Assembly: GCA_902540595.1 (NCBI GenBank) | Contig: CACBNI010000005.1 | Location: 5,716 to 69,715 of the forward strand | DNA: 64,000 nucleotides | DNA from: an uncultured Pelagibacteraceae bacterium | GTDB lineage: Bacteria > Pseudomonadota > Alphaproteobacteria > Pelagibacterales > Pelagibacteraceae | Direction of reading: 5' to 3' | Shown here: in pieces, positions 1 through 64,000 of the stretch | How the letters are laid out: every line of letters begins with the position of its first letter | Position numbering within the stretch: position 1 is the stretch's first letter | Position numbers and translations under genes: made by a program | The notes under the pieces: model-generated | Seen by the model: only the letters and a program-made list of their open reading frames with translations | Database searches by the model: none | Told to the model about the DNA's origin: nothing

Positions 1-67
1 GAAATTTGGCTAAATCTGTCACTGTTGAATAAAGTATAAACTCTGTTAAAACACTTTCAGGTTGCAT

Positions 68-1447
68 ATGAAAAATTGGAAAAAAAATAGTTGGAGAAAA
101 TATCCTGTAAAACACATTCCAGAGTATCCTGATAAGAAAGAATTGGATACTGTTCTGGATAAAATTGGAACATTTCCACCATTAGTTTTTGCAGGAGAGA
201 CCAGACATTTAAAAGATCAGCTTGCTGATGTTGTTGATGGAAAAGCTTTTCTTCTTCAAGGAGGAGATTGTTCAGAAAGTTTTGCAGAATTTAATCCAGA
301 CAATATAAGAGATACATTTAAACTAATGTTACAGATGTCATTAGTTTTAACTTATTCAGCATCTTTACCAGTTGTAAAACTTGGACGAATAGCTGGTCAG
401 TTTTCAAAACCAAGAAGTTCTCCAACAGAGACTAAAGATGGATTAGATTTACCAAGCTATTTGGGAGATAATATTAACGGAATGGAATTTAGTGAAAAAG
501 CAAGAATTCCAGATCCAAAAAGATTATTTAAAGCTTATTCTCAGTCAGCTGCAACGCTTAATCTTATAAGGGCTTTTTCCAAAGGAGGTTTTGCAGATTT
601 AAATAAAGTACATTTGTGGAATTTAGATTATATTAAAAAAAGTCCTCAAGCTAAAAAATTTAAAGAGCTTGAAGATAAAATTGCTGATGCCATAGCTTTT
701 ATGAGAGCATGTGGAATTACTTCAGATTTTAATAACAGATTATATACGGTAAATTTTTGGACCTCACATGAGGCTTTATTATTACCTTTTGAAGAGTCTA
801 TGACTAGAACAGATTCTACTACGGGGGAGAATCATGCCACTTCAGCCCATTTTGTTTGGATCGGGGACAGAACAAGACAATTAGATGGTGGACATGTTGA
901 ATTTTGTAGAGGAATAGAAAACCCCATAGGTATTAAATGTGGCCCAACTTTAAAAGCAGAGGATTTAGTTGCACTTTGTAACAAAATTAATCCAAAGAAT
1001 GAAAAAGGTAAGATTACTTTAATTTCTAGATTTGGTGCAGATAATGTTTCTAAACATTTACCTAAATTAATTAGAGCTATCAAAAAAGAAGGATTAAATG
1101 TAATTTGGTCGTGTGATCCATGTCACGGGAACACAATTAAAGCTGCTACTGGTTTTAAAACACGACCTTTTAACAGTGTTCTGAAAGAAGTTAGAGATGT
1201 TTTTGCTTGTCATCAAAGTGAAGGAAGTTATGCAGGAGGACTTCATATCGAGTTGACTGGCCAAGATGTTACAGAATGTATTGGGGGAGCACAAAAAATA
1301 TCAGAAAAAGATTTATCTTCCAGATACCATACCCATTGCGATCCACGTCTTAATTCTAATCAGGCATTAGAATTAGCTTTTTTAATATCAGACGAGATTA
1401 AAAAGAATAGCTCATATTCGAAAAGTGCAGACAGAGCGGCATCTTAA
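68..1447 (+). CDS. Class II 3-deoxy-7-phosphoheptulonate (DAHP) synthase
   Basis: Motifs LLQGGDCSESF, GRIAGQFSKPRS, WIGDRTRQ, DPCHGNT, CDPRLN; ATG at 68 preferred over TTG at 62. Confidence 0.95.
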   Translation: MKNWKKNSWRKYPVKHIPEYPDKKELDTVLDKIGTFPPLVFAGETRHLKDQLADVVDGKAFLLQGGDCSESFAEFNPDNIRDTFKLMLQMSLVLTYSASLPVVKLGRIAGQFSKPRSSPTETKDGLDLPSYLGDNINGMEFSEKARIPDPKRLFKAYSQSAATLNLIRAFSKGGFADLNKVHLWNLDYIKKSPQAKKFKELEDKIADAIAFMRACGITSDFNNRLYTVNFWTSHEALLLPFEESMTRTDSTTGENHATSAHFVWIGDRTRQLDGGHVEFCRGIENPIGIKCGPTLKAEDLVALCNKINPKNEKGKITLISRFGADNVSKHLPKLIRAIKKEGLNVIWSCDPCHGNTIKAATGFKTRPFNSVLKEVRDVFACHQSEGSYAGGLHIELTGQDVTECIGGAQKISEKDLSSRYHTHCDPRLNSNQALELAFLISDEIKKNSSYSKSADRAAS

Positions 1448-1485
1448 TACATTGCAAAATTGTTAATAATTTATAAAAAAAAATT

Positions 1486-2223
1486 ATGAATACTTCAGAA
1501 AAAGTAAAATTTATCTCTAATTGGATAAAAAATTACGTGGATAATATGCCTTCTAAAGCAGAAGCTTTAGTAATTGGTATTTCTGGAGGAATAGATTCAT
1601 CAGTCTCAAGTACCTTAAGTGCGATGACAGGCTTAAGGACAATTGTATTATCGATGCCAATAAAACAAAAATCACATCAACACGATTTAAGTTTAAAACA
1701 CCAAGAATGGTTAGTAAAAAATTTTAAAAATGTTGAGGCACATACAGTTAATTTAGATGAGTTATTTTTAGCATTTAGCGCAAGTATGTCTAAATTTGAA
1801 AATGAGCATGGAATGGCTAATTCTAGAGCAAGATTAAGAATGACAACATTATATCAAGTGGCTGCAGCGAATAAAGGAATTGTTGTAGGTACAGGTAACA
1901 AAGTTGAGGATTTTGGTGTTGGATTTTATACAAAATATGGTGATGGAGGTGTTGATATATCGCCAATAGCAGACTGTAATAAAACTCAAATTTGGGAGTT
2001 AGGAAAAGAACTTGGAGTTTTAAAAGAGATTATTGAAGCTGCTCCAACAGATGGTTTGTGGGATGATGGTAGAACAGACGAAGGTCAGCTAGGCTTAAAG
2101 TATGAAGAATTAGAAGAAGCTATGGATAATCCAAATTCTCCAAATAGAGCTAAATACGAAACTATAAGAAAACAAAATTTGCATAAAATGGAGCCGATTC
2201 CAGTATGCATAATTCCAAATTAA
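1486..2223 (+). CDS. nadE: NH3-dependent NAD+ synthetase
   Basis: GISGGIDSS, ARLRM, GFYTKYGDGG, PTDGLW motifs. Confidence 0.95.
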   Translation: MNTSEKVKFISNWIKNYVDNMPSKAEALVIGISGGIDSSVSSTLSAMTGLRTIVLSMPIKQKSHQHDLSLKHQEWLVKNFKNVEAHTVNLDELFLAFSASMSKFENEHGMANSRARLRMTTLYQVAAANKGIVVGTGNKVEDFGVGFYTKYGDGGVDISPIADCNKTQIWELGKELGVLKEIIEAAPTDGLWDDGRTDEGQLGLKYEELEEAMDNPNSPNRAKYETIRKQNLHKMEPIPVCIIPN

Positions 2224-2225
2224 TC

Positions 2226-2250
2226 AAATAGATTCACAAATCTATTTTTT
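2226..2250 (+). terminator. Putative intrinsic terminator after nadE
   Basis: AAATAGATT-CACA-AATCTATTT hairpin running into a T tract; AT-rich, so a weak stem. Confidence 0.4.
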
Positions 2251-2268
2251 AAGTATATTCCTAAAATC

Positions 2269-3624
2269 ATGGATAATAATATTTTTTTAACTAATAATCT
2301 AAGCAATAAAAAAGAAAAGTTTGTTCCTATAGATGAAAGAAATATTAAAATGTATGTTTGTGGTCCTACCGTATACGACGATCCTCATATCGGTAATGCA
2401 AGACCAATTGTTGTTTTTGATATTCTTTACAAAATTTTTAAAAAAAAATATCCAAAAGTTACTTATGTTAGAAATATAACTGATGTTGATGATAAAATTA
2501 TAAATTCATCGAAGAACAAAAATATTTCAATTTCTGAATTAACTGAAAATGTAAATAAAAGTTTTCAGAAGGATTGTAGTTATTTAAATTGTGATATCCC
2601 CACTCATCAACCAAAAGCAACAGAACATATTGATTTGATGATAGAAATGATTTCTAATTTGATAAACAAGGGATTTGCTTACGAAGAAAATCAACATATA
2701 TATTTTGAAGTAAAAAAATTTAAAGACTATGGAAAACTTTCAAATAAAAATCTTGATGAATTAATTGCTGGTTCAAGAGTTGAAGTGAGTGATAATAAAA
2801 AAAACTCACAGGATTTTGTTCTATGGAAACCTTCCAAAGATGATGAGCCTTCTTGGGCATCTCCTTGGGGTAAAGGCAGACCAGGTTGGCACTTAGAGTG
2901 CTCTGCTATGTCAAAAAAATTTCTTGGAAATGAGTTTGATATTCATGGAGGAGGTATAGATTTATTATTTCCGCACCATGAAAATGAAATTGCACAATCA
3001 AGATGTGCAAATGATACAAAAGTTTTTGCAAACTATTGGCTACATAATGCATTTATAACAATGTCAAATGAAAAAATGGCCAAATCACAAGGAAATATTT
3101 TTAAGATAAAAGATTTTAGAAATAATGTAAGTGGACAAGTTTTGAGGCTAGCTATAATGAGTGCCCACTACAAACAACCTTTAGATTGGAATGATAAACT
3201 TTTAAATGATTGTCAAAATACAATTAACAAATGGTACAAAATGTATACATCTGATTATAAAGCAGTGGAAATTGATGATGAAATTCTAAAACCACTCTAT
3301 GATGATTTAAATACTCCAGGATATATTGCTAATCTCCATAAATTGTATGACAAAGCGCAAAAAGGTAACTCCACCGATAAAGTTTTATTTATTTCTGCAT
3401 GTAAATTTGTTGGTTTATTAAATGAAACAGAAAATCAATGGTTAGAATTTAAGAAAAATAAACATTCAATAAATGAAACTGAAATTTTAGAGAGGATTGA
3501 ACAAAGAAATAAAGCGAGAAAAGATAAAAACTATGAAGAAGCTGATAAAATAAGAGATGAGCTTTTAGACAAAGGTGTTTTAATAGAAGATAAAGATGGT
3601 AAAACGACCTGGAAATTTAAATGA
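2269..3624 (+). CDS. cysS: Cysteine--tRNA ligase
   Basis: MYVCGPTVYD, HIGN, GRPGWHLECSAM, DIHGGGIDLLFPHHENE, KMAKS. Confidence 0.97.
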   Translation: MDNNIFLTNNLSNKKEKFVPIDERNIKMYVCGPTVYDDPHIGNARPIVVFDILYKIFKKKYPKVTYVRNITDVDDKIINSSKNKNISISELTENVNKSFQKDCSYLNCDIPTHQPKATEHIDLMIEMISNLINKGFAYEENQHIYFEVKKFKDYGKLSNKNLDELIAGSRVEVSDNKKNSQDFVLWKPSKDDEPSWASPWGKGRPGWHLECSAMSKKFLGNEFDIHGGGIDLLFPHHENEIAQSRCANDTKVFANYWLHNAFITMSNEKMAKSQGNIFKIKDFRNNVSGQVLRLAIMSAHYKQPLDWNDKLLNDCQNTINKWYKMYTSDYKAVEIDDEILKPLYDDLNTPGYIANLHKLYDKAQKGNSTDKVLFISACKFVGLLNETENQWLEFKKNKHSINETEILERIEQRNKARKDKNYEEADKIRDELLDKGVLIEDKDGKTTWKFK

Positions 3625-5222
3625 GTAAAGATCAGCTATATATATTTGATACCACTCTTCGTGATGGTGCACAAACTCAAGGTGTTGATTTTTCAATTGA
3701 TGATAAAGAAAAAATTTCTTCCACTTTAGATGAGCTTGGTGTTGATTACATTGAAGGAGGTTGGCCTGGTGCAAACCCAACCGATACAGAATTTTTTAAC
3801 AAAGATCACAATTTTAAATCAGCTAATTTAACTGCGTTTGGTATGACCAAAAAATCAGAGCATAGTGCTGAAAATGATCCAATGTTATCTTCTTTAATTA
3901 ATTCGAAAAGTTCATCAATTTGTTTGTTTGGAAAATCTTGGGATTTTCAAGTTGACGTAGCCCTCGGTATCTCAAACGAGGAAAACCTTACCAATATTAG
4001 CGAAAGTGCAAAACACATTGTTAAATCTGGTAAAGAATTTATGTTTGATGCTGAACATTTTTTTGATGGATATAAAGCAAACGCTGATTATGCACTTGCT
4101 TGCTTAAAATCTGCCTATGATAATGGAGCAAGATGGATTGTTTTGTGTGATACAAATGGAGGAACACTTCCTCATGAGGTTGAGAAAATTATTCTAGAAG
4201 TTACAAAACATATACCGGGAAAAAATTTAGGAATTCATGCTCATAATGATACAGAAAATGCTGTTGCAAACAGTTTAACAGCAGTTCAAGCTGGCGTGAG
4301 ACAAGTTCAAGGAACTATAAATGGATTGGGAGAAAGGTGTGGTAATGCAAACTTAACATCTCTGATCCCAACTTTTTTTTTAAAAAAAGATTTTTATGAA
4401 AATTATCAACTAAACATTAAACGTCAAAACTTAAAAAATTTAACACAATGCTCAAGGTTGTTAGATGAATTGCTCAATCGAAAACCTAATAAACATTTAC
4501 CTTATGTTGGTGCATCTGCCTTTTCTCACAAAGGAGGAATGCATGTTTCTGCAGTTCAAAAAGATCCAAAAACTTACGAACACATAAATCCTGAGGAGGT
4601 AGGAAACTCAAGGAATATAGTTGTCTCAGACCAATCTGGGCAGTCTAATATTATGTCTAGATTGAATTTTATAGGTATAAAGGTAGAGAAGAAAGATCCT
4701 AAAATAAAAAAACTTCTTGAAGAGGTAAAAGATAGAGAATTTATAGGATATAGCTACGATGGTGCCGACGCATCTTTTGAATTACTTGCAAGAAGATTAA
4801 TGGGTGACATACCAAGATACATTTCTATTAATGAATATGATGTTTCAGTTAAAAAAGATAAATCGGGAGATATTATTTCTCATGCAAAGGCAAAGTTAGA
4901 AGTAGATGGTCAAAAAATATTGTGTGAAGGAGAAGGTAATGGTCCTGTTAATGCTTTAGATAACGCAATTAGAAAAAACGTAAATAAACTTGAAAAATAT
5001 TCTGAATACTTAAAAGACTTAAGATTAGTCGATTACAAAGTAAGAATTTTAAATACAGGAACAGAGGCGGTAACTAGAGTAAGTATTGAAAGTACAGACT
5101 CTAAAGGGTTAAATTGGTTTACTATAGGAGTTTCACCGAATATCATTGATGCATCTTTTAAAGCACTCATCGATAGCTTGGATTACAAACTCTATAAAGA
5201 TAACGCACCTGCTAGCCTTTAG
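3621..5222 (+). CDS. cimA: Citramalate synthase (LeuA/CimA family)
   Basis: DTTLRDGAQ, YIEGGWPGANP, DAEHFFDG, HAHND, GERCGNA; C-terminal regulatory domain. Confidence 0.88.
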   Translation: MSKDQLYIFDTTLRDGAQTQGVDFSIDDKEKISSTLDELGVDYIEGGWPGANPTDTEFFNKDHNFKSANLTAFGMTKKSEHSAENDPMLSSLINSKSSSICLFGKSWDFQVDVALGISNEENLTNISESAKHIVKSGKEFMFDAEHFFDGYKANADYALACLKSAYDNGARWIVLCDTNGGTLPHEVEKIILEVTKHIPGKNLGIHAHNDTENAVANSLTAVQAGVRQVQGTINGLGERCGNANLTSLIPTFFLKKDFYENYQLNIKRQNLKNLTQCSRLLDELLNRKPNKHLPYVGASAFSHKGGMHVSAVQKDPKTYEHINPEEVGNSRNIVVSDQSGQSNIMSRLNFIGIKVEKKDPKIKKLLEEVKDREFIGYSYDGADASFELLARRLMGDIPRYISINEYDVSVKKDKSGDIISHAKAKLEVDGQKILCEGEGNGPVNALDNAIRKNVNKLEKYSEYLKDLRLVDYKVRILNTGTEAVTRVSIESTDSKGLNWFTIGVSPNIIDASFKALIDSLDYKLYKDNAPASL

Positions 5223-5224
5223 GC

Positions 5225-6088
5225 ATGAAGATTAGAAAGTTTTCAAAAAAACCTTTAGATATTAGTGGAAGAATTGGAGCAAAACCAGTGGTTTGCTATC
5301 CAAATAATAATATTGAAGAGAAAAACTTAACTATTTTACATCTAGCGCGAAAAAATTTGAGTAAAGAAAATGAAATTATAATTCCCCCAAGAGACGCCAA
5401 AACATTTCAAGTTAAAAAAGGTGAGTTCTTTAGAATTGAGAGTGTTGAAGGGCCGCAAGTAGGGGATTTAAATCTTTTTAATTTGAATAATTTAAATGAA
5501 AAATTTTATTCAGGAAAAACAAGGGCTCTTTATGGAACACATCTTTCCGTAGGAGATAAAATGTTTAGTAGTTTTCCTTATCTTAGATCTTTAGCAACTA
5601 TTACATGGGATACGTTAGATTGGTATGATTATGATGAGGATGGTGGATCGGTACATGATGTAATTGGGACAAGGTGCGATCCTTATACATCCAAACTTCT
5701 ATCAGGTAATGACTATCATTATTGCTGTCATTCAAATTTAACTAGAGCTCTAGTTAAAGAAAAAAAACTTAAAATTGATGAAGCCGAAAAAATAGTTCAC
5801 GATGTTTTAAACGTTTTTATGTTAACGGGATTTACCAATGATACTAAACAATATTTTATGAAGGCAAGCCCCGTAAGACCAGGTGATTATTTAGAATTTT
5901 TTGCAGAGACAGATTTATTAGGAGCTCTATCAGCTTGCCCTGGTGGAGATTGTGGATCTGAACATTCCTCTGATGTAGCAAAATGTTACCCATTAAAAGT
6001 GAGTATCTGGCAAACAAGTGAAAAGTATTTAAAGGATTTAGATAACTCAGAAATTTCAAATTATGATAGAAGTCACGGCATAGACTAA
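5225..6088 (+). CDS. Urea carboxylase-associated family protein (DUF1989-like)
   Basis: EGPQVGDL, HDVIGTRC, CHSNL, LNVFM, SACPGGD motifs. Confidence 0.8.
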   Translation: MKIRKFSKKPLDISGRIGAKPVVCYPNNNIEEKNLTILHLARKNLSKENEIIIPPRDAKTFQVKKGEFFRIESVEGPQVGDLNLFNLNNLNEKFYSGKTRALYGTHLSVGDKMFSSFPYLRSLATITWDTLDWYDYDEDGGSVHDVIGTRCDPYTSKLLSGNDYHYCCHSNLTRALVKEKKLKIDEAEKIVHDVLNVFMLTGFTNDTKQYFMKASPVRPGDYLEFFAETDLLGALSACPGGDCGSEHSSDVAKCYPLKVSIWQTSEKYLKDLDNSEISNYDRSHGID

Positions 6089-6090
6089 TT

Positions 6091-6804
6091 ATGTCAAAAA
6101 ATAATATATCCTTTATTTTGCACAAACCTCAGCTCTCAGAAAATATTGGTGCATGTGCGAGAGCGATGAAAAATTTTAATTTTCAAAAAATGATAGTTGT
6201 AGATCCTAAACCCATCTATCCAAATGATAAAATTTTAGCTACATCTGTAGGTGCAAAAAATATTATAAGTAAGAGTAAAAATTATAATAACCTGGAGACT
6301 GCTTTAAAAAATATTGATGTAGTAATTGCCACTTCAGCAAGGTTTAGAAATAAAAACATCAAACATATTCAATTAGAAGATTTAAAGAAGATAGATTATA
6401 AAAAAAAAGTGGCTTTTTTATTTGGATCTGAAGCTTCAGGACTTTCAAATAACGAGATAAGTTATGCAAATTATACTCTTCAGATCCCAACTAACCCAGA
6501 ATTTAAATCTTTGAACTTGTCTCACAGTTTAATTATAATTGCCCAAGTTGTGCATAGCGTTATTAATTCAAAAATTTCTAGTTTTAAAAAATCTAAAAAA
6601 GTAAAGTCAGCCTCAAAAAAAGACATATTATCAATGTCTAACTTATGTATTAAAAATTTAGAAGATATAGGGTTCTTCAAACCTAAAGAAAAGAAACCCA
6701 TAATGCTTGAGAACTTGAGAAATATTTTTTATAGGATGGAATTATCCTCAAAAGAAACACGTATTTTATCAAGTGTATTTGCTAGTTTAGGAAAAAAACG
6801 TTGA
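6091..6804 (+). CDS. TrmJ/LasT-family SPOUT RNA methyltransferase
   Basis: NIGACARAMKNF, FGSEASGLSN, SLNLSH. Confidence 0.9.
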   Translation: MSKNNISFILHKPQLSENIGACARAMKNFNFQKMIVVDPKPIYPNDKILATSVGAKNIISKSKNYNNLETALKNIDVVIATSARFRNKNIKHIQLEDLKKIDYKKKVAFLFGSEASGLSNNEISYANYTLQIPTNPEFKSLNLSHSLIIIAQVVHSVINSKISSFKKSKKVKSASKKDILSMSNLCIKNLEDIGFFKPKEKKPIMLENLRNIFYRMELSSKETRILSSVFASLGKKR

Positions 6805-6832
6805 TTGACAAAACAACGAGTAAGTTTATAAA
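6805..6832 (+). promoter_or_regulatory. Putative sigma70 promoter of rpsD
   Basis: Perfect TTGACA (6805-6810), 16-bp spacer, TATAAA (6827-6832). Confidence 0.5.
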
Positions 6833-6844
6833 CCCCTCTATCAA

Positions 6845-7462
6845 ATGACTAAAAGATTAAACTCTAAACACAAAGTCGATAGAAGATTAAAGGTTAACCT
6901 TTGGGGTAGACCGAAAAGTCCTTTTAATACTAGAGCGTACGGACCAGGACAACATGGCCAATCTAGATCATCCAAGCCTTCAGATTATGGAATTCAGTTA
7001 CAAGCTAAGCAAAAACTAAAAGCTTACTACGGTAATATCAATGAAAGACAATTTAGAAATATTTATAAAAAAGCAGTCATGCTTAAAGGTGATACAGGTG
7101 AAAATTTAATAGGTTTACTTGAAAGGAGATTAGATGCTGTAATTTATAGAGCAAAATTTGCAACAACAATATTTTCAGCCAGACAACTAATTAATCATGG
7201 ACATGTTAAAGTTAACGGAAAAAAAGTTAATATTGGAAGCTATTTAGTTAAAGAAGAAGATTCAATTGAGATAAGAGATAAGTCCAAACAACTTGCTATC
7301 ATTGATATTGCTTTAGCAAATAAGGAAAGAGAAACTCCAGAGTATATTCAGATGGATGAAAAAAATAAAAAACTTAAGTTTGTAAGAACTCCAAAATTTG
7401 ATGAAGTTCCTTATCCAATTGTTATGGAGCCTAACCTAGTTATCGAATATTATTCTAGATAA
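6845..7462 (+). CDS. rpsD: 30S ribosomal protein S4
   Basis: [32 protein letters not shown]. Confidence 0.98.
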
Positions 7463-7801
7463 TTAGTTTTTAGATTTAAAATTTATTTTTTTATCTTCAA
7501 GCAGTTTAGCAAGTTCACCACTTTCAAACATTTCTTTTACAATATCACAGCCACCAACAAATTCATTTTTAACATATAGTTGAGGAATTGTGGGCCAATC
7601 ACTATAGATTTTGATACCTTCTCTAAGTTTTTGATCTGCTAAAACGTTTATACCTTTAAAGTTTACTTCTAGAACTTTTAAAATATTGGAAGTAGCCATT
7701 GAGAAACCACATTGTGGTGCATCAGGTGTTCCTTTCATGAATAAGCAAACTTCATTATTCTCAATTTCATTTTTAATTAAATCATTAGTTTCTTGATCCA
7801 T
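7463..7801 (-). CDS. grxD: Monothiol glutaredoxin Grx4
   Basis: [24 protein letters not shown]. Confidence 0.96.
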
Positions 7802-7802
7802 T

Positions 7803-8033
7803 TTAATTTTCCTTTGTTTTTATTGCTAAAGCATGTAATTCATTACCCATTCTTCCTTTTAACGAATTGTATACCATTTTATGTTGTTCAATTTTGCTTT
7901 TACCTGAAAATTGAGATGAGGTTATAGTTGCAGAGTAATGATTTCCATCACCAGCTAGGTCTTGTATTTCAACAACAGCATCAGGCATTGCCTCTTTAAT
8001 TAAACTCTCAATTTCATTTAAATTCATAGCCAT
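7803..8033 (-). CDS. BolA family protein
   Basis: GDGNHY, QHKMVY, LHALAI; adjacent to grxD. Confidence 0.93.
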
Positions 8034-10225
8034 TAGTTACTCATATATTCTTTTAACCACCTTGTATTAAACCCTTTTAATTCGTCAATTGTAACTTTTG
8101 TCTTTTCATCCAAAAATAGCATATTTTCATTGATTGTTCCAAGCTCATCATAATGAACTGCATTTTTATCTAATGTATCTAGGACTTTTTTTTGATCTTT
8201 TTTACTGATTTCGACAATGTATCTTCCTTGATCTTCTCCAAAGAAGTATTCTATTTCACTGATTAAGTATTTTGGCTTTTTAAGATTAATACCTTTATTA
8301 CCCTTAAGACACATTTTTGATACGGCAGTAATTATTCCACCTAAAGAAATATCATGAGCGCTTTTAATTAAATTATTATCGATTAATTTTAAAAGAGTTT
8401 CTCCATTATTTTTTTCATTAAACAGATTTATTTCTGGCGGAGGTCCATTTTTTTCATCTAATATAACTCTTGCAAATAAACTTTGATCAATATGACCTTC
8501 TGTTTTACCAATAACTAAAACAACATTATCGACTTCTTTAAAATCCATAGTAATCATTTTATTATAATCTTTTATGAGGCCAACTCCGCCTATAGATGGA
8601 GTGGGTTTTATTCCCTGGTCCTTAGTTTGATTATAGAAAGAAACATTTCCAGACACGACAGGAAATTTTAAATAAGAGCTTGCTTCTCCAATACCCTGAA
8701 CGCATTCAACAAACTCTCCCATATTCTCCTCATTTTCAGGACTACCAAAATTTAAACAATTTGTAATAGCAATTGGTTTTGCTCCAACGGATATCAAATT
8801 TCTAAAACTTTCGCACACAACTTGCTTTCCACCTGTAAGAGGATGAGCCCAACAATAAACTGCTGAAGAGTCTACAGATGCTGCAACTGCTTTATTGGTG
8901 CCATGAACTCTCACCACACCAGAGTCGCCTCCAGGTTTTTGAATAGTGTCTCCCATCACTGTATGGTCATACTGTTGCCAAATCCATTCTTTACTACACA
9001 CATTTGGATTAGCTAAAATTTTTTTTAAGATTTCAATTATTTTTAAAATATTTATTTCATCTTTATTAATTTTGTTTTTCTTTGGAAGTTTTGCTTTTTT
9101 CCATTTACGATCATACATCGGTGAATTTTCAACAAGAGTATTAACTGGAATATCAGCAACTTTTTCACTATCAAAGTAAAGTTCAATTTTCTTTGATTTA
9201 GTTGTTTTTCCAATTACAGCAAAATCTAAATTCCACTTATCAAATATTTTTTTTGCTTGCTCTTCTTTTCCATTTTCTAAAACAATCAACATTCTTTCCT
9301 GACTTTCAGAAAGCATGATTTCATAAGGAGTCATTTTTGTTTCCCTACATGGCACATTATTTAAATTAATTTCTATTCCAAGATTTCCCTTTGAAGCCAT
9401 TTCAATACTTGAAGAAGTTAAACCTGCTGCCCCCATATCTTGAATAGCAATGATTGAGTCTCCAGCCATTAATTCTAAACATGCTTCAAGCAAAAGTTTT
9501 TCTGTAAAGGGATCACCAACTTGTACTGTTGGTTTTTTTTCCTCAATTTTGTCATCGAAACTAGCAGAAGCCATACTTGCTCCGTGAATACCATCACGAC
9601 CCGTTTTAGATCCAACATATATTACGGGTTTATTTAAACCGGCTGCTTTTGAGTAAAAAATCTTGTCTTTCTTAACTAACCCTAACGTCATTGCGTTAAC
9701 TAAGATATTTCCATTATATGAGCTATCAAAACTTGTTTGTCCCGCAATGGTTGGAACCCCCATACAGTTTCCATAACCTCCTATTCCATGGACAACACCT
9801 CTAAGGAGGTTTTTAGTTTTTTTATGCTGTGTAGAACCAAAGTGTATTGAATTTAAATTAGCTATTGGTCTTGCACCCATTGTAAACACATCTCTCATTA
9901 TTCCACCAACACCAGTGGCAGCACCTTGATAAGGTTCAATGAAGGAAGGGTGGTTATGACTTTCAATTTTAAAAACAATTGCATCATTATCTCCAATGTC
10001 TACTACTCCAGCATTTTCACCAGGTCCTTGAATAACCTGTTTACCTTTGGTTGGTAATTTTTTTAAGTGTAGCCTTGAAGATTTATAAGAGCAGTGTTCA
10101 TTCCACATCGCAGAAAATATTCCTAATTCAGTAATATTTGGAGTTCTTTTTAAAAGTGCACAGATTTTTTTGTATTCATCTTTTTTTAAACCATGATCGA
10201 TAGCTATTTTTTCGTTTACAATCAT
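8033..10225 (-). CDS. purL: Phosphoribosylformylglycinamidine synthase subunit PurL
   Basis: [32 protein letters not shown]. Confidence 0.97.
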
Positions 10226-10905
10226 TTTAAGTTATTAATTAAGTTTTTAAAAAAATGAGAACCATCTTCACCTGATAAAGAATGATCAATCATCCTTTCA
10301 GGATGAGGCATCATTCCTAAAACATTTTTTTCTTTATTAAAAATTCCAGCAATATTTTTTATAGACCCATTGGGATTGAATGGTTCTTCGATTTTACCTT
10401 CAGGATCACAATAATTGATTGCAACTTGGGTATTGTCTTCAATTTCTTTTAATTGATCATTTGTACAAAAGTAGTTTCCTTCATTATGAGCTATATGTAG
10501 TTCTAATACTTCGTTACTGATATTTTTGAAATAACCATTGTTTTTATTGTTTATTTTTACAAAAACATTTTTGCAAATAAATTCTAAATATTTGTTTCTT
10601 AATAAAACTCCAGGCACTAATCCTGTTTCAACTAAAATTTGAAAACCATTACAAATACCCATCACCATTCCACCAGAATTTGCAAAATTAATTACTGATT
10701 GCATAATCTTAGATTTAGAAGCCATGCTGCCACATCTAAGATAATCTCCATAAGAAAAACCACCTGGCAAAACTACCAAGTCACTTTTGGGCAACTCAAT
10801 ATCTTGATGCCAAACCATTTTATTTTTAAAACCAAATTTTTTTAAAGCAACATCCATATCTCTATCACAATTAGAACCTGGAAATGTAATGACTGCTGAT
10901 TTCAT
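10222..10905 (-). CDS. purQ: FGAM synthase glutaminase subunit PurQ
   Basis: [32 protein letters not shown]. Confidence 0.97.
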
Positions 10906-10911
10906 TAATTA

Positions 10912-11151
10912 TTATGCATCAATAATTTTGTAATTTTCTATTACAAGATTAGCTAAAAGTTTTTTGCACATTTCTTCAACTTTATTTTTTGCTTTTTTAG
11001 GATCAGTTTCTTTAGTATCAATTTCAAAATATTTACCTTGTCTTACTTCATTTACATCATCAAATCCCATTCCATCAAGAGCTTGATGAATAACTTTACC
11101 TTGAGGATCTAGGACGTCTTTTTTTAGTGTAATAATTACTGATATTTTCAT
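10912..11151 (-). CDS. purS: FGAM synthase subunit PurS
   Basis: VLDPQG, VRQGK, LLAN.VIE. Confidence 0.96.
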
Positions 11152-11933
11152 TTACGCTTTCTTTTAACTGAAGATAGTTTAGTTACATTTATTGCACTTA
11201 GGTTGGACTGTTCGTGAAGAATCCCAAGTCTTTTTGCAACCTCGGTGTAAGCTGGGATTAGATCTCCTAGATCTTTTCTAAACCTGTCTTTATCTAATTT
11301 TTTATCAGTTAAACTGTCCCATAATCTGCAAGTATCAGGACTTATTTCATCAGCTAAAATTACATCTTTTTTTCCATTAGCATTTAGTCTTCCAAATTCT
11401 AATTTAAAGTCTATCAGCTTAATTCCTACTCCTCTAAACATACCAATCATAAAATCATTAATTCTTAAAATCAATTTTTTTACTTTTTCAATTTCCTTTT
11501 TTGATGCCCAATCAAATGCAAGAATATGTTCTTCAGCGATTAACGGGTCACCAAGTTTGTCATCTTTTAAACAGTATTCAATTAAAGGCTCCTTCAAAAC
11601 AGTTCCATCTTCAATTCCAAGACGTTTTGTTAAAGATCCTGTTGCAACATTTCTAACAATAAATTCAATAGGGATTATCTCAACAAGTTTAACAACTTGC
11701 TCGCGCATATTTAATCTTTTAACTAAGTGATTTTTTATACCAATTTGTGAAAGACTTGAGAGTATATGTTCGGAAATTCTATTGTTTAGAACTCCTTTTC
11801 CTTCAATAGTAGATTTTTTTTGATTATTAAAAGCTGTTGCATCATCTTTAAAATATTGTATTACTAAATTTTTATCACTTGTTGCATAAATGATCTTAGC
11901 TTTTCCTTCATATAATTTTTTCCCTTTTTTCAT
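11148..11933 (-). CDS. purC: SAICAR synthase
   Basis: [28 protein letters not shown]. Confidence 0.97.
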
Positions 11934-13225
11934 TATTTAAAAACTCTTCTAAAGATTAAATTTACATTTTTAAAATGTTTGGAGTAACTAAAGATGGAAT
12001 TAAGTCTTTTTTGAGAAATTTTAGTCATAATTAATTTATCCTTTAAAAGAACATCATATAAATTTAGATTTTCTGCAAAACACTTTTTTGCATAGCTCTG
12101 AACCATTTTGTAGGATTCTTCTCTACTTAACCCAGATTTAGTTAATTCTAACATTACTTCTTGTGAAAAAATCAAACCTTTTGTTATATTTAGATTTTCA
12201 AGCATTTTTTTTGGATACACAATCATGTTATCTAAAATATTAGTAAGTCTTACTAGAGCAAAGTCGGTTGTAATATTAGCATCTGGACCAATATTTCTTT
12301 CCACACTCGAATGGGAAATATCTCTTTCATGCCATAAAGCAATATTTTCTAATGCAGGCACAACTGCACTTCTTACCATTCTTGCTAGTCCGGTTAAGTT
12401 TTCACTTAAAATAGGATTTTTTTTATGAGGCATTGCTGATGAGCCCTTTTGTTTTTTTGAAAAATATTCCTGTAGCTCATAAACTTCAGTTCTCTGCAGA
12501 TGTCTAATTTCAGTGGCAACCCTCTCTATTGAACCAGCTATAATTCCTAAAACTGAAAAATAAAATGCATGTCTGTCTCTTGGTATAACTTGTGTTGAAA
12601 TTGGCTCTACTTTTAAACCTAATTTTTTTGCAACGTGTTTTTCTACATTAGGATTAATGTTAGCAAATGTTCCAACAGCTCCAGATATTGCACAAGTTGA
12701 AACCTCATCAATTGCAGCTGCTAATCTCTTCCTATTTCTCTTAAATTCCTCGTAAAATGAGGCTAATTTTAATCCAAAAGTAATTGGTTCTGCATGAATA
12801 CCATGACTACGTCCCATACAAGGAGTTAGTTTATATTTTTTAGCCTGTCTTCTAAGAACTTTTAAAATTTGATCGATATCGTTTAAAATTATTTTTCCTG
12901 ATTGGACTAATTGAATATTGAAACTAGTATCTAAAACATCTGAGGAAGTCATACCTTGGTGAAGATATCTAGCTTTAATTCCAGCTTTTTCAGTAATTGA
13001 AGATAAAAAGGCTATCACATCGTGTTTAACCTCAGACTCTATATTGTGAATTCTTGAGACATTAATTTTAGCTTTTTTTCTTACTATAGATGCAACGCCT
13101 CTTGGAATTTGTCCAAGTTTTTCCATCGCCTCTGCTGCAGCAATTTCAACATCTAACCAGATTTTATATTTATTTTCCTCTGACCAAATGTCAGTTAATT
13201 GTTTACGCGAGTACCTTTTAATCAT
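11933..13225 (-). CDS. purB: Adenylosuccinate lyase
   Basis: [30 protein letters not shown]. Confidence 0.97.
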
Positions 13226-13228
13226 TAA

Positions 13229-13999
13229 TTATAAGTATGGAGGCTTTGAATAACCCTTAGCAGATTCTGTAAAGATTTCATAACCATTTTCAGTAATTCC
13301 TAGGGTATGTTCAAATTGAGCAGATAAAGATTTATCTTTTGTAACTGCTGTCCAGCCATCATTTAACATCTTTACATCATATTTTCCTGAATTGATCATA
13401 GGTTCAATAGTAAATGTCATACCAGGCCTAAGTTCCATACCTGTATTTTTACTTCCATAATGTAAAATATTTGGTGACTCATGAAATGTTGTGCTAATTC
13501 CATGACCACAAAAATCTCTTACTACAGAAAAACCTTTTTTTTCAACAAATGATTGAATTGTATATCCAATATCACCTAATTTAATTCCTGGTTTTAAAAT
13601 TTTAATTGCTCTCATCATCGACTCATAAGTTGTTTCGATTAAGTTATTTAGTTTCACTGGAGTTTTGCCAATGCAAAACATTCTACTGGTGTCACCATAA
13701 TGCTCATCAACAATTGCAGTTACATCCACATTCACTGCATCACTATCTCTCAAAATTCTATCGGAAGGTATACCATGACAGACAACATGATTTAGAGATG
13801 TACATAGTGATTTTGTGAAACCTCTATAATATAGCGGAGCAGAGTACCCTCCATTATCTCTTATAAACTCATATCCCAATTTATCAATATAGTCTGTACT
13901 TACACCTTCTTTAATGTTTTCTGTTAACATATCTAAGGTTCTAGCCGCAAGATTACCTGCGACTTTCATCTTTTCGAATTTTTCTTTATAATCACTCAT
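13229..13999 (-). CDS. map: Type I methionine aminopeptidase
   Basis: CHGIP, DVT, GDTSRM, GHGI, TIEPM, SAQFEHT. Confidence 0.96.
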   Translation of the reverse strand: MSDYKEKFEKMKVAGNLAARTLDMLTENIKEGVSTDYIDKLGYEFIRDNGGYSAPLYYRGFTKSLCTSLNHVVCHGIPSDRILRDSDAVNVDVTAIVDEHYGDTSRMFCIGKTPVKLNNLIETTYESMMRAIKILKPGIKLGDIGYTIQSFVEKKGFSVVRDFCGHGISTTFHESPNILHYGSKNTGMELRPGMTFTIEPMINSGKYDVKMLNDGWTAVTKDKSLSAQFEHTLGITENGYEIFTESAKGYSKPPYL

Positions 14000-14690
14000 C
14001 TATTATTTTAAGTTTTTGATCTATAAAAATTTTTTTTGAACTTATGTTGCATCTGTAAGCTAAAAAATTTACTCCTGCTTTTTTAGCTAGTAGATAATTT
14101 TTATAATACCGCTCATCTATATCTTTAGCTATTTTAAAATATTTCATATTTTGAATTTGGACTAAAAATAACAGATATGTTTTATAACCTTTTTTTATGG
14201 CATCAATAAGGGTTAATAAATGTTTTGATCCCCTTGATGTTATAGCATCAGGAAATTCAGCAGTGTTTTTGTCTCTAAATAAAGTAACATTTTTAACTTC
14301 TACAAAGCTTTTTTGGCTTTTCTTTTCTAATAAAAAATCAAATCTGGTCTCTTTATTATAAAATACCTCTGGTTTAATAACGTCGTTATTTTTAAGCTCA
14401 TTGATTAGGTTATTTTCTAAACCATGCTGTGCAATTCTATTAGCCATATGAGTATTAACTCCAACTAAATTTTTTCTAGACTTTATAATCTCTAGACCAA
14501 ATTTAAGTTTTCTTTTTGGATCATTATTGGGAAGTAAATAGACTTCATTACCCTCATCTAACAAGCCTTTCATAGAACCTGTATTTGGACAATGTGCTGT
14601 TACGGTTTCATTTTGTAACTTCACATCTGTAAAAAATCTTTTATATCGCTTGATTAATTTGCCTTTTATTAAAGACTTGGTAAATTCCAT
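13992..14690 (-). CDS. sfsA: DNA/RNA nuclease SfsA
   Basis: KRYKRF, HCPNTGSM, EVKNVTL, FPDAITSRG.KHL. Confidence 0.93.
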   Translation of the reverse strand: MEFTKSLIKGKLIKRYKRFFTDVKLQNETVTAHCPNTGSMKGLLDEGNEVYLLPNNDPKRKLKFGLEIIKSRKNLVGVNTHMANRIAQHGLENNLINELKNNDVIKPEVFYNKETRFDFLLEKKSQKSFVEVKNVTLFRDKNTAEFPDAITSRGSKHLLTLIDAIKKGYKTYLLFLVQIQNMKYFKIAKDIDERYYKNYLLAKKAGVNFLAYRCNISSKKIFIDQKLKIIDE

Positions 14691-14710
14691 CTCTAAATTA
14701 TATATATTAA

Positions 14711-15460
14711 ATGTCTAAAAAAACAAAAGTTAATGCCGGGATTTTAATTATTGGCAACGAAATTCTATCTGGACGAACTCAAGATACCAATACGACGACA
14801 ATAGCCGTGTGGTTAAATTCAATCGGTGTTAAAGTAGAGGAGGTTAGGGTAATTCCAGATGTTGAAAAAACAATTATTGATACGTTAAATCTACTAAAAT
14901 CAATTTATGATTATGTTTTTACAACCGGTGGTATAGGCCCAACTCATGATGATATCACAGCCGAGTCCGTTTCAAAAACTTTTGGGTTAAAATATGAAAT
15001 TCATAAAGAAGCTTTTAAAATTTTAGAGGCATATTACAAACCAGGTGAGTTTAATGAGGGGCGACAGAAAATGTGCTGGATGCCTGAAAACGCAAATTTA
15101 ATTTTAAATCCTACAAGCGGTGCACCTGGATTTAATGTTGAAAATGTTTTTTGTTTGCCAGGTGTACCATCTATTTTAAAATCGATGTTAGGTGGTTTAA
15201 CAAACACTATAGTTGGTGGTGAACCTATTAAAAGTCATACAATAAGTTTAAGAACAGTTGAAAGTGAAATAGCAAACTCTTTAACTAAAGTACAAAATGA
15301 TAACCAAGATGTTGAGATAGGAAGCTATCCTTTTTTTCATGCGGGAAAATTAGGTGTTTCAATTGTTATAAGATCTGAGGATCAAACCAAAATAGATGTT
15401 TGTAACTCTCAAATTCTGAAATTTGTTAATGCAAAAAAAATTGAAGTTGTTGAGAGGTAA
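14711..15460 (+). CDS. CinA-like/molybdopterin-binding domain protein
   Basis: IIGNEILSG..QDTN, TGGIGPTHDDIT, LPGVP. Confidence 0.88.
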   Translation: MSKKTKVNAGILIIGNEILSGRTQDTNTTTIAVWLNSIGVKVEEVRVIPDVEKTIIDTLNLLKSIYDYVFTTGGIGPTHDDITAESVSKTFGLKYEIHKEAFKILEAYYKPGEFNEGRQKMCWMPENANLILNPTSGAPGFNVENVFCLPGVPSILKSMLGGLTNTIVGGEPIKSHTISLRTVESEIANSLTKVQNDNQDVEIGSYPFFHAGKLGVSIVIRSEDQTKIDVCNSQILKFVNAKKIEVVER

Positions 15461-15861
15461 TGCTTTATTTTGCATACGGTAGCAATCTGCATCACTTTCA
15501 GATGAAACGAAGATGTAAAGATAGCATTTTTTTAAAAAAAATTAATTTAAAAGACTTCAGACTAACATTTAGAAGTAAATATAGAGCTGCAGATATCGAA
15601 ATTAAGAAAAACTCAATTGTGCCTGGAGCTTTATTTGAGATTTCTAAAAGTGATGAAAAAAAATTAGATGTATATGAGGACTACCCAATACTTTATAAGA
15701 AACATTATTTTTCTTATTATGGAAAAAATGTAATGACTTATACGATGGTTAAAAAATCCCCATTTAAGTTTCCAACAGAGAGATACCTAAATATTGTAAA
15801 AAAGGGATATAAGGACTGCAAGCTCGATTACAGATATCTTTCAAAAGCTCTTACAGGTTAA
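15460..15861 (+). CDS. Gamma-glutamylcyclotransferase family protein
   Basis: YFAYGSNL N-terminus, LDVYE. Confidence 0.88.
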   Translation: MLYFAYGSNLHHFQMKRRCKDSIFLKKINLKDFRLTFRSKYRAADIEIKKNSIVPGALFEISKSDEKKLDVYEDYPILYKKHYFSYYGKNVMTYTMVKKSPFKFPTERYLNIVKKGYKDCKLDYRYLSKALTG

Positions 15862-17120
15862 TTATATTTTTTTTCTAAAATTAAATCTAAAAATAGAGAG
15901 GCAGTCCAAGAAAAATTTTTGGCACCATAAGCTTTACCTGTTTTGGTATTAAAGTACTCATAAAAACCATTTTTCTTAACTAAATCAATTGTTTTACTTC
16001 TTACCATTTGCGCAAATTTCTTATCTTTATCTTTTAGTCCTTGATAAATAATCCAGTTACAATTAATCCAAACAGGACCTCTCCAATATCTCTTTTCCTC
16101 ATAACTTGTGTAATTAGGTTTGATACTAGAGAAGAAAAACTTTTCTTTAGTATTATGTTTTTTTAGTGTTTGGATAATTTCCTTATTTATTAATTTATTT
16201 TTTAAATCTGCAAACAAAATAAAATAATTAGTTATTGAAGGTACTGTTATCTTTTTCTTATTCTTTAAATCATAATTAACAAAACTCTTTGTTTTTTTGT
16301 CATATAATTTTTCAATTTTATTTTCAGATTTTAAGACATATTTTTCAATCTCTTTATGTCCAAGATTAAATTTTTTAAGTAAATACAAAAGATCTTTATT
16401 GGCTTTTAAAAAAATAGAATTAAATCCAACATCAACCACATTAAACATTGAGGTCTCGTAAAGTTTCTTTGGATTATACTTATTTTTTCTTAAATGATTT
16501 TTAATAGTCACATATCTATCATAATCAATATCTAAAGGTCTGAAATCGGGATTAACAACTTTATTATCTCCTCTTTTATATTTTAAATTTTTTTCAATTT
16601 TAATTGCATTTAATGGTTCATCCCATAATGGTGAGTTATCGTATCCACTTTCCCATGGGTGCAAAATTGAAACTAGACCTGAATTCTTTGGATCTCTGTA
16701 TTTCATTAGCCATTGATGATATTTTTTAACTTTTTTGATTATTGATTTAATTTTTTCTTTATCTTTAATTATATTTTTATCTAAAATTCTTTTTAATATA
16801 ATTGCAAGCACAGGTGGCTGGGTAATCCCAGATGATTTAATTTTATTTCCACAATTCCATACAGAATGATTTGGGTAATAATTTGTATTTAAATCATGAA
16901 ATAAAATATGAGGGACCATACCATCTTCCCACTGACCATCTAAAAGTGTATTTATTTCATCAAATGCGTACTTGAGATTAAAATGAGAGTATCCTAAGGC
17001 AATAAACCCAGAGTCCCAATTCCATTGAGCTGGGTATAAATTATTATTAGTAGGTAGTGTGTAACCCTTTTTTCTATTACCTAATAAAACTTTTTTTGCC
17101 TGGTTTATTTCGTTTAACAT
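15858..17120 (-). CDS. GH63-like glucosyl/mannosyl-glycerate hydrolase
   Basis: YPAQWNWDSGF, HPWESGYDNSP, YWRGPVW, FYEYF, FSWTA motifs. Confidence 0.82.
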   Translation of the reverse strand: MLNEINQAKKVLLGNRKKGYTLPTNNNLYPAQWNWDSGFIALGYSHFNLKYAFDEINTLLDGQWEDGMVPHILFHDLNTNYYPNHSVWNCGNKIKSSGITQPPVLAIILKRILDKNIIKDKEKIKSIIKKVKKYHQWLMKYRDPKNSGLVSILHPWESGYDNSPLWDEPLNAIKIEKNLKYKRGDNKVVNPDFRPLDIDYDRYVTIKNHLRKNKYNPKKLYETSMFNVVDVGFNSIFLKANKDLLYLLKKFNLGHKEIEKYVLKSENKIEKLYDKKTKSFVNYDLKNKKKITVPSITNYFILFADLKNKLINKEIIQTLKKHNTKEKFFFSSIKPNYTSYEEKRYWRGPVWINCNWIIYQGLKDKDKKFAQMVRSKTIDLVKKNGFYEYFNTKTGKAYGAKNFSWTASLFLDLILEKKYN

Positions 17121-18340
17121 TAAAGATAATACTTATTATCTTCATTTACTGCTTTTTCCAATCTAATTAAAAAATCAGGAATTGCACTTTTTACTCTACT
17201 CCATGTGGGTATAAAAGGTGCATCCATAGGGTTCAAATAAAAGTCCTCTCCGGCTTTAATGATATTACTAGAAAATAACTCAACTGCTTTTTCTTCGGTG
17301 TGAGAGTCAAATTTAAGACCATTTATTTCAGCATCAGCTCTATAAGCGTCGATTAGATCTAAAGCAGACCTGTAATATGTTGCTTTTAACGATCTTAATT
17401 GTTCTCTACTAAAAGAATGACCTTGTGTTGCTAATTTTTTTATAAAAGTTTTAATAATATCAATAGACATTCTTGATAGACCTTTCTTTTCATCATCTAA
17501 TGATAAATCTTGGTGCTTATGTTCATATGTATCTGCTAAATCAACTTGGCAAATATTTTGAGGAGAAAAATTTCTTTGCATTTCTGATAAAATTCCAATT
17601 TCTATACCCCAGTCTGATGAAATTCTAAGCTCAGGTAAAATATTTCTCCTAAATGAGAACTCACCTGCAAGAGGGTATTTAAACGATTTCATAAAGTCCA
17701 AGTAATCACTTTTACCAATAGTTTTTTCTAAAGCATTTAATAATGGAAATACTAATAGTCTTGCTACTCGACCATTCATTTTGTTGTCAGCCACTCTTGG
17801 ATAATAGCCTTTACAAAATTCAAAGTTAAAAAGAGGGTTTACAACTGGATAAAATAATTTAGCAAGCATTCTTCTATCGTAAGTTTTGATATCACAATCG
17901 TGTAAAGCAACAGACCTTGCGCTATCTCTAGCAATAGACATCCCTATACAATACCAAACATTTCTTCCTTTACCGTTTTCATTTGGAGCTAAACCTTTTT
18001 TTTGTAGTTCTTTATCTAATTTTTTCAAATTAGGACCATCATTCCAAAGGATTGTAAATGGAGTTTCTAATTTTTCAAAAAATGTCCAAGCTTTTCTTGC
18101 TTGAGCTTCACTCGCTTGATCTAAACCTATAATTATATGATGGATATAGTTTGTCTTAGATATCTCTTCAACGATCTTTGGAAGGGCATCACCTTTTAAT
18201 TCTGAATAAAGACATGGCAATATAAGCTCCATCTTTCTTTCTTTAGAAAAGTCTAAAAGTTCCTTCTCAATTTGCTCTAGTGATTTTGTTCCAAAATCAT
18301 GAAGTGTTGAAATAATTCCATTCTGAGAAAACTCGCTCAT
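17120..18340 (-). CDS. Glucosyl/mannosyl-3-phosphoglycerate synthase (GT-A glycosyltransferase)
   Basis: GKGRNVW, HDCDI, KGYY, GRVARL, YPLAGEF, WGIEIG, YEHKHQ; next to a cognate phosphatase. Confidence 0.82.
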   Translation of the reverse strand: MSEFSQNGIISTLHDFGTKSLEQIEKELLDFSKERKMELILPCLYSELKGDALPKIVEEISKTNYIHHIIIGLDQASEAQARKAWTFFEKLETPFTILWNDGPNLKKLDKELQKKGLAPNENGKGRNVWYCIGMSIARDSARSVALHDCDIKTYDRRMLAKLFYPVVNPLFNFEFCKGYYPRVADNKMNGRVARLLVFPLLNALEKTIGKSDYLDFMKSFKYPLAGEFSFRRNILPELRISSDWGIEIGILSEMQRNFSPQNICQVDLADTYEHKHQDLSLDDEKKGLSRMSIDIIKTFIKKLATQGHSFSREQLRSLKATYYRSALDLIDAYRADAEINGLKFDSHTEEKAVELFSSNIIKAGEDFYLNPMDAPFIPTWSRVKSAIPDFLIRLEKAVNEDNKYYL

Positions 18341-18351
18341 ATAAAACTTTA

Positions 18352-19146
18352 TTAATTTTTATTAATTTTGGCCAGAGCCATTTTGATCACATCTGCCCAG
18401 CCTACAGGCGATGGCTTATTAGTTATGATTAAATTTTTTATAGGAATTTCATCTAAGGTAAATTTGTCATTGAAAACTAAGCAAGGAAAGTCGCTAGTTT
18501 TAAGCATATCCAAATCATTATAATTATCACCAACAGCTATTGTTTTTACTTCTTTATTATTTTTTTTAAAAAATCTGACAAACACTTGAAGAGCTTTAGC
18601 TTTATTTACTTTATCGGTTAAATTTATAACTCTCCCACCTTCTTGCAATGCTAGTCCCTTATTTTTGACAATTTTAAATAGTTTATTTTTTTCATTTTTG
18701 TTTCCTTCAAATACAAAAGGAATAGTATACTTACGATCTAAAGCCATTTTAAGTTTTTCATCCTCTAAACCAAAAATTAAACTTTGTTTTCTCTTATCCA
18801 TTTCCGATAACCATTTACATTTATTTTGTAAGTTTTCTGGGACTGTCTTTTTAAAAATATTGATTAAATTATTTTTATCTCTACTTAAGATAAGTTCTTT
18901 TGGTAAATTAGAATTTAATAAATCTAAACCGTTAATAGCTGCTCCATTTTCAGAAATATAAGGTAAATTCGAACCTAACTCATTATTGAATTCTAAAATT
19001 TCTTTTTCAGTTTTGCTTGTATTAGGTATTATAAAAATACCTTTAGAAAGCAGTTTTTTTAAATAATCTTTAATTTCATCAAATTTGAAAGTATCTCTAT
19101 CAAGAAGTGATCCGTCAAGATCTGTAAAAATTAAAGTTTTTAACAT
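18352..19146 (-). CDS. HAD-IIB glucosyl/mannosyl-3-phosphoglycerate phosphatase
   Basis: FTDLDGSLL, TSKT, ENGA, GGR, GDNYNDLDML. Confidence 0.85.
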   Translation of the reverse strand: MLKTLIFTDLDGSLLDRDTFKFDEIKDYLKKLLSKGIFIIPNTSKTEKEILEFNNELGSNLPYISENGAAINGLDLLNSNLPKELILSRDKNNLINIFKKTVPENLQNKCKWLSEMDKRKQSLIFGLEDEKLKMALDRKYTIPFVFEGNKNEKNKLFKIVKNKGLALQEGGRVINLTDKVNKAKALQVFVRFFKKNNKEVKTIAVGDNYNDLDMLKTSDFPCLVFNDKFTLDEIPIKNLIITNKPSPVGWADVIKMALAKINKN

Positions 19147-19166
19147 TCTTTAAATTTTATTAAGTT

Positions 19167-20030
19167 TTATTTATCTTTTACCGAAGCCAATTCTGGAAAT
19201 CTATCAAATAAAATATTTGCAGGTCTCTCTCCAGATCTTAATGGATCAATAAGCATTACTTGGCTTGGCATAATATTAGTTAAATTACAGTCTGAGCCAA
19301 ACAGCTTAAAATAATTAAGGACATCCAAATACCATCTCATGTCAGCTTCTTTGGGTGATGTAACTTCAAATGCGACAACACTTTTTCCATAATTTTCTTG
19401 TAAACCAACTAATACTTCTGACTTACTATCATGAAGTTCAATTTCTTCATGATCAATAAGCATTGCAAATGCCCCGTACTCAAAAAACCGATCTGCAGTT
19501 TCAATAATTTGTTTCAATGTAGTAGGAATATTTTTTTTTGTTTTTCTCCATCCGCTCTCTGGATGATGCTCATAGATTATATTCATCCCATTTTTAATTG
19601 CGCGATTACACCAATCTTTGATTTGATTTTCAGGTATGTCTCCAAACGTATTCATGAACTCCATTGCTGAAAATCCTAAATCAGCAGCAGCATCAATTGC
19701 TTCATTTACTTTTCCCTTTTTAAAAGCTTTTAAAAAGTAACCGTGGTCTAAGTAAGGTTGAATTGAATGCTTTTTGTAAAGTTTAATCTTACGTTCCAAC
19801 CACTCCTTCGGGTGACCCAGAACTTGCAATGTTGTAATTTTAACGTGATCTATTCTATTATTAGCGACTTCTAGAAAATCTTCTAACTCCCGAAGTCCCA
19901 TTCTTTCGCGATACCATGGTGCTTCATCAAAACCTACGTCTTTCATCCATAGTTGTGATTTTTTTCGAGGCTTTGGTCCAATACTGCTTAAATTAAAAAT
20001 TTTTTTTATTGAATTTGTGGTTTTTGACAT
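19167..20030 (-). CDS. Divergent phosphosulfolactate synthase (ComA)-like protein
   Basis: KPRK..., GLRELEDFLEVA...IDHVK, LERKIKLYKKH, LGFSAMEF, N.TNI...V...LR.G pattern of the ComA family; canonical GWGT segment absent. Confidence 0.62.
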   Translation of the reverse strand: MSKTTNSIKKIFNLSSIGPKPRKKSQLWMKDVGFDEAPWYRERMGLRELEDFLEVANNRIDHVKITTLQVLGHPKEWLERKIKLYKKHSIQPYLDHGYFLKAFKKGKVNEAIDAAADLGFSAMEFMNTFGDIPENQIKDWCNRAIKNGMNIIYEHHPESGWRKTKKNIPTTLKQIIETADRFFEYGAFAMLIDHEEIELHDSKSEVLVGLQENYGKSVVAFEVTSPKEADMRWYLDVLNYFKLFGSDCNLTNIMPSQVMLIDPLRSGERPANILFDRFPELASVKDK

Positions 20031-20181
20031 GTTTTTTTTATAACTTTGTATAAGTCAAAAGCATCAATTCTCAAGTATTTTCAGCATTTTTCAACTTACT
20101 GTTTCAATTTGAAATATAATAGTTGAAAAACCCATAATGAACAAGTTATAGTTCAAATTTACATTCTCGAGGGGGGAAATT

Positions 20182-21255
20182 ATGCGTAAAATTTTAATAC
20201 TTATAATAATGTCGTTATTCTCATTTGTATCTGTCGCGAGTGCAGATGTGAATTTCTCAGGTAAAACAATTACATGGGTCGTACCATTTAAAGAAGGTGG
20301 TGGTACCAGCAGATTTGCAAGATTCATTCAACCTTTCTTAAAAAAATACTTACCTGGAAATCCTGATGTCCAAATCATGCATATACCAGGAGGTGGAGCT
20401 ATTAAAGGTTCAAATTATTTTGAAAAAAATGCTAAAGCAGATGGAACTTTTATTTTTGGAAGCTCAACTTCAGTTATAGTTAATGTTGCTACTGGAAATC
20501 CACTTGTTAAATATAATCTTAGCGAATACCGACCAGTAGTTCTACTACCACAAAATACTCATTGGTTTACTCGTTCTGACTTAGCTGAGCCTCATGATTT
20601 GTCTAAAATTAAAGAAAGAAAGTTAGTTCTTTATGCATTGAAAACTCCTGCATCTGCAGATTTATTTCATATATGGATCTACGATAAGCTTGGTATAAAA
20701 GGAGCTAAACCTATACCTGGTCTTTCATCTTCAGGAGGTTATCAAGCATTTCTAAGAGGTGAAATTCATCTAAGTTCACATGGAGCAGCCAACTATGTAA
20801 AAAAAGTTAAGCCTGAAATAGAAAAAGGAAAAGTTGTAGATTTAATGACATTAGGAATTATAGGGGCTGATGGTTCAGTTTCTAGAAATCCTTTGGCACC
20901 AAATGCACCCACATTTCCTGAAATGTATGAGAAGGTAAATGGTAAAAAACTTGAAGGTGATGATCTTGAAGCATATTATGCAATAGGTGCTGCATGGTCT
21001 CAAGCATCTAAAGCAATGATGCTTCCAAAAGATGCATCCGATGAAATAGTTAAAGCATACAGAGATGCAGCTACTAAAATGACAAATGACCCAGAGTTTA
21101 AGGCTAAAGCTTTAAAAGCTCTTGGACCATTTCCATTAATCATAGGAGAAGAAGCTGGTGAAATTATTAAAAAAGCTGCAGTATTTTCTGATACTACTAA
21201 AAAGCAATTAAATGCAGCTTTAAAGAAACATAAATTCACGTATAGAGTTCAATAG
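20182..21255 (+). CDS. Tripartite tricarboxylate transporter substrate-binding protein (TctC/Bug-like)
   Basis: Signal peptide, VPFKEGGGT, PGGGAIKG, ADG, PTFPE. Confidence 0.85.
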   Translation: MRKILILIIMSLFSFVSVASADVNFSGKTITWVVPFKEGGGTSRFARFIQPFLKKYLPGNPDVQIMHIPGGGAIKGSNYFEKNAKADGTFIFGSSTSVIVNVATGNPLVKYNLSEYRPVVLLPQNTHWFTRSDLAEPHDLSKIKERKLVLYALKTPASADLFHIWIYDKLGIKGAKPIPGLSSSGGYQAFLRGEIHLSSHGAANYVKKVKPEIEKGKVVDLMTLGIIGADGSVSRNPLAPNAPTFPEMYEKVNGKKLEGDDLEAYYAIGAAWSQASKAMMLPKDASDEIVKAYRDAATKMTNDPEFKAKALKALGPFPLIIGEEAGEIIKKAAVFSDTTKKQLNAALKKHKFTYRVQ

Positions 21256-21271
21256 AACAAATAAAAAAAGC

Positions 21272-21301
21272 GCTGCTAGCTATTAGCTAGCAGCTTTTTT
21301 T
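21272..21301 (+). terminator. Intrinsic terminator-like hairpin between the tctC-like and tctA-like genes
   Basis: 10-bp perfect stem GCTGCTAGCT/AGCTAGCAGC, 3-nt loop, followed by T7; A tract upstream. Confidence 0.75.
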
Positions 21302-23287
21302 ATGGAACAATTATTAGCTGCACTTTTTCAACTCTTTGAGCCTACTCATTTAGCATTTCTATTTGCAGGTACTTTACTTGGTTTAATCGTTGGTATACTT
21401 CCAGGGATGGGTGGAACATCTGGTTTAGCTCTAGTTTTACCTTTTGTTTTTACAATGGAACCATCACATGCTCTTGCAATGATGATTGGAGTTCTGGCAC
21501 CAACGACGACTTCAGATACATTTCCTGCAGTACTAATGGGAGTACCTGGCACATCAGGTTCTCAAGCAACAGTAATGGATGGATTTCCGTTATCTAAAAA
21601 AGGTATGGCAGCAAGAGCGTTGAGCGCGGCTTTCAGTGCTTCATTGCTTGGAGGTGTCTTTGGAGCGTTAATATTATCAATATCAATTTATTACGCCATT
21701 CCAATAATAATGGCATTTGGATTTGGAGAACAATTTCTTTTAGTAGTCCTTGCTTTATTAATGGTTGGAGCTCTTACAGGTGACAATTTATTTAAAGGTA
21801 TTGCTTCTTGTTTTTTAGGATTAATTATTGGATCAATTGGAACTGCTCCAATTACTGGAGATCCAAGATATACATTTGATACATTATATCTTTTAGAGGG
21901 AGTACCTCTTGTTGTTGTCGGATTAGGATTGTTTGCAATTCCTGAAATTGTTGGACTTCTCGATGCTAAAGGCTCTATTGCTAAATCACTTAATACTAAA
22001 AAGGGTTGGTTCACAGGCTTGAAGGATGTAGTAAAAAATTGGTTTTTAGTTTTAAGATGCTCTACTCTTGGTTGTCTAGTTGGAGCCTTACCAGGTTTAG
22101 GAGGAACAGTCGTTGATTGGATTGCATATAGTCACTTAAAGCAAACAACAAAAGACACCTCTCAATTTGGTAAAGGTGATATTCGAGGAGTTATAGCACC
22201 TGAGTCTGCTAATAATGCAAAAGAGGGAGGTGCATTAATACCAACTTTGATTTTTGGAATACCAGGCTCTGGTAACAAAGTTTTATTACTTGGAGGCTTT
22301 GTATTGATTGGAATTGAACCTGGTTTAGATATGGTAACGACAAACCTAGATCTTACTTATCTAATGATTTGGTCTTTAGCTATTGCAAATATCTTGGGTG
22401 CTGGAATTTGTATGGGCTTTTCATCTCAAATTTCAAAATTTACTTTAGTTCCATATTACATACTTGCACCCGTCATGGTTTGTTTAATTTTTTTTGCAAC
22501 ATTTAACTTTAATAGAGACTGGTATGATTTTATTGGATTAATGTCTTTTGGTTTAATTGGTATTACCTTTAAAAATTTTGGCTGGTCTAGACCAGCTCTT
22601 TTAATAGGTTTCTTTTTATCAACTAAAGTTGAACTATTAAGTTACCAAACTCAAGCTGTTTATGGATTAAGTTTTTTAACTCGTCCAGTTTCAATAATTT
22701 TAATCATTTTATGTCTTGCTACAATTGTTCTATTGACGAAACAGAAATTTGACAAATATTATAGATCTGATTTTGTTAAAGGAAAGCTTACACAAATTTA
22801 TTATAATATTATATTGTTATGTCTTCCTTTATCAATGATATGGTTTACGATCAATTTAGACTATAGAGCTAACTTGTTTCCAATAAGCCTCAGTCTAATA
22901 GCTTTTTTTCTATTAACATTTATACTTATAATAAAAATTGCAGATTTAAAAAATTTATCATTTTTAAATTACAACATAATTAAATTTGCTCGATCAAATA
23001 TTTTTGAAATTGGTGGTAATTTCAAAATTCAAATTTATTATTATTTAAGCTTTATTGGTTTTCTATTAATGAATTTTATTTTTGGTTTTCCTATTGCTAC
23101 AGCACTTTTTATAAATATATTTATACTTTTTCATAATAAGAAATCTTATGTTTCATCAATTTGCATTTCTGCAGCATTGATGGTAATACTCTGGGCGTTA
23201 TCTTCACTGCTGACTTTACAGTTTCCAAACGGGTTGATTGGATTGTTTATCGATTTACCTTGGTGGCTGGGTGGACAATTGAATTAA
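21302..23287 (+). CDS. TTT permease TctA with C-terminal TctB-like extension
   Basis: G.LPG.G, GVPGT, APESANNA, GIPG motifs; about 160 extra hydrophobic C-terminal residues ending L.FP.G. Confidence 0.85.
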   Translation: MEQLLAALFQLFEPTHLAFLFAGTLLGLIVGILPGMGGTSGLALVLPFVFTMEPSHALAMMIGVLAPTTTSDTFPAVLMGVPGTSGSQATVMDGFPLSKKGMAARALSAAFSASLLGGVFGALILSISIYYAIPIIMAFGFGEQFLLVVLALLMVGALTGDNLFKGIASCFLGLIIGSIGTAPITGDPRYTFDTLYLLEGVPLVVVGLGLFAIPEIVGLLDAKGSIAKSLNTKKGWFTGLKDVVKNWFLVLRCSTLGCLVGALPGLGGTVVDWIAYSHLKQTTKDTSQFGKGDIRGVIAPESANNAKEGGALIPTLIFGIPGSGNKVLLLGGFVLIGIEPGLDMVTTNLDLTYLMIWSLAIANILGAGICMGFSSQISKFTLVPYYILAPVMVCLIFFATFNFNRDWYDFIGLMSFGLIGITFKNFGWSRPALLIGFFLSTKVELLSYQTQAVYGLSFLTRPVSIILIILCLATIVLLTKQKFDKYYRSDFVKGKLTQIYYNIILLCLPLSMIWFTINLDYRANLFPISLSLIAFFLLTFILIIKIADLKNLSFLNYNIIKFARSNIFEIGGNFKIQIYYYLSFIGFLLMNFIFGFPIATALFINIFILFHNKKSYVSSICISAALMVILWALSSLLTLQFPNGLIGLFIDLPWWLGGQLN

Positions 23288-23300
23288 ATAAATTTTTATA

Positions 23301-24095
23301 ATGACTGAAATAACATTTCCAAAATTACCTTTTATAAAAAGAGAGGAAAAACCCCGTGAGATAGGTATAAATTACGTTAGAGCCCCTGTGATGGTAGGAA
23401 ATTGCATTGATGATTACCTAGAAGCGTATGCAAGCGTTGTCGATATCTTTAAGATTTCAGGAAAACAAGGTGCCATGATGAGCAAAAAGTCTCTTTTAAG
23501 ATTTATTGAAACTTGTAAAAAACATAATGTTCAAATTGCATTAGGAAATCCAATTATGGATGTTGCATTATCTGGTGGAAAAGAAGTTGTAGATGATTAT
23601 TTAAATACAGTTGCAAGTCTGGGCATAGATATAATCGAAATCTCAAGTATAGCTCGTTCCTTAGATGATGATGAAATGTGCAGATTAATTAAGAACGCAT
23701 CAAGCAAAGGTATAAAAGTTATTAATGAGGTTGGTGTTGCGTTTGCACACTCTAAAGTAATCGAGGAAGAAATATTTATAGAAAGAATTAAAATGCAAAC
23801 AAAAAAATTTCTCGAGGCAGGTTCATGGAAAATATTACTTGAATCTGAGGGCTTAACAGAAAATCTTGATAAGAAAAATTATAGGTGGAATATAATTGAC
23901 AAAATTATCAGTCCATTAGAATTAAATCAGTTTATGGTTGAAGCTGATGATCAAGATGTACTATCAAAATATATTGAAATTTATGGACCAGGTATAAATA
24001 TGATGATTGACCATAGTAGAGTTCTTAAAATGGAAGATGCAAGACTAGGCTATGGACCATCACAATCCCTATGGGGTAAAGTTGTAAAATATTAG
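23301..24095 (+). CDS. Phosphosulfolactate synthase (ComA) family protein
   Basis: REEKPREIG, DDYLEAY...VDIFK, GIDIIEISS, EVG, LEAGSWKILLESEG, E..RLG. Confidence 0.75.
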   Translation: MTEITFPKLPFIKREEKPREIGINYVRAPVMVGNCIDDYLEAYASVVDIFKISGKQGAMMSKKSLLRFIETCKKHNVQIALGNPIMDVALSGGKEVVDDYLNTVASLGIDIIEISSIARSLDDDEMCRLIKNASSKGIKVINEVGVAFAHSKVIEEEIFIERIKMQTKKFLEAGSWKILLESEGLTENLDKKNYRWNIIDKIISPLELNQFMVEADDQDVLSKYIEIYGPGINMMIDHSRVLKMEDARLGYGPSQSLWGKVVKY

Positions 24096-24108
24096 ATTTT
24101 AAATAAAT

Positions 24109-24212
24109 AAATTTTACTTATTCATCTTGTTCAATTATAAATATTAGCATAAACACTCATGAAATTCATTAATGCCCTCGTGGTGAAATTGGTAGACACA
24201 AAGGACTTAAAA
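24109..24212 (+). repeat. att-like direct repeat copy 1: 65-bp promoter region plus 5' 39 nt of tRNA-Leu(TAA)
   Basis: 104 bp identical to 33255-33358; 7 mismatches to 34988-35091; ends in the anticodon loop CTTAAAA. Confidence 0.97.
24174..24212 (+). pseudogene. tRNA-Leu(TAA) 5' half fragment
   Basis: Identical to 35053-35091; no 3' half follows. Confidence 0.95.
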
Positions 24213-24235
24213 AACATAGGGTAGAGTAAATTTAT

Positions 24236-24379
24236 AGTCTCACACAGTCTCATATAGTCTTAAATCCCAGTAAATTCTAAATTTTAAAAAAACTTTAATT
24301 ATTTTTATTGCAAAATATGAATAATAAATTCCACCAAACTAGAAACTAACTAGAAACTAAAGAGATGAAATAATATAGT
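24236..24379 (+). repeat. Left arm of cassette A: AGTCT x3 (10-bp period) and AACTAGAAACT x2
   Basis: AGTCT at 24236/24246/24256; tandem 11-mer at 24337-24358; colinear with 33382-33525. Confidence 0.9.
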
Positions 24380-24386
24380 TTTAATA

Positions 24387-25265
24387 ATGAAAAAAATTTT
24401 AGGTATCGTGGTTCTAAGTTTATTAATATGTGAAAACGTTTTTGCTGGCGTAGAGGAAGTTTTGAAAGAGATCAAAAAAAATAAAGATATAGTCCAGGGT
24501 TTTGATAAAGTTAAAGAATTTGATACTTGGAATGAATGGCGTGTTACCCCTAAAGCAATACTCAAATCAGATAAATCAAAAAGACAGCATATAGTCAAGA
24601 TTGTTAATAAATCTGATAATCATCCTGTTAGATTTGGAAAACAATCTTTAAGATTTGAAGTTAGAAATGGTGATGGCTGGGGTTGGGATGCCAGGAATGA
24701 TAGAGAAAGATCCGAACTACTAATTTGTTGTGTTAATAAAAAAACTACATGGACTGCTTGGTCACTATATTTGCCTAATGATTATGAAAAGATATTTCCT
24801 GCTAAGACTATGTTAGCACAATTCCATAATGATGCTGATAATCCACCTGCATTTGCTTTTGATAATCAATCTGAACGTCATGTAAATGAGGGAGGTGGTT
24901 ATTGGATTGCAGTAGATGAATATATAAATAAGAAATTTTTACTAAAAAAACTATTAGATCATTCAGAAACACTTGGCAGATGGAACGATATTTTAGTTAA
25001 TGCAAAATGGACACACAAGGAAAATGGTTTTTTTAAAATTTGGATTAATGGTAAACTTGCTTTTCACCACAAAGGTATGACGCAAGAAAAAGGAGAAAAT
25101 ATTGAATTTCATGTTGGTATTTACAGATCTTTTCTTTCAAGAACACCTGGGCCAGATAAAACTCAAATAGCTTATTATGATGAGATAAGACATGCAAAGA
25201 CTTGTAAAAAACTTAAAATCAATGATCTAGGATATTCTTGTAAAGATATAGAAAATCAAAATTAA
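24387..25265 (+). CDS. Secreted polysaccharide lyase-like (heparin lyase I/Polysacc_lyase-like) protein
   Basis: Signal peptide MKKILGIVVLSL; SLRFEVR.GD, ERSEL, LAQFH, G.W.D, WING, GIYR, YYDEIR. Confidence 0.72.
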   Translation: MKKILGIVVLSLLICENVFAGVEEVLKEIKKNKDIVQGFDKVKEFDTWNEWRVTPKAILKSDKSKRQHIVKIVNKSDNHPVRFGKQSLRFEVRNGDGWGWDARNDRERSELLICCVNKKTTWTAWSLYLPNDYEKIFPAKTMLAQFHNDADNPPAFAFDNQSERHVNEGGGYWIAVDEYINKKFLLKKLLDHSETLGRWNDILVNAKWTHKENGFFKIWINGKLAFHHKGMTQEKGENIEFHVGIYRSFLSRTPGPDKTQIAYYDEIRHAKTCKKLKINDLGYSCKDIENQN

Positions 25266-25266
25266 A

Positions 25267-26226
25267 ATGAAAAAATTTTTATTTTTATTATTTTTTATCT
25301 TTTTAAATTATTCATATGCAGATCCATTAGTGTGGAAAGAATTAGCTGGAGGTAAAAGTAGTGGTAATTCGCGTTTAATTAATTTACCTGAAAGTGTTCT
25401 TGATGGAAAACAATTGAGAATGAACCATTGGGATGCTTGCTGGCAGAAAGGTAAAGGACCTGATCACTGTTTGATAATCACAGATGAAATTTCAAGAGAA
25501 GATAATATCTCTATTAAATTTGAAAGTCATCCAGGTGATTGTGGGATATACAAGAAATCTAATGATAGCAAAAACAACTGGAACAATTGCTATGAGGGAG
25601 CACGACGAGTTTTTATTGGAACAAAGTATCGAGATTGGGGAAGTAAATGGCTTTCATTTTCCGTATTAATCCCTAAAAATTATATTCATTCAAATACGCC
25701 ACTTATATTCAATCAAATACATAGAAAAAGCAAAGGTGCACATTATAGAATGGGTATCTCACCTGAAGGAATTGTAAATGTAGAGTTAAGAAGTTTTCTT
25801 CACGACAATAAGTGCGTTAAAATTAGTAAAAAACTTCTAGGAAAAAATATTTGTAGAAAAATAAGTGAAAAATATCACGATCCACCTTTTTTTGATTTAA
25901 AACATTTTTCTAATCACTTGGGAAAGTGGATAGATGTAATAGTGCATACACCTAATAAGAAAAGTTTACTCATGTGGGTTAACGGAAAAAAAATTATAAA
26001 TATGGAAAATAAAATGCCAGGAAACTCATCATTCTCGTCAACAAATTTTGGTATTTATCAGCCAAGAGCAAATCAAATAAAGGCTAAAGGAAAAAAAGTG
26101 GGAACTAAATGGAATTATGAGGAAGCTTCAACAGTTCAAATTTTATATATAGATGAAATAAGATTTGCAGATCAATGCAATCAATTAAACTTAATAAATT
26201 TAGGTTATAATTGTAACAAACTTTAA
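25267..26226 (+). CDS. Second, divergent secreted polysaccharide lyase-like protein
   Basis: Signal peptide; SIKFE..PGD, FNQIH, GKWID, WVNG, FGIY, YIDEIR; C-terminal C..L....LGY.C shared with the upstream paralogue. Confidence 0.65.
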   Translation: MKKFLFLLFFIFLNYSYADPLVWKELAGGKSSGNSRLINLPESVLDGKQLRMNHWDACWQKGKGPDHCLIITDEISREDNISIKFESHPGDCGIYKKSNDSKNNWNNCYEGARRVFIGTKYRDWGSKWLSFSVLIPKNYIHSNTPLIFNQIHRKSKGAHYRMGISPEGIVNVELRSFLHDNKCVKISKKLLGKNICRKISEKYHDPPFFDLKHFSNHLGKWIDVIVHTPNKKSLLMWVNGKKIINMENKMPGNSSFSSTNFGIYQPRANQIKAKGKKVGTKWNYEEASTVQILYIDEIRFADQCNQLNLINLGYNCNKL

Positions 26227-26276
26227 CATTAGTTGATTTTAAACAATGTTAGAAAAAAATCAGGTATTAAATTAGC

Positions 26277-27491
26277 ATGAATATAAAATCTTATAAATTT
26301 TCTCTTTATGATTTTGCTAATTCTGCCTTTACAACAGTTATTATAACTTTTGTTTTCTCAAATTATTTTGCGGAGTCAATTGTTCAAGATATGGTTAATG
26401 GCCAGGCATATTGGGGTTGGGCCATTTCAGTATCAGGACTATGCATTGCATTAAGCGGACCCTTTTTAGGAAATTTAGCTGATAAGAAGAATTTAAACTC
26501 AATTATCTTAAAATCAAGCACCTATTTATGTATACTTTTTACAGCAGCATTATGGTTTGCAAAACCATCTTCTGAATATATTTTATTTACCTTAATCATA
26601 GTTTGTTTGGCAAACTATTTTTATGAACTAAGTTCTATTTTCTATAATTCATTATTAGTTCATTCAGCTGACAAACAACATGTGGGAAAGGTGTCTGGTT
26701 TTGCTTTTGCGCTGGGGTATTTAGGTGGCATTGTCACACTTATTTTGACTATTATTTTATTAATTCAATCAAATTATTTAGTCGATTTAGATCAAAAAAT
26801 TAATTATAGATCAACTGCCATTTTTGTAGCTCTTTGGTTCCTCATTTTTTCCTATCCATTATTAAATCAAACTAAATATAAAAAAGTTGAACCAAACAAA
26901 AAGAAATCAAATAGTTTAAAAAAGATTCTTTGGAATAACGGTCTAACTAATACAACTCGTTTTTTGTTTGCAAGGCTACTTTATGCTGATGGTTTAAATA
27001 CCATTTTTGTCATGGGAGGAATTTTTGCTGTTGGTGTATTTAAATTATCAATAAATGAACTTTTAATGATGTCTGTTTTAATGAATGTTGCTGCTTTAAT
27101 AGGTGCTAGTTTTGGTGGATACTTCAATGACAAATATAATTCAAAAAAAACAATTTCCTTTTCCTTGATATGCCTTATTTTTTTCTCCATTTTAATCATT
27201 TTTACACAGTCAAAAATTAATTTTTTTATTTTTTCATTTTTCTTGGGATTATTTATAGGACCAATACAATCTGCTAGTAGGGTCATGATAACTAAATTAA
27301 CAAAAATTGAGGATCAAAATAAAGCTTTTGGGTTATTTGCTACTTCTGGAAAGCTGACGTCTTTTTTTGGCCCATTTTTAGTAGGAACTATTACTTTTAT
27401 AACTGAAAATCAAAGGATAGGTTTTGCCTCAGTTCTCTTACTGCTTATTTCTGGATGGATCATATTGTATAGAACCAAAGGATTAAAATAA
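26277..27491 (+). CDS. MFS transporter (UMF1/Atg22-like)
   Basis: YDFANSAF, FYNSLL, SG.AFALGYLGG, ASR, FGLFA..GK; about 12 TM segments. Confidence 0.85.
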   Translation: MNIKSYKFSLYDFANSAFTTVIITFVFSNYFAESIVQDMVNGQAYWGWAISVSGLCIALSGPFLGNLADKKNLNSIILKSSTYLCILFTAALWFAKPSSEYILFTLIIVCLANYFYELSSIFYNSLLVHSADKQHVGKVSGFAFALGYLGGIVTLILTIILLIQSNYLVDLDQKINYRSTAIFVALWFLIFSYPLLNQTKYKKVEPNKKKSNSLKKILWNNGLTNTTRFLFARLLYADGLNTIFVMGGIFAVGVFKLSINELLMMSVLMNVAALIGASFGGYFNDKYNSKKTISFSLICLIFFSILIIFTQSKINFFIFSFFLGLFIGPIQSASRVMITKLTKIEDQNKAFGLFATSGKLTSFFGPFLVGTITFITENQRIGFASVLLLLISGWIILYRTKGLK

Positions 27492-27573
27492 TGTTTATAC
27501 ACAGAGGATTAATTGAATAAAAATTTACTTAATAAACCTTAAACAAAAGTTTGATGTTTGTTAGTTAATTTTA

Positions 27574-27990
27574 TTAACAACAACCTTTTTTTTCAGTATC
27601 TGATCTTGCGCCGGCTGTATTATAAATCTCAGCATCTTCCATTGTGTGATAAGCTTCCCAAGCAACTCCATTTGGATCATTTACCCAAGATTTTTCTGAT
27701 TTTGCATAACAACATGTTACCTCACCATCAGAGTAAGTAGATATATCAGCTTTATCTAAATTAGTTCTTATATCGTTTAGTTTCTCAACTTTATCAACCT
27801 GTATTCCTAGATGATCTACTCCTAAAGTTTTTACTCTAGTAGATATTGCAAAATTAATCTTAGGATCTTCTAAAATCCATTGAGCATAATCTTCTTTTAC
27901 TTTTGTTGGTTCAGATTTAAATAAATTTTTATAAAAATTTATGCTTTCGTTTAAGTTTTTAACTCCAAGATGTAAATGTAGTCTTTGCAT
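27574..27990 (-). CDS. ArsI/CadI-family VOC metalloenzyme
   Basis: RLHLHL.V..L..SI.FY, DHLGIQV, TCCYA.SEKSWVNDP.GVAWEAY, C-terminal CC. Confidence 0.85.
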   Translation of the reverse strand: MQRLHLHLGVKNLNESINFYKNLFKSEPTKVKEDYAQWILEDPKINFAISTRVKTLGVDHLGIQVDKVEKLNDIRTNLDKADISTYSDGEVTCCYAKSEKSWVNDPNGVAWEAYHTMEDAEIYNTAGARSDTEKKGCC

Positions 27991-28172
27991 ATTTTTAATT
28001 CTTTTAAAAATTACAATACATTAAATTTTATAAAATTAAATTACAAATTTATTACAAAGAGTATCTAATCCATAAAATAAATTACAAATAGAAAAGAATG
28101 AGACATTAAAAGCTATTTAATCCACACTAATTTAAGCAATTAGACTCATGTTTTAGGATTTGTTAATCTTAG

Positions 28173-28340
28173 ATGATGGATCAACTAATACCTGTAGTAT
28201 ATATGATAGGAGTTCTATTATTGGTTCTGCCTGCTTTTTTACAGTCTAATTCTAAATTAAAACAATTATTAACTAATTTTACTATTTGGATTATCATAGT
28301 GCTTATAATTTTAACTTTTATTTATTTATTTAAGGTTTAA
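28173..28340 (+). CDS. Small two-TM membrane protein, 55 aa (not in ORF track)
   Basis: Translated by hand: MMDQLIPVVYMIGVLLLVLPAFLQSNSKLKQLLTNFTIWIIIVLIILTFIYLFKV. Confidence 0.6.
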   Translation: MMDQLIPVVYMIGVLLLVLPAFLQSNSKLKQLLTNFTIWIIIVLIILTFIYLFKV

Positions 28341-28384
28341 TGAAGAAACTTTTAGGGATCGTAATTCTGGATTATAGGATTTAA
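28340..28384 (+). pseudogene. Signal-peptide stub MKKLLGIVILDYRI*
   Basis: ATGAAGAAACTTTTAGGGATCGT nearly identical to 37225; similar to the start of 24387. Confidence 0.7.
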
Positions 28385-28386
28385 TA

Positions 28387-28422
28387 GGATAACTAGTAAT
28401 AGACTAGTAAGTAGAGAGATAA
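28387..28422 (+). repeat. Orphan internal copy of cassette A right-arm motif
   Basis: 36 bp GGATAACTAGTAATAGACTAGTAAGTAGAGAGATAA identical to 33212-33247. Confidence 0.95.
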
Positions 28423-28428
28423 TAAATA

Positions 28429-29004
28429 TTAAGTTATACTTTTTTCATCTGGTTCAAGGCATAAACCTTGAGCCTCTGTAATTTTCTCAGGTAGATTATC
28501 AAGTTTCCAGTTATTGTCTGTTATATCAAAATAATCCTGAGGATCAAAGCCCGGTTTATTAACTAACTCAATACCAAAAAAATTATTATCCTCATACCAA
28601 GCCATCATTGCACTAATCATATCTTTTACACTTTTTAATCCTGGTGCTTGCATCATGACTATATTCATGTCTCGAAAAAGATTTTGCACTAAAACAACCT
28701 TAGCTGCATCATCAATTGGATGGCCATTTATTTTAATTGGGAGTGTTTTATCTTGAAGACTTTGAATATTTTTATGACTTTTCATTGTTGTGAAAGAAAA
28801 TAAAATTCCCATCCTTTCACAATCACCTTTGTTCATAAAAAACCTTAGTTTATCTCCATGAGTTACTTCACCATTTTTAGCAGTAACTACAAAAGTATCA
28901 AATTCCTCAACATACCATTGATCTTCATCTGCTTGAGCATGGTATGCAAATAAAATTAAAAAAAGAAATAAATGAACTGAAACAATAAGTAATAGCTGCC
29001 TCAT
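28429..29004 (-). CDS. Hypothetical secreted protein
   Basis: 191-aa ORF with a signal peptide ending AQA. Confidence 0.7.
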   Translation of the reverse strand: MRQLLLIVSVHLFLFLILFAYHAQADEDQWYVEEFDTFVVTAKNGEVTHGDKLRFFMNKGDCERMGILFSFTTMKSHKNIQSLQDKTLPIKINGHPIDDAAKVVLVQNLFRDMNIVMMQAPGLKSVKDMISAMMAWYEDNNFFGIELVNKPGFDPQDYFDITDNNWKLDNLPEKITEAQGLCLEPDEKSIT

Positions 29005-29186
29005 GATTTAAGCTCCACTTTGAAGCCATTATTCCTAAAGATTTTGATTATTTTTTCCCAGACTAAGCTGTTATGTGCACCTGGGCTTACTTCGAATTTG
29101 AATGTTTTTTTGTAGACGGGATCGCAGTTATCGTATGCAACGTAAGCACTGACATGACAGTACTTCATGACACGGTCTATTTCCAT
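29001..29186 (-). CDS. Small hypothetical protein
   Basis: 61-aa ORF with an ATGA overlap to the downstream gene; start uncertain. Confidence 0.4.
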   Translation of the reverse strand: MEIDRVMKYCHVSAYVAYDNCDPVYKKTFKFEVSPGAHNSLVWEKIIKIFRNNGFKVELKS

Positions 29187-29408
29187 ATATTGGAACTCCT
29201 ATTGTTGGTTGAGGTTTTGTGGGTTAACAATTTATAGTTAGTAATGGTTCCACTCCTTTTCCTATCAAATGGTTTACGAAACAAGGATGACAATGAAAGG
29301 AACCGTAAACGTGAGAAAAGGAATGAAATCCAATGCATAATTTTAATTAATATTTTCATTTGGTGAAAAGAAGTTAAAAAAAAGTTATAAATGTGGTCTA
29401 TAAAAATT

Positions 29409-29684
29409 ATGAAAATTACTTTAAAATTTTTATTTTTACTTTTCTTTCTTTCCTCGTGTGTGAGTGGTAATTGGCAACATCAAAGTGGAAATAACACAAA
29501 TCTTTCACTAGATAAAAATTTTTGTAATAGTTTTGCAGATTCAAGGTTTCCTACCTATCTTTGTAAAAATCCTTTAATGTGTGCACCTGACGAAACCAGC
29601 AAAGTAATATCAAGTATAGCTGAAAATAGTGCAGCCTACAGAAATTGCATGTATGGAAAAGGATATAATTTGCAGGATAATTAA
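29409..29684 (+). CDS. Small Cys-rich lipoprotein
   Basis: MK + hydrophobic stretch + LSSC lipobox; YRNCMYGKGY C-terminus. Confidence 0.7.
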   Translation: MKITLKFLFLLFFLSSCVSGNWQHQSGNNTNLSLDKNFCNSFADSRFPTYLCKNPLMCAPDETSKVISSIAENSAAYRNCMYGKGYNLQDN

Positions 29685-29734
29685 GGAAAAAAAATTTAAT
29701 TTTACACTCAAATCTGACTGTGATTAGATTACAA

Positions 29735-30196
29735 ATGTCAGAAATAAACCTCTGGGACAAGTATCGAAATGAAAGCAAGCAAACTATTTGTATAATTGGT
29801 GTATTAATTCTCTCATCTAAGCTTTGTGTAGCTGACGGACATTTTTCTTTAGATGAAGAAGAGGAAATTTTGAAAATTATTCCACACGAACCTCAGCAAA
29901 AAAGAATATTAATGAGAATTTTAGAGGAAGGCGCAAAAGATCTAAATCCGATTTCTTTTCATGCTCAAAAAATAAAAAATTTAATTGGTAATGATCAGCC
30001 AGATTTTTTAGAATTTATAGTAGCTGTTCTATATAGATTAGCTCACAGCGACCATGTTTATCACGACGAAGAAGATATGGCCATAAGAGAGGTTGCAAAA
30101 ATATTTGGAATTACAAAAACTAATTGGCAATTTACTAAAGAAACTTTCTTCAAATTTTTTAAATACAAGTTTTTAAATACGAGACAAAATGCCTAA
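29735..30196 (+). CDS. TerB/DjlA-N-like domain protein
   Basis: ADGHFSLDEE and LAHSDHVYHDEE..AIREVAKIFGI, the paired TerB-like motifs. Confidence 0.75.
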   Translation: MSEINLWDKYRNESKQTICIIGVLILSSKLCVADGHFSLDEEEEILKIIPHEPQQKRILMRILEEGAKDLNPISFHAQKIKNLIGNDQPDFLEFIVAVLYRLAHSDHVYHDEEDMAIREVAKIFGITKTNWQFTKETFFKFFKYKFLNTRQNA

Positions 30197-31961
30197 TTTA
30201 GATAATATACATTACAAATTTTTTCCTAAGGCGAAAACTTCACCTTACGGAAAAACTTTAATAAAATTTGCTTGGGCAATTGAAATTATAGTTGCAACTG
30301 TTGGATTAACTATTGCTGCATTTTTGTATATGAGAGCATTAGACGGATCTGAAGATATCAGCACTGCAACCACATGGACAGAAAAACTTACTGAAAACAT
30401 TGATGGAGTAATAGTATCCCTGGCTTTTGTAGTTGTTTCAGTTGTTGAGCTTACTAAAATTCCATTAGCAACTGCTTTTTATTATGCAGCTAAAGCTAGA
30501 TGGAAAATAACCTTCGTTGTAGCACTAATATTAATAAATATATCAACATTCGAGACAATAATTCAGGGATTTGAACTTGGTTTTTATAAAAGATCTAATG
30601 AAGTAGCTAAAGTTAAGCAAAAACTGGAGGATATAAATACACAAATTAATCAAAAGACAGTAGGTGCTGGTGAGGACCGAAAGTTACTTTCAGAAAAAGA
30701 GGATAAAGTTTTAGAACAAATTAACAGCTACAATAAAGATATTACAAAAATAAATATTAATAAAAATAAGCAAATAAGTGACTTAAAAACTGAATTTACT
30801 TTAGCTAATCCACAATTAAAAACTAAACAAGACCAAATTGACTCTGAAAGACAGTCATTAAAAGAATTTAAAAGTTCATCTGATGATAAAATTCAAAGTA
30901 GACGAGTTGAAATTTCTAAACTTGAGAATATTACAGAGTTCAAAGGATCTTTCACTTTATCAAGAAAAAAGCAAATGGAAGAAAGAGATTTGAAAGTCTC
31001 TAAATTAAGAAATGATTTAATTTCATTTGAGAAAACAATAACAACAGAGATAGAAAGAAAAGAAAATTTTATTAGAGATCTCCAAAAAGAAAAAGATACT
31101 CTTGAAGGAACAATAGGTGCAGACATTCAAGAAAAAATTTCAGATATCGAAAAAATTGCTGAACTAGATAAAGAAAATATAGATTTAGATCTTAAAACTA
31201 AAAGAAGTGAACTAGCAAATATCCAGCTTCAAATAAGTGATTTTGATAACAAAACTCTTAACTACTCTAATGAAGCAACAAAACTCAAGGAACAATGTGC
31301 AGAGGTAGCTGATGAGTTGGAAAAAGTTGCCTTAGATAACCAAACCTACAGGTTTGCAATTAAAATTAAGTCTTTTAGAAAATGGCTTTCCAATTTTAGT
31401 TTTTCTTCAATCCTACCTTGGAATTGGGGTGATGAAAAAATAAATACAGAAAATAAAGATCCAGAAATTGTCGCAAGCTCAGAAAAAAAATGCTCCAAAT
31501 CAAGCGCAGCTTTAATTTCTGATGATGATCTAAATTTTGCATTCTGGTTATGGTTTGGAACGCTAGCTTTTGTAATTTCAGTAATAGGAACATTTATTGC
31601 TTTAGCTGGTCTTCATTTACAGGATGAAAGAATGCATGAAATTAGAAACAGACCTATGAAGGAAAGATTTGCCAGATTCTTTAGAAATATCGCATGGATA
31701 CCTGTTTATATTAATAAGTACATTTGGGCTGGAGTTAAAAGGTTTACCAAACCTAAAATTGTTGAAAAAGAAGTTATAGTTGAAAAGGAAGTTGAAAAAA
31801 TAGTCGAAAAAAATGTAGGTGAAAAAATTATCTATGAAAAAGTTGAGGTACCAAAAGAAGTTGTTCGAAAAGAAATTGTATACGTTCCTCTTCCTACAGA
31901 CGATGAAGAACTATTGAAAAAAGGTCCATTTAGGCCAGATGAAAAAGATAAGAAAAAATAA
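30189..31961 (+). CDS. Multi-TM protein with long coiled coil and VEK-rich tail
   Basis: About 3 N-terminal TMs, roughly 250-aa heptad-rich region, a C-proximal TM, VEKEV repeats. Confidence 0.75.
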   Translation: MPNLDNIHYKFFPKAKTSPYGKTLIKFAWAIEIIVATVGLTIAAFLYMRALDGSEDISTATTWTEKLTENIDGVIVSLAFVVVSVVELTKIPLATAFYYAAKARWKITFVVALILINISTFETIIQGFELGFYKRSNEVAKVKQKLEDINTQINQKTVGAGEDRKLLSEKEDKVLEQINSYNKDITKININKNKQISDLKTEFTLANPQLKTKQDQIDSERQSLKEFKSSSDDKIQSRRVEISKLENITEFKGSFTLSRKKQMEERDLKVSKLRNDLISFEKTITTEIERKENFIRDLQKEKDTLEGTIGADIQEKISDIEKIAELDKENIDLDLKTKRSELANIQLQISDFDNKTLNYSNEATKLKEQCAEVADELEKVALDNQTYRFAIKIKSFRKWLSNFSFSSILPWNWGDEKINTENKDPEIVASSEKKCSKSSAALISDDDLNFAFWLWFGTLAFVISVIGTFIALAGLHLQDERMHEIRNRPMKERFARFFRNIAWIPVYINKYIWAGVKRFTKPKIVEKEVIVEKEVEKIVEKNVGEKIIYEKVEVPKEVVRKEIVYVPLPTDDEELLKKGPFRPDEKDKKK

Positions 31962-32698
31962 TGTCTGATGAAAAAATTCAATATGATGTTCATGATTATG
32001 ACCCAGTTAATAAATACATTGATGATCAAGCAAGATTAAAAAGATCTGCAAGTACTTGGAGATATGCTAAATCTTTAACTCTAGTCATGGTTGGTGCAGG
32101 AATTCTAGCTTTACTTTTAGCTTGGGCTTATTATTTATATAAAAAACCACATAGACTTGTTAGTTTGAGCGAAATTGAACAAAAGGTACTTAAGAATGAA
32201 GAGAGATTAATTGAAAATGAGAGAAGGCTTCCTACAGAAAAAGAGATTCAAACAAATACTTCCTCTAATCTAACTAAATCCGAAATTAATAAAAGAGATC
32301 AAAAAATTTTAGAATTAGAAGATAAATTAAAGAATGATCCAACAAATCAGGACCTCAAGGATAAGGTTGTAAATTTAAAGGCAGAGAAAAAAGAATTACA
32401 AAAAAAATTAAATCAACTTAATCAAGTTCAGACAAACGTTATACATTTTAAATCGCAAAATACTAAACTTGGGAATAACGATGTAAGGGTTGTAACAAGA
32501 CTCCATTATGATGATCCAAGAAACTTAAATCCTAATGAAATTACATGTTATATCCAATTTGATAATCCTGATATTCCAAAAATAGAACTCTCAAATAAAA
32601 ATGACAATTCTTTTTATTTATCAAACTATAATAAAACAAAATATTCTATCAACGATCAACAAATCAGAGATTTAAAAAATAGATATTGTCTTTATTAA
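31961..32698 (+). CDS. Single-TM coiled-coil hypothetical protein
   Basis: One N-proximal TM, coiled-coil, TAATG coupling on both sides. Confidence 0.75.
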   Translation: MSDEKIQYDVHDYDPVNKYIDDQARLKRSASTWRYAKSLTLVMVGAGILALLLAWAYYLYKKPHRLVSLSEIEQKVLKNEERLIENERRLPTEKEIQTNTSSNLTKSEINKRDQKILELEDKLKNDPTNQDLKDKVVNLKAEKKELQKKLNQLNQVQTNVIHFKSQNTKLGNNDVRVVTRLHYDDPRNLNPNEITCYIQFDNPDIPKIELSNKNDNSFYLSNYNKTKYSINDQQIRDLKNRYCLY

Positions 32699-33189
32699 TG
32701 AGAAATTTTTTCATTTTAATAATTTTTTTTATTCTTCCATTTAATTATTGTGAAGCTTATGAAATTAAAGTGGTTGATGGAGATACAATTATTCTTAATG
32801 GTGAAAAAATAAGATTCTCAGGGATAGATACTCCTGAGAGTTATTATCGCGGAAAAAAACAAATCTGCTATGATGGAAATAATAAGATATTTTGTGGAGA
32901 CATATCAAAAAAAGTTTTAATTAATAAAATAGCTAGCAATGAAGTATCATGTATCAAAGAAAAAAAACCAGACAGATACAAGAGAATACTTGCTGAGTGT
33001 TTTGTAAATAATGAGAGTCTTTCCAAATATTTAGTTAGAAACGGTTATGCATTTGATTATGCTTATTATTCAAAGAAAAAATTCGCTAAGGATGAACAAT
33101 ATGCAAAAAAAAATAAACTTGGATTTTGGAAAATTGAATTTGATTACCCTTGGATTTGGAGGAAAAAAGTAAGAGAAGGAAAAATTTAA
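32698..33189 (+). CDS. Thermonuclease (SNase-like) family protein, exported
   Basis: VVDGDTI, IRFSGIDTPE, DRYKRILA, LVRNGYA, AK..KLGFW; signal peptide. Confidence 0.92.
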   Translation: MRNFFILIIFFILPFNYCEAYEIKVVDGDTIILNGEKIRFSGIDTPESYYRGKKQICYDGNNKIFCGDISKKVLINKIASNEVSCIKEKKPDRYKRILAECFVNNESLSKYLVRNGYAFDYAYYSKKKFAKDEQYAKKNKLGFWKIEFDYPWIWRKKVREGKI

Positions 33190-33198
33190 TATTTGTTA

Positions 33199-33249
33199 AT
33201 AGGACTTTATGGGATAACTAGTAATAGACTAGTAAGTAGAGAGATAAAA
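33199..33249 (+). repeat. Right arm of cassette A: ACTAGTAA x2 (11-bp period) plus AGAGAGATAAAA
   Basis: First repeat 104 bp before the tRNA fragment, the same offset as 34949 relative to 35053. Confidence 0.9.
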
Positions 33250-33254
33250 TTAAA

Positions 33255-33359
33255 AAATTTTACTTATTCATCTTGTTCAATTATAAATATTAGCATAAAC
33301 ACTCATGAAATTCATTAATGCCCTCGTGGTGAAATTGGTAGACACAAAGGACTTAAAAT
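33255..33359 (+). repeat. att-like direct repeat copy 2: promoter region plus 5' 40 nt of tRNA-Leu(TAA)
   Basis: Identical to 24109-24212; tRNA fragment at 33320-33359. Confidence 0.97.
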
Positions 33360-33381
33360 AGTTTGAGTTGGTGAATTTCAA

Positions 33382-33525
33382 AGTCTCTAATAGTCTCAAA
33401 TAGTCTTATTCCCTTATAATCCTATATATTTTAAAATCATTGGATTACTTTTATTGAAAAATCATAATAAATAATATTCAGATTCTCGGAACATTCTCGG
33501 AACTAGGCAGATAAAATGATATAGT
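33382..33525 (+). repeat. Left arm of cassette B: AGTCT x3 and ATTCTCGGAAC x2
   Basis: AGTCT at 33382/33392/33402; tandem 11-mer at 33482-33503. Confidence 0.9.
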
Positions 33526-33562
33526 AAAATTAATAGAACACAAATCAACATTTAAAGAATTA

Positions 33563-34645
33563 ATGAAAAAATGGGATTTTAATAAAATTAAATTATCAGC
33601 AAAAAAATATAAAACAAAGGAAGAGTGGAGACAGGGAAAAAACACATCATATTATACAGCCGCAGATAGAGGCTTATTAAATAATAAAATTATAGTTGGA
33701 CATTTTTTAGAACCTAAAAGATGGACATTAAAAAAAATTGTTGATGATGCTAAAAAATATAAATTTAAAAAAAATTGGTACGAAACACCAAAATCATCTT
33801 ATGATGCTGCTAGATCAAGAGGATTATTAAAAAATAAAGAAGTAATTGGTCATTTTAACAAAACAATATATCCATCAAAGTGGACATTAAAAAAAATAAT
33901 TGCAGCAGCCAAAAAGTTTAGTACCAAAAAAGAGTGGCTAGATGCTGAAAAAACTAAAGTATGTTTTTCGTACAGAGCAGCAAAAGAAAGAAAACTTTTA
34001 TTTGATAAAAGGGTTATTGGGCATTTCAAAAATATGGATCCAGCAAAAAAGTGGACTTATTTAAATATAATCAATACGGCTAGGAAATGTAAAACTTTGA
34101 AAGAATGGAGAGAAAAATACCCGTATGCGTATCACAGAGCATCAAAAACTAGGGTTTTAAATAAAGTTTCAGGACATTTAAAGAGAATAGGCCATAAATA
34201 TCTAAGATGTATTTATACAATAGAAGTTAGGGGAAAAAAAATAATTTATATAGGCTTGTCATTTAATTTAACAAAGAGATTAGCGGAACACCTTAATAGT
34301 AAACGTTTTAAAGATATCAAAAAGATTTATGGAAAAAATTGTTTAATTGTAAATCAGGTAACCAAGTACTTGCCAGTCAATAAAGCTGCTAAAAAAGAGG
34401 ACATATTAATTTCAAAATACAAAAAAAAGGGTTTCAAAGTTCTTAATAAAAAAAGTGGTGGTGATTTAGGGTCAATAGCTAGTAAATGGACCAAAGAAAA
34501 AGTTATACAATCTGCTAAAAAATTTAAAACTCAAAAAGAATGGAGAGCAAAAGTACCTTCAGCATATGCAATAGCAAAAAGGAAAGGTTATTTAAAATCT
34601 GCGCAAAAATTTCTTTATGTTCAAAAAGAAAAAATAAGATATTAA
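33563..34645 (+). CDS. GIY-YIG nuclease with five helical repeats of about 50 aa
   Basis: CIY...IYIGLS..LTKRLAEH...E...LN core; repeats W(T/D)..KI...AKK(Y/F).T..EW....AY..A...LL. Confidence 0.8.
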   Translation: MKKWDFNKIKLSAKKYKTKEEWRQGKNTSYYTAADRGLLNNKIIVGHFLEPKRWTLKKIVDDAKKYKFKKNWYETPKSSYDAARSRGLLKNKEVIGHFNKTIYPSKWTLKKIIAAAKKFSTKKEWLDAEKTKVCFSYRAAKERKLLFDKRVIGHFKNMDPAKKWTYLNIINTARKCKTLKEWREKYPYAYHRASKTRVLNKVSGHLKRIGHKYLRCIYTIEVRGKKIIYIGLSFNLTKRLAEHLNSKRFKDIKKIYGKNCLIVNQVTKYLPVNKAAKKEDILISKYKKKGFKVLNKKSGGDLGSIASKWTKEKVIQSAKKFKTQKEWRAKVPSAYAIAKRKGYLKSAQKFLYVQKEKIRY

Positions 34646-34671
34646 TTAATTAATATATTTATAAAAGTCTT

Positions 34672-34929
34672 ATGGAATTTCTTGGTTTATTTATAGGAAA
34701 TATGTTTTTAATGTATTTAGGACTTTTCCTATTTGCATGTATTTGGTGGTACAGTTGTAAATGGTTTTTTGTTTTATTAGTTTTAGTTGGTGAAAAATTT
34801 TTTAAAAAAGACAGCTGGCAATACAATATTTATATGTTTACTTTTGTTGGTGGGGGTGGACTTGTAACAGTATATTTATTTATTTGGCTTTTTTTATCAA
34901 TATCAAAAGGAGAGTGGTTAACGTTTTAG
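34672..34929 (+). CDS. Small two-TM membrane protein
   Basis: 85-aa hydrophobic ORF inside cassette B. Confidence 0.65.
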   Translation: MEFLGLFIGNMFLMYLGLFLFACIWWYSCKWFFVLLVLVGEKFFKKDSWQYNIYMFTFVGGGGLVTVYLFIWLFLSISKGEWLTF

Positions 34930-34931
34930 TT

Positions 34932-34982
34932 ATTGGATTTTATAGGACAACTCGGAACAAACTCGGAAACAGAGAGATAAAA
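34932..34982 (+). repeat. Right arm of cassette B: AACTCGGAA x2 (11-bp period) plus AGAGAGATAAAA
   Basis: Repeats at 34949 and 34960; colinear with 33199-33249. Confidence 0.9.
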
Positions 34983-35005
34983 TAAAAAAATTTTACTTAT
35001 TAGCC

Positions 35006-35034
35006 TTGTTCAATTATAAATATTAGCATAAATA
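35006..35034 (+). promoter_or_regulatory. Putative sigma70 promoter of tRNA-Leu-nadK (copies at 24127 and 33273)
   Basis: TTGTTC-17 bp-TAAATA (TAAACA in the other two copies), ending 18 bp before the tRNA 5' end. Confidence 0.6.
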
Positions 35035-35052
35035 CTCATGAAATTAACTTAT

Positions 35053-35138
35053 GCCCTCGTGGTGAAATTGGTAGACACAAAGGACTTAAAATCCTTGCCG
35101 CTTGCGGAGTGCCAGTTCGAGTCTGGCCGAGGGCACCA
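35053..35138 (+). tRNA. tRNA-Leu(TAA)
   Basis: Acceptor GCCCTCG/CGAGGGC, anticodon arm AAGGA-CTTAAAA-TCCTT, long variable arm, GTTCGAG, CCA. Confidence 0.97.
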
Positions 35139-35142
35139 TTAA

Positions 35143-35913
35143 ATGAGTAAACCTCAAATCATTTCAGATAAAAATAAAAAATCTCTTAAAATTAAAAATA
35201 TTCTAATCAAAAAAATAGAAGTTAATCAATTCAAAAAATCTAATTTGGTAATTGTTATAGGTGGTGATGGTTTTATGCTTCAAACACTTAAAAAAAATAA
35301 GAGTTCTAAAAAGCAATTTTATGGAATTAATTCAGGAAATTATGGTTTTCTGATGAATATTTTTTCCTCAAAAAATATTATTAAAAATTTAACAAAAGCT
35401 AATATGATTTCTATTTCACCATTAGAAATGACAGTAAAAAATAAAAATAATAAATCAAAAAAATCACTTGCTATAAATGAGGTTTCTGTCCTTAGACAAA
35501 GCAGACAAGCTGCATCATTATCTATCAAGCAAGGTTCAATACAAATAATTAAAAATTTAGTTTCCGATGGTGTTTTAGTCTCTACACCTGCAGGAAGCAC
35601 TGCTTATAATTTATCTGTTCATGGTCCGATACTAAGCTTAAATTCAAAAAAATTATCTATTTCTCCAATTAGTCCGTTTAGACCGAGAAGATGGAGAGGG
35701 AAAATTGTTAACGATAAATCAAAAATTACTATTACTAATTTGAATCCAGATAAAAGACCCATAAGTGCTGTTGCTGATAATCTAGAAGTAAGAAACGCAA
35801 AGTCAATTACAATTAAAACCAACAGCAAAATTAAATTTAATCTGCTTTATGATAAAAATCGAAGTTTACAAAAAAAAATTAAAATTGAGCAATTAAGAAG
35901 AGAAACAAATTAA
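35143..35913 (+). CDS. nadK: NAD kinase
   Basis: GGDGFML, GFLMN, AINE, DGVLVSTPAGSTAYNLS. Confidence 0.93.
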   Translation: MSKPQIISDKNKKSLKIKNILIKKIEVNQFKKSNLVIVIGGDGFMLQTLKKNKSSKKQFYGINSGNYGFLMNIFSSKNIIKNLTKANMISISPLEMTVKNKNNKSKKSLAINEVSVLRQSRQAASLSIKQGSIQIIKNLVSDGVLVSTPAGSTAYNLSVHGPILSLNSKKLSISPISPFRPRRWRGKIVNDKSKITITNLNPDKRPISAVADNLEVRNAKSITIKTNSKIKFNLLYDKNRSLQKKIKIEQLRRETN

Positions 35914-35985
35914 ATGAAAAATAAAAAAGTCAAAACTAGTTATCGATGGAGTTGATGATCCAACTGGTGTTAAAAAAACCTAATA

Positions 35986-36123
35986 ATGAAAAAAATTAAT
36001 CCAATTATATTAATAGCAATAGTTTTAATTGGTGGTTTTTTTGCATTTAAATTAATGTCATTTTTAGGTTGTTATGTTCGTCTTGAAGACGCAGATAAGT
36101 GCTGGAAGCTAACTGCTTGGTAA
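35986..36123 (+). CDS. Small membrane/secreted peptide, 45 aa (not in ORF track)
   Basis: Translated by hand: MKKINPIILIAIVLIGGFFAFKLMSFLGCYVRLEDADKCWKLTAW. Confidence 0.5.
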   Translation: MKKINPIILIAIVLIGGFFAFKLMSFLGCYVRLEDADKCWKLTAW

Positions 36124-36131
36124 AAATTTAA

Positions 36132-36179
36132 TGGTGCCCCCGCACGGATTCGAACCGCGGACCTATTGATTACAAATCA
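36132..36179 (-). repeat. att-like duplicate of the 3' 48 nt of tRNA-Thr(TGT)
   Basis: Identical to 38222-38269; identity stops just past the anticodon loop. Confidence 0.97.
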
Positions 36180-36271
36180 GGAATAAAAATTCAAAAAGAT
36201 AAATACTATCAACGTTAATTGAAAGTTATTTCAAATCTGTACACACTATAGGCACAGTGGTATATTTTTTT

Positions 36272-37225
36272 ATGAAAGATAATCTAGGAAGACTACAAAA
36301 AGTTGATTTAAGAGAGATTTGGGAAAAAGAGGATACTCATTTCACGCCTTGGTTAGCAAGAGAAGAAAATATTGAACTACTTGGTTCAGCAATAGATATG
36401 GATTTAGTTGTTGAGGCAGAGGAGAAAGACGTTGGTCCTTTTAGAGCTGATATACTTTGCAAAGATATAGCTTCGAACAATTGGGTATTAGTAGAAAATC
36501 AACTGGAGAAAACTGATCATAAACATCTTGGTCAACTATTAACTTATGCAACTGGTTTAGATGCTGTCACAATTATTTGGGTAGCTTCAGATTTCACTGA
36601 AGAACATAGAGCAACACTTGATTGGCTGAATAAGATAACAGATACACAATATAATTTCTTTGGAATTAAAGTTGAACTTTTCAAAATAGGGGACTCTAAA
36701 GTTGCACCAGTGTTTAACGTTGTCAGCAAACCTAATAACTGGTCCAGAAGTATTTCTTCTGCAGCGTCTAAGATAGCTAACGAGGATATTGGTGAGACTA
36801 AAGTATTTCAGTTAAAATTTTGGACAGCTTTATGCGAGGCTATTAAGGCTAAAAATGATAGTCCTTTAAAAATTCAGAAACCATCTCCAAAACATTGGCA
36901 CACTTTTTCAATCGGAAAGTCTGGAGTTAATCTTTCTATGACATTTAATACAAAGGAAGATATTTTGGGTATAGAAATTTATATAGTTAAAGATCAAAGT
37001 ATATTTGAGAGTTTAGAACAAGATAAAGAAAGCATTGAGACTGAAATAGGTCACAAATTAAGTTGGCAACCACTTCCAGGTAGATCAGCTTCAAGAATTA
37101 AATTAGATAGAAATAGTTCAGTTTTAGATAACGAAAATGAGTGGAATGAATACATTGATTGGTCCATTGAAAAACTTGAAAAATTTTATCACGTTTTTCG
37201 AAGCAAAATTAAGAACCTAGATTAA
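36272..37225 (+). CDS. PD-(D/E)xK-like nuclease fused to a DUF4268-like domain
   Basis: E...FTPWL, RADIL, VENQL..TDHKHLGQLLTYA; C-terminal FW..L, IETEIG..L.W, ASRI. Confidence 0.8.
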   Translation: MKDNLGRLQKVDLREIWEKEDTHFTPWLAREENIELLGSAIDMDLVVEAEEKDVGPFRADILCKDIASNNWVLVENQLEKTDHKHLGQLLTYATGLDAVTIIWVASDFTEEHRATLDWLNKITDTQYNFFGIKVELFKIGDSKVAPVFNVVSKPNNWSRSISSAASKIANEDIGETKVFQLKFWTALCEAIKAKNDSPLKIQKPSPKHWHTFSIGKSGVNLSMTFNTKEDILGIEIYIVKDQSIFESLEQDKESIETEIGHKLSWQPLPGRSASRIKLDRNSSVLDNENEWNEYIDWSIEKLEKFYHVFRSKIKNLD

Positions 37226-37260
37226 TGAAAAAACTTTTAGGGATCGTGGATCTGGGTTAA
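37225..37260 (+). pseudogene. Signal-peptide stub MKKLLGIVDLG*
   Basis: Near-identical to the stub at 28340; overlaps the upstream stop (TAATG). Confidence 0.7.
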
Positions 37261-37270
37261 CTTTATTTTA

Positions 37271-38101
37271 ATGCGATGCATCTCTTGGAACATAGGTAGA
37301 AAAATAAAGTTAGTTGAAGATCAACTAAAAATTATCGAAGATAAAAAACCAGATATTATTGCTTTCCAGGAAGTCACATATAATAGCTTTGGAAAAATAA
37401 AAGATTTAATTAGATCCAAGTATAAATTCATAAATTATAGTTTAGACCTTATTAACGATAGCAAAGTATTAGTGGGACCAAGAAAACTGGGTGTTTTAGT
37501 TGCTACTAATTTTAAAACAGTTTTAAGAGATATAAACGAATTTAAACTACCTTGGCGTGAGAGAATTCTTAATCTTGATATATATACTGGTTCGAAAAAA
37601 TTTAACTTTAATAGTGCATACATACCACCAGGCTCATCTAATGGATGGATCAAAATTGAAACTCTGGAAGGTATATTCAATGGTTTAAATAAAAAAACAG
37701 ATGAACCAAAAATCTTATGTGGTGATTTTAATATACCACAAGCAGAAACTTTTAAGGGACAATTAATAACTTTTGCTCAAAAGATAAAACAAAAAGGCAA
37801 ACCTAAATTAAAAAAAAGCTTTAGAGGTGGAAGTGGCAGTAGGTGGGATTTAGCAGAAAGAAATTTATTTGAAAATTTAAAAACTTCAGGAATACAGGAT
37901 GCATTTAGAAAAGTTAACGGTTTTAAAAAAGAGGATTATTCTTTTGAAATAATTAGAAAAGGGAAGGTGGTTTCAAGAAGAAGATTTGATCATTTTTTCA
38001 CATCAGATGATATTAAGATAATGAATATTGAATACTTACATTCTTATAGAGTAGAAAAATTAAGTGACCACTCTCCTATAATGATAGATTTTGAGTTATA
38101 A
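37271..38101 (+). CDS. Endonuclease/exonuclease/phosphatase (EEP, ExoIII-like) protein
   Basis: ISWNI, FQEV, AYIP, CGDFN, RFDHF, SDHSP catalytic motifs. Confidence 0.9.
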   Translation: MRCISWNIGRKIKLVEDQLKIIEDKKPDIIAFQEVTYNSFGKIKDLIRSKYKFINYSLDLINDSKVLVGPRKLGVLVATNFKTVLRDINEFKLPWRERILNLDIYTGSKKFNFNSAYIPPGSSNGWIKIETLEGIFNGLNKKTDEPKILCGDFNIPQAETFKGQLITFAQKIKQKGKPKLKKSFRGGSGSRWDLAERNLFENLKTSGIQDAFRKVNGFKKEDYSFEIIRKGKVVSRRRFDHFFTSDDIKIMNIEYLHSYRVEKLSDHSPIMIDFEL

Positions 38102-38115
38102 CGACTACTTGATTG

Positions 38116-38168
38116 ATACACAATCCATACACACTCTATACACAATCAAAGCACACTATGAGCACAGT
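38116..38168 (+). repeat. Five CACANT repeats at an exact 11-bp period (arm of cassette T)
   Basis: CACA at 38119, 38130, 38141, 38152, 38163; two more at 36242 and 36253. Confidence 0.92.
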
Positions 38169-38221
38169 CAGGATAGAAATTTAACTTTTTGAAAAAATTT
38201 AACGTTGATTTTATTGAGTGA

Positions 38222-38297
38222 TGGTGCCCCCGCACGGATTCGAACCGCGGACCTATTGATTACAAATCAATTGCTCTACCAACTGAGCTACAAGGGC
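38222..38297 (-). tRNA. tRNA-Thr(TGT)
   Basis: Reverse complement GCCCTTGTAGCTCAGTTGGTAGAGC-ATTGA TTTGTAA TCAAT-...GTTCGAATCC...CACCA, 76 nt. Confidence 0.97.
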
Positions 38298-38330
38298 ATG
38301 CGCAATAATTATTAACTATTTATTAAATAA

Positions 38331-39074
38331 TCAACTCTTTTTTTTAATATAACTTAAATGATGAAAGACAATAGCAGCACTATTGGAGATATTTAAACTT
38401 TCAATCTTATCATTCATATTAATTTTAACAAAGAAATCAGCATATTTTCCAGTATGTTGTCTCACACCAAAACCTTCAGATCCAAATAATAAAATATTAT
38501 TTCCTTCCCACCTGATATCTGTGAAATCCTTTTCACCCCTCGCATCAAAACCATAAACCCAAAAATTTTTTTCTCTTAAATTTTTTAGTGTTGAATTTAT
38601 ATTAGATACTTCAAAAATATTTAAATGTTCCATACAACCACTTGCAGACTTATACATCAATTTACTATCACTTGGAAAATGTCTTTCTTTTATTATTAAA
38701 CCATCAATTCTAAATGAAGCTGCACTCCTAATTAAAGAGCCTATATTTCTTGGGTCTGTTACTTCATCCAAACAAACAAATGTGAGATTATTTTTGTCTT
38801 TTATAAATTGTTTAAGATCAGGTTGATCTAAATGCTCTAGTTCTGCAACGTAACCATTATGCATTAACTGCTCTTTAGATGAATATTTATCTAATTCTTT
38901 TTTTGATTTAAAATAAACCTTAACATCTTCTAGAAGATTTTTATTTTGGTTTTTTCTATGAATATTTTTTTTTGCTTCTTCAGTTAAAAAAACTCTTAAA
39001 ACCTTTCTTTGTGGGTTTCGAAGAGCCTCAATAACAGCATGTTGACCAACAATAAAAAATGAGGATTTGTTCAT
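38331..39074 (-). CDS. rlmB: 23S rRNA Gm2251 methyltransferase
   Basis: G.HAVIEAL, LDEVTDPRNIGS, GSEG.G, ESLNIS. Confidence 0.9.
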   Translation of the reverse strand: MNKSSFFIVGQHAVIEALRNPQRKVLRVFLTEEAKKNIHRKNQNKNLLEDVKVYFKSKKELDKYSSKEQLMHNGYVAELEHLDQPDLKQFIKDKNNLTFVCLDEVTDPRNIGSLIRSAASFRIDGLIIKERHFPSDSKLMYKSASGCMEHLNIFEVSNINSTLKNLREKNFWVYGFDARGEKDFTDIRWEGNNILLFGSEGFGVRQHTGKYADFFVKINMNDKIESLNISNSAAIVFHHLSYIKKKS

Positions 39075-39203
39075 AAATTATCATGAGTTTTACACGTTTT
39101 TTTGAATATTTGGCTATTAAATCACGTGTTGCATTTGCATAAATAAAATATATAAAACGCATGTTGTTTAAAGCTTTATTGAACAGGGGACACTTCCCCA
39201 AAA

Positions 39204-39289
39204 GGAGGGGTTCCAGAGCGGTCAAATGGGGCGGGCTGTAAACCCGTTGACTTCGGTCTTCGAAAGTTCGAATCTTTCCCCCTCCACCA
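39204..39289 (+). tRNA. tRNA-Tyr(GTA)
   Basis: GGAGGGG acceptor, GCGGG-CTGTAAA-CCCGT, long variable arm, CCA. Confidence 0.96.
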
Positions 39290-39335
39290 TTCAGTAGAAT
39301 TTTAAGTGGCAATGGAGTGTTACTCTTGGGGTTGT

Positions 39336-39409
39336 GCGGGTGTAGTTCAATGGTAGAACGCTAGCCTTCCAAGCTGGATGTAAGGGTTCGATTCCCTTTA
39401 CCCGCTCCA
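39336..39409 (+). tRNA. tRNA-Gly(TCC)
   Basis: GCGGGTG acceptor, CTAGC-CTTCCAA-GCTGG, CCA. Confidence 0.96.
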
Positions 39410-39455
39410 AGAAAAAAATTAGTAATGAAACAAATAAAACTGAGGTAAAAAAGTA

Positions 39456-40646
39456 ATGTCGAAAGAAAAATTTGTAAGAAATAAACCCCACTGTAACATT
39501 GGGACTATTGGTCATGTCGACCATGGTAAAACAACTCTTACTGCTGCAATCACAAATGTATTAGCACAAGCAGGCGGTGGAACTGCGGTTGCTTACGATC
39601 AAATTGATAAAGCGCCAGAAGAAAAAGAAAGAGGAATAACAATTTCAACAGCTCACGTTGAGTATGAAACTGAAAAGAGACACTATGCTCACGTAGATTG
39701 TCCAGGCCACGCTGACTATGTAAAAAATATGATTACTGGTGCAGCACAAATGGATGGTGCGATTTTAGTTGTAAATGCTGCAGATGGTCCAATGCCACAA
39801 ACTAGAGAACATATTCTTTTAGGTAGACAAGTTGGTATTCCAGCTATTGTTGTTTATCTTAATAAAGTTGATCAAGTTGACGATAAAGAAATGATTGAAC
39901 TTGTAGAAGAAGAAATTAAAGAACTTTTAACTTCTTATAAATATCCTGGAGATAAAACACCAATTGTTAAAGGTTCTGCACTAGCAGCTGTTGAAGGAAG
40001 AGATGATGAAATTGGAAAAAATTCAATTTTAGAATTAATGAAAGCTGTTGACGAGCATATTCCACAACCAGCTAGAGAAGTAGATAAGCCTTTCTTGATG
40101 CCTGTTGAGGATGTTTTTTCAATTTCTGGTAGAGGAACAGTTGCAACTGGTAGAGTTGAATCTGGTGTAGTTAAAACTGGTGAAGAAGTTGAAATCGTTG
40201 GAATTAAAGAAACAAAAAAATCAGTTTGTACTGGAGTTGAAATGTTTAGAAAGCTTTTAGATACTGGTGAAGCTGGTGATAATGTTGGAATTTTATTGAG
40301 GGGTATAGAAAGAGATGACATCGAAAGAGGTCAAGTACTTTGTAAACCTGGATCAATTACTCCACACACTAAATTTGAAGCTCAAGCGTATGTACTTAAA
40401 AAAGATGAGGGTGGAAGACACACTCCTTTCTTTACTAAATACAGACCACAGTTTTATTTTAGAACAACAGATGTAACAGGTGAAGTAGAATTACCAGCTG
40501 GAACCGAAATGGTTATGCCAGGTGATGATGCTAAATTCACAGTGAAATTAATTACACCGATTGCAATGGCTGAAAAATTAAATTTTGCCATTCGAGAAGG
40601 TGGAAGAACTGTTGGAGCAGGAGTAGTAACTAAAATTATAGAGTAA
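39456..40646 (+). CDS. tuf: Elongation factor Tu
   Basis: [21 protein letters not shown]. Confidence 0.99.
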
Positions 40647-40656
40647 CTCTATAAAT

Positions 40657-40732
40657 AGGAGTGTAGCTCAATTGGTAGAGCGCCGGTCTCCAAAACCGGA
40701 GGCTGAGGGTTCGAGTCCCTCCGCTCCTGCCA
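40657..40732 (+). tRNA. tRNA-Trp(CCA)
   Basis: CCGGT-CTCCAAA-ACCGG anticodon arm, CCA end, canonical tuf-trnW-secE position. Confidence 0.96.
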
Positions 40733-40749
40733 ATTAGAGCTAAAAAAGT

Positions 40750-40941
40750 ATGAGAAACCCGATTAAATTTATTCAAGAAGTAAAACAAGAGGCATTTAAA
40801 GTTACTTGGCCAACTTGGAAAGAGACTTTGCAAGGTGCCTTGATGGTATTTGCTATGGCTGTAGTGATGTCTCTGTTTTTTTTACTTTTAGATCAGGTTT
40901 TAAAGTTTTTCTTAGAACTTTTACTTAAGGTGAGTATTTAA
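40750..40941 (+). CDS. secE: Preprotein translocase subunit SecE
   Basis: KVTWPT, single TM, synteny. Confidence 0.95.
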   Translation: MRNPIKFIQEVKQEAFKVTWPTWKETLQGALMVFAMAVVMSLFFLLLDQVLKFFLELLLKVSI

Positions 40942-41471
40942 TGAAAAACTGGTATATTGTTCAATCTCATTCTAGCTTTGAAAATAAAGTTGCTTCACTA
41001 ATTAAAGAAGAAGCAGATAAAGCTAAAATTAGTGAAAAATTTGAGGAAATTGTTGTTCCAACTCATGATGTTACTGAAGTAAAAAGAGGAAAAAGAATTC
41101 AAAGAAAAAAAAAATATTTTCCTGGATATGTACTGATAAAGAGTGAGATGGATAATAATATCTATCACATGATAAAGAACATAAAAAGAGTGAGTGGTTT
41201 TCTTGGTACAAAGGGTATTCCAGTTCCTGTTTCAGATAAAGAAGTAGAAAAGATTTTGGGTCAAATAAAAGATGGTGTGGCTCAGCCAAAATCTGGTATA
41301 GAATACAGCGTTGGTGAAAAAGTTCAGGTTGTTGATGGCCCTTTTGCTTCATTCAGTGGAATGATTGAAGAAATAGATGAAGAAAAGTCTAGACTTAAAG
41401 TGTCAGTTTCTATATTTGGACGACCAACACCAGTAGATTTAGAATATAATCAAGTTGAGAAAGCAAGTTAA
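40941..41471 (+). CDS. nusG: Transcription termination/antitermination factor NusG
   Basis: [18 protein letters not shown]. Confidence 0.98.
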
Positions 41472-41896
41472 TGGCAAAAGAAATTAGTGGATTTATAAAA
41501 TTACAAATTAAAGGCGGTCAAGCAAACCCAGCTCCCCCGGTAGGACCTGCTTTAGGTCAACGAGGTGTTAACATCATGGAATTTTGTAAGGCTTTCAATG
41601 ACAAAACAAAATCAATGGCAGGTAAACCTGTTCCCGTTGAAATCACAGTTTATAAAGACAAAAAATTTGACTTTAAGATCAAATCACCTCCTGCATCTTA
41701 CTATATTAAAGAAGCAGTAAAACTTAAGGGTGGATCTAAAGAACCAGGAAGAAATATTGTAGCTTCAATTTCTAAAAAGCAATTAGAGGATATTGCTAAA
41801 GAAAAAATGAATGATCTTAACGCTCATGATATCAATGAAGCAGTAAAAATTATAGCAGGATCAGCAAGATCAATGGGCATAGAGGTAAAAGAATAA
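41471..41896 (+). CDS. rplK: 50S ribosomal protein L11
   Basis: [19 protein letters not shown]. Confidence 0.98.
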
Positions 41897-42585
41897 TGCC
41901 CTCAAAGAGATTTAAAAAGTTACCAGAAAAAACAAAAGATATTAGCGCTGAAGCTTTTGAAAAATTGATACCAGAGCTAAAAAAAAATTGTACTACAAAA
42001 TTTGATGAGTCTTTAGATTTAAGTTTTCAAATAAACAACAAACAAAAGAAAAGTGAAGTTAATATTAGAACAGTAGTTAATTTACCAGGTGGTACAGGTA
42101 AAAAAGTAAAAGTTGCTGTTGTTTGTGAAGACAATAAAGCTCAAGAGGCTAAAGATGCTGGAGCAGATATTGTAGGTAGTGATGAATTTGTTGAAAAAAT
42201 TAAAGGTGGTGAATTAAATTTTGAAAAATTAATTTGCACACCTGGAATGATGGTAAAACTTTCAAAATTAGGAAAAGTTTTAGGACCAAAAGGTTTAATG
42301 CCAAATCCAAAACTTGGTTCTGTCTCTGATAATATTAAAGAAGCAGTAACAAATGCAAAATCAGGTCAAGTTGAAATTAGAAACGATAAAGATGGTAATA
42401 TTGGTGTTAGCATTGGTAAAAAATCTTTTAGTGATGACCAATTAATGAAAAATTATAACGCTATATTAGAAACCTTAGAAAAAGAAAAATCGAATAATAC
42501 TCTAAAAGGGGATTTAATAAAAAATGTTTTTGCAACCTCAACAATGGGTGTTTCTTACAAAGTTAAATTAGGTAAGTCGATATAG
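41896..42585 (+). CDS. rplA: 50S ribosomal protein L1
   Basis: KFDES, LGPKGLMPNPK. Confidence 0.97.
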   Translation: MPSKRFKKLPEKTKDISAEAFEKLIPELKKNCTTKFDESLDLSFQINNKQKKSEVNIRTVVNLPGGTGKKVKVAVVCEDNKAQEAKDAGADIVGSDEFVEKIKGGELNFEKLICTPGMMVKLSKLGKVLGPKGLMPNPKLGSVSDNIKEAVTNAKSGQVEIRNDKDGNIGVSIGKKSFSDDQLMKNYNAILETLEKEKSNNTLKGDLIKNVFATSTMGVSYKVKLGKSI

Positions 42586-42587
42586 TT

Positions 42588-43109
42588 ATGATGAATAAAG
42601 ATCAAAAGAAAAATTATATTGAAGAAATGTCTTCAAAATTCGAGAACAGTAAAGCTGTTATGGTTACTCATTATCAAGGTTTAACCATGACTCAATTAGA
42701 TGATCTAAGAGCAAAAATGAGAGAGCATGGAATAGTTTTTAAAATCACTAAAAATAGAATTACTAAACTTGCATTAGAAAAAACCAAATGCAAAGATTTG
42801 ACTAATTTGTTCACTGGCCCAACAGCGGTTGCTTTTGGTGAAGATGCAATTATGTCAGCAAGGATTCTCTCAAAATTTGCAAAAGATAACGAAAATTTAA
42901 AATTAATTGGCGGTATAATGGATAATGAAGTCTTAGATCAGGCTGGTGTCCAAAATGTAGCAAGTTTACCAACTTTAGACGAAGCTAGAGCTAATATTGT
43001 AGGTATTTTAAATGCACCTGCATCTAAATTAATTAGCATTTTACTTGCACATTCGGAAAAAATGAGTAGTTTGACCGCAGAAAATTCTGAAACACAACCC
43101 AAAGAGTAA
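42588..43109 (+). CDS. rplJ: 50S ribosomal protein L10
   Basis: YQGLT, KNR, GPTA, LPT; synteny. Confidence 0.96.
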
Positions 43110-43114
43110 TTGAT

Positions 43115-43480
43115 ATGCCAGACCTTAACAAAATTATTGAAGATCTTTCAAGTTTAACAGTTGCAGAAGCAGCTGAACTTTCAAAACAGTTAGAAGAAAA
43201 ATGGGGTGTAACTCCAATGGCCGCAGCAGCTCCAGCAGCAGCAGGTGGTGCAGAAGCAGCTGAAGAAAAAGATGATTTTACTATCATGTTAGTTTCTGCT
43301 GGTGATAAAAAAATTAATGTCATTAAAGAAGTAAGAGCAGCTACTTCATTAGGATTAAAAGAAGCTAAAGATCTTGTAGAGGGAGCACCAAAAGAAGTTA
43401 AATCTGGTGTTAATAAAAAAGAAGCTGAAGAGATCAAAGCTAAATTAGAAGCTGCAGGCGCTAAAGTAGAACTTAAATAA
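43115..43480 (+). CDS. rplL: 50S ribosomal protein L7/L12
   Basis: Ala-rich hinge, [11 protein letters not shown]. Confidence 0.98.
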
Positions 43481-43499
43481 ATTAATAAGAAAGAATTCA

Positions 43500-43525
43500 A
43501 ATACTGATTATTTTTAATCAGTATT
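43500..43525. terminator. Inverted repeat between rplL and rpoB (attenuator/terminator-like)
   Basis: AATACTGATTA-TTTT-TAATCAGTATT perfect 11-bp stem. Confidence 0.55.
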
Positions 43526-43536
43526 AATTAATATAA

Positions 43537-46500
43537 ATGCAATTATCTTTTACTGAAAAGAAAAATATAAGAAAAAGTTTTGGAAAACTAAAAGAAAGTT
43601 TATCAATACCAAATTTAATAGAAGTTCAAAAAAATTCATACAAGGAATTAACTGAATTTAATTCTGAAGCAGCAGATTTAACTAAAGGGTTTGATAGAGT
43701 TTTCAAAAGTATATTTCCTATTGAAGATTTAAACGACAAAGCAACATTAGAATATGTTTCATATAGATTAGAAAAACCAAAATTTGATGTTGACGAATGT
43801 ATTACTAGAGGACTTACTTACTCGTCAGCTTTGAAGTGTACTTTGAGATTAGTTGTTTATGAAATAGATCAAGATAACAACACAAAAGATATTTTATCCG
43901 CTAAAGAACAAGAAGTTTACATGGGTGAAGTTCCAATGATGACAAATAGTGGAACGTTTATTACTAATGGTGTTCAACGTGTTGTAGTGAACCAGATGCA
44001 TAGAAGTCCTGGCGTTTTCTTTGATCATGACAAAGGTAAAACTCATGCAAGCGGTAAACTTTTATTTAATTGTCGAGTAATACCAAACAGAGGATCTTGG
44101 CTAGATTTTGAATACGATGTTAAAGATTTTTTATATTTCAAAATAGATAGAAAAAAGAAAATTTTTGCATCCACTTTACTTTTAGCACTTGGATATACTA
44201 AAGCTGAAATTGCTGACGAGTTTTATGAAAACGAACAGTATACTTATGATGCAAAAACAGAAAAATGGAAAACAAAATTTAACCCTGAAAATTACAAAGC
44301 TAAAAACTTTGCTGAGGAAGTAATCGATGCAAAAACTGGTGAGGTTGTAATAAAATTAGGTGATAAAATTAATTTCTTAAATGCAAAAAAATTAGCAAAC
44401 GATGGACTAAAAGAAATTTTAGTTTCAAGAGAATCTTTATTTGGTAAAATTTTACATAGAGATATTAAAGTTACTGATGAGGAAGAGGGAACATTTAAAA
44501 TTGGTACCGAATTAAATGATACAGTAATCCAACAAATATTAGACGCAAATATACACTCGATTCAGATTTCAATTACAAACGCAATTAATAAAGGTCCTTA
44601 TTTGCTAAGTACAATTTTGAATGACAAAAATAATTCAAAAGAGGAAGCAATAACTGAAGTTTATAAAATGTTAAGACCTGGAGAGCCACCAACAATAGAA
44701 ATTGCTACTCAGATATTTAATAATTTATTTTTCAGTTCAGACAGATACGACTTGTCTGATGTTGGAAGAGTGAAAATGAATTCTAGGTTAAATCAAGAAT
44801 GTTCTGATAAAATTACAATTCTAAGAAATGATGACATTATAGCGATTGTTCATAAAATGTTGGATTTAAGAGATGGTAAAGATGAAGTTGATGATATTGA
44901 CCATTTAGGAAATAGAAGAGTTCGTTCTGTAGGTGAGTTGGTTGAAAACCAAGCTCGTATAGGTGTTTATAGAATGGAAAGAGCAATCAAAGAGAAGATG
45001 ACTACTTTAGACGTAGAGTCTGCAATGCCGCAAGACTTAATTAACGCAAAACCTTTAACGGTTTCTTTAAAAGATTTTTTTGCAAGTTCACAACTTTCAC
45101 AATTCATGGATCAAACAAATCCCCTTTCTGAAATCACACACAAAAGAAGAGTATCAGCTTTAGGACCTGGTGGTTTAACTAGAGAGAGAGCAGGATTTGA
45201 AGTTCGTGATGTTCATCCAACTCATTATGGTAGAATTTGTCCGATCGAAACCCCAGAGGGACCAAACATTGGTCTAATAAACAGTTTATCTACTTATGCA
45301 AAAATTAATAAATATGGTTTTATTGAAAGTCCTTATAAAAAAGTTAAAGACGGAGTTGTTCAAGATAAAGTGGAATATCTTTCTGCTATGGAAGAGACTA
45401 AATACACTATTGCACAAGCAAATACCAAACTTGATAAGAATGGAAAAATTATAGAGGATTTAGTTTCATGCAGACAAAATTTAAACTTTCTTTTATCTAA
45501 GCCAGATACAATTGATTATATTGATGTTTCTCCTAAACAACTTGTTTCAGTTGCAGCATCATTAATTCCTTTTTTAGAAAATGACGATGCTAACAGAGCG
45601 CTTATGGGTTCAAATATGATGAGACAGGCTGTTCCATTATTAAAACCAGAGTCGCCACTTGTTGGAACAGGTATTGAAAGCGATGTTGCATTAGACTCAG
45701 GTGTTACAATTGTAGCAAAAAGAGACGGTATTGTTGATAAAATTGATGGAAAAAGAATTGTTATTAAAGTCACTGAAGAAACAGAATTTAGTGAGTCTGG
45801 AGTTGATATTTACAATCTTCAAAAATTTAAAAGGTCAAATCAAAACACTTGTATAAATCAAAGACCCCTAGTTAGAGTTGGTGATAAAGTTAAATCAGGA
45901 GATATAATTGCAGATGGTCCATCAACAAAACTAGGTGAATTAGCATTAGGAAAAAATGTGACTGTAGCTTTTATGCCTTGGCAAGGTTACAATTTTGAAG
46001 ACTCTATCTTAATTTCAGAAAGATGTGTAACCGATGACGTATTTACATCTGTTCATATTGAAGAATATGAAATTATGGCAAGAGACACAAAATTAGGTGA
46101 AGAAGAAATTACAAGAGATATTCCGAATGTAAATGAAGAAGCTTTAAAAAATCTTGATGAATCAGGTGTAGTCTATATTGGGGCAGAAGTAAACGCAGGT
46201 GATATTTTAGTTGGAAAAGTGACACCAAAAGGTGACTCAGCATCAGGTCCAGAAGAAAAATTATTAAGATCAATATTCGGTGAAAAAGCTATTGATGTAA
46301 CTGATACATCTTTAAGAATGTCTAGAGGAAGTAGTGGAACAATTGTTGATGTAAGAGTATTTAATAGACATGGTATTGAAAAAGATGAAAGATCAATAAC
46401 TATCGAAAGAGCTGAAATTGAAGAAGTTCAACAAGATAAAATAGTTGAAGAAGAAATTTTAGAAAGAAGTATCAAGCAAAGAGCAGGTCAAATTTTATCT

Positions 46501-47625
46501 GGAACATCATTAGCTAAAAAAGTTAAAGATTTAGCTGAAGGAACAAAACTAGACTTTGAGGCTATAAGTAACCTTCCAATTAATGATGTTTTCAAAATTT
46601 CAAATGGAAATGCAGCAAATGAAACAACTCTTTTACAATTAAAAGATCAGTACAATAAAGCTAAACAGGATATTACTGAAAGGTTTGAAGACAAAGTTCT
46701 TAAAATTAGAAGTGGAGACGATCTACTTCCAAGTGTAATGAAAATGGTAAAAGTTTTTGTTGCTATCAAAAGAAGATTAAGACCTGGTGATAAAATGTCT
46801 GGAAGACATGGTAACAAAGGTGTAGTTAGTAAAATCGTTCCGGTTGAGGATATGCCATATCGTGAAGATGGTAGACCTGTTGACATAGTTCTTAATCCAC
46901 TAGGTGTTCCTAGTAGGATGAATGTAGGTCAGATTTTAGAAACTCACCTAGGTTGGGCTTGTAAAGAATTTGGGGAAGAAGTTAAAAAATTAGTAAATGA
47001 GAACAGTAAAAAAATTGAAAAAACTGAGAAAATTGCAAGTTTTTTAAAATCTGTTTATGGAGAGGAAATCTTTAACGATAAAGTTGACAAATTAAGCAAG
47101 AATGAATTTAAAGATTTATGTGAAAATCTACAAAACGGAATAGCAATTTCAACTCCAGTATTTGATGGAGCTAAAGAAAAAAATGTTACCGAAATGCTTG
47201 AATTAGCAAAATTACCAGGTTCTGGTCAAACATATTTATGGGATGGAAGAACAGGTGAGAAATTTGATAGACCAGTAACTGTTGGAATTATTTATATGTT
47301 AAAACTTCATCATTTAGTTGAAGATAAAATACACGCAAGGTCAACAGGGCCTTACAGTTTGGTTACACAACAGCCACTTGGAGGAAAAGCTCAACTTGGT
47401 GGCCAAAGATTTGGTGAAATGGAAGTTTGGGCGCTGGAGGCTTATGGTGCTTCATACACTCTTCAAGAAATTTTGACCGTAAAGTCTGATGATGTAGCTG
47501 GTAGAGTTAAAGTTTACGAGACAATAGTTAAAGGTGAGGAGAACTTTGAGTCAGGTATTCCAGAGTCCTTTAACGTATTGGTAAAAGAAATTAAATCATT
47601 AGCATTAAACGTGGAGCTTAATTAA
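43537..47625 (+). CDS. rpoB: RNA polymerase beta subunit
   Basis: [33 protein letters not shown]. Confidence 0.99.
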
Positions 47626-50600
47626 ATGAAAAAAGAATTAACAGATTTATTTAAAAATACTGAGATATCCGAAGCTCAAAATTTTAATAGTATTAAAATT
47701 TCTCTTGCTAGTCCTGAAAAAATTAAATCCTGGACGTATGGTGAAATTAAAAAACCTGAAACAATTAACTATAGAACTTTCAGACCTGAAAAAGATGGTT
47801 TATTTTGTGCGAGAATTTTTGGCCCAATTAAAGATTATGAATGTTTGTGTGGAAAATACAAACGAATGAAATTTAGAGGTATTATTTGTGAGAAATGTGG
47901 TGTTGAAGTTACAAAATCAAATGTAAGAAGAGAAAGAATGGGCCATATAAATCTTGCTACACCAGTAGCACATATATGGTTTTTAAAATCATTACCTAGT
48001 AGAATTGCTCTTGCTGTTGATATGAAGCTTAAAGAAATAGAGAGAGTTCTTTATTTTGAAAATTTTATTGTCATAGAACCTGGTTTAACTGGTCTGCAAA
48101 AAAATCAATTATTAAATGAAGAAGAATTAGCAAAGTATCAAGACGAGTTTGGTGAAGAGTCGTTTAGTGCAGGAATAGGCGCTGAAGCGGTTCTTGAGAT
48201 GCTTAAGAATTTAGATTTAGAACAAGAGAGAAAAAATTTAGTTAATTTTATTAAAGAAACAAAATCTAAAGTTAACGAAGAAAGAGCTATTAAAAGACTA
48301 AAGCTTGTAGAGTCATTTATTGAAACTGGTCAAAAACCAGAGTGGATGATTATGACAGTTGTACCTGTAATTCCACCAGAATTGAGACCACTTGTTCCAT
48401 TAGATGGTGGCAGATTTGCAACTTCCGATCTGAACGATCTTTATAGAAGAGTAATCAACAGAAATAATAGATTAAAAAGATTAATGGATCTTAAAGCTCC
48501 AGATATTATTGTTCGAAACGAAAAAAGAATGCTCCAAGAGTCAGTTGATGCATTATTTGACAACGGACGAAGAGGAAGAGTAATTACTGGTACAGGAAAA
48601 AGACCTCTTAAATCCCTCGCTGAAATGCTTAAAGGTAAGCAAGGCAGATTTAGACAAAACTTATTAGGAAAACGTGTAGATTACTCCGGTAGATCTGTAA
48701 TTGTTGTTGGTCCAGATTTAAAACTTCATGAATGTGGATTACCAAAAAAAATGGCTTTAGAATTATTTAAACCATTTTTGTACGCAAGATTAAACAAACT
48801 AGGTTTAGCCTCAACAATTAAACAGGCCAAAAAACTTGTTGAAAAGGAAACCAACGCAGTTTGGGATGCACTTGAGTTAATTGTTAGAGAACACCCAGTA
48901 TTACTAAATAGAGCACCAACACTTCATAGACTTGGTGTTCAAGCATTTGAACCAAAATTAATTGAGGGAGATGCAATTGAACTTCACCCTCTAACATGTG
49001 CAGCATTTAATGCTGATTTTGATGGCGACCAGATGGCGGTGCACGTACCTTTAAGTTTAGAAGCTCAGTTAGAGGCAAGAATTTTAATGTTATCAACTAA
49101 TAACATTCTTTCACCATCAAATGGTAAACCTATTATCGTTCCAAGTCAGGATATGATCCTAGGGATTTATTATCTTTCCCAGGAGCCAGTTACTGATAAG
49201 CCAGCTGGATACTTTGTTGACTCTGATCAAATCGAATTTGCATTATCTTCTGGTCAAATTAAAGTACATAATACAATTATATCTAGATTTGAAACTGTTG
49301 ATGAAAATGGAAATAAAAAATTTGAAAAATACACTTCTACTGCCGGAAGATTTCTACTAGCAAATTTACTACCAAAAAATAGTAATATAAAATTCTCTTT
49401 AATAGATAGATTGTTGCCTAAAAAAGTAGTTTCAGAAATTATTGATATTGTCTTTAGATTTTGTGGACAAAAAACTACAGTTATATTTTGTGATAAGTTA
49501 AAAGACTTAGGTTTCAAACATGCATTTAAAGCTGGAATATCGTTTGGAAAAGATGATCTGGTAATTCCTGAGAGCAAAACACAACTAATTGATGATACTA
49601 AAAAATTAATTGCTGACTATGAAACACAGTATGCAGAAGGATTAATTACAAGAGGAGAAAAATATAACAAAGTTGTAGATGCCTGGTCTAAATGTACTGA
49701 TAAAGTAGCTGGTGAAATGATGAAGGGTATTTCTGCAACAGAGAAAACATCAGAGGGATTAAAAATTAATTCAGTATTTATGATGGCTGATAGTGGAGCG
49801 AGAGGTTCTGCAGCTCAAATGAAACAATTAGCTGGAATGCGTGGTCTAATTGCAAAACCATCTGGAGAAATTATTGAAAGTCCAATTATCTCTAACTTTA
49901 AAGAAGGTTTAACAGCCTTAGAGTATTTCAATTCAACTCACGGAGCTAGAAAAGGTCTTGCTGATACTGCCCTTAAAACTGCGAGTTCAGGTTATTTAAC
50001 TAGAAGACTTTGTGATGTTGCACAGGACTTAACTATTACAAAAGTTAATTGTGATAATCCAGGATTTATTGAACTTTCGGAGATTTTAGAGGGTGGTAAT
50101 GTTGTTGTTAGTTTATCAGAAAGAGCTTTGGGAAGAGTTACTGCTTCAGATGTTAAAAACCCATTAAGTGGAGATGTAATAATTAAAAAAGAAAAAATGA
50201 TAGATGAAGCTGGCTGTGATAAAATTGATGCAGCTGGTGTAAAATCAATTAAAGTTTATTCAGTGATGACATGTAGTTCAAAAGAAGGTGTTTGTGCAAC
50301 ATGTTATGGTAGAGACTTATCTAGAGGCAAAATGGTTCATGTTGGTGAAGCTATTGGGATGATATCTGCACAATCTATTGGTGAGCCAGGAACTCAATTA
50401 ACTATGAGAACTTTCCATGTTGGTGGTACTGCATCAGTAAAACAAGACTCTCAGATTGTAACTAAGAATGAAGGAACATTAAAAATTTTAAACTCAAATA
50501 TACTAGAGGACTCAAAGAAAAATTTAATTGTTATGGGAAGAAATACTCAACTTTCTATTGAGGATGATAAAGGAGTTCAAATAGCAGTTTACAAAGTAGC

Positions 50601-51798
50601 TTATGGTTCAAGATTATTTTTTAATAATGGAGACAAAGTAAAAGCAAATACTAAAATTTGTGAATGGGATCCATACACAACACCAGTTATAGCTGAGAAA
50701 AGTGGTGAAGCTAGTTTTGTTGATCTGATTGATGGTGTTTCTATTCAAGAAACTACCGATGATGCAACTGGTATATCTTCTAAATCTGTAATTGACTGGA
50801 GAGGCCAATCGAAAAGCACAGACTTAAAACCGAGAATTACCTTAAGAGACGAAAAAGGAAATGTAATTAAAAAAGCTGACGACAATGAAGCCAGATATTA
50901 TCTAGTTCCAGACTCAATTTTATCTATTAAAGACGGTCAAAAAGTTTTTGCAGGAGATGTTATTGCAAGATTACCTAAAGAAACTACTAAAACAAAAGAT
51001 ATTACTGGTGGTCTTCCAAGAGTTGCAGAATTATTTGAAGCAAGAAAAGCAAAAGACAGTGCAATTATTGCTGAAAATGATGGCCAAGTTGTTTTTGGTA
51101 AAGAGGTGAGAGGCAAACAAAGGGTTTCGATAGTACCAGAAGATGGAGCAGAACCTTCAAATTATTTAATACCAAAAGGTAAACATATTAATTTCAATCC
51201 TGGTGAAAGAATTCAAAAAGGCGAGTACCTTCTTGATGGTCAACCTTTACCACATGATATTTTGAGAATTTTAGGAATAAAAGAATTAACTGAATATTTT
51301 GTCAATCAAGTACAAGAGGTTTATAGATTGCAAGGTGTAATCATTAACGATAAACACATTGAAACTATTTTAAGACAAATGTTGAAAAAAGTTGAGGTAA
51401 AAGTATCTGGAGATTCTTCTTATTTACCTGGTGAAATACTTGATAGAATTAAATTTGATAATGCTAACGAAAAACTAGTTGCAGAAGGCAAAGATCCAGC
51501 TGTAGGTGAAAGAGTTTTAATGGGTATTACTAAAGCATCTTTACAAACCGAGTCATTTATTTCCGCGGCATCCTTCCAGGAGACTACAAGAGTATTAACA
51601 GATGCAGCTATTAAGGGTAAAGTTGATCCACTAAATGGTCTAAAGGAGAACGTTATTGTTGGTAGATTAGTGCCCGCTGGGACTGGAAATATTAAAAATA
51701 AATGGAACCAAAAAGCTCTTGAAGACGATAGTAACTTCTTATCTGACCAAGAAAAAATTGAGAGCTCAGAACCATCTGAAACACAGGCTAATCAGTAA
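47626..51798 (+). CDS. rpoC: RNA polymerase beta' subunit
   Basis: NADFDGD, zinc finger, SAASFQET. Confidence 0.99.
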
Positions 51799-51854
51799 AA
51801 AAATCGCTTAATACTTGAACATTTAGTTTGACAATACCCAATTAATAAGTAATT

Positions 51855-51907
51855 TGGCGGTGTTTTTGGTTGGAATGTAGTGCTTCTAACAGTGCTAAAC
51901 GCTGCCA
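51855..51907 (+). promoter_or_regulatory. Structured rpsL 5' leader, preceded by TTGACA at 51828
   Basis: GC-rich stem TGGCGGTGTTT/AAACGCTGCCA enclosing GTTGGAA/TTCTAAC. Confidence 0.7.
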
Positions 51908-51965
51908 CAAAATAACCTGTCAGTTATTTTCATCTAAAAATAAATTAAAAAATTTAAAAAAACTT

Positions 51966-52337
51966 ATGCCTACAATTAACCAATTGTTAAGAAAAAAAAG
52001 AGTTAAACAAGTATCGAGGAACAAAGTTCCTGCTTTACAAAAACAACCTTTAAAAAGAGGTGTTTGTGTTAAAGTTTATACGACCACACCAAAGAAACCC
52101 AATTCAGCTTTAAGAAAAGTTGCAAGAGTAAGACTATCAAATGGTTTTGAAGTTACAGCTTATATTCCTGGTGAAGGTCACAATCTACAAGAACACTCAG
52201 TGGTTCTGATAAGAGGTGGTAGGGTAAAAGATTTACCAGGTGTCAGGTATCATATTCTTAGAGGTAATCTCGATACCCAAGGCGTTGCTAACAGAAAACA
52301 AAGAAGATCTTTGTATGGAACAAAAAAAGGTAAGTAA
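51966..52337 (+). CDS. rpsL: 30S ribosomal protein S12
   Basis: MPTINQL start, [15 protein letters not shown]. Confidence 0.99.
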
Positions 52338-52807
52338 TGTCTAGAAAAAAAACACAACCTAAAAAAAATGTTGTTCCAGATCCAAAATTTAACTCAACAA
52401 TAATTCCAAAATTAATAAATAATATTATGTACGATGGCAAAAGAGGTGTTGCTGCAAAAATTGTTTATGATGCAATCGACAAAATAAAAACGAAAAGCAA
52501 AGACGAGCCAATTAATATTTTTAATGAAGCTATCAATAATATTAAGCCAACAGTAGAAGTTAGATCAAGAAGAGTTGGTGGTGCAACTTATCAAGTTCCT
52601 GTTGAGGTTAAAAGTAAAAGAGCACAAGCTCTAGCAATTAGATGGTTAGTAGACTCAGCAAGAAAAAGAAAAGATAAACATATGTCAGATAAAATTTTTA
52701 ATGAACTTTACGATGCATATGAAAAAAAAGGTGCTGCAGTTAAAAAAAGAGAGGATGTTCATAAAATGGCAGAGTCTAATAAGGCTTTTGCTCATTTTAG
52801 ATGGTAA
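52337..52807 (+). CDS. rpsG: 30S ribosomal protein S7
   Basis: RRVGGATYQVP, NKAFAHFRW. Confidence 0.99.
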   Translation: MSRKKTQPKKNVVPDPKFNSTIIPKLINNIMYDGKRGVAAKIVYDAIDKIKTKSKDEPINIFNEAINNIKPTVEVRSRRVGGATYQVPVEVKSKRAQALAIRWLVDSARKRKDKHMSDKIFNELYDAYEKKGAAVKKREDVHKMAESNKAFAHFRW

Positions 52808-52813
52808 AAAATT

Positions 52814-54892
52814 ATGGCTAGAACTCATACTTTAGATAAATATAGAAATATTGGGATCATGGCTCATATAGATGCTGGTAAAACAACTACCACAGAAAGA
52901 GTTTTATATTACACAGGAAAAAGTCACAAAATCGGAGAAGTTCATGATGGAGCTGCAACAATGGATTGGATGGAACAAGAGCAAGAAAGAGGAATTACAA
53001 TTACATCAGCAGCAACAACTTGTTTTTGGAATGATCATAGAATTAATATAATTGACACCCCAGGTCACGTAGATTTCACAATTGAAGTTGAAAGATCACT
53101 TAAGGTATTAGATGGAGCTGTTGCAGTATTTGATGGTGTAGCAGGTGTAGAACCACAATCTGAAACTGTATGGAGACAAGCAGATAAATATAAAGTTCCT
53201 CGAATTTGTTTTGTTAATAAATTAGACAGAACTGGTGCAGATTTCTTTAGATGTGTCGACATGATCAGAGATAGATTAGGGGCAAAACCTTTGGTTCTTC
53301 AAGTTCCTATAGGTGCAGAAGCCTCTTTAATGGGGGTTGTTGATCTAGTCAAAATGAAAGCACAAGTATGGAAAAACGAGGCTCTAGGAGCAGAGTGGGA
53401 ATATAAAGATATCCCAGAAGATCTAAAAGAAATTTGTGAAAAATATAGAACAGAATTAGTTGAAACAGCAGTTGAGCAAGATGAAAAGCTCATGGAAGCT
53501 TATTTAAATGGAGATGAAATCAAAGAAGAAGATTTAATTAAATGCATAAGAAGTGGAACTTTAAATTTTAGTTTTGTACCAGTTTTAACTGGTTCAGCTT
53601 TTAAAAATAAAGGTGTGCAGCCTTTACTTGACGCTGTTGTACATTATTTACCAAGTCCTGTTGATATTGGCTCTATTAAAGGAACAAAATTAGGGTCTGA
53701 AGATGAGATGGAAATGAAATTTGATGACAATGTTCCATTTTCAGCTTTAGCTTTTAAAGTTGCTAACGATCCATTTGTTGGTTCTTTAACTTTTATAAGA
53801 ATTTATTCAGGAACAGTTAAAACTGGAACTGCTGTATTTAATTCATCAAAAGAAAAAGAAGAGAGAGTTGGGAGAATGCTATTAATGCATGCTAACTCTA
53901 GAGAAGATATTAAAGAAGCTAATGCAGGAGATATAGTTGCTTTAGCTGGACTAAAAAATACTATTACAGGTCATACTTTATGTGATGAAGAAAATTCTGT
54001 TTTACTTGAGCCTATGGAATTTCCTGACCCTGTTATTGAAATTGCAGTAGAGCCAAAAACAAAAGCTGACCAAGAAAAAATGGGTGAAGCTTTAGGTAGA
54101 TTAGCAAAAGAGGATCCATCCTTTAGAGTTACCTCTGACGAAGAGTCTGGTCAAACGATCATTAAAGGAATGGGTGAGTTACACTTAGACATTATTGTTG
54201 ATAGAATGAAAAGAGAATTTAAAGTTGAAGCTAATGTAGGTGCACCACAAGTTGCTTATAGAGAGACAATTGAAACAGCTTCTGAAGTAGAATACACTCA
54301 CAAAAAACAAAGTGGTGGAGCCGGACAATTTGCTAAAGTTAAATTGTTAGTTGAGCCACAAGAGGCTGGCAAAGGTAGAGAAGTTGAAAGTAAAATCAAA
54401 GGTGGAGCAATTCCTAAAGAATTTATACCTGGTGTAGAAAAAGGAATTGAAACTATATCAGATGGTGGAATTCTAGCTGGTTTCCCAATGATAGATTACA
54501 AAGTAACTATTTTAGATGGACTTCATCACGATGTTGACTCAAGTGTTTTAGCTTTTGAATTAGCAAGTAGAGCTTGCTTTAAAGAAGCGTGTACAAAAGG
54601 TGGTTTGAAGCTATTAGAACCAGTTATGAGAGTAGAGGTAGTAACTCCAGAAGATTATATGGGTGATGTAATAGGAGATCTTAACAGTAGAAGAGGTCAA
54701 ATTAGTACCCAAGAGCAAAGAGGAAACGCAACTGTAATTACAGCCATGGTGCCTCTAGCGAATATGTTTGGATACATTAATAATTTAAGATCAATGTCAC
54801 AAGGCAGAGCTCAATATTCTATGTTTTTTGATCATTATTCTAAAGTCCCACAAAATGTTCAGGACGAAGTAACTAAAAAGATTGCAGGGTAA
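52814..54892 (+). CDS. fusA: Elongation factor G
   Basis: [24 protein letters not shown]. Confidence 0.99.
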
Positions 54893-54894
54893 TT

Positions 54895-55203
54895 ATGGAA
54901 AAACAGAATATAAGAATTAAACTTAGAGCCTACGACAACAAAGTATTAGATGCATCAACAGAGGAAATAGTAAATACAGTAAAAAGAACTGGTGCAACAA
55001 TTAAGGGACCAATACCTCTACCCACAAGAATTGAAAGATATACTGTACTAAGATCACCTCATATTGATAAAAAAAGTAGAGAACAATTTGAGACCAGAAC
55101 ACACAAAAGATTGATAGATATAATTGAACCAACACCTCAAACAGTAGAAGCATTAATGAAATTAGACTTAGCTTCCGGTGTGGATGTGGAAATAAAAATT
55201 TAA
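54895..55203 (+). CDS. rpsJ: 30S ribosomal protein S10
   Basis: GPIPLPT, SREQFE. Confidence 0.99.
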
Positions 55204-55205
55204 TT

Positions 55206-55916
55206 ATGAGTGAAATAGCTTTAATAGGTAAAAAAATTGGAATGACTAGAGAATTTTACAAAACTGGTCAGATAGTTCCCGTCACTGTCTTGAAAGTAGA
55301 GAAAGCCAGAGTAATTCAAGTTATTGAAGAAGAAAACCGTGGATATAAAGCAGTGCAACTTGGTTATGGTAAGATTAAAAATTCGAAGCTAACAAAAGCA
55401 ATGAAAGGTTTTTTTGCTAAAAAAAACACTGAAGCAAAAAAAAAATTAAAAGAATTTAGAGTAAATGATACCTCTGCATATAAAGAGGGCAATGAGTTTG
55501 GTTTGGAAATTTTTAAAGATACTAAATTTGTAGACACAAGATCAAAAACTATTGGTAAAGGTTTTGCAGGTGCTATGAAAAGACACAACTTTGGTGGCTT
55601 AAGAGCTAGTCACGGAGTATCTGTCTCTCACAGAGCACATGGTTCAACAGGTCATAGCCAAGATCCAGGAAAAGTTTTCAAAGGTAAGAAAATGGCAGGT
55701 CATATGGGTGACAAATTAAGAACTATGCAAAATATTGAGATTATTAAAACAGACTTAGAAAATGAATTACTTTACCTAAAAGGATCAATACCAGGTTCAA
55801 AAAATACTGAAGTGTTAGTTAAAGGTTCAGTTAAAAATATTAGTAAAATGACAATTGCAGAAAAATTAGCTGCAGCTGAACAAGCAAAGAAAACACCTGA
55901 TAAGAAGAAAAAATAA
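55206..55916 (+). CDS. rplC: 50S ribosomal protein L3
   Basis: GKKIGMT, GKGFAG, KKMAGHMG. Confidence 0.98.
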   Translation: MSEIALIGKKIGMTREFYKTGQIVPVTVLKVEKARVIQVIEEENRGYKAVQLGYGKIKNSKLTKAMKGFFAKKNTEAKKKLKEFRVNDTSAYKEGNEFGLEIFKDTKFVDTRSKTIGKGFAGAMKRHNFGGLRASHGVSVSHRAHGSTGHSQDPGKVFKGKKMAGHMGDKLRTMQNIEIIKTDLENELLYLKGSIPGSKNTEVLVKGSVKNISKMTIAEKLAAAEQAKKTPDKKKK

Positions 55917-56539
55917 TGAAATTAGATAAAATTAGCATTGATGGAAAAAAAGACAGTATTGAGGTCTTGGATAAAATTTTTTCAGCAAAAGTAAATAACA
56001 AACTTGTTAGCAGTGTACTTTATAAAACAAACGCAAATTATAAAGGTAGACATGCAAAGACAAAGCAACAAAACGAAGTTAGAGGTCCAACTTCTAAAAT
56101 TTATGCTCAAAAAGGAACTGGTGGAGCTAGGCACGCAAGTAGAAAAGCTCCAATTTTTGTAGGAGGTGGTATAGCACACGGACCAAAAGGTGAATTAGCC
56201 TACAAAAAGAGAAAATTAAATAAAAATGAAAAAAAATTGAGTGTTGCTTCATTAATCACTGAAAAAAATAATAATAAAAACTTATTAATTTTAAATGATT
56301 TTAGTTCTGAGATTAAGAAAACTAAAGAAATGAATTCAATTATTAATAAACTAGAAATTTCAAACTCACTATTGATACTAGATAAAAATTCTAAAGAAAA
56401 AATAGAAAAATCTGCAAGAAATATTCCTAATGTTAAGGTTACAGATGTTAATCATTTTAGCGCTTACGATATTATTAAATTTAAAAAAGTTGTATTTACA
56501 GAGAGTTCAGTAAAAGAACTAGAAAAGAGATATTCTTAA
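55916..56539 (+). CDS. rplD: 50S ribosomal protein L4
   Basis: QKGTGGARH, GGGIAHGPK. Confidence 0.97.
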   Translation: MKLDKISIDGKKDSIEVLDKIFSAKVNNKLVSSVLYKTNANYKGRHAKTKQQNEVRGPTSKIYAQKGTGGARHASRKAPIFVGGGIAHGPKGELAYKKRKLNKNEKKLSVASLITEKNNNKNLLILNDFSSEIKKTKEMNSIINKLEISNSLLILDKNSKEKIEKSARNIPNVKVTDVNHFSAYDIIKFKKVVFTESSVKELEKRYS

Positions 56540-56833
56540 ATGGATAAAATACATTTATACGATAAAATTCTTTCACCGGTTGTAACTGAGAAATCAACAA
56601 ATTTGTCCGAATTGAATAAAATTACATTTAAAGTACCTGAGGGTGCTAATAAAAAAAATCTTAAAAAAAATATTGAAAAAATTTTTAAAGTAAATGTTAC
56701 TAAGATTAACATCATCAATAAACAGAATAGAATTAAAATCACTAGAGGAAAAAAAGTAAAAGTCTCAGGATATAAAAAAGCAATAATTACACTTAAAAAA
56801 GGTCAAAGTATTGATCTAACAACAGGAATTTAA
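56540..56833 (+). CDS. rplW: 50S ribosomal protein L23
   Basis: PVVTEKS, KKAIITL. Confidence 0.97.
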   Translation: MDKIHLYDKILSPVVTEKSTNLSELNKITFKVPEGANKKNLKKNIEKIFKVNVTKINIINKQNRIKITRGKKVKVSGYKKAIITLKKGQSIDLTTGI

Positions 56834-56836
56834 TAA

Positions 56837-57676
56837 ATGGCATTAAAAACTTTCAAACCTTACACAAAATCTACTAGAGGCACTATTTTAGTTGATAGAA
56901 CTGAATTATGGAAAGGTAAACCATTTAAATCTCTTGTGTCTCCCAAAAACTCCATGAAGGGTAGAAATAATAACGGTCACATTACTTCAATAAATAGAGC
57001 AGGTGGTCATAAGAAAATGTATAGACAAGTTGATTTTTATAGAAAGAAATTTGACATGGAAGCTACAGTTGAAAGAGTAGAATATGATCCAAACAGATCA
57101 TGCTATATTATGTTGGTCAAATTTGAAGATGGAACTAATTCGTATTTTCTTGCACCTCAAAAAATAAATATAGGTGACAAAATTGAAAGTGGATCAAAAA
57201 AAGAGATTAAAATTGGTAATTGTATGCCATTGCAAGATATTCCAGTTGGTATCAATATTCATAATGTTGAAATTCAGCCTGGTGGTGGTGGAAAAATTGC
57301 TAGATCTGCAGGTTCTTCTGTAACAATAAGTGGATTGGATGGAAATTACAGTTTGATTAAACTTGCTTCAGGTGAAGTAAGAAAAATTGATTCAAGAGCC
57401 TTAGCTACAATAGGAATTTTAAGTAATCCAGATCAAAAAAATATTAAAATTGGAAAAGCAGGTAGATCAAGATGGCTAGGGAGAAGACCGCATACAAGAG
57501 GTGTTGTTAAAAACCCTGTGGATCACCCTCATGGAGGAGGTGAAGGTAAATCTGCTGGTGGAAGACATCCTGTTTCACCTACTGGTCAATCAGCAAAAGG
57601 ATTAAAAACAAGAGATAATAAGAGAACAGATAAATTTATAATCAAGAGAAGAAACAAAAGGAAGGATACTAAATAA
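56837..57676 (+). CDS. rplB: 50S ribosomal protein L2
   Basis: [19 protein letters not shown]. Confidence 0.99.
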
Positions 57677-57972
57677 TGGCTAGAGCAGTTTGGAAGGGAC
57701 CTTTTGTAGAAGAAAGTTTAATGAAGAAAGTTGACAAATATAAAGATGACCCAAAAAAAATTCCTATCAAAACATGGTCAAGAAAATCAACTATTTTACC
57801 TGACTTTGTCGGAGTTAGCTTCCAAATTTATAATGGAAAAAAATTTATACCAATTACAATATCAGAAGATATGGTTGGACATAAGTTAGGTGAGTTTGCA
57901 CCAACAAGAACATTTTTTGGTCATACACCTGCAGATAAAAAAGCTAAACCTGCTACGGCAGATAAGAAATAA
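57676..57972 (+). CDS. rpsS: 30S ribosomal protein S19
   Basis: [14 protein letters not shown]. Confidence 0.98.
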
Positions 57973-57974
57973 TT

Positions 57975-58373
57975 ATGGGAAAAAAAAAGAAAATTGAAAA
58001 GAATAACGATAAGACTGTAAAGTCTATCAATAACGGCGTTAGATCAAGTGTCAGAAAACTTAATCCAATACTAAAAAGTATAGTTGGAAAAAAAGTTGAT
58101 GTAGCAATCAGAGATTTACAGTTTTCTGAAAAAAGAATTACAAGAGATATTAGAAAAACAATCAGCTCAGCAGTTGCAAACGCAGAAAATAACTTTCAGT
58201 ATGACATTGACAATCTAGTTGTTAAGGAAGCATATTGTGGAAAAAAAATTGTTATGAAAAGATTTAGACCTCGTGCAAAAGGGAGAGCAGCTCCAATTTT
58301 GAAACCTTGGTCTTCAGTTACAATAATTTTATCAGAAACAAAACAAATGGAGAAGCATGGGTCAAAAAGTTAA
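57975..58373 (+). CDS. rplV: 50S ribosomal protein L22
   Basis: SAVANAE, RPRAKGRA. Confidence 0.97.
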   Translation: MGKKKKIEKNNDKTVKSINNGVRSSVRKLNPILKSIVGKKVDVAIRDLQFSEKRITRDIRKTISSAVANAENNFQYDIDNLVVKEAYCGKKIVMKRFRPRAKGRAAPILKPWSSVTIILSETKQMEKHGSKS

Positions 58374-59037
58374 TCCTGTAGGTTTTAGATTGGGTGTAAA
58401 CAGGGGCTGGGACTCTGTTTGGTACGCTAAGAAAAAAGATTTTGGTAACTACTTAATTGAAGATTTTAAAATCCGTGAATATATAAAAAAAAATGTTATC
58501 AATTCAGGTGTGTCCAAAGTTATGATTGAACGAACATCTAACAAGTGTTACGTGACTATCTATACTTCTAGACCTGGTTTTGTGATTGGTAAAAAGGGAA
58601 GTGATATTGATAAAATAAAAAACAATCTGTCAAAATTCACTAAGAACGAAGTAAATTTAAATATTAAAGAAGTAAAAAAACCCGAGACCAATGCTTATTT
58701 AGTTGCAGAGAATATTGCACAACAGCTAGTGAAAAGAATTTCATATAGAAGAGCAATGAAAAGAGCTATGCAATCGTGTGTTAGACTAGGTGCAAAAGGT
58801 ATAAAAGTTTCTGTCAGCGGAAGACTAGGTGGAAATGAAATTGCTAGAACTGAATGGTTAAGGGATGGAAGCATTCCTTCACACACATTAAGAGCAGATA
58901 TTGATTACGCTGAAGCAGAAGCGCTAACTACTTATGGAATAATTGGAATCAAAGTTTGGATTTACAAAGGTGAGGTTTTTGCAAGAGAATTTAGCCAAGA
59001 AACGAATAAAGCAATACCACAAGAGGGCAAACAGTAA
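58357..59037 (+). CDS. rpsC: 30S ribosomal protein S3
   Basis: [21 protein letters not shown]. Confidence 0.98.
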
Positions 59038-59447
59038 TGCTACAACCAGTTAGAACTAAGTGGAGAAAAGCTCATAAAGGTAGAATTCATGGTACCGCTA
59101 TAAGAGCAAGTACCATTAATTATGGAGCTTATGCCTTAAAAGCTTTACAGCCGGAAAGAATAACCGGAAAACAAATTGAAGCTGCTAGAGTTGCACTAAC
59201 AAGACACATGAAAAGACAAGGTAGAGTTTGGACAAGGATTTTTCCTAATATACCCGTTTCCAAAAAACCAATTGAGGTCAGAATGGGTAAAGGAAAAGGA
59301 TCTCCAGAGTATTTTGCTTGTAGAGTTAAACCAGGTAGAATTTTATTTGAGGTTGATGGTGTTTCAGAACAAATAGCAAAAGAGGCTCTATATAAAGCTT
59401 CTGCAAAATTACCAATTAAAACAAAAACAATTAAGAGATTTGTATAA
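59037..59447 (+). CDS. rplP: 50S ribosomal protein L16
   Basis: QIEAAR, RMGKGKG. Confidence 0.98.
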
Positions 59448-59638
59448 TGAAAAAGCAAGAAATTAAAAAATTATCAAAGGATGAAGTTTTGAAGAATATT
59501 GAGAAACTTAAAAAAGATCTTTTTAATTTTAGATTTCAGAAAATGAATTCACAAATAACAAACCCAGCTAAAATTGGAGAAACAAGAAAAACAATAGCGA
59601 GATTAAAAACTATATTAAAAGGAAAAATAAATGCCTAA
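59447..59638 (+). CDS. rpmC: 50S ribosomal protein L29
   Basis: LFNFRFQ, IARLKT; synteny. Confidence 0.96.
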
Positions 59639-59867
59639 AAAAATACTAACAGGTGTAGTTATAAGTGATAAGCCAAACAAAACGGTGACTGTAATGGTTG
59701 AACGAAAGTATTCACATCCTGTTCTTAAAAAAGTAATTAGGGTTAGAAAAAATTATAATGCCCATGATGAAAACAATAAATTCAAAACAGGTGATAAAGT
59801 ATCAATAATTGAAAGTAAGCCTTTTTCAAAAAATAAAAAATTTCAAGTTATGGAGAATACAAAATAA
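59631..59867 (+). CDS. rpsQ: 30S ribosomal protein S17
   Basis: SDK..KTV, HP, AHDE, GD.V.I. Confidence 0.97.
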
Positions 59868-60235
59868 TGATTGGTGTACAAACAGAATTACAAGTAGCTG
59901 ATAATACTGGTGCAAAAAGAATAGAGTGCATCAAAGTTCTTGGTGGATCTAAAAGAAGATATGCAAGTATCGGAGATACAATTGTTATTGCTGTTAAAGA
60001 AGCTATACCTAAAGGTAAAGTCAAAAAAGGAACAGTTCATAAGGCAGTTGTTGTTAGAGTTAAAAAAGGAATTCATAGAAATGATGGTTCAAAAGTAAAA
60101 TTTGATAATAATGCAGCAGTTTTAGTAGATGACAAAGGTGAACCAGTTGGTACTAGAATTTTTGGGCCTGTCACAAGAGAATTAAGAAGCAGAGGCCAAA
60201 TGAAGATAATTTCATTAGCTCCGGAGGTTTTATAA
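59867..60235 (+). CDS. rplN: 50S ribosomal protein L14
   Basis: [22 protein letters not shown]. Confidence 0.99.
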
Positions 60236-60236
60236 A

Positions 60237-60482
60237 ATGATTAAAAAAGGTTTAAAAGTTAGAGTTTTAACTGGTAAAGATAGAAAAAAAGAGGGTGAAG
60301 TCATAGAAATTGATAGAGCAAATAATAGAGCAAAAGTAAAAGAAATTAATATGGTTAAAAAACATGTTAAGACAACTAAAGAGAAAAAAGGTGGTATTTT
60401 TCCAAAAGAGAGTTTTATTCATTTATCTAACTTAAAATTAATTGATGAAAAAGTTGCAAAAAAAAAAGAGGCTAAAAAATAA
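60237..60482 (+). CDS. rplX: 50S ribosomal protein L24 (short, 81 aa)
   Basis: KOW motif V.VLTGKD, KKHVK, IHLSNL. Confidence 0.93.
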
Positions 60483-61036
60483 TGACTCCGAGATTAAAAG
60501 AAATATTTAATAAAGAAATTCAGCCAGCATTGAAAGATCAATTTGGATTTAAAAATATTTATATGGCACCAAAAATTGAAAAAATTGTTTTAAATATGGG
60601 TCTTGGATTAGATGCTTCAGATGCGAAAATTCTAAAATCTTGTGAAGAAGATATGGCTAAGATTACTGGACAAAAACCAGTTACAACAAAGTTTAAAAAG
60701 TCAGTTGCTAATTTTAAGACAAGAAAAGGATCTAATGCTGGTTTAAAAGTTACACTCAGAAAGAACAAAATGTATGAATTTTTAGATAGATTAGTTAATA
60801 TTGCTTTGCCTAGAATTAAAGATTTTAGAGGACTATCTCCAAAAGGATTTGACAAATTTGGCAATTACACATTTGGTATTAAAGAACATATAATTTTTCC
60901 TGAAGTTAGTTTTGATAGAGCTGATAAGGTGAGAGGGCTCGATATCATAATTGTAATTAAAGCTATTAATAAAGAACATAGTTTTGCATTATTAGAAAAA
61001 ATGAATTTTCCATTTATAAAAAAAGGAGATAATTAA
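60482..61036 (+). CDS. rplE: 50S ribosomal protein L5
   Basis: KIVLNMG, LPRIKDFRG, IFPE. Confidence 0.98.
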   Translation: MTPRLKEIFNKEIQPALKDQFGFKNIYMAPKIEKIVLNMGLGLDASDAKILKSCEEDMAKITGQKPVTTKFKKSVANFKTRKGSNAGLKVTLRKNKMYEFLDRLVNIALPRIKDFRGLSPKGFDKFGNYTFGIKEHIIFPEVSFDRADKVRGLDIIIVIKAINKEHSFALLEKMNFPFIKKGDN

Positions 61037-61038
61037 AC

Positions 61039-61344
61039 ATGGCTAAATTGAGCGCTGTAAACAAAAATAAAAGTAGAATTAAACTATCTGATAGGCTTTA
61101 CAAGAAAAGAGAAGCTTTGAAAAAAATAGTTATGGATAAAAAAATTACACTTGAAGAAAGATTTAAGGCACAACAAAAATTATCAAAGCTTCCAAGAAAC
61201 TCAGCAAAAACAAGAGTTATGAATAGATGTGAAATAACAGGAAGACCGCATGGAGTTTATAGAAAGTTAAAAATTTCAAGAATTGCATTAAGACAATTAG
61301 GATTACAAGGAAAGATACCAGGTTTAGTTAAATCCAGCTGGTAG
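61039..61344 (+). CDS. rpsN: 30S ribosomal protein S14
   Basis: LPRNS, RC.ITGR, PGLVKSSW. Confidence 0.98.
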   Translation: MAKLSAVNKNKSRIKLSDRLYKKREALKKIVMDKKITLEERFKAQQKLSKLPRNSAKTRVMNRCEITGRPHGVYRKLKISRIALRQLGLQGKIPGLVKSSW

Positions 61345-61355
61345 AAAGGATAATT

Positions 61356-61751
61356 ATGAGTTTAAGTGACCCAATAGGAGATATGATTGCAACAGTTAAA
61401 AATGCTCAAGCTAGAAATCATAAAAAAGTAGAATTGCCTTCTTCTAATTTTAAAACAAAAATTGCTGATATATTAAAAAATGAAGGATTTATAAAAGATT
61501 TCAAAATAAATGCTGAAGATAAAAAACCTACTTTATCCTTAGAATTAAAATATCATTCTGGAAATCCAGTTATTAGTGCATTTGAAAGAGTCTCAAAGCC
61601 TGGAAGAAGAATATTCTCAAGTGCAAGCGGTCTACCGAAAATTAATAATGGACTTGGTATTGCTATAATCTCTACACCAAAAGGTGTTATGACTGATATC
61701 GATGCCAGAAAACAAAAAGTCGGTGGAGAAATAATCTGTAAGGTATTTTAA
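61356..61751 (+). CDS. rpsH: 30S ribosomal protein S8
   Basis: DPIGDM, SKPGRR, GGEIIC. Confidence 0.98.
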   Translation: MSLSDPIGDMIATVKNAQARNHKKVELPSSNFKTKIADILKNEGFIKDFKINAEDKKPTLSLELKYHSGNPVISAFERVSKPGRRIFSSASGLPKINNGLGIAIISTPKGVMTDIDARKQKVGGEIICKVF

Positions 61752-62290
61752 TGTCTAAAATAGGTAAAATAAATATATCAATCCCTGAAAAAGTAAAAGT
61801 TGCTGTAGCTGGTGATATTATCAACATTGAGGGCCCATTAGGTAAAAAATCAATCAATATTGATCTTAATATGTTTAATTTAGATATAAAAGAGGGAAAA
61901 GAAATATCAATCAAACCCAAAAAGGTTGATCAAAATTCAAAAAGACTTTGGGGCATGAACAGGAGTTTAATTAATAATGCTGTTATAGGCTCTAGTGCTG
62001 GTTATGAAAAAATCTTAGAATTAGTTGGTGTAGGATACAGAGCTGCTCTTAAAGGTAATCAATTAAATTTACAATTAGGATATAGTCACGATATTGATTT
62101 CGATATACCAGAAGGGATTAAAATTGCAGTTGAAAAACAAACAACTTTAAAAATTACAGGCTCAGACAAGCAACTTGTTGGTGCTGTTGCATCCAAAATT
62201 AAAACCTTAAGAAAAATAGAACCTTATAAAGGTAAGGGAATAAGAGAAAAAGGACAATACGTTCTTAAAAAAGAAGGAAAGAAAAAATAA
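61751..62290 (+). CDS. rplF: 50S ribosomal protein L6
   Basis: GVGYRA, LGYSH, EPYKGKG. Confidence 0.98.
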
Positions 62291-62646
62291 TGAAACTAAA
62301 CACTAGCATTAGAAAAAGGTTTCGTGTAAGCAACAAAGTTAAAAGGGTTGCGGCAAGCGACAGATTTAGATTGAGTATCTCAAGATCAGCAAAAAATATT
62401 TCGGCTCAAATAATTGATGATATCAAAAAGGTAACATTATTGTCTGCATCTTCAGTTGAAAAGGACCTTAAGTCTGGTGAAAAAGTGAACAAAACTGAAC
62501 TATCTAAACTAGTGGCACAAAAATTAGCAAAAAAGGCTCAAGAAAAAAACATAACTAAAATCTATTTTGATAGAGGTTCGTATAAATATCATGGCAGAGT
62601 TAAAGCTTTTGCTGAAACTTTAAGAGAAAATGGAATGGAATTTTAA
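62290..62646 (+). CDS. rplR: 50S ribosomal protein L18
   Basis: AQIIDD, FDRG.YKYHGRV. Confidence 0.97.
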
Positions 62647-62647
62647 T

Positions 62648-63163
62648 ATGGAAAATTTTAAAGATAAAAAAAACGACGATATACTAGAAAAATTAGTTCA
62701 CATAAACAGAATTACTAAAGTTGTGAAGGGTGGAAGAAGATTTGGTTTTTCAGCACTAGTCGTAGTTGGCAATCAAGCAGGAAAAATTGGAATAGCTCAT
62801 GCAAAGGCGAAACAAGTTCCAGATGCTATTAAAAAAGCTAATGAAATGGCAAGAAGAAAACTTACTCATATTCCTCTTAGGGAAGGCAGAACTATACATC
62901 ATGATGTTAAAGCAAAAGATGGTTCAGGTAGAATTGTTTTAAGAGCAGCATCTAAAGGAACAGGTATTATCGCTGGAGGACCAGTTAGAGCAGTTTGTGA
63001 AGTTTTAGGTGTAAAAGATATTGTGGCTAAATCAATGGGTACTTCTAATGCACACAATGTTATTAGAGCAACAATGAAAGCTTTACTGAAACAAAGTTCA
63101 CCTAAACAAATATCTGCAATAAGAAACAAGAAAATTTCAGAAATAGTTGAAAAAAGAGGATAA
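62648..63163 (+). CDS. rpsE: 30S ribosomal protein S5
   Basis: KVVKGGRRF, GTGIIAGG; ATG at 62648 avoids overlap with rplR. Confidence 0.98.
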   Translation: MENFKDKKNDDILEKLVHINRITKVVKGGRRFGFSALVVVGNQAGKIGIAHAKAKQVPDAIKKANEMARRKLTHIPLREGRTIHHDVKAKDGSGRIVLRAASKGTGIIAGGPVRAVCEVLGVKDIVAKSMGTSNAHNVIRATMKALLKQSSPKQISAIRNKKISEIVEKRG

Positions 63164-63615
63164 TGATAAGTTTAAATAACAGAGAAAAGATAAAAAAATC
63201 TAAAATTAGAGTTGGAAGAGGTATTGGTTCTGGTAAAGGCAAAACATCTGGTAGAGGAGTTAAAGGCCAAAAATCAAGATCCGGTGTCGCTATTAAAAGT
63301 TTTGAAGGTGGTCAAATGCCATTGTATAGAAGATTACCAAAGAGAGGATTTAATCCAATCTCAAAGGAACAAGTAGCAATTTTAAACTTAGAAAAAATTC
63401 AATCATATATTGATAAGAAAAATATAAACCCTAACGAAGTGCTTAATTCTGAATTATTAAAAAAGTTAAAATTAATAAATAAGAATTCAAAAAAACTTAA
63501 GATTTTAGGTACAGGTGAAGTTAAGGATAAAATTAATATTGAAGCAGATTTAGCTTCAAAGTCCGCAATAGAAAAACTTGAAAAAATTGGTGGATCTATT
63601 CAACTAAAAAAATAG
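63163..63615 (+). CDS. rplO: 50S ribosomal protein L15
   Basis: RVGRGIGSG.GKT, FEGGQMPL.RRLPKRGF. Confidence 0.98.
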   Translation: MISLNNREKIKKSKIRVGRGIGSGKGKTSGRGVKGQKSRSGVAIKSFEGGQMPLYRRLPKRGFNPISKEQVAILNLEKIQSYIDKKNINPNEVLNSELLKKLKLINKNSKKLKILGTGEVKDKINIEADLASKSAIEKLEKIGGSIQLKK

Positions 63616-63624
63616 TTAATTGAT

Positions 63625-64000
63625 ATGAGTGGTTCATCATCAACAACTGATTTACGAAATAGGGTAATATTTACTATCTTTATTCTTGCCGTATATAGAT
63701 TTGGAACATTTGTTCCTCTTCCTGGAATAGATCCAGAACAATTAAAGATAATGATGGATGGTAATCAGAAGGGATTGCTTGGAATGTTTAACGTGTTTGC
63801 AGGTGGTGCTGTTAGCCGAATGGCTATTTTTGCTCTTGGTATCATGCCATATATTTCATCTGCAATTATTGTTCAGCTTTTAACTGGGGTATCCGATTAT
63901 TTTAAAAATCTAAAAGCACAAGGTGAAACTGGCAGAGCAAAGATTACACAAATTACTAGATATGGAACTGTTTTGTTAGCAACTGTGCAAGGTTATGGAT
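63625..64000 (+). CDS. secY: Preprotein translocase SecY (5' part, runs off the window)
   Basis: Hand translation MSGSSSTTDLRNRVIFT...YRFG..VPLPGID...IFALGIMPYISSAIIVQL. Confidence 0.97.
   Translation, partial: MSGSSSTTDLRNRVIFTIFILAVYRFGTFVPLPGIDPEQLKIMMDGNQKGLLGMFNVFAGGAVSRMAIFALGIMPYISSAIIVQLLTGVSDYFKNLKAQGETGRAKITQITRYGTVLLATVQGYG

Follow-up and report, generated by a model that had tools for sequence, protein, structure and literature searches.

Stacked integrase-free cassettes at tRNA-Leu(TAA) of a Pelagibacteraceae bacterium and their likely mobilisation in trans by satellite-like elements

In the stretch of 64,000 nucleotides analysed here (the window), the 5' half of a tRNA-Leu gene recurs around unrelated cargo, which raises the question of how the enclosed segments, A and B, reached this site. 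Both are likely to be integrase-free cassettes in the anticodon loop of tRNA-Leu(TAA), inserted and excised in trans by the tyrosine integrase of satellite-like elements. An earlier note had described a 104-bp unit in three copies starting at 24109, 33255 and 34988, with spacings of 9146 and 1733 bp, of which only the last continues into an intact tRNA; the positions and spacings are confirmed in the window, and ARAGORN places the intact gene in copy 3 only. Copies 1 and 2 are identical (104/104), and each matches copy 3 at 97 of 104 positions. The proposed break in the anticodon loop also holds: read in the sequence, copies 1 and 2 run to nt 39, where the 7-nt loop CTTAAAA ends, with copy 2 agreeing with the tRNA for one further base. 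From this break, the 7-bp overlap of copy 1 is likely to be 24206-24212. Direct repeats and tRNA halves form the array boundaries, where no long inverted repeat occurs among the 25 longest listed, and no decayed unit is found upstream at 10000-24100. The features of the array are as follows.

24109-24212, + strand: unit copy 1, a 65-bp upstream segment plus tRNA-Leu nt 1-39 (24174-24212); attL-like left junction
24236-24260, + strand: left arm of A, AGTCT three times with a spacing of 10 bp; shares homology with satellite left arms in their core-proximal ~50 bp
24338-24368, + strand: left box of A, ACTAGAAA twice (11-bp spacing) plus GAGATGA
24387-28340: cargo A1, two polysaccharide-lyase-fold proteins, an MFS transporter, a glyoxalase-fold protein and a 55-aa membrane ORF (Pfam)
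28377-28422, + strand: internal relic right arm, GGATTTAATAGGA, ACTAGTAA twice, GAGATAA; lacks promoter and tRNA half
28429-33189: cargo A2, unknown ORFs, a TerB-like protein, 590-aa and 245-aa membrane/coiled-coil proteins and a thermonuclease (SNase) (Pfam)
33202-33247, + strand: right arm of A, 13-bp motif, ACTAGTAA twice, GAGATAA with its end 72 bp ahead of the tRNA half
33255-33358, + strand: unit copy 2, the A/B junction
33382-33422, + strand: left arm of B, AGTCT three times (33382-33406) plus an inverted 13-bp motif (33410-33422)
33484-33514, + strand: left box of B, TCTCGGAA twice plus CAGATAA
33563-34929, + strand: cargo B, a GIY-YIG nuclease of 360 aa containing internal repeats, and a membrane ORF of 85 aa
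34935-34980, + strand: right arm of B, GGATTTTATAGGA, ACTCGGAA twice, GAGATAA
34988-35052, + strand: upstream segment of copy 3
35053-35138, + strand: tRNA-Leu(TAA), intact, the target gene, with NAD kinase next (ARAGORN; Pfam)

The upstream segment of copy 3 holds a candidate promoter, TTGTTC (35006-35011), a 17-bp gap and TAAATAC (35029-35035), whose role is suggested by an alphaproteobacterial consensus; an E. coli-type promoter scan does not list it. Restoration of the 5' half also occurs at tRNA-Met and tRNA-Gly of the same genome. This polarity had been described as reversed relative to the usual restoration of the tRNA 3' end, which is overstated: HTVC019P-type pelagiphages at tRNA-Leu(TAA), as the available text of Zhao et al. 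describes them (10.1101/410191), already restore the gene by an element-borne 5' portion.

The left arms of A and B are homologous and ungapped as claimed (62% identity over 165 nt), and the shared motifs lie at the offsets given for them (+62, +129, +163 and +199 on the left, -104 on the right). Of these, the motifs at +62 and at +163/-104 are conserved across 42 cassettes, and those at +129 and +199 are AT-rich and weaker. The cargo of A and that of B are unrelated by Pfam, again as described, and PADLOC reports no convincing defence system in either. At the ends of B the doublet words, which are repeated in each box, agree (CTCGGAA); none of the 75 integrases examined carries this word. The ends of A disagree, with ACTAGAAA on the left, the word of the integrated satellite L079, and ACTAGTAA on the right, the word of the viral-fraction element L062. 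Between them lies the relic right arm, a fourth arm copy absent from the earlier description, and in L091 a 96%-identical block stops in the relic-arm box with the unit directly after it. A thus probably arose by the fusion of two cassettes, with the relic arm at the fusion point. Of the claim that A is one sequentially inserted cassette, the attachment arms stand and the singleness probably does not. Because its two ends bear different words, A may no longer move. For B, adjacency to the intact tRNA makes it a reasonable inference that this is the newest cassette of the array.

No recombinase is recognisable by Pfam among the 42 window ORFs up to position 39074, in agreement with the first description, and tblastn with ten integrases finds none in A or B. 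A genome-wide search returns two PF00589 proteins in this genome, both on other contigs. The GIY-YIG nuclease of B was considered as a homing driver, but the majority of cargo families are not nucleases, and homing was therefore discarded as a general mechanism.

The same arrangement extends to relatives. Copies of the unit surround varied cargo in 47 of 100 relatives' loci, a biased sample selected for the cassette-type upstream segment, and these loci include the single-contig genome G332 (L119) and G171. A metagenome-contig scan with too narrow a pattern gives three loci; L154 was rejected as a family member, being an unrelated phage contig. In L123, L126 and L203, arms of the B type surround cargo other than that of B, so the condition named earlier for refuting the cassette reading, arm motifs that never flank other cargo, does not hold. 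The cargo of the family includes restriction-modification genes, pilin-like proteins, nucleases and transporters. The proposal of non-autonomous cassettes with full attachment arms and cargo varying between strains is supported. Ten integrase queries match none of 58 segments (tblastn), and PF00589 is absent at 1e-6 from 100 cargo family representatives. The absence of integrase rests on tblastn, because the Pfam cut-off of 1e-6 would miss the satellite integrase, which itself reaches only E 4.9e-5.

About 20 word types occur among the cassettes. The word on the left equals that on the right in 38 of 42 cassettes, against 3.3 expected by shuffling and a maximum of 12 in 20,000 shuffles. In six of the 42 the left unit copy lacks the 65-bp segment (a seventh case is a contig edge), so that the two ends share little beyond the 39-nt half.

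An integrase would have to come from outside the cassettes, as had been proposed, and satellite-like elements that share these arms form a family of candidate helpers. These elements are 7.7-8.9 kb long, carry cassette-type attachment arms and a P4-like tyrosine integrase, are circular in viromes and are rarely integrated. The viral-fraction contigs L043, L058 and L062 have terminal repeats of 99-123 bp and cassette-type arms, L064 is a further viral-fraction element with the same arms, and L077, L079 and L151 contain satellites integrated at tRNA-Leu(TAA); the L077 integrase type goes with the word ACCAGCAC. L043 encodes the integrase, a primase and a RusA-like resolvase, and no capsid match is found in the nine ORFs scanned. 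The predicted model of the ~545-aa satellite protein resembles the lambda/Tn1549 integrase fold (Z 18.2, rmsd 3.9, 265 aligned), and its N-terminal domain resembles 3jtz, the arm-type binding domain of HPI (Z 9.3, rmsd 2.1, 77/77; next match Z 4.6). K400, R485 and Y518 are invariant in the family. With this model, the protein fits an integrase with predicted arm-binding, core-binding and catalytic domains.

Arm sites have a role in P4-like heterobivalent integrase systems. The attP pattern of such systems is also present here as a sequence pattern, with repeated arm sites flanking the 7-bp overlap at fixed spacing. In cassettes as in satellites, 71-73 bp separate the end of the right box from the tRNA, and the left doublet begins 124-127 bp past the break; the spacing of the doublet is kept even though cassette/satellite left-arm homology stops after ~50 bp. 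Five cassette words are identical at the DNA level to a satellite word, and 13 of 20 are compatible with a word deduced from the N-terminal codons of an integrase. The left boxes of satellites sit in the first codons of the integrase, and this overlap confounds, by physical linkage, the word-to-residue covariation. In a quick tree, near-identical catalytic domains are combined with shuffled arm words and N-terminal domains. The matching integrase family occurs in only 9 of 401 genomes, three of those at tRNA-Leu(TAA), and is not found in this genome (87.75% complete); with so rare a helper, encounters must be transient.

A landing site outside any tRNA bears on the mode of insertion. The stretch that separates gatB from an O-methyltransferase gene holds just 20-27 bp of the tRNA half. 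This site is empty in G064, G142 and G227 and filled in the single-contig genomes G068, G218 and G343 by complete cassettes of three word types, and the joint at the filled site falls exactly at the loop end. The two states favour site-specific insertion. The three filled alleles could also derive from one insertion followed by homologous swaps via the shared arms.

What is observed is the satellites, the fold of their integrase, the arms at a fixed distance from the break point and the matching of the doublet words; on this basis, the following course is proposed. When a satellite with a matching arm-binding domain is present in the cell, the cassette would be excised as a circle, whose joint would consist of the right box, the promoter, the tRNA 5' half and the left arm. 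Four metagenome runs aligned to 32500-35900 consist of short contigs too small to reveal such a circle, and no circle joint occurs among the 15 of 82 joints listed. This joint would recombine with the 7-bp anticodon loop of tRNA-Leu(TAA); the cassette's 5' half and promoter would rebuild the tRNA, and older cassettes would be shifted upstream. The doublet word, a putative arm-type site, likely decides which integrase variant moves the cassette. Short-homology recombination would then probably fuse cassettes, as in A, and swap cargo. Transfer from cell to cell is the least certain step; the best guess is co-packaging with the satellite in phage particles or vesicles. The 13-bp motif of the cassettes, considered as an origin or packaging signal, is absent from seven satellites. 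Tentatively, and with somewhat less than an even chance, the cassettes could be a distinct class of non-autonomous elements that are parasites of phage satellites, with a rebuilt attP and a word matched to one variant of an integrase family that repeatedly exchanges its arm-binding module. Words, arms and cargo would be swapped as modules, some lineages would have a tRNA target altered by a paired change in the anticodon stem and would take up cassettes at the 20-27-bp site in its place, and the cassettes would be a main route of gene gain.

Among other explanations, it is unlikely that the cassettes are decayed satellites (CIMEs) that lost the integrase in place and are mobile, if at all, only in cis via an adjacent satellite. 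A cassette and a satellite-like element do stand in tandem in L082, the left joint of L151 bears a boxed unit, some cassettes have a left arm that over its first ~50 bp is 90-100% identical to satellite arms, and the available text of PMC5704250 describes a three-step route for Streptococcus elements. However, the cassettes share derived features foreign to satellites, on which independent decay would not converge. Their promoter segment and spacer differ from those of satellites, their left box resembles the satellite right box (33 bp, 11-bp spacing) and not the integrase start, and the inverted 13-bp motif is present in 36 and 37 of 42 cassette arms and, at a stricter cut-off, in none of seven satellites. 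Mobilisation in cis may still be one transfer route. Improbable, too, is a spread by RecA-type recombination in which the 104-bp unit, the shared arms and conserved genes downstream supply the homology and the arms are left over from a single old insertion. The cassette-type upstream segment precedes each of the 100 intact tRNAs sampled, which were selected for it, and so provides ~104 bp of homology; in the window, copies 1 and 2 are identical, a state seen in only one of 52 within-genome pairs. Cassettes bearing other words contain genes 97-98.5% identical to the cargo of A, clear evidence that homologous exchange acts, but it leaves unexplained the four-site word matching over about 20 word types, the identity of cassette and satellite words, the fixed spacing over an unrelated spacer, and the empty and filled ectopic site, which lacks homology on its right side.

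Action of another recombinase, either an integrase of T7-like pelagiphages that target the same tRNA or one of the two tyrosine recombinases of this genome, of 474 aa (C9) and 318 aa (C24), is very unlikely. The pelagiphages HTVC105P and HTVC109P integrate at tRNA-Leu(TAA), many of 24 viral loci with the tRNA half are T7-like, and the two PF00589 proteins are encoded in this genome (G000). Yet the AGTCT triple and the doublet box are not seen in the phage attP flanks listed, and the C9 integrase is 16% identical to the satellite integrase family and adjoins tRNA-Met with other repeats, TTACCAAC. An assembly artefact, by which cassettes of different cells were joined or misordered, is the least credible, even with 37 contigs in the assembly and two identical unit copies: the architecture seen in 47 of 100 other loci, G332 and G171 among them, speaks against it, as do pieces of the B cargo found with 0-3 differences in four independent studies. 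It could only touch the order in this genome, not the cassette family. Insertion in trans by the satellite integrase is thus the preferred reading.

Pavlovic reportedly described, in 2004, tandem accretion of ICESt1-related islands. CIMEs, in the available text of PMC5704250, are decay products moved in cis by conjugation with attL and attR kept. The cassettes resemble them in lacking an integrase, retaining attL and attR, stacking at one site and probably in depending on a related autonomous element. They differ in having an arm design of their own, derived and shared, with about 20 word types matching different helpers, and in that the helper is a satellite-like element; with only ~50 bp of left arm and a 33-bp box matching satellites, they are not simple deletion derivatives. 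The helpers are like VEIMEs in size (7.7-8.9 kb), in combining a tyrosine integrase with a primase-helicase, in the lack of a capsid match in L043, and in occurring in viral fractions and integrated in Pelagibacter. About 20% of VEIMEs have no detected integrase in the available text of Eppley et al. 2022 (PMC9618062), whose main text contains 'tRNA' and 'attP' zero times and describes no attachment-arm anatomy; unlike VEIMEs, the cassettes carry cargo only, with no integration or replication module of their own.

Tycheposons of Prochlorococcus share tRNA-targeted cargo in tandem, partial tRNAs in between and newer elements pushing older ones outward. In the available text of Hackl et al. (10.1101/2020.12.28.424599) they are defined as integrase-carrying, with integrase-free parts as remnants, whereas the cassettes are commonly integrase-free and keep matched arms. 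The pelagiphages share the target tRNA and the 5' restoration but are whole autonomous phages with unrelated attP flanks. P4-like heterobivalent integrases (HPI, HAI7; 3jtz, 3ju0, 3rmp) share the arm-binding domain fold and the direct-repeat doublets in the arms; in the satellites, by contrast, arm word and N-terminal domain are shuffled, and integrase-free cassettes track the words. Like integrons, the array gathers small cargo units at one site in a likely order of age. The integron-like reading given to it earlier is not borne out: each cassette has its own complete set of attP-like arms as well as a promoter for the target tRNA, the anatomy is that of double-stranded attP x attB, and no IntI or other tyrosine recombinase is found near the array. 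In the literature, subscription papers and supplements aside, no prior description of the cassette arms or helper relation was found; PMC13586616, PMC5812530, PMC10872708 and 10.64898/2026.04.03.716430 give context, and their available text does not describe the cassette system.

In SAR11 islands, partial tRNA repeats mark gene-cassette insertion without canonical mobile elements, as reported in the available text of Molina-Pardines et al. 2025 (PMC11796062), which gives no arms, helper or mechanism. The 5'-half polarity at tRNA-Leu(TAA) was already known from pelagiphages; the cassettes point to a concrete enzyme family, a target site and a set of recognition words, so that the addition of genes to such islands can be tested by an attP x attB assay. 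Naturally occurring integrases that share one core target and use many different arm words would also be a resource for the study of arm-site specificity, and the traits of the cargo bear on phage defence and niche. In conclusion, the cassettes suggest how streamlined SAR11 gains genes and, if the tentative reading as parasites of satellites is true, would be a main route by which the most abundant ocean bacterium acquires flexible genes without mobility genes of its own.

The array in the window is a genuine feature. The unit, 65 bp of upstream sequence plus nt 1-39 of tRNA-Leu(TAA), occurs three times, with only the last copy running into an intact tRNA, and repeat comparison confirms these positions as the earlier note had given them. 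Copies 1 and 2 are identical and stop with the anticodon loop, while copy 3 differs at 7 positions. The host is probably a Pelagibacter (SAR11): its genome (~1.2 Mb, about 30% GC) has a 45-nt exact match to pelagiphage HTVC105P, and one Pelagibacteraceae record has the same tRNA and the same downstream gene.

Features of the tRNA-Leu array (window positions)
24109, 33255 and 34988, + strand: starts of the 104-bp unit copies
35053-35138: intact tRNA-Leu(TAA), continuing from unit copy 3
28377-28422: second right arm, inside A

The copies enclose segments A (9146 bp) and B (1733 bp), whose arms share one anatomy, and comparison of both arms finds the motifs where they had been placed. On the left, AGTCT is repeated three times after the break; a spacer then leads to a box, in which two 8-mers at 11-bp spacing precede GAGATAA or a close variant of it. 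On the right, a 13-bp motif comes first, then a box of this type, 72 bp of promoter-like sequence and finally the 5' half of the tRNA. The variable sequence of the box, its word, is CTCGGAA on both sides of B; in A, it is ACTAGAAA on the left and ACTAGTAA on the right. Given the internal second right arm and a relative's locus (L091), in which a block matches window 26259-28457 at 96% identity and the internal-type box runs straight into the unit, A is probably two cassettes fused through loss of one unit and one left arm.

The unit is matched in 298 of 401 genomes. From the 150 best listed matches, 100 loci were fetched by contig context, a choice that favours this upstream type; in this biased sample 47 loci carry upstream 5' copies (one copy in 38, two in 9). 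Of the 82 loci that extend 15 kb or more upstream, 40 carry such copies. A right box precedes the intact tRNA in 52 of the 100. The copies define 56 segments of 0.9-9.4 kb. Ten integrase queries (tblastn) match none of these or the window's two (0/58), with three autonomous controls matched. The 161 cargo proteins form 114 families, 93 of them singletons, and Pfam places restriction-modification genes, nucleases, transporters and many unknowns among 100 representatives. Pilin-like ORFs occur in L082, a member locus of the largest cargo family.

By the rule used, both doublets are present in 42 segments: the window's two, 39 of the 56 and one from L082, with 17 dropped. At the six variable positions of these segments, identity between left and right words is 97.6%, against 58.5% when shuffled. 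Exact matches number 38 of 42 (3.3 expected, maximum 12 in 20,000 shuffles), A being among the four mismatches. With one cassette per right word (n=22), identity is 96.6% against 57.5%.

Viral contigs contain the tRNA half at 24 loci, many of them T7-like pelagiphages with unrelated flanks. In four (L043, L058, L062, L064), cassette arms flank the half on both sides, and a 545-aa ORF begins 141 bp after its start; such satellite-like elements are the likely helper of the cassettes. Terminal repeats in three of the four are consistent with circular molecules. L043 additionally codes for a primase-helicase and a RusA-like protein; none of its nine ORFs scanned matches a capsid protein. Related elements are integrated at the same tRNA-Leu in L077, L079 and L151. 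By predicted structure the 545-aa protein matches tyrosine integrases; its N-terminal domain matches the domain of HPI integrase that binds arm-type sites (Z 9.3, rmsd 2.1, 77/77 aligned). In these satellite-like elements the left boxes sit in the first integrase codons (+125 and +137), as far from the break as their counterparts in cassettes. Several words are common to both in DNA: ACTAGAAA (L079; A left), ACTAGTAA (L062; A right and internal), ACCAGCAC (L077), ACCAGTAC (L151) and CTAGGAT (L058).

A search found 98 homologues of this integrase. As the boxes are coding, two reading frames allow a word to be deduced from each protein; the result is self-consistent for 51 of 75 proteins, against 15.7 in shuffles. 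Thirteen of 20 cassette words fit an inferred word (a raw count, without a null), and B's CTCGGAA is absent among those from the 75 proteins. A quick tree built on the C-terminal part of 63 proteins requires 50 word changes against 52.2 shuffled, so the words hardly cluster on it. With three labels set from DNA and ambiguous codons resolved one way, the columns showing the strongest association with the word include residues 85-96 in the predicted arm-binding sheet, an association that linkage between box and domain may account for. Nine of the 401 genomes contain the integrase family, in three cases at this tRNA-Leu; it was not found in the genome of the window.

The cassettes are unlikely to be plain decayed satellites, with which they share the left arm over the first ~50 bp only. 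The cassette left box aligns best with the satellite right box, and the promoter segment is unlike that of satellites. A 13-bp motif, defined from the cassettes themselves, is inverted in the two arms of 36 and 37 of 42 cassettes (background 24/4164 windows; A's left copy is below the cut-off) and absent from 7 satellites with one mismatch allowed. These shared derived traits, together with the left-arm spacer, point to a family with a separate history.

In three single-contig genomes (G068, G218, G343), a complete cassette lies between gatB and an O-methyltransferase gene, with different word and cargo in each. Its left flank contains only 20-27 nt of the tRNA half; the right is non-tRNA. The same site is empty in G064, G142 and G227; no second copy is present in G042, G147 and G264, and the window's genome lacks the site. 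An exact pattern for the right joint matches 4 of 291 genomes. That the site occurs both empty and filled, with an exact joint, argues for site-specific insertion, although the different words could stem from homologous exchange at a later stage. In G042, G064, G068, G147 and G264 the anticodon stem of the intact tRNA-Leu carries a paired change, and no cassette lies directly upstream of this tRNA; that this change blocks insertion is speculation. A viral-collection contig (L051) ends in the same joint.

Further elements in the window and genome (G000)
36131-38297: another cassette without integrase, located at tRNA-Thr(TGT) and of ordinary polarity, its 3' copy (nt 29-76) lying at 36131-36179
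24384-24421, 28337-28374 and 37222-37259: signal-peptide start (MKKxLGIVVL-like DNA)
15858-24095: glycoside hydrolase, HAD hydrolase, two ComA and Tct genes, upstream of the array
G000:C9:1715-17700: tRNA-Met(CAT) with two upstream 5' copies
G000:C6:48794-52796: tRNA-Gly(GCC) with an upstream 5' copy

The arms of the tRNA-Thr cassette carry ACACAC/CACACTAT repeats, and its cargo comprises a DUF4268 protein (PADLOC PDC-S11, E 4.5e-124) and an endonuclease/exonuclease/phosphatase. At tRNA-Met, an element of ~8.9 kb (474-aa integrase; polymerase-like and terminase-small-subunit-like ORFs named by eye) and a 7-kb integrase-free segment both carry TTACCAAC repeats in the arms; the pair may be a parallel system of helper and cassette. 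The tRNA-Gly segment (3.9 kb, integrase-free) has ABC transporter-like genes and GACACACTCACGACAC repeats at each end. In 9 of 42 cassettes the leading cargo gene opens with the conserved signal-peptide start, which is also present as orphan remnants beside arms and may serve as homology for cargo swapping. The tRNA-Leu 5' half is used as well by other types of element whose arms differ (L082 in G225, L059, L061, L039, L089-L090), so several integrase families share the site. Genes similar to the 15858-24095 block lie between tRNA-half copies in L140, L010 and L033, so the block possibly belongs to an older part of the island; a check of 10000-24100, upstream of the array, showed no decayed unit.

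In published descriptions, HTVC105P and HTVC109P restore their target tRNA-Leu(TAA) by an element-borne 5' portion (10.1101/410191), tycheposons stack in tandem with partial tRNAs (10.1101/2020.12.28.424599), CIMEs lack an integrase and keep att sites (PMC5704250), VEIMEs are satellites in Pelagibacter (PMC9618062), and SAR11 islands hold partial tRNA repeats without mobile elements (PMC11796062). The 5' polarity recurs at tRNA-Met and tRNA-Gly within this genome. The cassettes fall outside integrons, to which the earlier note likened their accretion, Pfam and tblastn having found no tyrosine recombinase near the array; they also fall outside tycheposons and phage satellites, and they fit CIMEs in part only. 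The literature searched, mainly the main text of openly available papers, gives no earlier account of the matched words or of the link to a helper. The cassettes probably behave as a heterobivalent attP x attB system, with the enzyme likely supplied from outside.

Follow-up and report, generated by a model that had tools for sequence, protein, structure and literature searches.

Matched arm repeats at both ends of integrase-less tRNA-Leu(TAA) cassettes in SAR11 suggest movement in trans by arm-specific integrases

Introduction

Lambda Int is a heterobivalent tyrosine integrase with arm-type sites (PMC4880445). The IntSXT subgroup carries DUF4102 (PMC8138268), and for KplE1 IntS, attL is described as overlapping a promoter (PMC2951348). 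CIMEs are presented as decay products of ICEs and IMEs that are moved in cis by conjugation (PMC5704250). About 20% of VEIMEs were reported to have no integrase and might borrow one (PMC9618062; PMC11876622). SAR11 is described as having a huge open pangenome and is said to be nearly devoid of mobility genes, and the arrival route of its small variable gene blocks has been called unresolved (bioRxiv 10.64898/2026.10.07.757358).

The window analyzed here is a 64,000-nt stretch from an uncultured Pelagibacteraceae bacterium (GCA_902540595.1), in which two cassettes, A and B, are stacked at tRNA-Leu(TAA). These and similar cassettes, together with integrase-bearing elements that have the same end layout and are called helpers below, were compared with the described systems. 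Like the lambda/P4-type systems (lambda Int; HPI and HAI7, PDB 3JTZ, 3JU0, and 3RMP; IntSXT; KplE1 IntS), as far as these are described in the available text, the helpers have a predicted N-terminal three-strand/helix domain and a tRNA core, arm repeats flanking the core with a repeat cluster between core and arm, and an attL that overlaps the integrase gene start. They differ from KplE1 in that the integrase reading frame itself contains the left arms, and the system differs from the lambda/P4 type in that a single tRNA target goes with exchanged N-terminal domains and a dozen or more arm words and in that most arm-bearing elements have no integrase.

The cassettes share with CIMEs the lack of integrase and transfer genes, the retention of attL and attR, and tandem accretion at one site (PMC5704250), but they have scaffolds of their own that differ from those of the helpers outside the motifs, and no recent origin by decay from a full element was apparent, although an ancient one is possible. 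The helpers resemble VEIMEs in size, tyrosine integrase, primase, excisionase-like gene, and Pelagibacter host, and the available text of the VEIME accounts describes no att arms, coded integrase-less chromosomal cassettes, or N-domain exchange (PMC9618062; PMC11876622). This likeness to VEIMEs and marine phage satellites applies to the helpers, known here from sequence alone, and not to the cassettes. The tycheposons and cryptic elements of Prochlorococcus have tRNA-stacked cargo, flanking partial tRNA copies, and a streamlined marine host in common with the cassettes; tycheposons carry integrases while these cassettes have none, and arm words are not reported in the available text (bioRxiv 10.1101/2020.12.28.424599). 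The HTVC019P-type pelagiphage integrates at the same tRNA-Leu(TAA) target and, like the cassettes, provides the 5' part of the tRNA (bioRxiv 10.1101/410191). T7-like pelagiphages were rejected as helpers: unlike the cassettes, their attP sites had neither AGTCT repeats nor arm pairs, so these phages are unlikely to be the helpers, and they gave no match to the helper integrase family. A coded cassette system was not found described in the literature searched; supplements of VEIME and vesicle papers may list these elements.

Cassette structure in the window

In SAR11, the anticodon loop of tRNA-Leu(TAA) is the insertion point of the cassettes, and each cassette extends from one 39-nt tRNA-Leu half up to the next. 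This half, which ends at the anticodon loop, was common to all three copies in the window and to the helper attP. The end points of the three copies indicate that the crossover likely lies in the anticodon loop at 35085-35091. Three AGTCT repeats occupy about +24 to +49 of a cassette; one arm pair follows at +127, and a second lies 140 bp ahead of the next anticodon loop. In cassettes and helpers alike, the core is flanked by pairs at about +127 and -140, away from the crossover. The features of the window were as follows.

24094..24173, + strand: host copy of the tRNA-Leu upstream (promoter) region (repeat family D1), which recurs at the right end of each cassette
24174..24212, + strand: 39-nt 5' half of tRNA-Leu(TAA) ending in the 7-nt anticodon loop; putative attL core of cassette A
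24236..24261, + strand: cassette A, three AGTCT repeats with a 10-bp period; likely excisionase (RDF) sites, with helper-like spacing
24337..24370, + strand: cassette A left arm pair (CTAGAAAC twice) and tail; the word is that of the right arm pair of helper L048/L178
24387..27491, + strand: cassette A cargo, part 1, two polysaccharide-lyase-like proteins (PF14099) and an MFS transporter
27574..27990, - strand: cassette A cargo, ArsI/CadI-family metalloenzyme (NF041414.1, above the cut-off)
28340..28422, + strand: internal relic right end in cassette A, with a gene-start stub, TAGGA repeats, arm pair CTAGTAAT/CTAGTAAG (28392, 28403), and tail
28429..33189, unstranded: cassette A cargo, part 2, unknown ORFs, a TerB-like protein, coiled-coil proteins, and an SNase-like nuclease, with no integrase
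33200..33247, + strand: cassette A right end, with TAGGA repeats, arm pair CTAGTAAT/CTAGTAAG (33217, 33228), and tail; the word is that of helper L167/L169/L179
33248..33358, + strand: cassette-borne tRNA upstream region and second 39-nt tRNA half (33320-33358); attR(A)/attL(B) junction
33382..33407, + strand: cassette B, three AGTCT repeats with a 10-bp period; likely RDF sites (putative function)
33482..33516, + strand: cassette B left arm pair (CTCGGAAC twice) and tail
33563..34929, + strand: cassette B cargo, a 360-amino-acid GIY-YIG-domain protein with internal repeats and an 85-amino-acid hydrophobic ORF
34949..34980, + strand: cassette B right arm pair (CTCGGAAC/CTCGGAAA) and tail; the words are those of the right arm pair of helper L173/L174
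35053..35138, + strand: intact tRNA-Leu(TAA), whose 5' half and upstream region belong to the cassette B right end (attR)

A sequence-only reading of this DNA had noted four pairs in the same orientation with an 11-bp period, each followed by an AGAT(A/G)AAA-type tail. All four were confirmed on the plus strand, at 24337/24348, 33217/33228, 33482/33493, and 34949/34960, with their tails. It had missed a fifth pair inside cassette A (28392/28403), identical with its tail to the right pair and tail of cassette A over 33 bp, and the AGTCT triplets with a 10-bp period, one at each left end (24236/24246/24256 and 33382/33392/33402). The CTAG versus CTCG variant that it took for a code shared within each cassette does agree in cassette B, with CTCGGAA at both ends, but is too coarse, since the informative word is 7 to 8 bp. 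The two ends of cassette A share CTAG, but the full word is CTAGAAA at the left end and CTAGTAA at the right, a one-base difference, and cassette A is for that reason counted as a mismatch below.

The paired pattern CT[AC]G[AGT]AA-N4-CT[AC]G[AGT]AA had five matches in the 1.2-Mb genome, every one in this island, and none in any of 10 order-3 Markov simulations of the genome. The internal relic end of cassette A has no promoter and no tRNA half, and cassette A is probably a composite of two fused cassettes. No integrase was found in cassettes A and B, and only 1 of the 83 segments of the first survey set contained one. The search for a resident helper in this genome, which is 88% complete, also found none. 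Its two PF00589 genes, a Xer-like protein and an unrelated integrase beside tRNA-Met, both on other contigs, were rejected as helpers. The adjacent intI gene of an integron cassette array is absent, and the cassette boundaries are tRNA halves.

Left-right arm match across SAR11 cassettes

The arms were surveyed in 85 cassettes with both pairs readable, 66 from the first set and 19 from a second set gathered without selection on the motif. The left word equaled the right word in 79 of the 85, with 23 variants. The expectation that left and right motifs do not assort independently was borne out, with matches in 60/66 cassettes of the first set (permutation mean, 4.6; maximum, 13) and 19/19 of the second (mean, 2.4; maximum, 9). 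Permutation within left-scaffold type gave a mean of 19.7 and a maximum of 33 for the same 60/66, and the match was 43/47 when one cassette was taken per cargo cluster, the 66 cassettes falling into 47 such clusters. Among the new segments, 9/28 had no arm pair at one or both ends. The six mismatched cassettes were cassette A, by one base, and five others; at least two of the 17 excluded segments (L087, L078 first) also look mismatched.

The match was limited to the 8-mers, with left-right identities of 0.92 to 1.0 at repeat positions 1 to 6 and background levels in the spacers, flanks, and tail. All four arm copies of a cassette change together, and the spacer bases do not. Correlation between left and right was high for arms (rho = 0.87) and low for scaffolds (rho = 0.13). 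Where left scaffolds were at least 90% alike, 26 of 48 pairs carried different words, each mirrored at both ends. At junctions of neighboring cassettes, the facing arms matched in only 1/49 cases (null, 2.3), indicating that the left-right match is not a host or locus effect; an avoidance of same-word neighbors was not supported by this count (P = 0.30). One cassette was found nearly identical (98.8%) in hosts whose adjacent NAD-kinase regions were 79.6% identical.

Helper elements and their integrases

The helpers are satellite-like elements of about 7.8 to 9 kb with an integrase, a small excisionase-like gene, a primase, and a RusA-like nuclease, and they have a cassette-like arm layout around the same tRNA half, with the left arms within codons 9 to 24 of the integrase gene. 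They were found among IMG/VR contigs, a listing that is no proof of packaging, and as metagenomic contigs they may be chimeric; L189a and L189b share one contig. No conjugation genes were seen in the annotated helpers L003/L004, L048, and L159, and the cassette right-end pattern had no match in viral contigs. Each of the three arm words of the window was present in the attP of a helper. In helper L174, the left arms located within the gene differ from the cassette B word. A helper with the same word in attP was seen for 7/23 cassette words and 29/79 cassettes, and the helper integrase family was present in 12/401 genomes of the bacterial family.

The catalytic domain of the helper integrase matched a PHROG integrase (E = 1e-24), and its top fold match was lambda Int. 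R373, K400, R485, H508, and Y518, which we take to be the tyrosine-recombinase catalytic residues, were invariant, and the first His of HxxR was replaced. The N-terminal domain was modeled with a pLDDT of 92 and is predicted to fold like a P4-type arm-binding domain: the top three Foldseek matches were 3jtz, 3rmp, and 3ju0, the arm-type binding domains of HPI and HAI7 (TM to target, 0.65 to 0.76; E = 0.003 to 0.01). At the sequence level, Pfam Arm-DNA-bind_3 matched 2/28 sequences weakly (best E = 0.026), and an N-domain profile gave no credible match in PDB.

The sequence-only reading had tied each cassette to an integrase or accessory-factor allele. The integrase part is supported, as N-domain distance tracked arm distance (rho = 0.50, P = 0.0002) and the rest of the protein did not (rho = 0.09, P = 0.19); these permutation P values ignore kinship, 4 of the 18 arm labels came from in-gene copies, one register was set by hand, and the correlation may be partly linkage because the arm-binding-domain sequence adjoins attP. 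The arm word changed together with integrase residues at about 25 to 135. Integrases 97 to 100% identical in the body had N-domains only 44 to 63% identical and different arms, and in several independent pairs the exchanged segment stopped at the arm-binding-domain boundary. Integrase domain trees conflicted, with starred support. The accessory-factor part was not upheld, since elements with different arms had an identical or almost identical putative excisionase, which was therefore rejected as the arm reader. This candidate, an ORF of about 97 amino acids downstream of the integrase in 17/18 elements, had an Atlas lead of "Excisionase" (0.92) and no Pfam, PHROG, or NCBIfam match. The AGTCT triplet, which sits between core and left arm, is a putative RDF site by its position only. 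The genome has two IHF/HU-family genes, and the E. coli IHF consensus was not enriched (18 and 6 of 66 versus about 26 in shuffled sequences).

Discussion

It is likely that the paired 11-bp repeats are arm-type sites of lambda/P4-like tyrosine integrases and that the integrase-less cassettes are nonautonomous elements moved in trans by an integrase with a matching N-domain. A helper, incoming or resident, would supply the integrase and excisionase. Through its arm-binding domain, the integrase would link the arm pairs with the core, and a crossover within the anticodon loop would free the cassette as a circle. Because one tRNA target is common to all helpers, the arm word would decide which cassette in the stack is handled, and because the cassette carries its own promoter and 5' half, the tRNA would be restored on reintegration. 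Swapping of the module of attP and arm-binding domain would create new specificities, and a cassette would last only as long as both of its ends fit a helper in circulation. The search for a circular integrase-less cassette gave none: Logan contigs from 4 of the 24 listed runs over 33000-35400, with thin cargo coverage, break at the repeated promoter-tRNA segment, and among the joints listed, none connects the right end of cassette B to its left end.

The repeats could be integrase arm sites even if the cassettes are immobile CIME-like relics, each left by a full element after loss of its integrase and core genes. The ends would then match by descent, and the one remaining route of spread would be homologous recombination in the repeated promoter-tRNA segment and in flanking genes, a scenario we consider unlikely. 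Decayed ends, fused cassettes, and the lack of observed circles agree with it, att-flanked remnants of decayed integrative elements with tandem accretion are on record (PMC5704250), and homologous replacement has been argued for the turnover of SAR11 variable loci (bioRxiv 10.64898/2026.10.07.757358). However, the left scaffolds of the window were at most about 50% identical to any helper, the word-matched helper ranking no higher, and the right scaffolds were common to different words (mean, 84%) and unrelated to word (rho = 0.04). Judged by these comparisons, the cassette ends did not arise recently by deletion from these helpers. Cassettes L044 and L092 differ at 38/295 bases in their ends and 3/2,359 in their cargo, indicating that ends turn over and yet stay matched in most cassettes. 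Spacers between repeats also diverged 30 to 43% within a word class and the repeats hardly at all, a comparison that is partly circular because word classes were defined on the repeats. It is less probable still that cassettes cycle through circles but that the word is no strict code, with arms that are adjacent in the circular attP being swapped as a linked block and integrases cross-reacting widely. Words that differ by just 1 to 3 bases, many of them without a known helper, would fit such laxity, as would the 78% identity of the L048 and L167 N-domains and the mixing of CTAGAAAC and CTAGTA(G/A) in cassette A, in L044 and L096, and inside helper L175. The recurrent exchange of protein segments ending at the domain boundary, the joint change of the four arm copies but not of spacer bases, and the weak covariation of left and right scaffolds argue for a stricter code.

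A role as operators of a host or cassette regulator is very improbable. The left pair does precede the first cargo gene and the right pair the tRNA promoter, and the arm sites of KplE1 intS can also serve as repressor sites (PMC2951348); but neighboring cassettes within one host differ, the number of cargo clusters means that there is no common cargo to regulate, and the same words are found in helper attP sites, where they vary with the integrase N-domain. Duplication of one arm pair at cargo insertion, or gene conversion between ends, would account for a pair and tail at both ends in the same orientation and for the internal pair of cassette A, which repeats the right one. A block copy would have carried the spacers, flanks, and tail as well, however, and these match only at background level; helpers have pairs on either side of the core without such duplication. 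This origin is largely refuted by these comparisons and is extremely improbable.

Beyond movement in trans by matched integrases, a broader picture may be drawn tentatively, with somewhat less than even confidence. The cassettes may form an addressed system, a dedicated integrase-less lineage with more than 20 end "barcodes." Rare satellites would shuffle arm-binding domain and attP, their left arms lying inside the integrase gene, to give orthogonal integrase-arm pairs for one tRNA, so that each satellite takes only its own cassettes. In a parasite-of-a-parasite race, cassettes might take on new barcodes to keep up with the satellites, or satellites might change their code to evade the cassettes.

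If the code holds, the arm word would directly predict the integrase by which a given cassette is moved. The naturally exchanged arm-binding domains and their words form a series that would be a data set for a protein-DNA recognition code and may also be of use for orthogonal integrases with one common target. At least two copies of the tRNA core were present in about 102 of the 279 genus genomes having it (counted by eye), consistent with cassettes being present there in about one-third of Pelagibacter genomes. Gene-based searches would overlook them because all of the mobility information sits in noncoding ends of about 330 bp.

Arm pairs and the tRNA-Leu(TAA) island

All four arm pairs claimed in the sequence-only reading were present at their positions, and a fifth, overlooked there, was found at 28392/28403. 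The arm-pair pattern occurred five times genome-wide, always inside the island; 10 Markov simulations produced no instance of it. The island precedes the intact tRNA gene, and each repeat copy ends with the anticodon loop:

24094-24212, tRNA-Leu upstream region and first 39 nt of the tRNA
33240-33358, second copy of the same region
35053-35138, intact tRNA-Leu(TAA)

Cassettes A and B are 9146 bp and 1733 bp long and, as had been stated, neither contains an integrase gene. The helper integrase family was not found in the genome holding the window (88% complete). Among the matches listed in a GTDB scan, the best-matching relatives were Pelagibacteraceae. Directly upstream of the island (19167-24095), two ComA-family genes lie on either side of a TctA-type transporter pair.

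Co-variation of the left and right arms

The GTDB left-end scan yielded at least 131 stretches, and flanks were retrieved for 80 of these. Together with the window, this first set contained 83 complete tRNA-to-tRNA segments, with both pairs readable in 66; the 17 left out comprised one integrase-bearing element, other-family or spurious-anchor segments, decayed pairs and at least two seemingly mismatched segments. An exact 7-mer was common to both ends in 60 of the 66 cassettes, compared with a mean of 4.6 (maximum, 13) under free permutation and 19.7 (maximum, 33) under permutation within left-scaffold type, figures which ignore kinship and overstate the effect because related cassettes are not independent. 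When one cassette was taken per cargo cluster, 43 of 47 matched. A second set drew on 34 genomes in which, among the matches listed, the tRNA core is repeated. It added 28 segments; one or both pairs were absent in 9, and the remaining 19 all matched (null, 2.4). The co-variation proposed from the window was thus upheld in both surveys of SAR11 cassettes. Pooled, 79 of 85 cassettes matched, with 23 words, and arms matched across only 1 of 49 junctions between neighboring cassettes. The left-right match was 0.92 to 1.0 at bases 1 to 6 of each repeat and at background in spacers, flanks and tail.

Cassette A as a probable composite

The words of cassette A are CTAGAAAC on the left and CTAGTAA(T/G) on the right. 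Because cassettes with only CTAGAAAC occur in the second set, A was scored as a one-base mismatch; the claim that both ends of a cassette share one variant holds for most cassettes but not for A. The A/T position is probably tolerated, since both forms are present within helper L175 and within cassette L044, and the integrases matching the two words of A are more alike in their N-terminal arm-binding domains (N-domains; 78% identity) than in the rest of the protein (body; 59%). The internal pair of A and the preceding gene stub align to real right ends of cassettes L064, L036, L122 and L123, and the alignment ends after the tail, suggesting that A likely consists of two cassettes that fused once the promoter, tRNA half and next left end had been lost.

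A gene start, MKK(I/L)LGI..., is common to positions 24387, 28340 and 37225; it opens cargo genes and forms the stub before the internal arm pair and before the right ends of L064, L036, L122 and L123. Cargo may be exchanged by recombination at this start. The cargo of A at 25241-27527 is 95 to 97% identical to that of cassettes L052, L055 and L093; L052 and L093 carry other arm words.

Helper elements and probable recognition of the arm word

Helper elements of about 8 to 9 kb, with the same tRNA half in an attP arrangement, were found on viral and metagenome contigs. They encode a 515- to 550-aa tyrosine integrase, an excisionase-like protein of ~97 aa, a primase and a RusA-like nuclease. 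All three words of the window were seen in helper attP sites (B, CTCGGAA, in L173 and L174; A-left in L048 and L178; A-right in L167, L169 and L179). Of the 23 words known from cassettes, only 7 had a helper seen to carry the same word in attP. Repeats in integrase codons 9 to 24 resemble the helper arm pair upstream of the core, in more degenerate form, with the offset of the cassette left arms. The helper integrase family occurred in 12 of 401 family genomes, in 4 of the 12 at tRNA-Leu(TAA); at least two tRNA-core copies were counted by eye in about 102 of the 279 genus genomes having the core.

The N-domain was modeled as a beta-sheet and helix (pLDDT 92), and the top three fold matches were the HPI and HAI7 arm-type binding domains; the full-length integrase best matched lambda integrase. 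Arm and domain distances were compared in 18 AGTCT-subfamily integrases, from 36 listed at tRNA-Leu(TAA) plus two with cut upstream DNA, leaving out alignment columns covering in-gene arms. Arm distance rose with distance in the N-domain (rho 0.50, P = 0.0002; partial, 0.50), but the body showed no such relation (rho 0.09, P = 0.19), with four of the 18 arm labels taken from in-gene copies and one register set by hand. In the pairs L189a/b, L186/L184 and L192/L188, bodies were 97 to 100% identical, N-domains 44 to 63% identical with a break near residue 140, and arms different. In all these comparisons, helper contigs may be chimeric and the N-domain sequence is physically linked to attP. The N-domain tree grouped L174 with L019/L162/L157 (96/99) and L048 with L167/L175/L177 (100/99), whereas the body tree grouped L174 with L048/L177 (100/100). 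Over the 75 residues shown, the excisionase-like protein did not differ within L189a/b or within L171/L175 and differed little within L162/L019, all of them pairs with unlike arms. Where an integrase or an accessory factor had been proposed to match each cassette, the integrase was thus supported and the excisionase-like protein was not.

All 4 integrases with C at word position 7, and none of the other 14, have a cysteine in strand 1 of the sheet (LKLC), as read by eye and uncorrected for multiple testing. Contig L189 (2426-11883) contains two attP junctions, with different arms and integrases identical but for the N-domain, reflecting either two helpers joined as a cointegrate or a chimeric assembly. 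More integrase subfamilies at this tRNA (L020, L022, L203, L205, L224, L229, L236 and L248) have other arm words, including GTTGCCCA, GTTACCCA, GTCACCCA and TTACACACC, matched across attP and also present in the gene start.

Remnants or a mobile lineage

A possible alternative is that the cassettes are passive remnants. The left scaffolds of the window share no more than about 50% identity with any helper, with no preference for the word-matched one, and right scaffolds, with a host-type promoter, are common to different words. The word differs at both ends on near-identical scaffolds in 26 of 48 pairs, and the same cargo was found with differing words. Between L044 and L092, 3 of 2,359 cargo bases differ but 38 of 295 end bases, indicating faster turnover of the ends. 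This 2,654-bp cassette is 98.8% identical between two hosts whose NAD-kinase regions are 79.6% identical and whose upstream neighbors are unrelated, a comparison feasible for 1 of 12 pairs. Because of this scaffold divergence, word switching, end turnover and sharing of cargo and cassettes, we consider a maintained, mobile lineage more likely than passive remnants. No excised circle was found among the joints listed for four sets of Logan contigs over cassette B, and the right-end pattern was absent from the viral contigs searched; mobilization in trans is therefore a step that we infer.

Other islands and cassette families

A second island, at tRNA-Thr(TGT) (36131-38269), has a 49-nt duplicate of the tRNA 3' end at 36131-36179, CACAC-type repeats at 36240-36259 and 38115-38169, and no integrase; it carries as cargo a candidate defense gene (PDC-S11, E = 1e-124) together with one resembling exonuclease III. 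Elsewhere in this genome, a 474-aa integrase of another family adjoins tRNA-Met (contig C9, L002), with partial tRNA copies farther along, and contig C6 has a 5' tRNA-Gly duplicate. L071, L101, L271 and L284 form a second cassette family at tRNA-Leu(TAA), with CTAGTGTAGTT repeats at both ends and a spacing unlike that of the first family. Upstream of the integrase in L252, and also in L250 and L251, a right end like that of the cassettes, with TAGGA repeats, arm pair and tail, lies at a non-tRNA-Leu target; the scaffold is therefore used at other sites. Viral contig L012, with PhoH-like and other phage-like genes, terminates at 2866-3066 in a right end (word CCTGTACA) and tRNA half, and is either a phage-carried cassette or a chimeric contig.

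Relation to known systems and proposed mechanism

Arm sites as such are already known. In the accessible parts of the sources, CIMEs (PMC5704250), VEIMEs (PMC9618062; PMC11876622), tycheposons (bioRxiv 10.1101/2020.12.28.424599), pelagiphage integration at tRNA-Leu(TAA) (bioRxiv 10.1101/410191), integrase domain classes (PMC8138268) and additive islands in another streamlined clade (PMC10872708) are described. The literature covered, mostly the main text of open papers and including recent SAR11 genome papers, yielded no description of SAR11 cassettes that carry an arm code but no integrase, nor of arm-binding domains exchanged in nature between integrases at a single target.

In lambda, the arm sites are bound by the integrase N-domain and reach the core through the action of bending proteins (PMC4880445, accessible part). 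By analogy, a helper integrase and excisionase would pair both ends of a word-matched cassette, with crossover in the anticodon loop. The host side of integration would require the tRNA alone, and an incoming cassette would insert beside the intact 3' half, which would make B newer than A. Integrase bound to the in-gene arms might repress its own gene, as attL overlap represses the KplE1 integrase gene (PMC2951348, accessible part). The arm-word cassette system is real and widespread.

Follow-up and report, generated by a model that had tools for sequence, protein, structure and literature searches.

The window, a 64,000-nucleotide stretch that forms part of contig C5 in a 1.2-Mb, 88% complete Pelagibacteraceae genome, holds a small cassette at tRNA-Thr(TGT). 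The cassette is a real integrase-less member of a large family and a variant of CIME-type islands. Its ends match the attachment sites of satellite-like elements at the same tRNA (helpers), which makes it likely that the cassette was moved by a borrowed enzyme. Going by this match in sequence, we consider it probable that the integrase of a passing satellite-like element integrates and excises the cassette in trans.

A cargo-only unit and its relatives

Positions 36131-36179 are an exact copy of 38221-38269, at a spacing of 2090 bp. ARAGORN places tRNA-Thr(tgt) at 38222-38297 on the minus strand. The earlier note described a tRNA 3′ duplication enclosing a 2090-bp unit, and this is borne out by a repeat that is exact and 49 bp long, with 48 bp inside the tRNA. 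Identity of the core copies stops just past the anticodon loop, where a 7-bp crossover likely lies at a deduced position of 36170-36176. We infer that the 3′ half of the intact tRNA was supplied by the cassette. The proposed design of att core, arms and nothing but cargo also holds: cores and arm repeats are in place, the contents are two plus-strand cargo ORFs only, and profiles of two integrase families match no tyrosine recombinase in the unit. Empty sites exist: at 4 of the 30 loci inspected (L017, L026, L028 and L030), the same flank leads directly to a single intact tRNA. The unit is laid out as follows.

36131-36179, minus strand: left att core, the leftover 3′ part of tRNA-Thr(TGT), an exact repeat
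36190-36204 and 36208-36218: left copies of two inverted motifs (14/15 and 11/11 positions), possible host-factor sites
36237-36258, plus strand: left arm, two 11-bp repeats (a TACACA word and a GGCACA word), 59 bp from the core
36258-36266, plus strand: predicted promoter of the extended -10 type (TG-n-TATATT), followed after 5 nt by the first ATG, based on conservation among cassettes
36272-37225, plus strand: cargo 1, 317 aa, with a C-terminal DUF4268 (PF14088, 7e-32; PADLOC PDC-S11, 4e-124)
37222-37258, plus strand: broken signal-peptide stub (MKKLLGIV...), stop at codon 12
37271-38101, plus strand: cargo 2, 276 aa, endonuclease/exonuclease/phosphatase (EEP) family (PF03372, 3e-10)
38103-38114: conserved GACTACTTGATT block just outside the right arm, similar in cassette and helper ends
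38114-38168, plus strand: right arm, three TACACA-type repeats (38114-38146) and two AGCACA-type repeats (38147-38168), with helper matches
38179-38193 and 38199-38209: right copies of the two inverted motifs (14/15 and 11/11 positions)
38221-38297, minus strand: intact tRNA-Thr(TGT) with the right att core (38221-38269) inside it, based on the exact repeat and the tRNA call

Cargo 1 is a candidate anti-phage defence nuclease, judging from its domain and its PADLOC match. DUF4268 is reported in MdgA and MdgB, which have been tested as modification-dependent anti-phage nucleases (PMC12366544), and it also occurs with GmrSD (PMC4619093). A comparison of cargo 1 with PDB sequences gave no match and thus no solved relative. 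Cargo 2 falls under the NCBIfam xth cut-off.

The core pattern occurs in 143 of 201 genus genomes, and 58 of these 143 carry at least two copies (counted from a table). We fetched 60 regions, mostly picked for extra core copies and therefore not a random sample, which together with the window's locus gave 71 units between cores; the multi-copy genomes G037, G151, G169 and G185 are not represented among them. Sixty-three units share this cassette's layout, seven are larger with ends that match a large-integrase class, and one (L033) bears an integrase of 451 aa, the only match to profiles of two integrase families in the 71. A profile search found no integrase remnant in the 63 units. Cargo is varied across these integrase-less cassettes and end geometry is fixed. 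The left pair of repeats starts 59 bp from the core in 60/63 cassettes, roughly one helical turn nearer than the 69-71 bp of helpers. The right array is mostly lost in 8/63 cassettes; where kept (55), it ends 51-54 or 61-64 bp from the core, as against about 88 bp in helpers, an offset that is not a whole number of helical turns.

The left end may also drive cargo expression. After the left pair, TG is present in 63/63 cassettes and TG-n-TAnnnT in 55/63, and an ORF of at least 60 aa begins 4-8 nt past the hexamer in 53/63. The pair itself overlaps the predicted -35 region, with at least four of six matches in 62/63 cassettes, and helpers have a Shine-Dalgarno-like block where cassettes have the promoter-like one. 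We predict that cargo transcripts are leaderless and arise from a promoter that overlaps the left arm. RNA contigs from two studies start at 36299 and 36320, 27-48 nt inside the predicted start, although these are weak data. This overlap would also suit arm arrays that serve as decoys or regulators, binding satellite integrases, hindering satellites or switching cargo expression upon a satellite's arrival, instead of serving cassette movement. The five repeats of two types on the right side and the candidate defence function of cargo 1 point the same way, but such a role leaves the exact att boundaries, the left-right word matching described below and the fixed core distance unexplained. We regard it as improbable, and it can hold alongside trans-mobilisation.

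The same design recurs elsewhere in the source genome, in line with the earlier note: like cassettes are found at tRNA-Leu(taa), tRNA-Gly(gcc) and a CAT-anticodon tRNA. Two tandem cassettes at tRNA-Leu(taa) (window positions 24174-35138, with 5′ duplications at 24174-24212 and 33320-33359) have their own paired repeats and cargo that includes TerB, SNase and GIY-YIG genes. A 3.9-kb integrase-less unit at tRNA-Gly(gcc) (G000:C6:48794-52796) has a 37-bp 5′ duplication and GACACA-type repeats similar to those of a small integrase element at tRNA-Gly(gcc) (L408). At the CAT-anticodon tRNA (G000:C9:1715-17700), an element encoding a 474-aa integrase and the cargo-only unit behind it both carry GTTGGTAAA repeats, which makes a helper-cassette tandem within the source genome.

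Other insertions share the tRNA-Thr target. A second integrase-less class at the same tRNA end (L040, L042, L049, L061, L064, L078 and L081) consists of 3.5-7.6 kb units with large ORFs, whose ends are almost the same as the ends of L102, an element with the large integrase. At four loci (L081, L108, L110 and L111), it is the 5′ part of this tRNA-Thr that the insertion duplicates, and the tRNA is therefore targeted from both sides.

Arm words and their integrases

The reported array of CACANT words in 11-bp phase is present, with five copies at 38119, 38130, 38141, 38152 and 38163 and a pair at 36242 and 36253. The run of five is the only phased run of three or more in the 1.2-Mb genome. From the 1391 CACANT sites in the genome, about 1.5e-10 runs of five and 0.8 pairs are expected, so the pair alone is at chance level. 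The matching 17-mers of the left and right ends agree at 15/17 positions. As a single Thr-specific motif, CACANT does not stand up; it lumps three helper arm words, and different words are found in other Thr cassettes. Words related to the arm words of this cassette also occur at Asn, Leu(gag) and Gly elements. One of these is a 5.5-kb satellite-like element at tRNA-Leu(gag) (L120:7089-12653) with an integrase, terS and GAGCACACT repeats; the repeats are close to the AGCACA word of our cassette, although its integrase shares just 26% identity with the Thr family.

By its base matches, the right array is a composite in which the TACACA and AGCACA types each match a different helper integrase. 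The TACACA repeats match helpers L140 and L153 at 21/22 and 21/21 bases, and the AGCACA repeats match helper L141 at 21/24 bases, with L144 also matching. This TACACA-AGCACA composite is found in 12 of the 55 cassettes with a right array, 34 of which contain at least two helper words. In total, 218 of 279 cassette repeats are one of 19 helper words. The two ends also tend to agree: a word is common to left and right ends in 40/55 cassettes, against a shuffled mean of 11.6 (0/10,000 shuffles reached 40). Related cassettes are not independent in this test, and after dereplication sharing stands at 26/41 distinct signatures, against 7.0 in shuffles.

The two motifs inverted between the ends likewise check out, at 14/15 and 11/11 positions. 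The CAAC..TAAT core of the left motif region is kept across cassette left ends. The left core-side bases have drifted from the helper sequence. Reading the motifs as IHF sites by the E. coli consensus finds no support, with no enrichment over shuffles in cassette ends (at most one mismatch: left 24/63 versus 18.2, right 13/63 versus 17.3), though the Pelagibacter preference may differ. HU/IHF-family genes number three in each of five complete genomes and two in the source draft.

Integrase-encoding elements at this tRNA, another expectation of the earlier note, were found, and their attP carries the same repeats as the cassette. The enzymes that match are lambda-like integrases, 326 aa long, encoded by satellite-like elements of 6-7 kb. 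On a viral-collection contig (L123/L124), the tRNA-Thr core is joined to paired 11-bp repeats on both sides, and the junction adjoins a 328-aa tyrosine integrase and a terminase small subunit. The integrase family comprises 174 clusters at E 1e-60 or better. Our helper set is made up of 66 of 81 loci (L124, L126-L205) with an intact start and at least 60% identity, distant matches being left out. Their targets are mostly tRNA-Thr and in some cases tRNA-Asn. In 50/50 Thr cases the left pair starts at the distance given above; for the right pair, the usual gap to the core is 88 bp. Helper circles are indicated: 41/66 loci were classed as attP-like on both sides, and six helper contigs have terminal repeats. 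One helper (L203) is integrated beside rlmB in a Pelagibacteraceae genome, the same neighbour as at the cassette locus.

Two groups of helper loci depart from this picture. In L169, L182, L186 and L131, the attP junctions have different arm words on their two sides, as expected where different elements join in tandem. In L151, L153, L139 and L201, cargo-like genes come after the integrase and no replication module is visible; these loci are possible helper-to-cassette intermediates.

Cognate integrases are rare in the hosts. A profile search of 400 genus genomes returned one Thr-type and one Asn-type enzyme, and the same kind of search found none in the 88% complete source genome. Two other integrases were considered as helper and set aside. 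The arms of the 451-aa Arm-DNA-bind_3 integrase (L033; relatives L101-L103) match the seven larger units instead, and scans of viral sequences found no close relative of this large enzyme. The arms of the source genome's own C9 integrase differ from those of this cassette. A host enzyme could in principle move the cassettes in place of a satellite integrase, as a single tyrosine recombinase match, typically near 320 aa in length, is seen in most genomes of the genus, and the source genome has one such conserved Xer-like recombinase (C24). We consider this very improbable, because no arm-binding family was found on the Xer-like protein and the cassette words match satellite attP words.

The arm word appears to be read by the integrase N-terminus. 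Among 48 distinct full-length integrases, nearest-neighbour prediction gave 42 testable cases. The nearest neighbour by residues 3-28 had the same arm word in 40/42 and that by residues 61-325 in 2/42, where the C-terminal figure is lowered by the exclusion of pairs near-identical in both parts. Thirty-seven integrase pairs have a different word despite less than 6% C-terminal difference, and 48 pairs have the same word despite more than 15% difference. The word follows the N-terminus across diverged C-termini, so N-terminal segment and arm word seem to be traded as a unit, including between elements that target Thr and Asn. In a structure model, the helper integrase N-terminus comprises three strands and a helix, and the best fold match of the model is full-length lambda integrase (341 columns). 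Lambda-type integrases are heterobivalent and bind att sites of arm type and core type. By analogy, we infer that the N-terminal three-stranded sheet binds the 11-bp repeats.

Possible routes of movement and cargo exchange

In the mechanism we favour, a satellite-like element at the same tRNA would enter the cell and its 326-aa integrase would integrate or excise the cassette, gripping the 11-bp repeats through the N-terminal sheet. Mixed arm words would allow more than one helper type to act on the cassette. The left arm would double as a promoter for leaderless cargo transcripts, and recombination at the signal-peptide stub would swap cargo genes between cassettes. Points against trans-mobilisation are the scarcity of the cognate integrase, the drift of the left core-side bases, the out-of-step spacing of the right arms and the loss of most of the right array in 8/63 cassettes.

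Near-identical cassettes or ends have spread between diverged genomes. One cassette, delimited by the cores, recurs at 98% identity in L044 and L076, where its place in the array is not the same and the flank is 83% identical. The right end of our cassette is 98% identical to that of L038, where the flank is 78% identical and the cargo unrelated. Homologous recombination through shared ends could be behind much of this spread.

Such recombination is also part of a reading in which the cassettes are CIME-type remnants that move only in cis with an adjoining helper, or by homologous recombination via the tRNA, shared ends and flanking genes. The definition of CIMEs fits, as far as the accessible text of PMC5704250 goes, and the ends offer about 150 bp at 90% identity for ordinary recombination. 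In L137 a helper immediately follows a right end of cassette type, and in L139 and L201 such an end is joined to an integrase. No cassette circle came to light either. The circular junction that the earlier note proposed to look for was not seen outside tandem arrays, with no right-end-to-left-end joint among those listed from the contigs of eight sequencing runs, although contigs can hardly tell a cassette circle from a tandem array. None of 24 viral-contig core matches had cassette ends; they comprise one helper attP and 23 whole tRNA genes. Depth is higher over cassette ends than over cargo, as summed contig depth and not as copy number. The cassette ends are, however, unlike decayed helper ends. 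Their left offset of 59 bp is nearly invariant, words are matched at both ends, and a promoter-like block replaces the helper's Shine-Dalgarno block. Independent deletions would not converge on one layout, but a single old deletion followed by spread would. We rate the remnant reading as unlikely, if well short of negligible, and retain trans-mobilisation as the better account.

Cargo seems to be exchanged between cassettes with different ends. Cargo 2 has a 91% DNA match in the L046 cassette, which has other arms, and cargo 1 has 68% relatives in cassettes with other arms. A stretch resembling the signal-peptide stub is present in 25/63 cassettes at no more than eight mismatches, and the source genome has three close stub matches, all within Thr or Leu cassettes. 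Of 14 internal breakpoints of shared DNA, nine fall at the stub, against 1.0 expected if uniform. This is only suggestive of the stub as a cargo exchange point, because there are about five independent cases and gene borders would show enrichment in any event. The first unit of L057 has a Thr-type left arm, then a signal-peptide stub, then a Leu-type right arm, which suggests exchange between the Thr and Leu systems.

More tentatively, and with more doubt than conviction, we raise the idea of a dedicated two-level Pelagibacter cassette system that parasitises satellites. Satellite integrases would diversify by trading a 28-residue arm-reading module along with its word, and the cassettes would respond with mixed arm arrays open to several integrase types, a fixed leaderless promoter and reshuffling of cargo at the shared stub. 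The roughly 17 natural domain-word pairs would then also offer a ready-made recognition code for domains of this kind.

The SAR11 pangenome is open and contains few mobile elements that can be recognised as such. In a 2026 survey covering 135 complete genomes, SAR11 islands are explained as prophage remnants with decayed structural genes (10.64898/2026.04.03.716430). In the present data, insertion at this tRNA occurs in 58/143 genomes and a cognate integrase there in 1/400. If trans-mobilisation is true, it would provide a defined, testable route of single-gene exchange, candidate defence genes included, in the most abundant ocean bacterium, by elements of a kind overlooked by integrase-centred island finders. 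Movement by a borrowed enzyme would help explain gene swapping among streamlined ocean bacteria.

Comparison with known systems

A literature search, with subscription papers mostly outside its scope, found no account of arm-bearing integrase-less SAR11 cassettes or of this arm code. Reported pelagiphage integration sites are Cys, Leu and Arg, and tRNA-Thr is unmentioned in the accessible part of that report (10.1101/410191).

The ends resemble lambda att sites in that phased direct repeats flank a short crossover and the helper integrase folds like lambda Int. By sequence match, the arm repeats are shared with the attP of the cognate integrase, and the structure model and the tracking of the word by residues 3-28 support an N-terminal arm-binding domain on that enzyme. 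Unlike in lambda, one tRNA has about 17 arm words, linked to an N-terminal segment that can be exchanged, the cassette lacks an integrase and the E. coli IHF consensus is not enriched.

The helpers fit the descriptions of VEIMEs (PMC9618062) and tycheposons (10.1101/2020.12.28.424599), with a tyrosine integrase, a size of 6-7 kb and marine streamlined hosts, and also with a primase/helicase-type gene and sometimes terS. Tycheposon integrases are given as 910/937 tyrosine and the rest serine (10.1101/2020.12.28.424599). About 20% of VEIMEs are reported to have no identified integrase, and concatemers occur in virions (PMC9618062). The cassette lacks a site-specific integrase of its own, and arm sites and att-armed cargo-only cassettes are absent from the accessible text of both descriptions.

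Integrons and CALINs line up small gene cassettes whose recombination ends are conserved and whose cargo varies, and they rely on attC hairpins and IntI. Our cassettes likewise form arrays of small units with conserved ends and varied cargo. They differ in targeting a tRNA and in having double-stranded arm-type ends, a predicted promoter of their own and no IntI; their ends are explained by the tRNA duplication and arm repeats. Additive flexible genomic islands (PMC10872708) share repeated tRNA ends, variable genes and streamlined aquatic hosts, but their description, in its accessible part, has neither arm sites nor a cognate recombinase.

The closest counterparts are CIMEs, the cis-mobilisable elements defined among ICESt1-related islands (PMC5704250). 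As in CIMEs, integration and transfer genes are absent from the cassette, attL and attR are kept, and units are stacked one after another where the target gene ends. With regard to decay, the cassettes have helper-like arms but depart from helpers consistently in geometry and in spacer sequence; with regard to cis-mobilisation, one tandem with a helper after a cassette was observed (L137). CIMEs are described there as ICE-moved decay products in cis, whereas the helpers here are satellite-like and not conjugative, and these cassettes have a compact standard layout, a built-in predicted promoter and mixed arm words.
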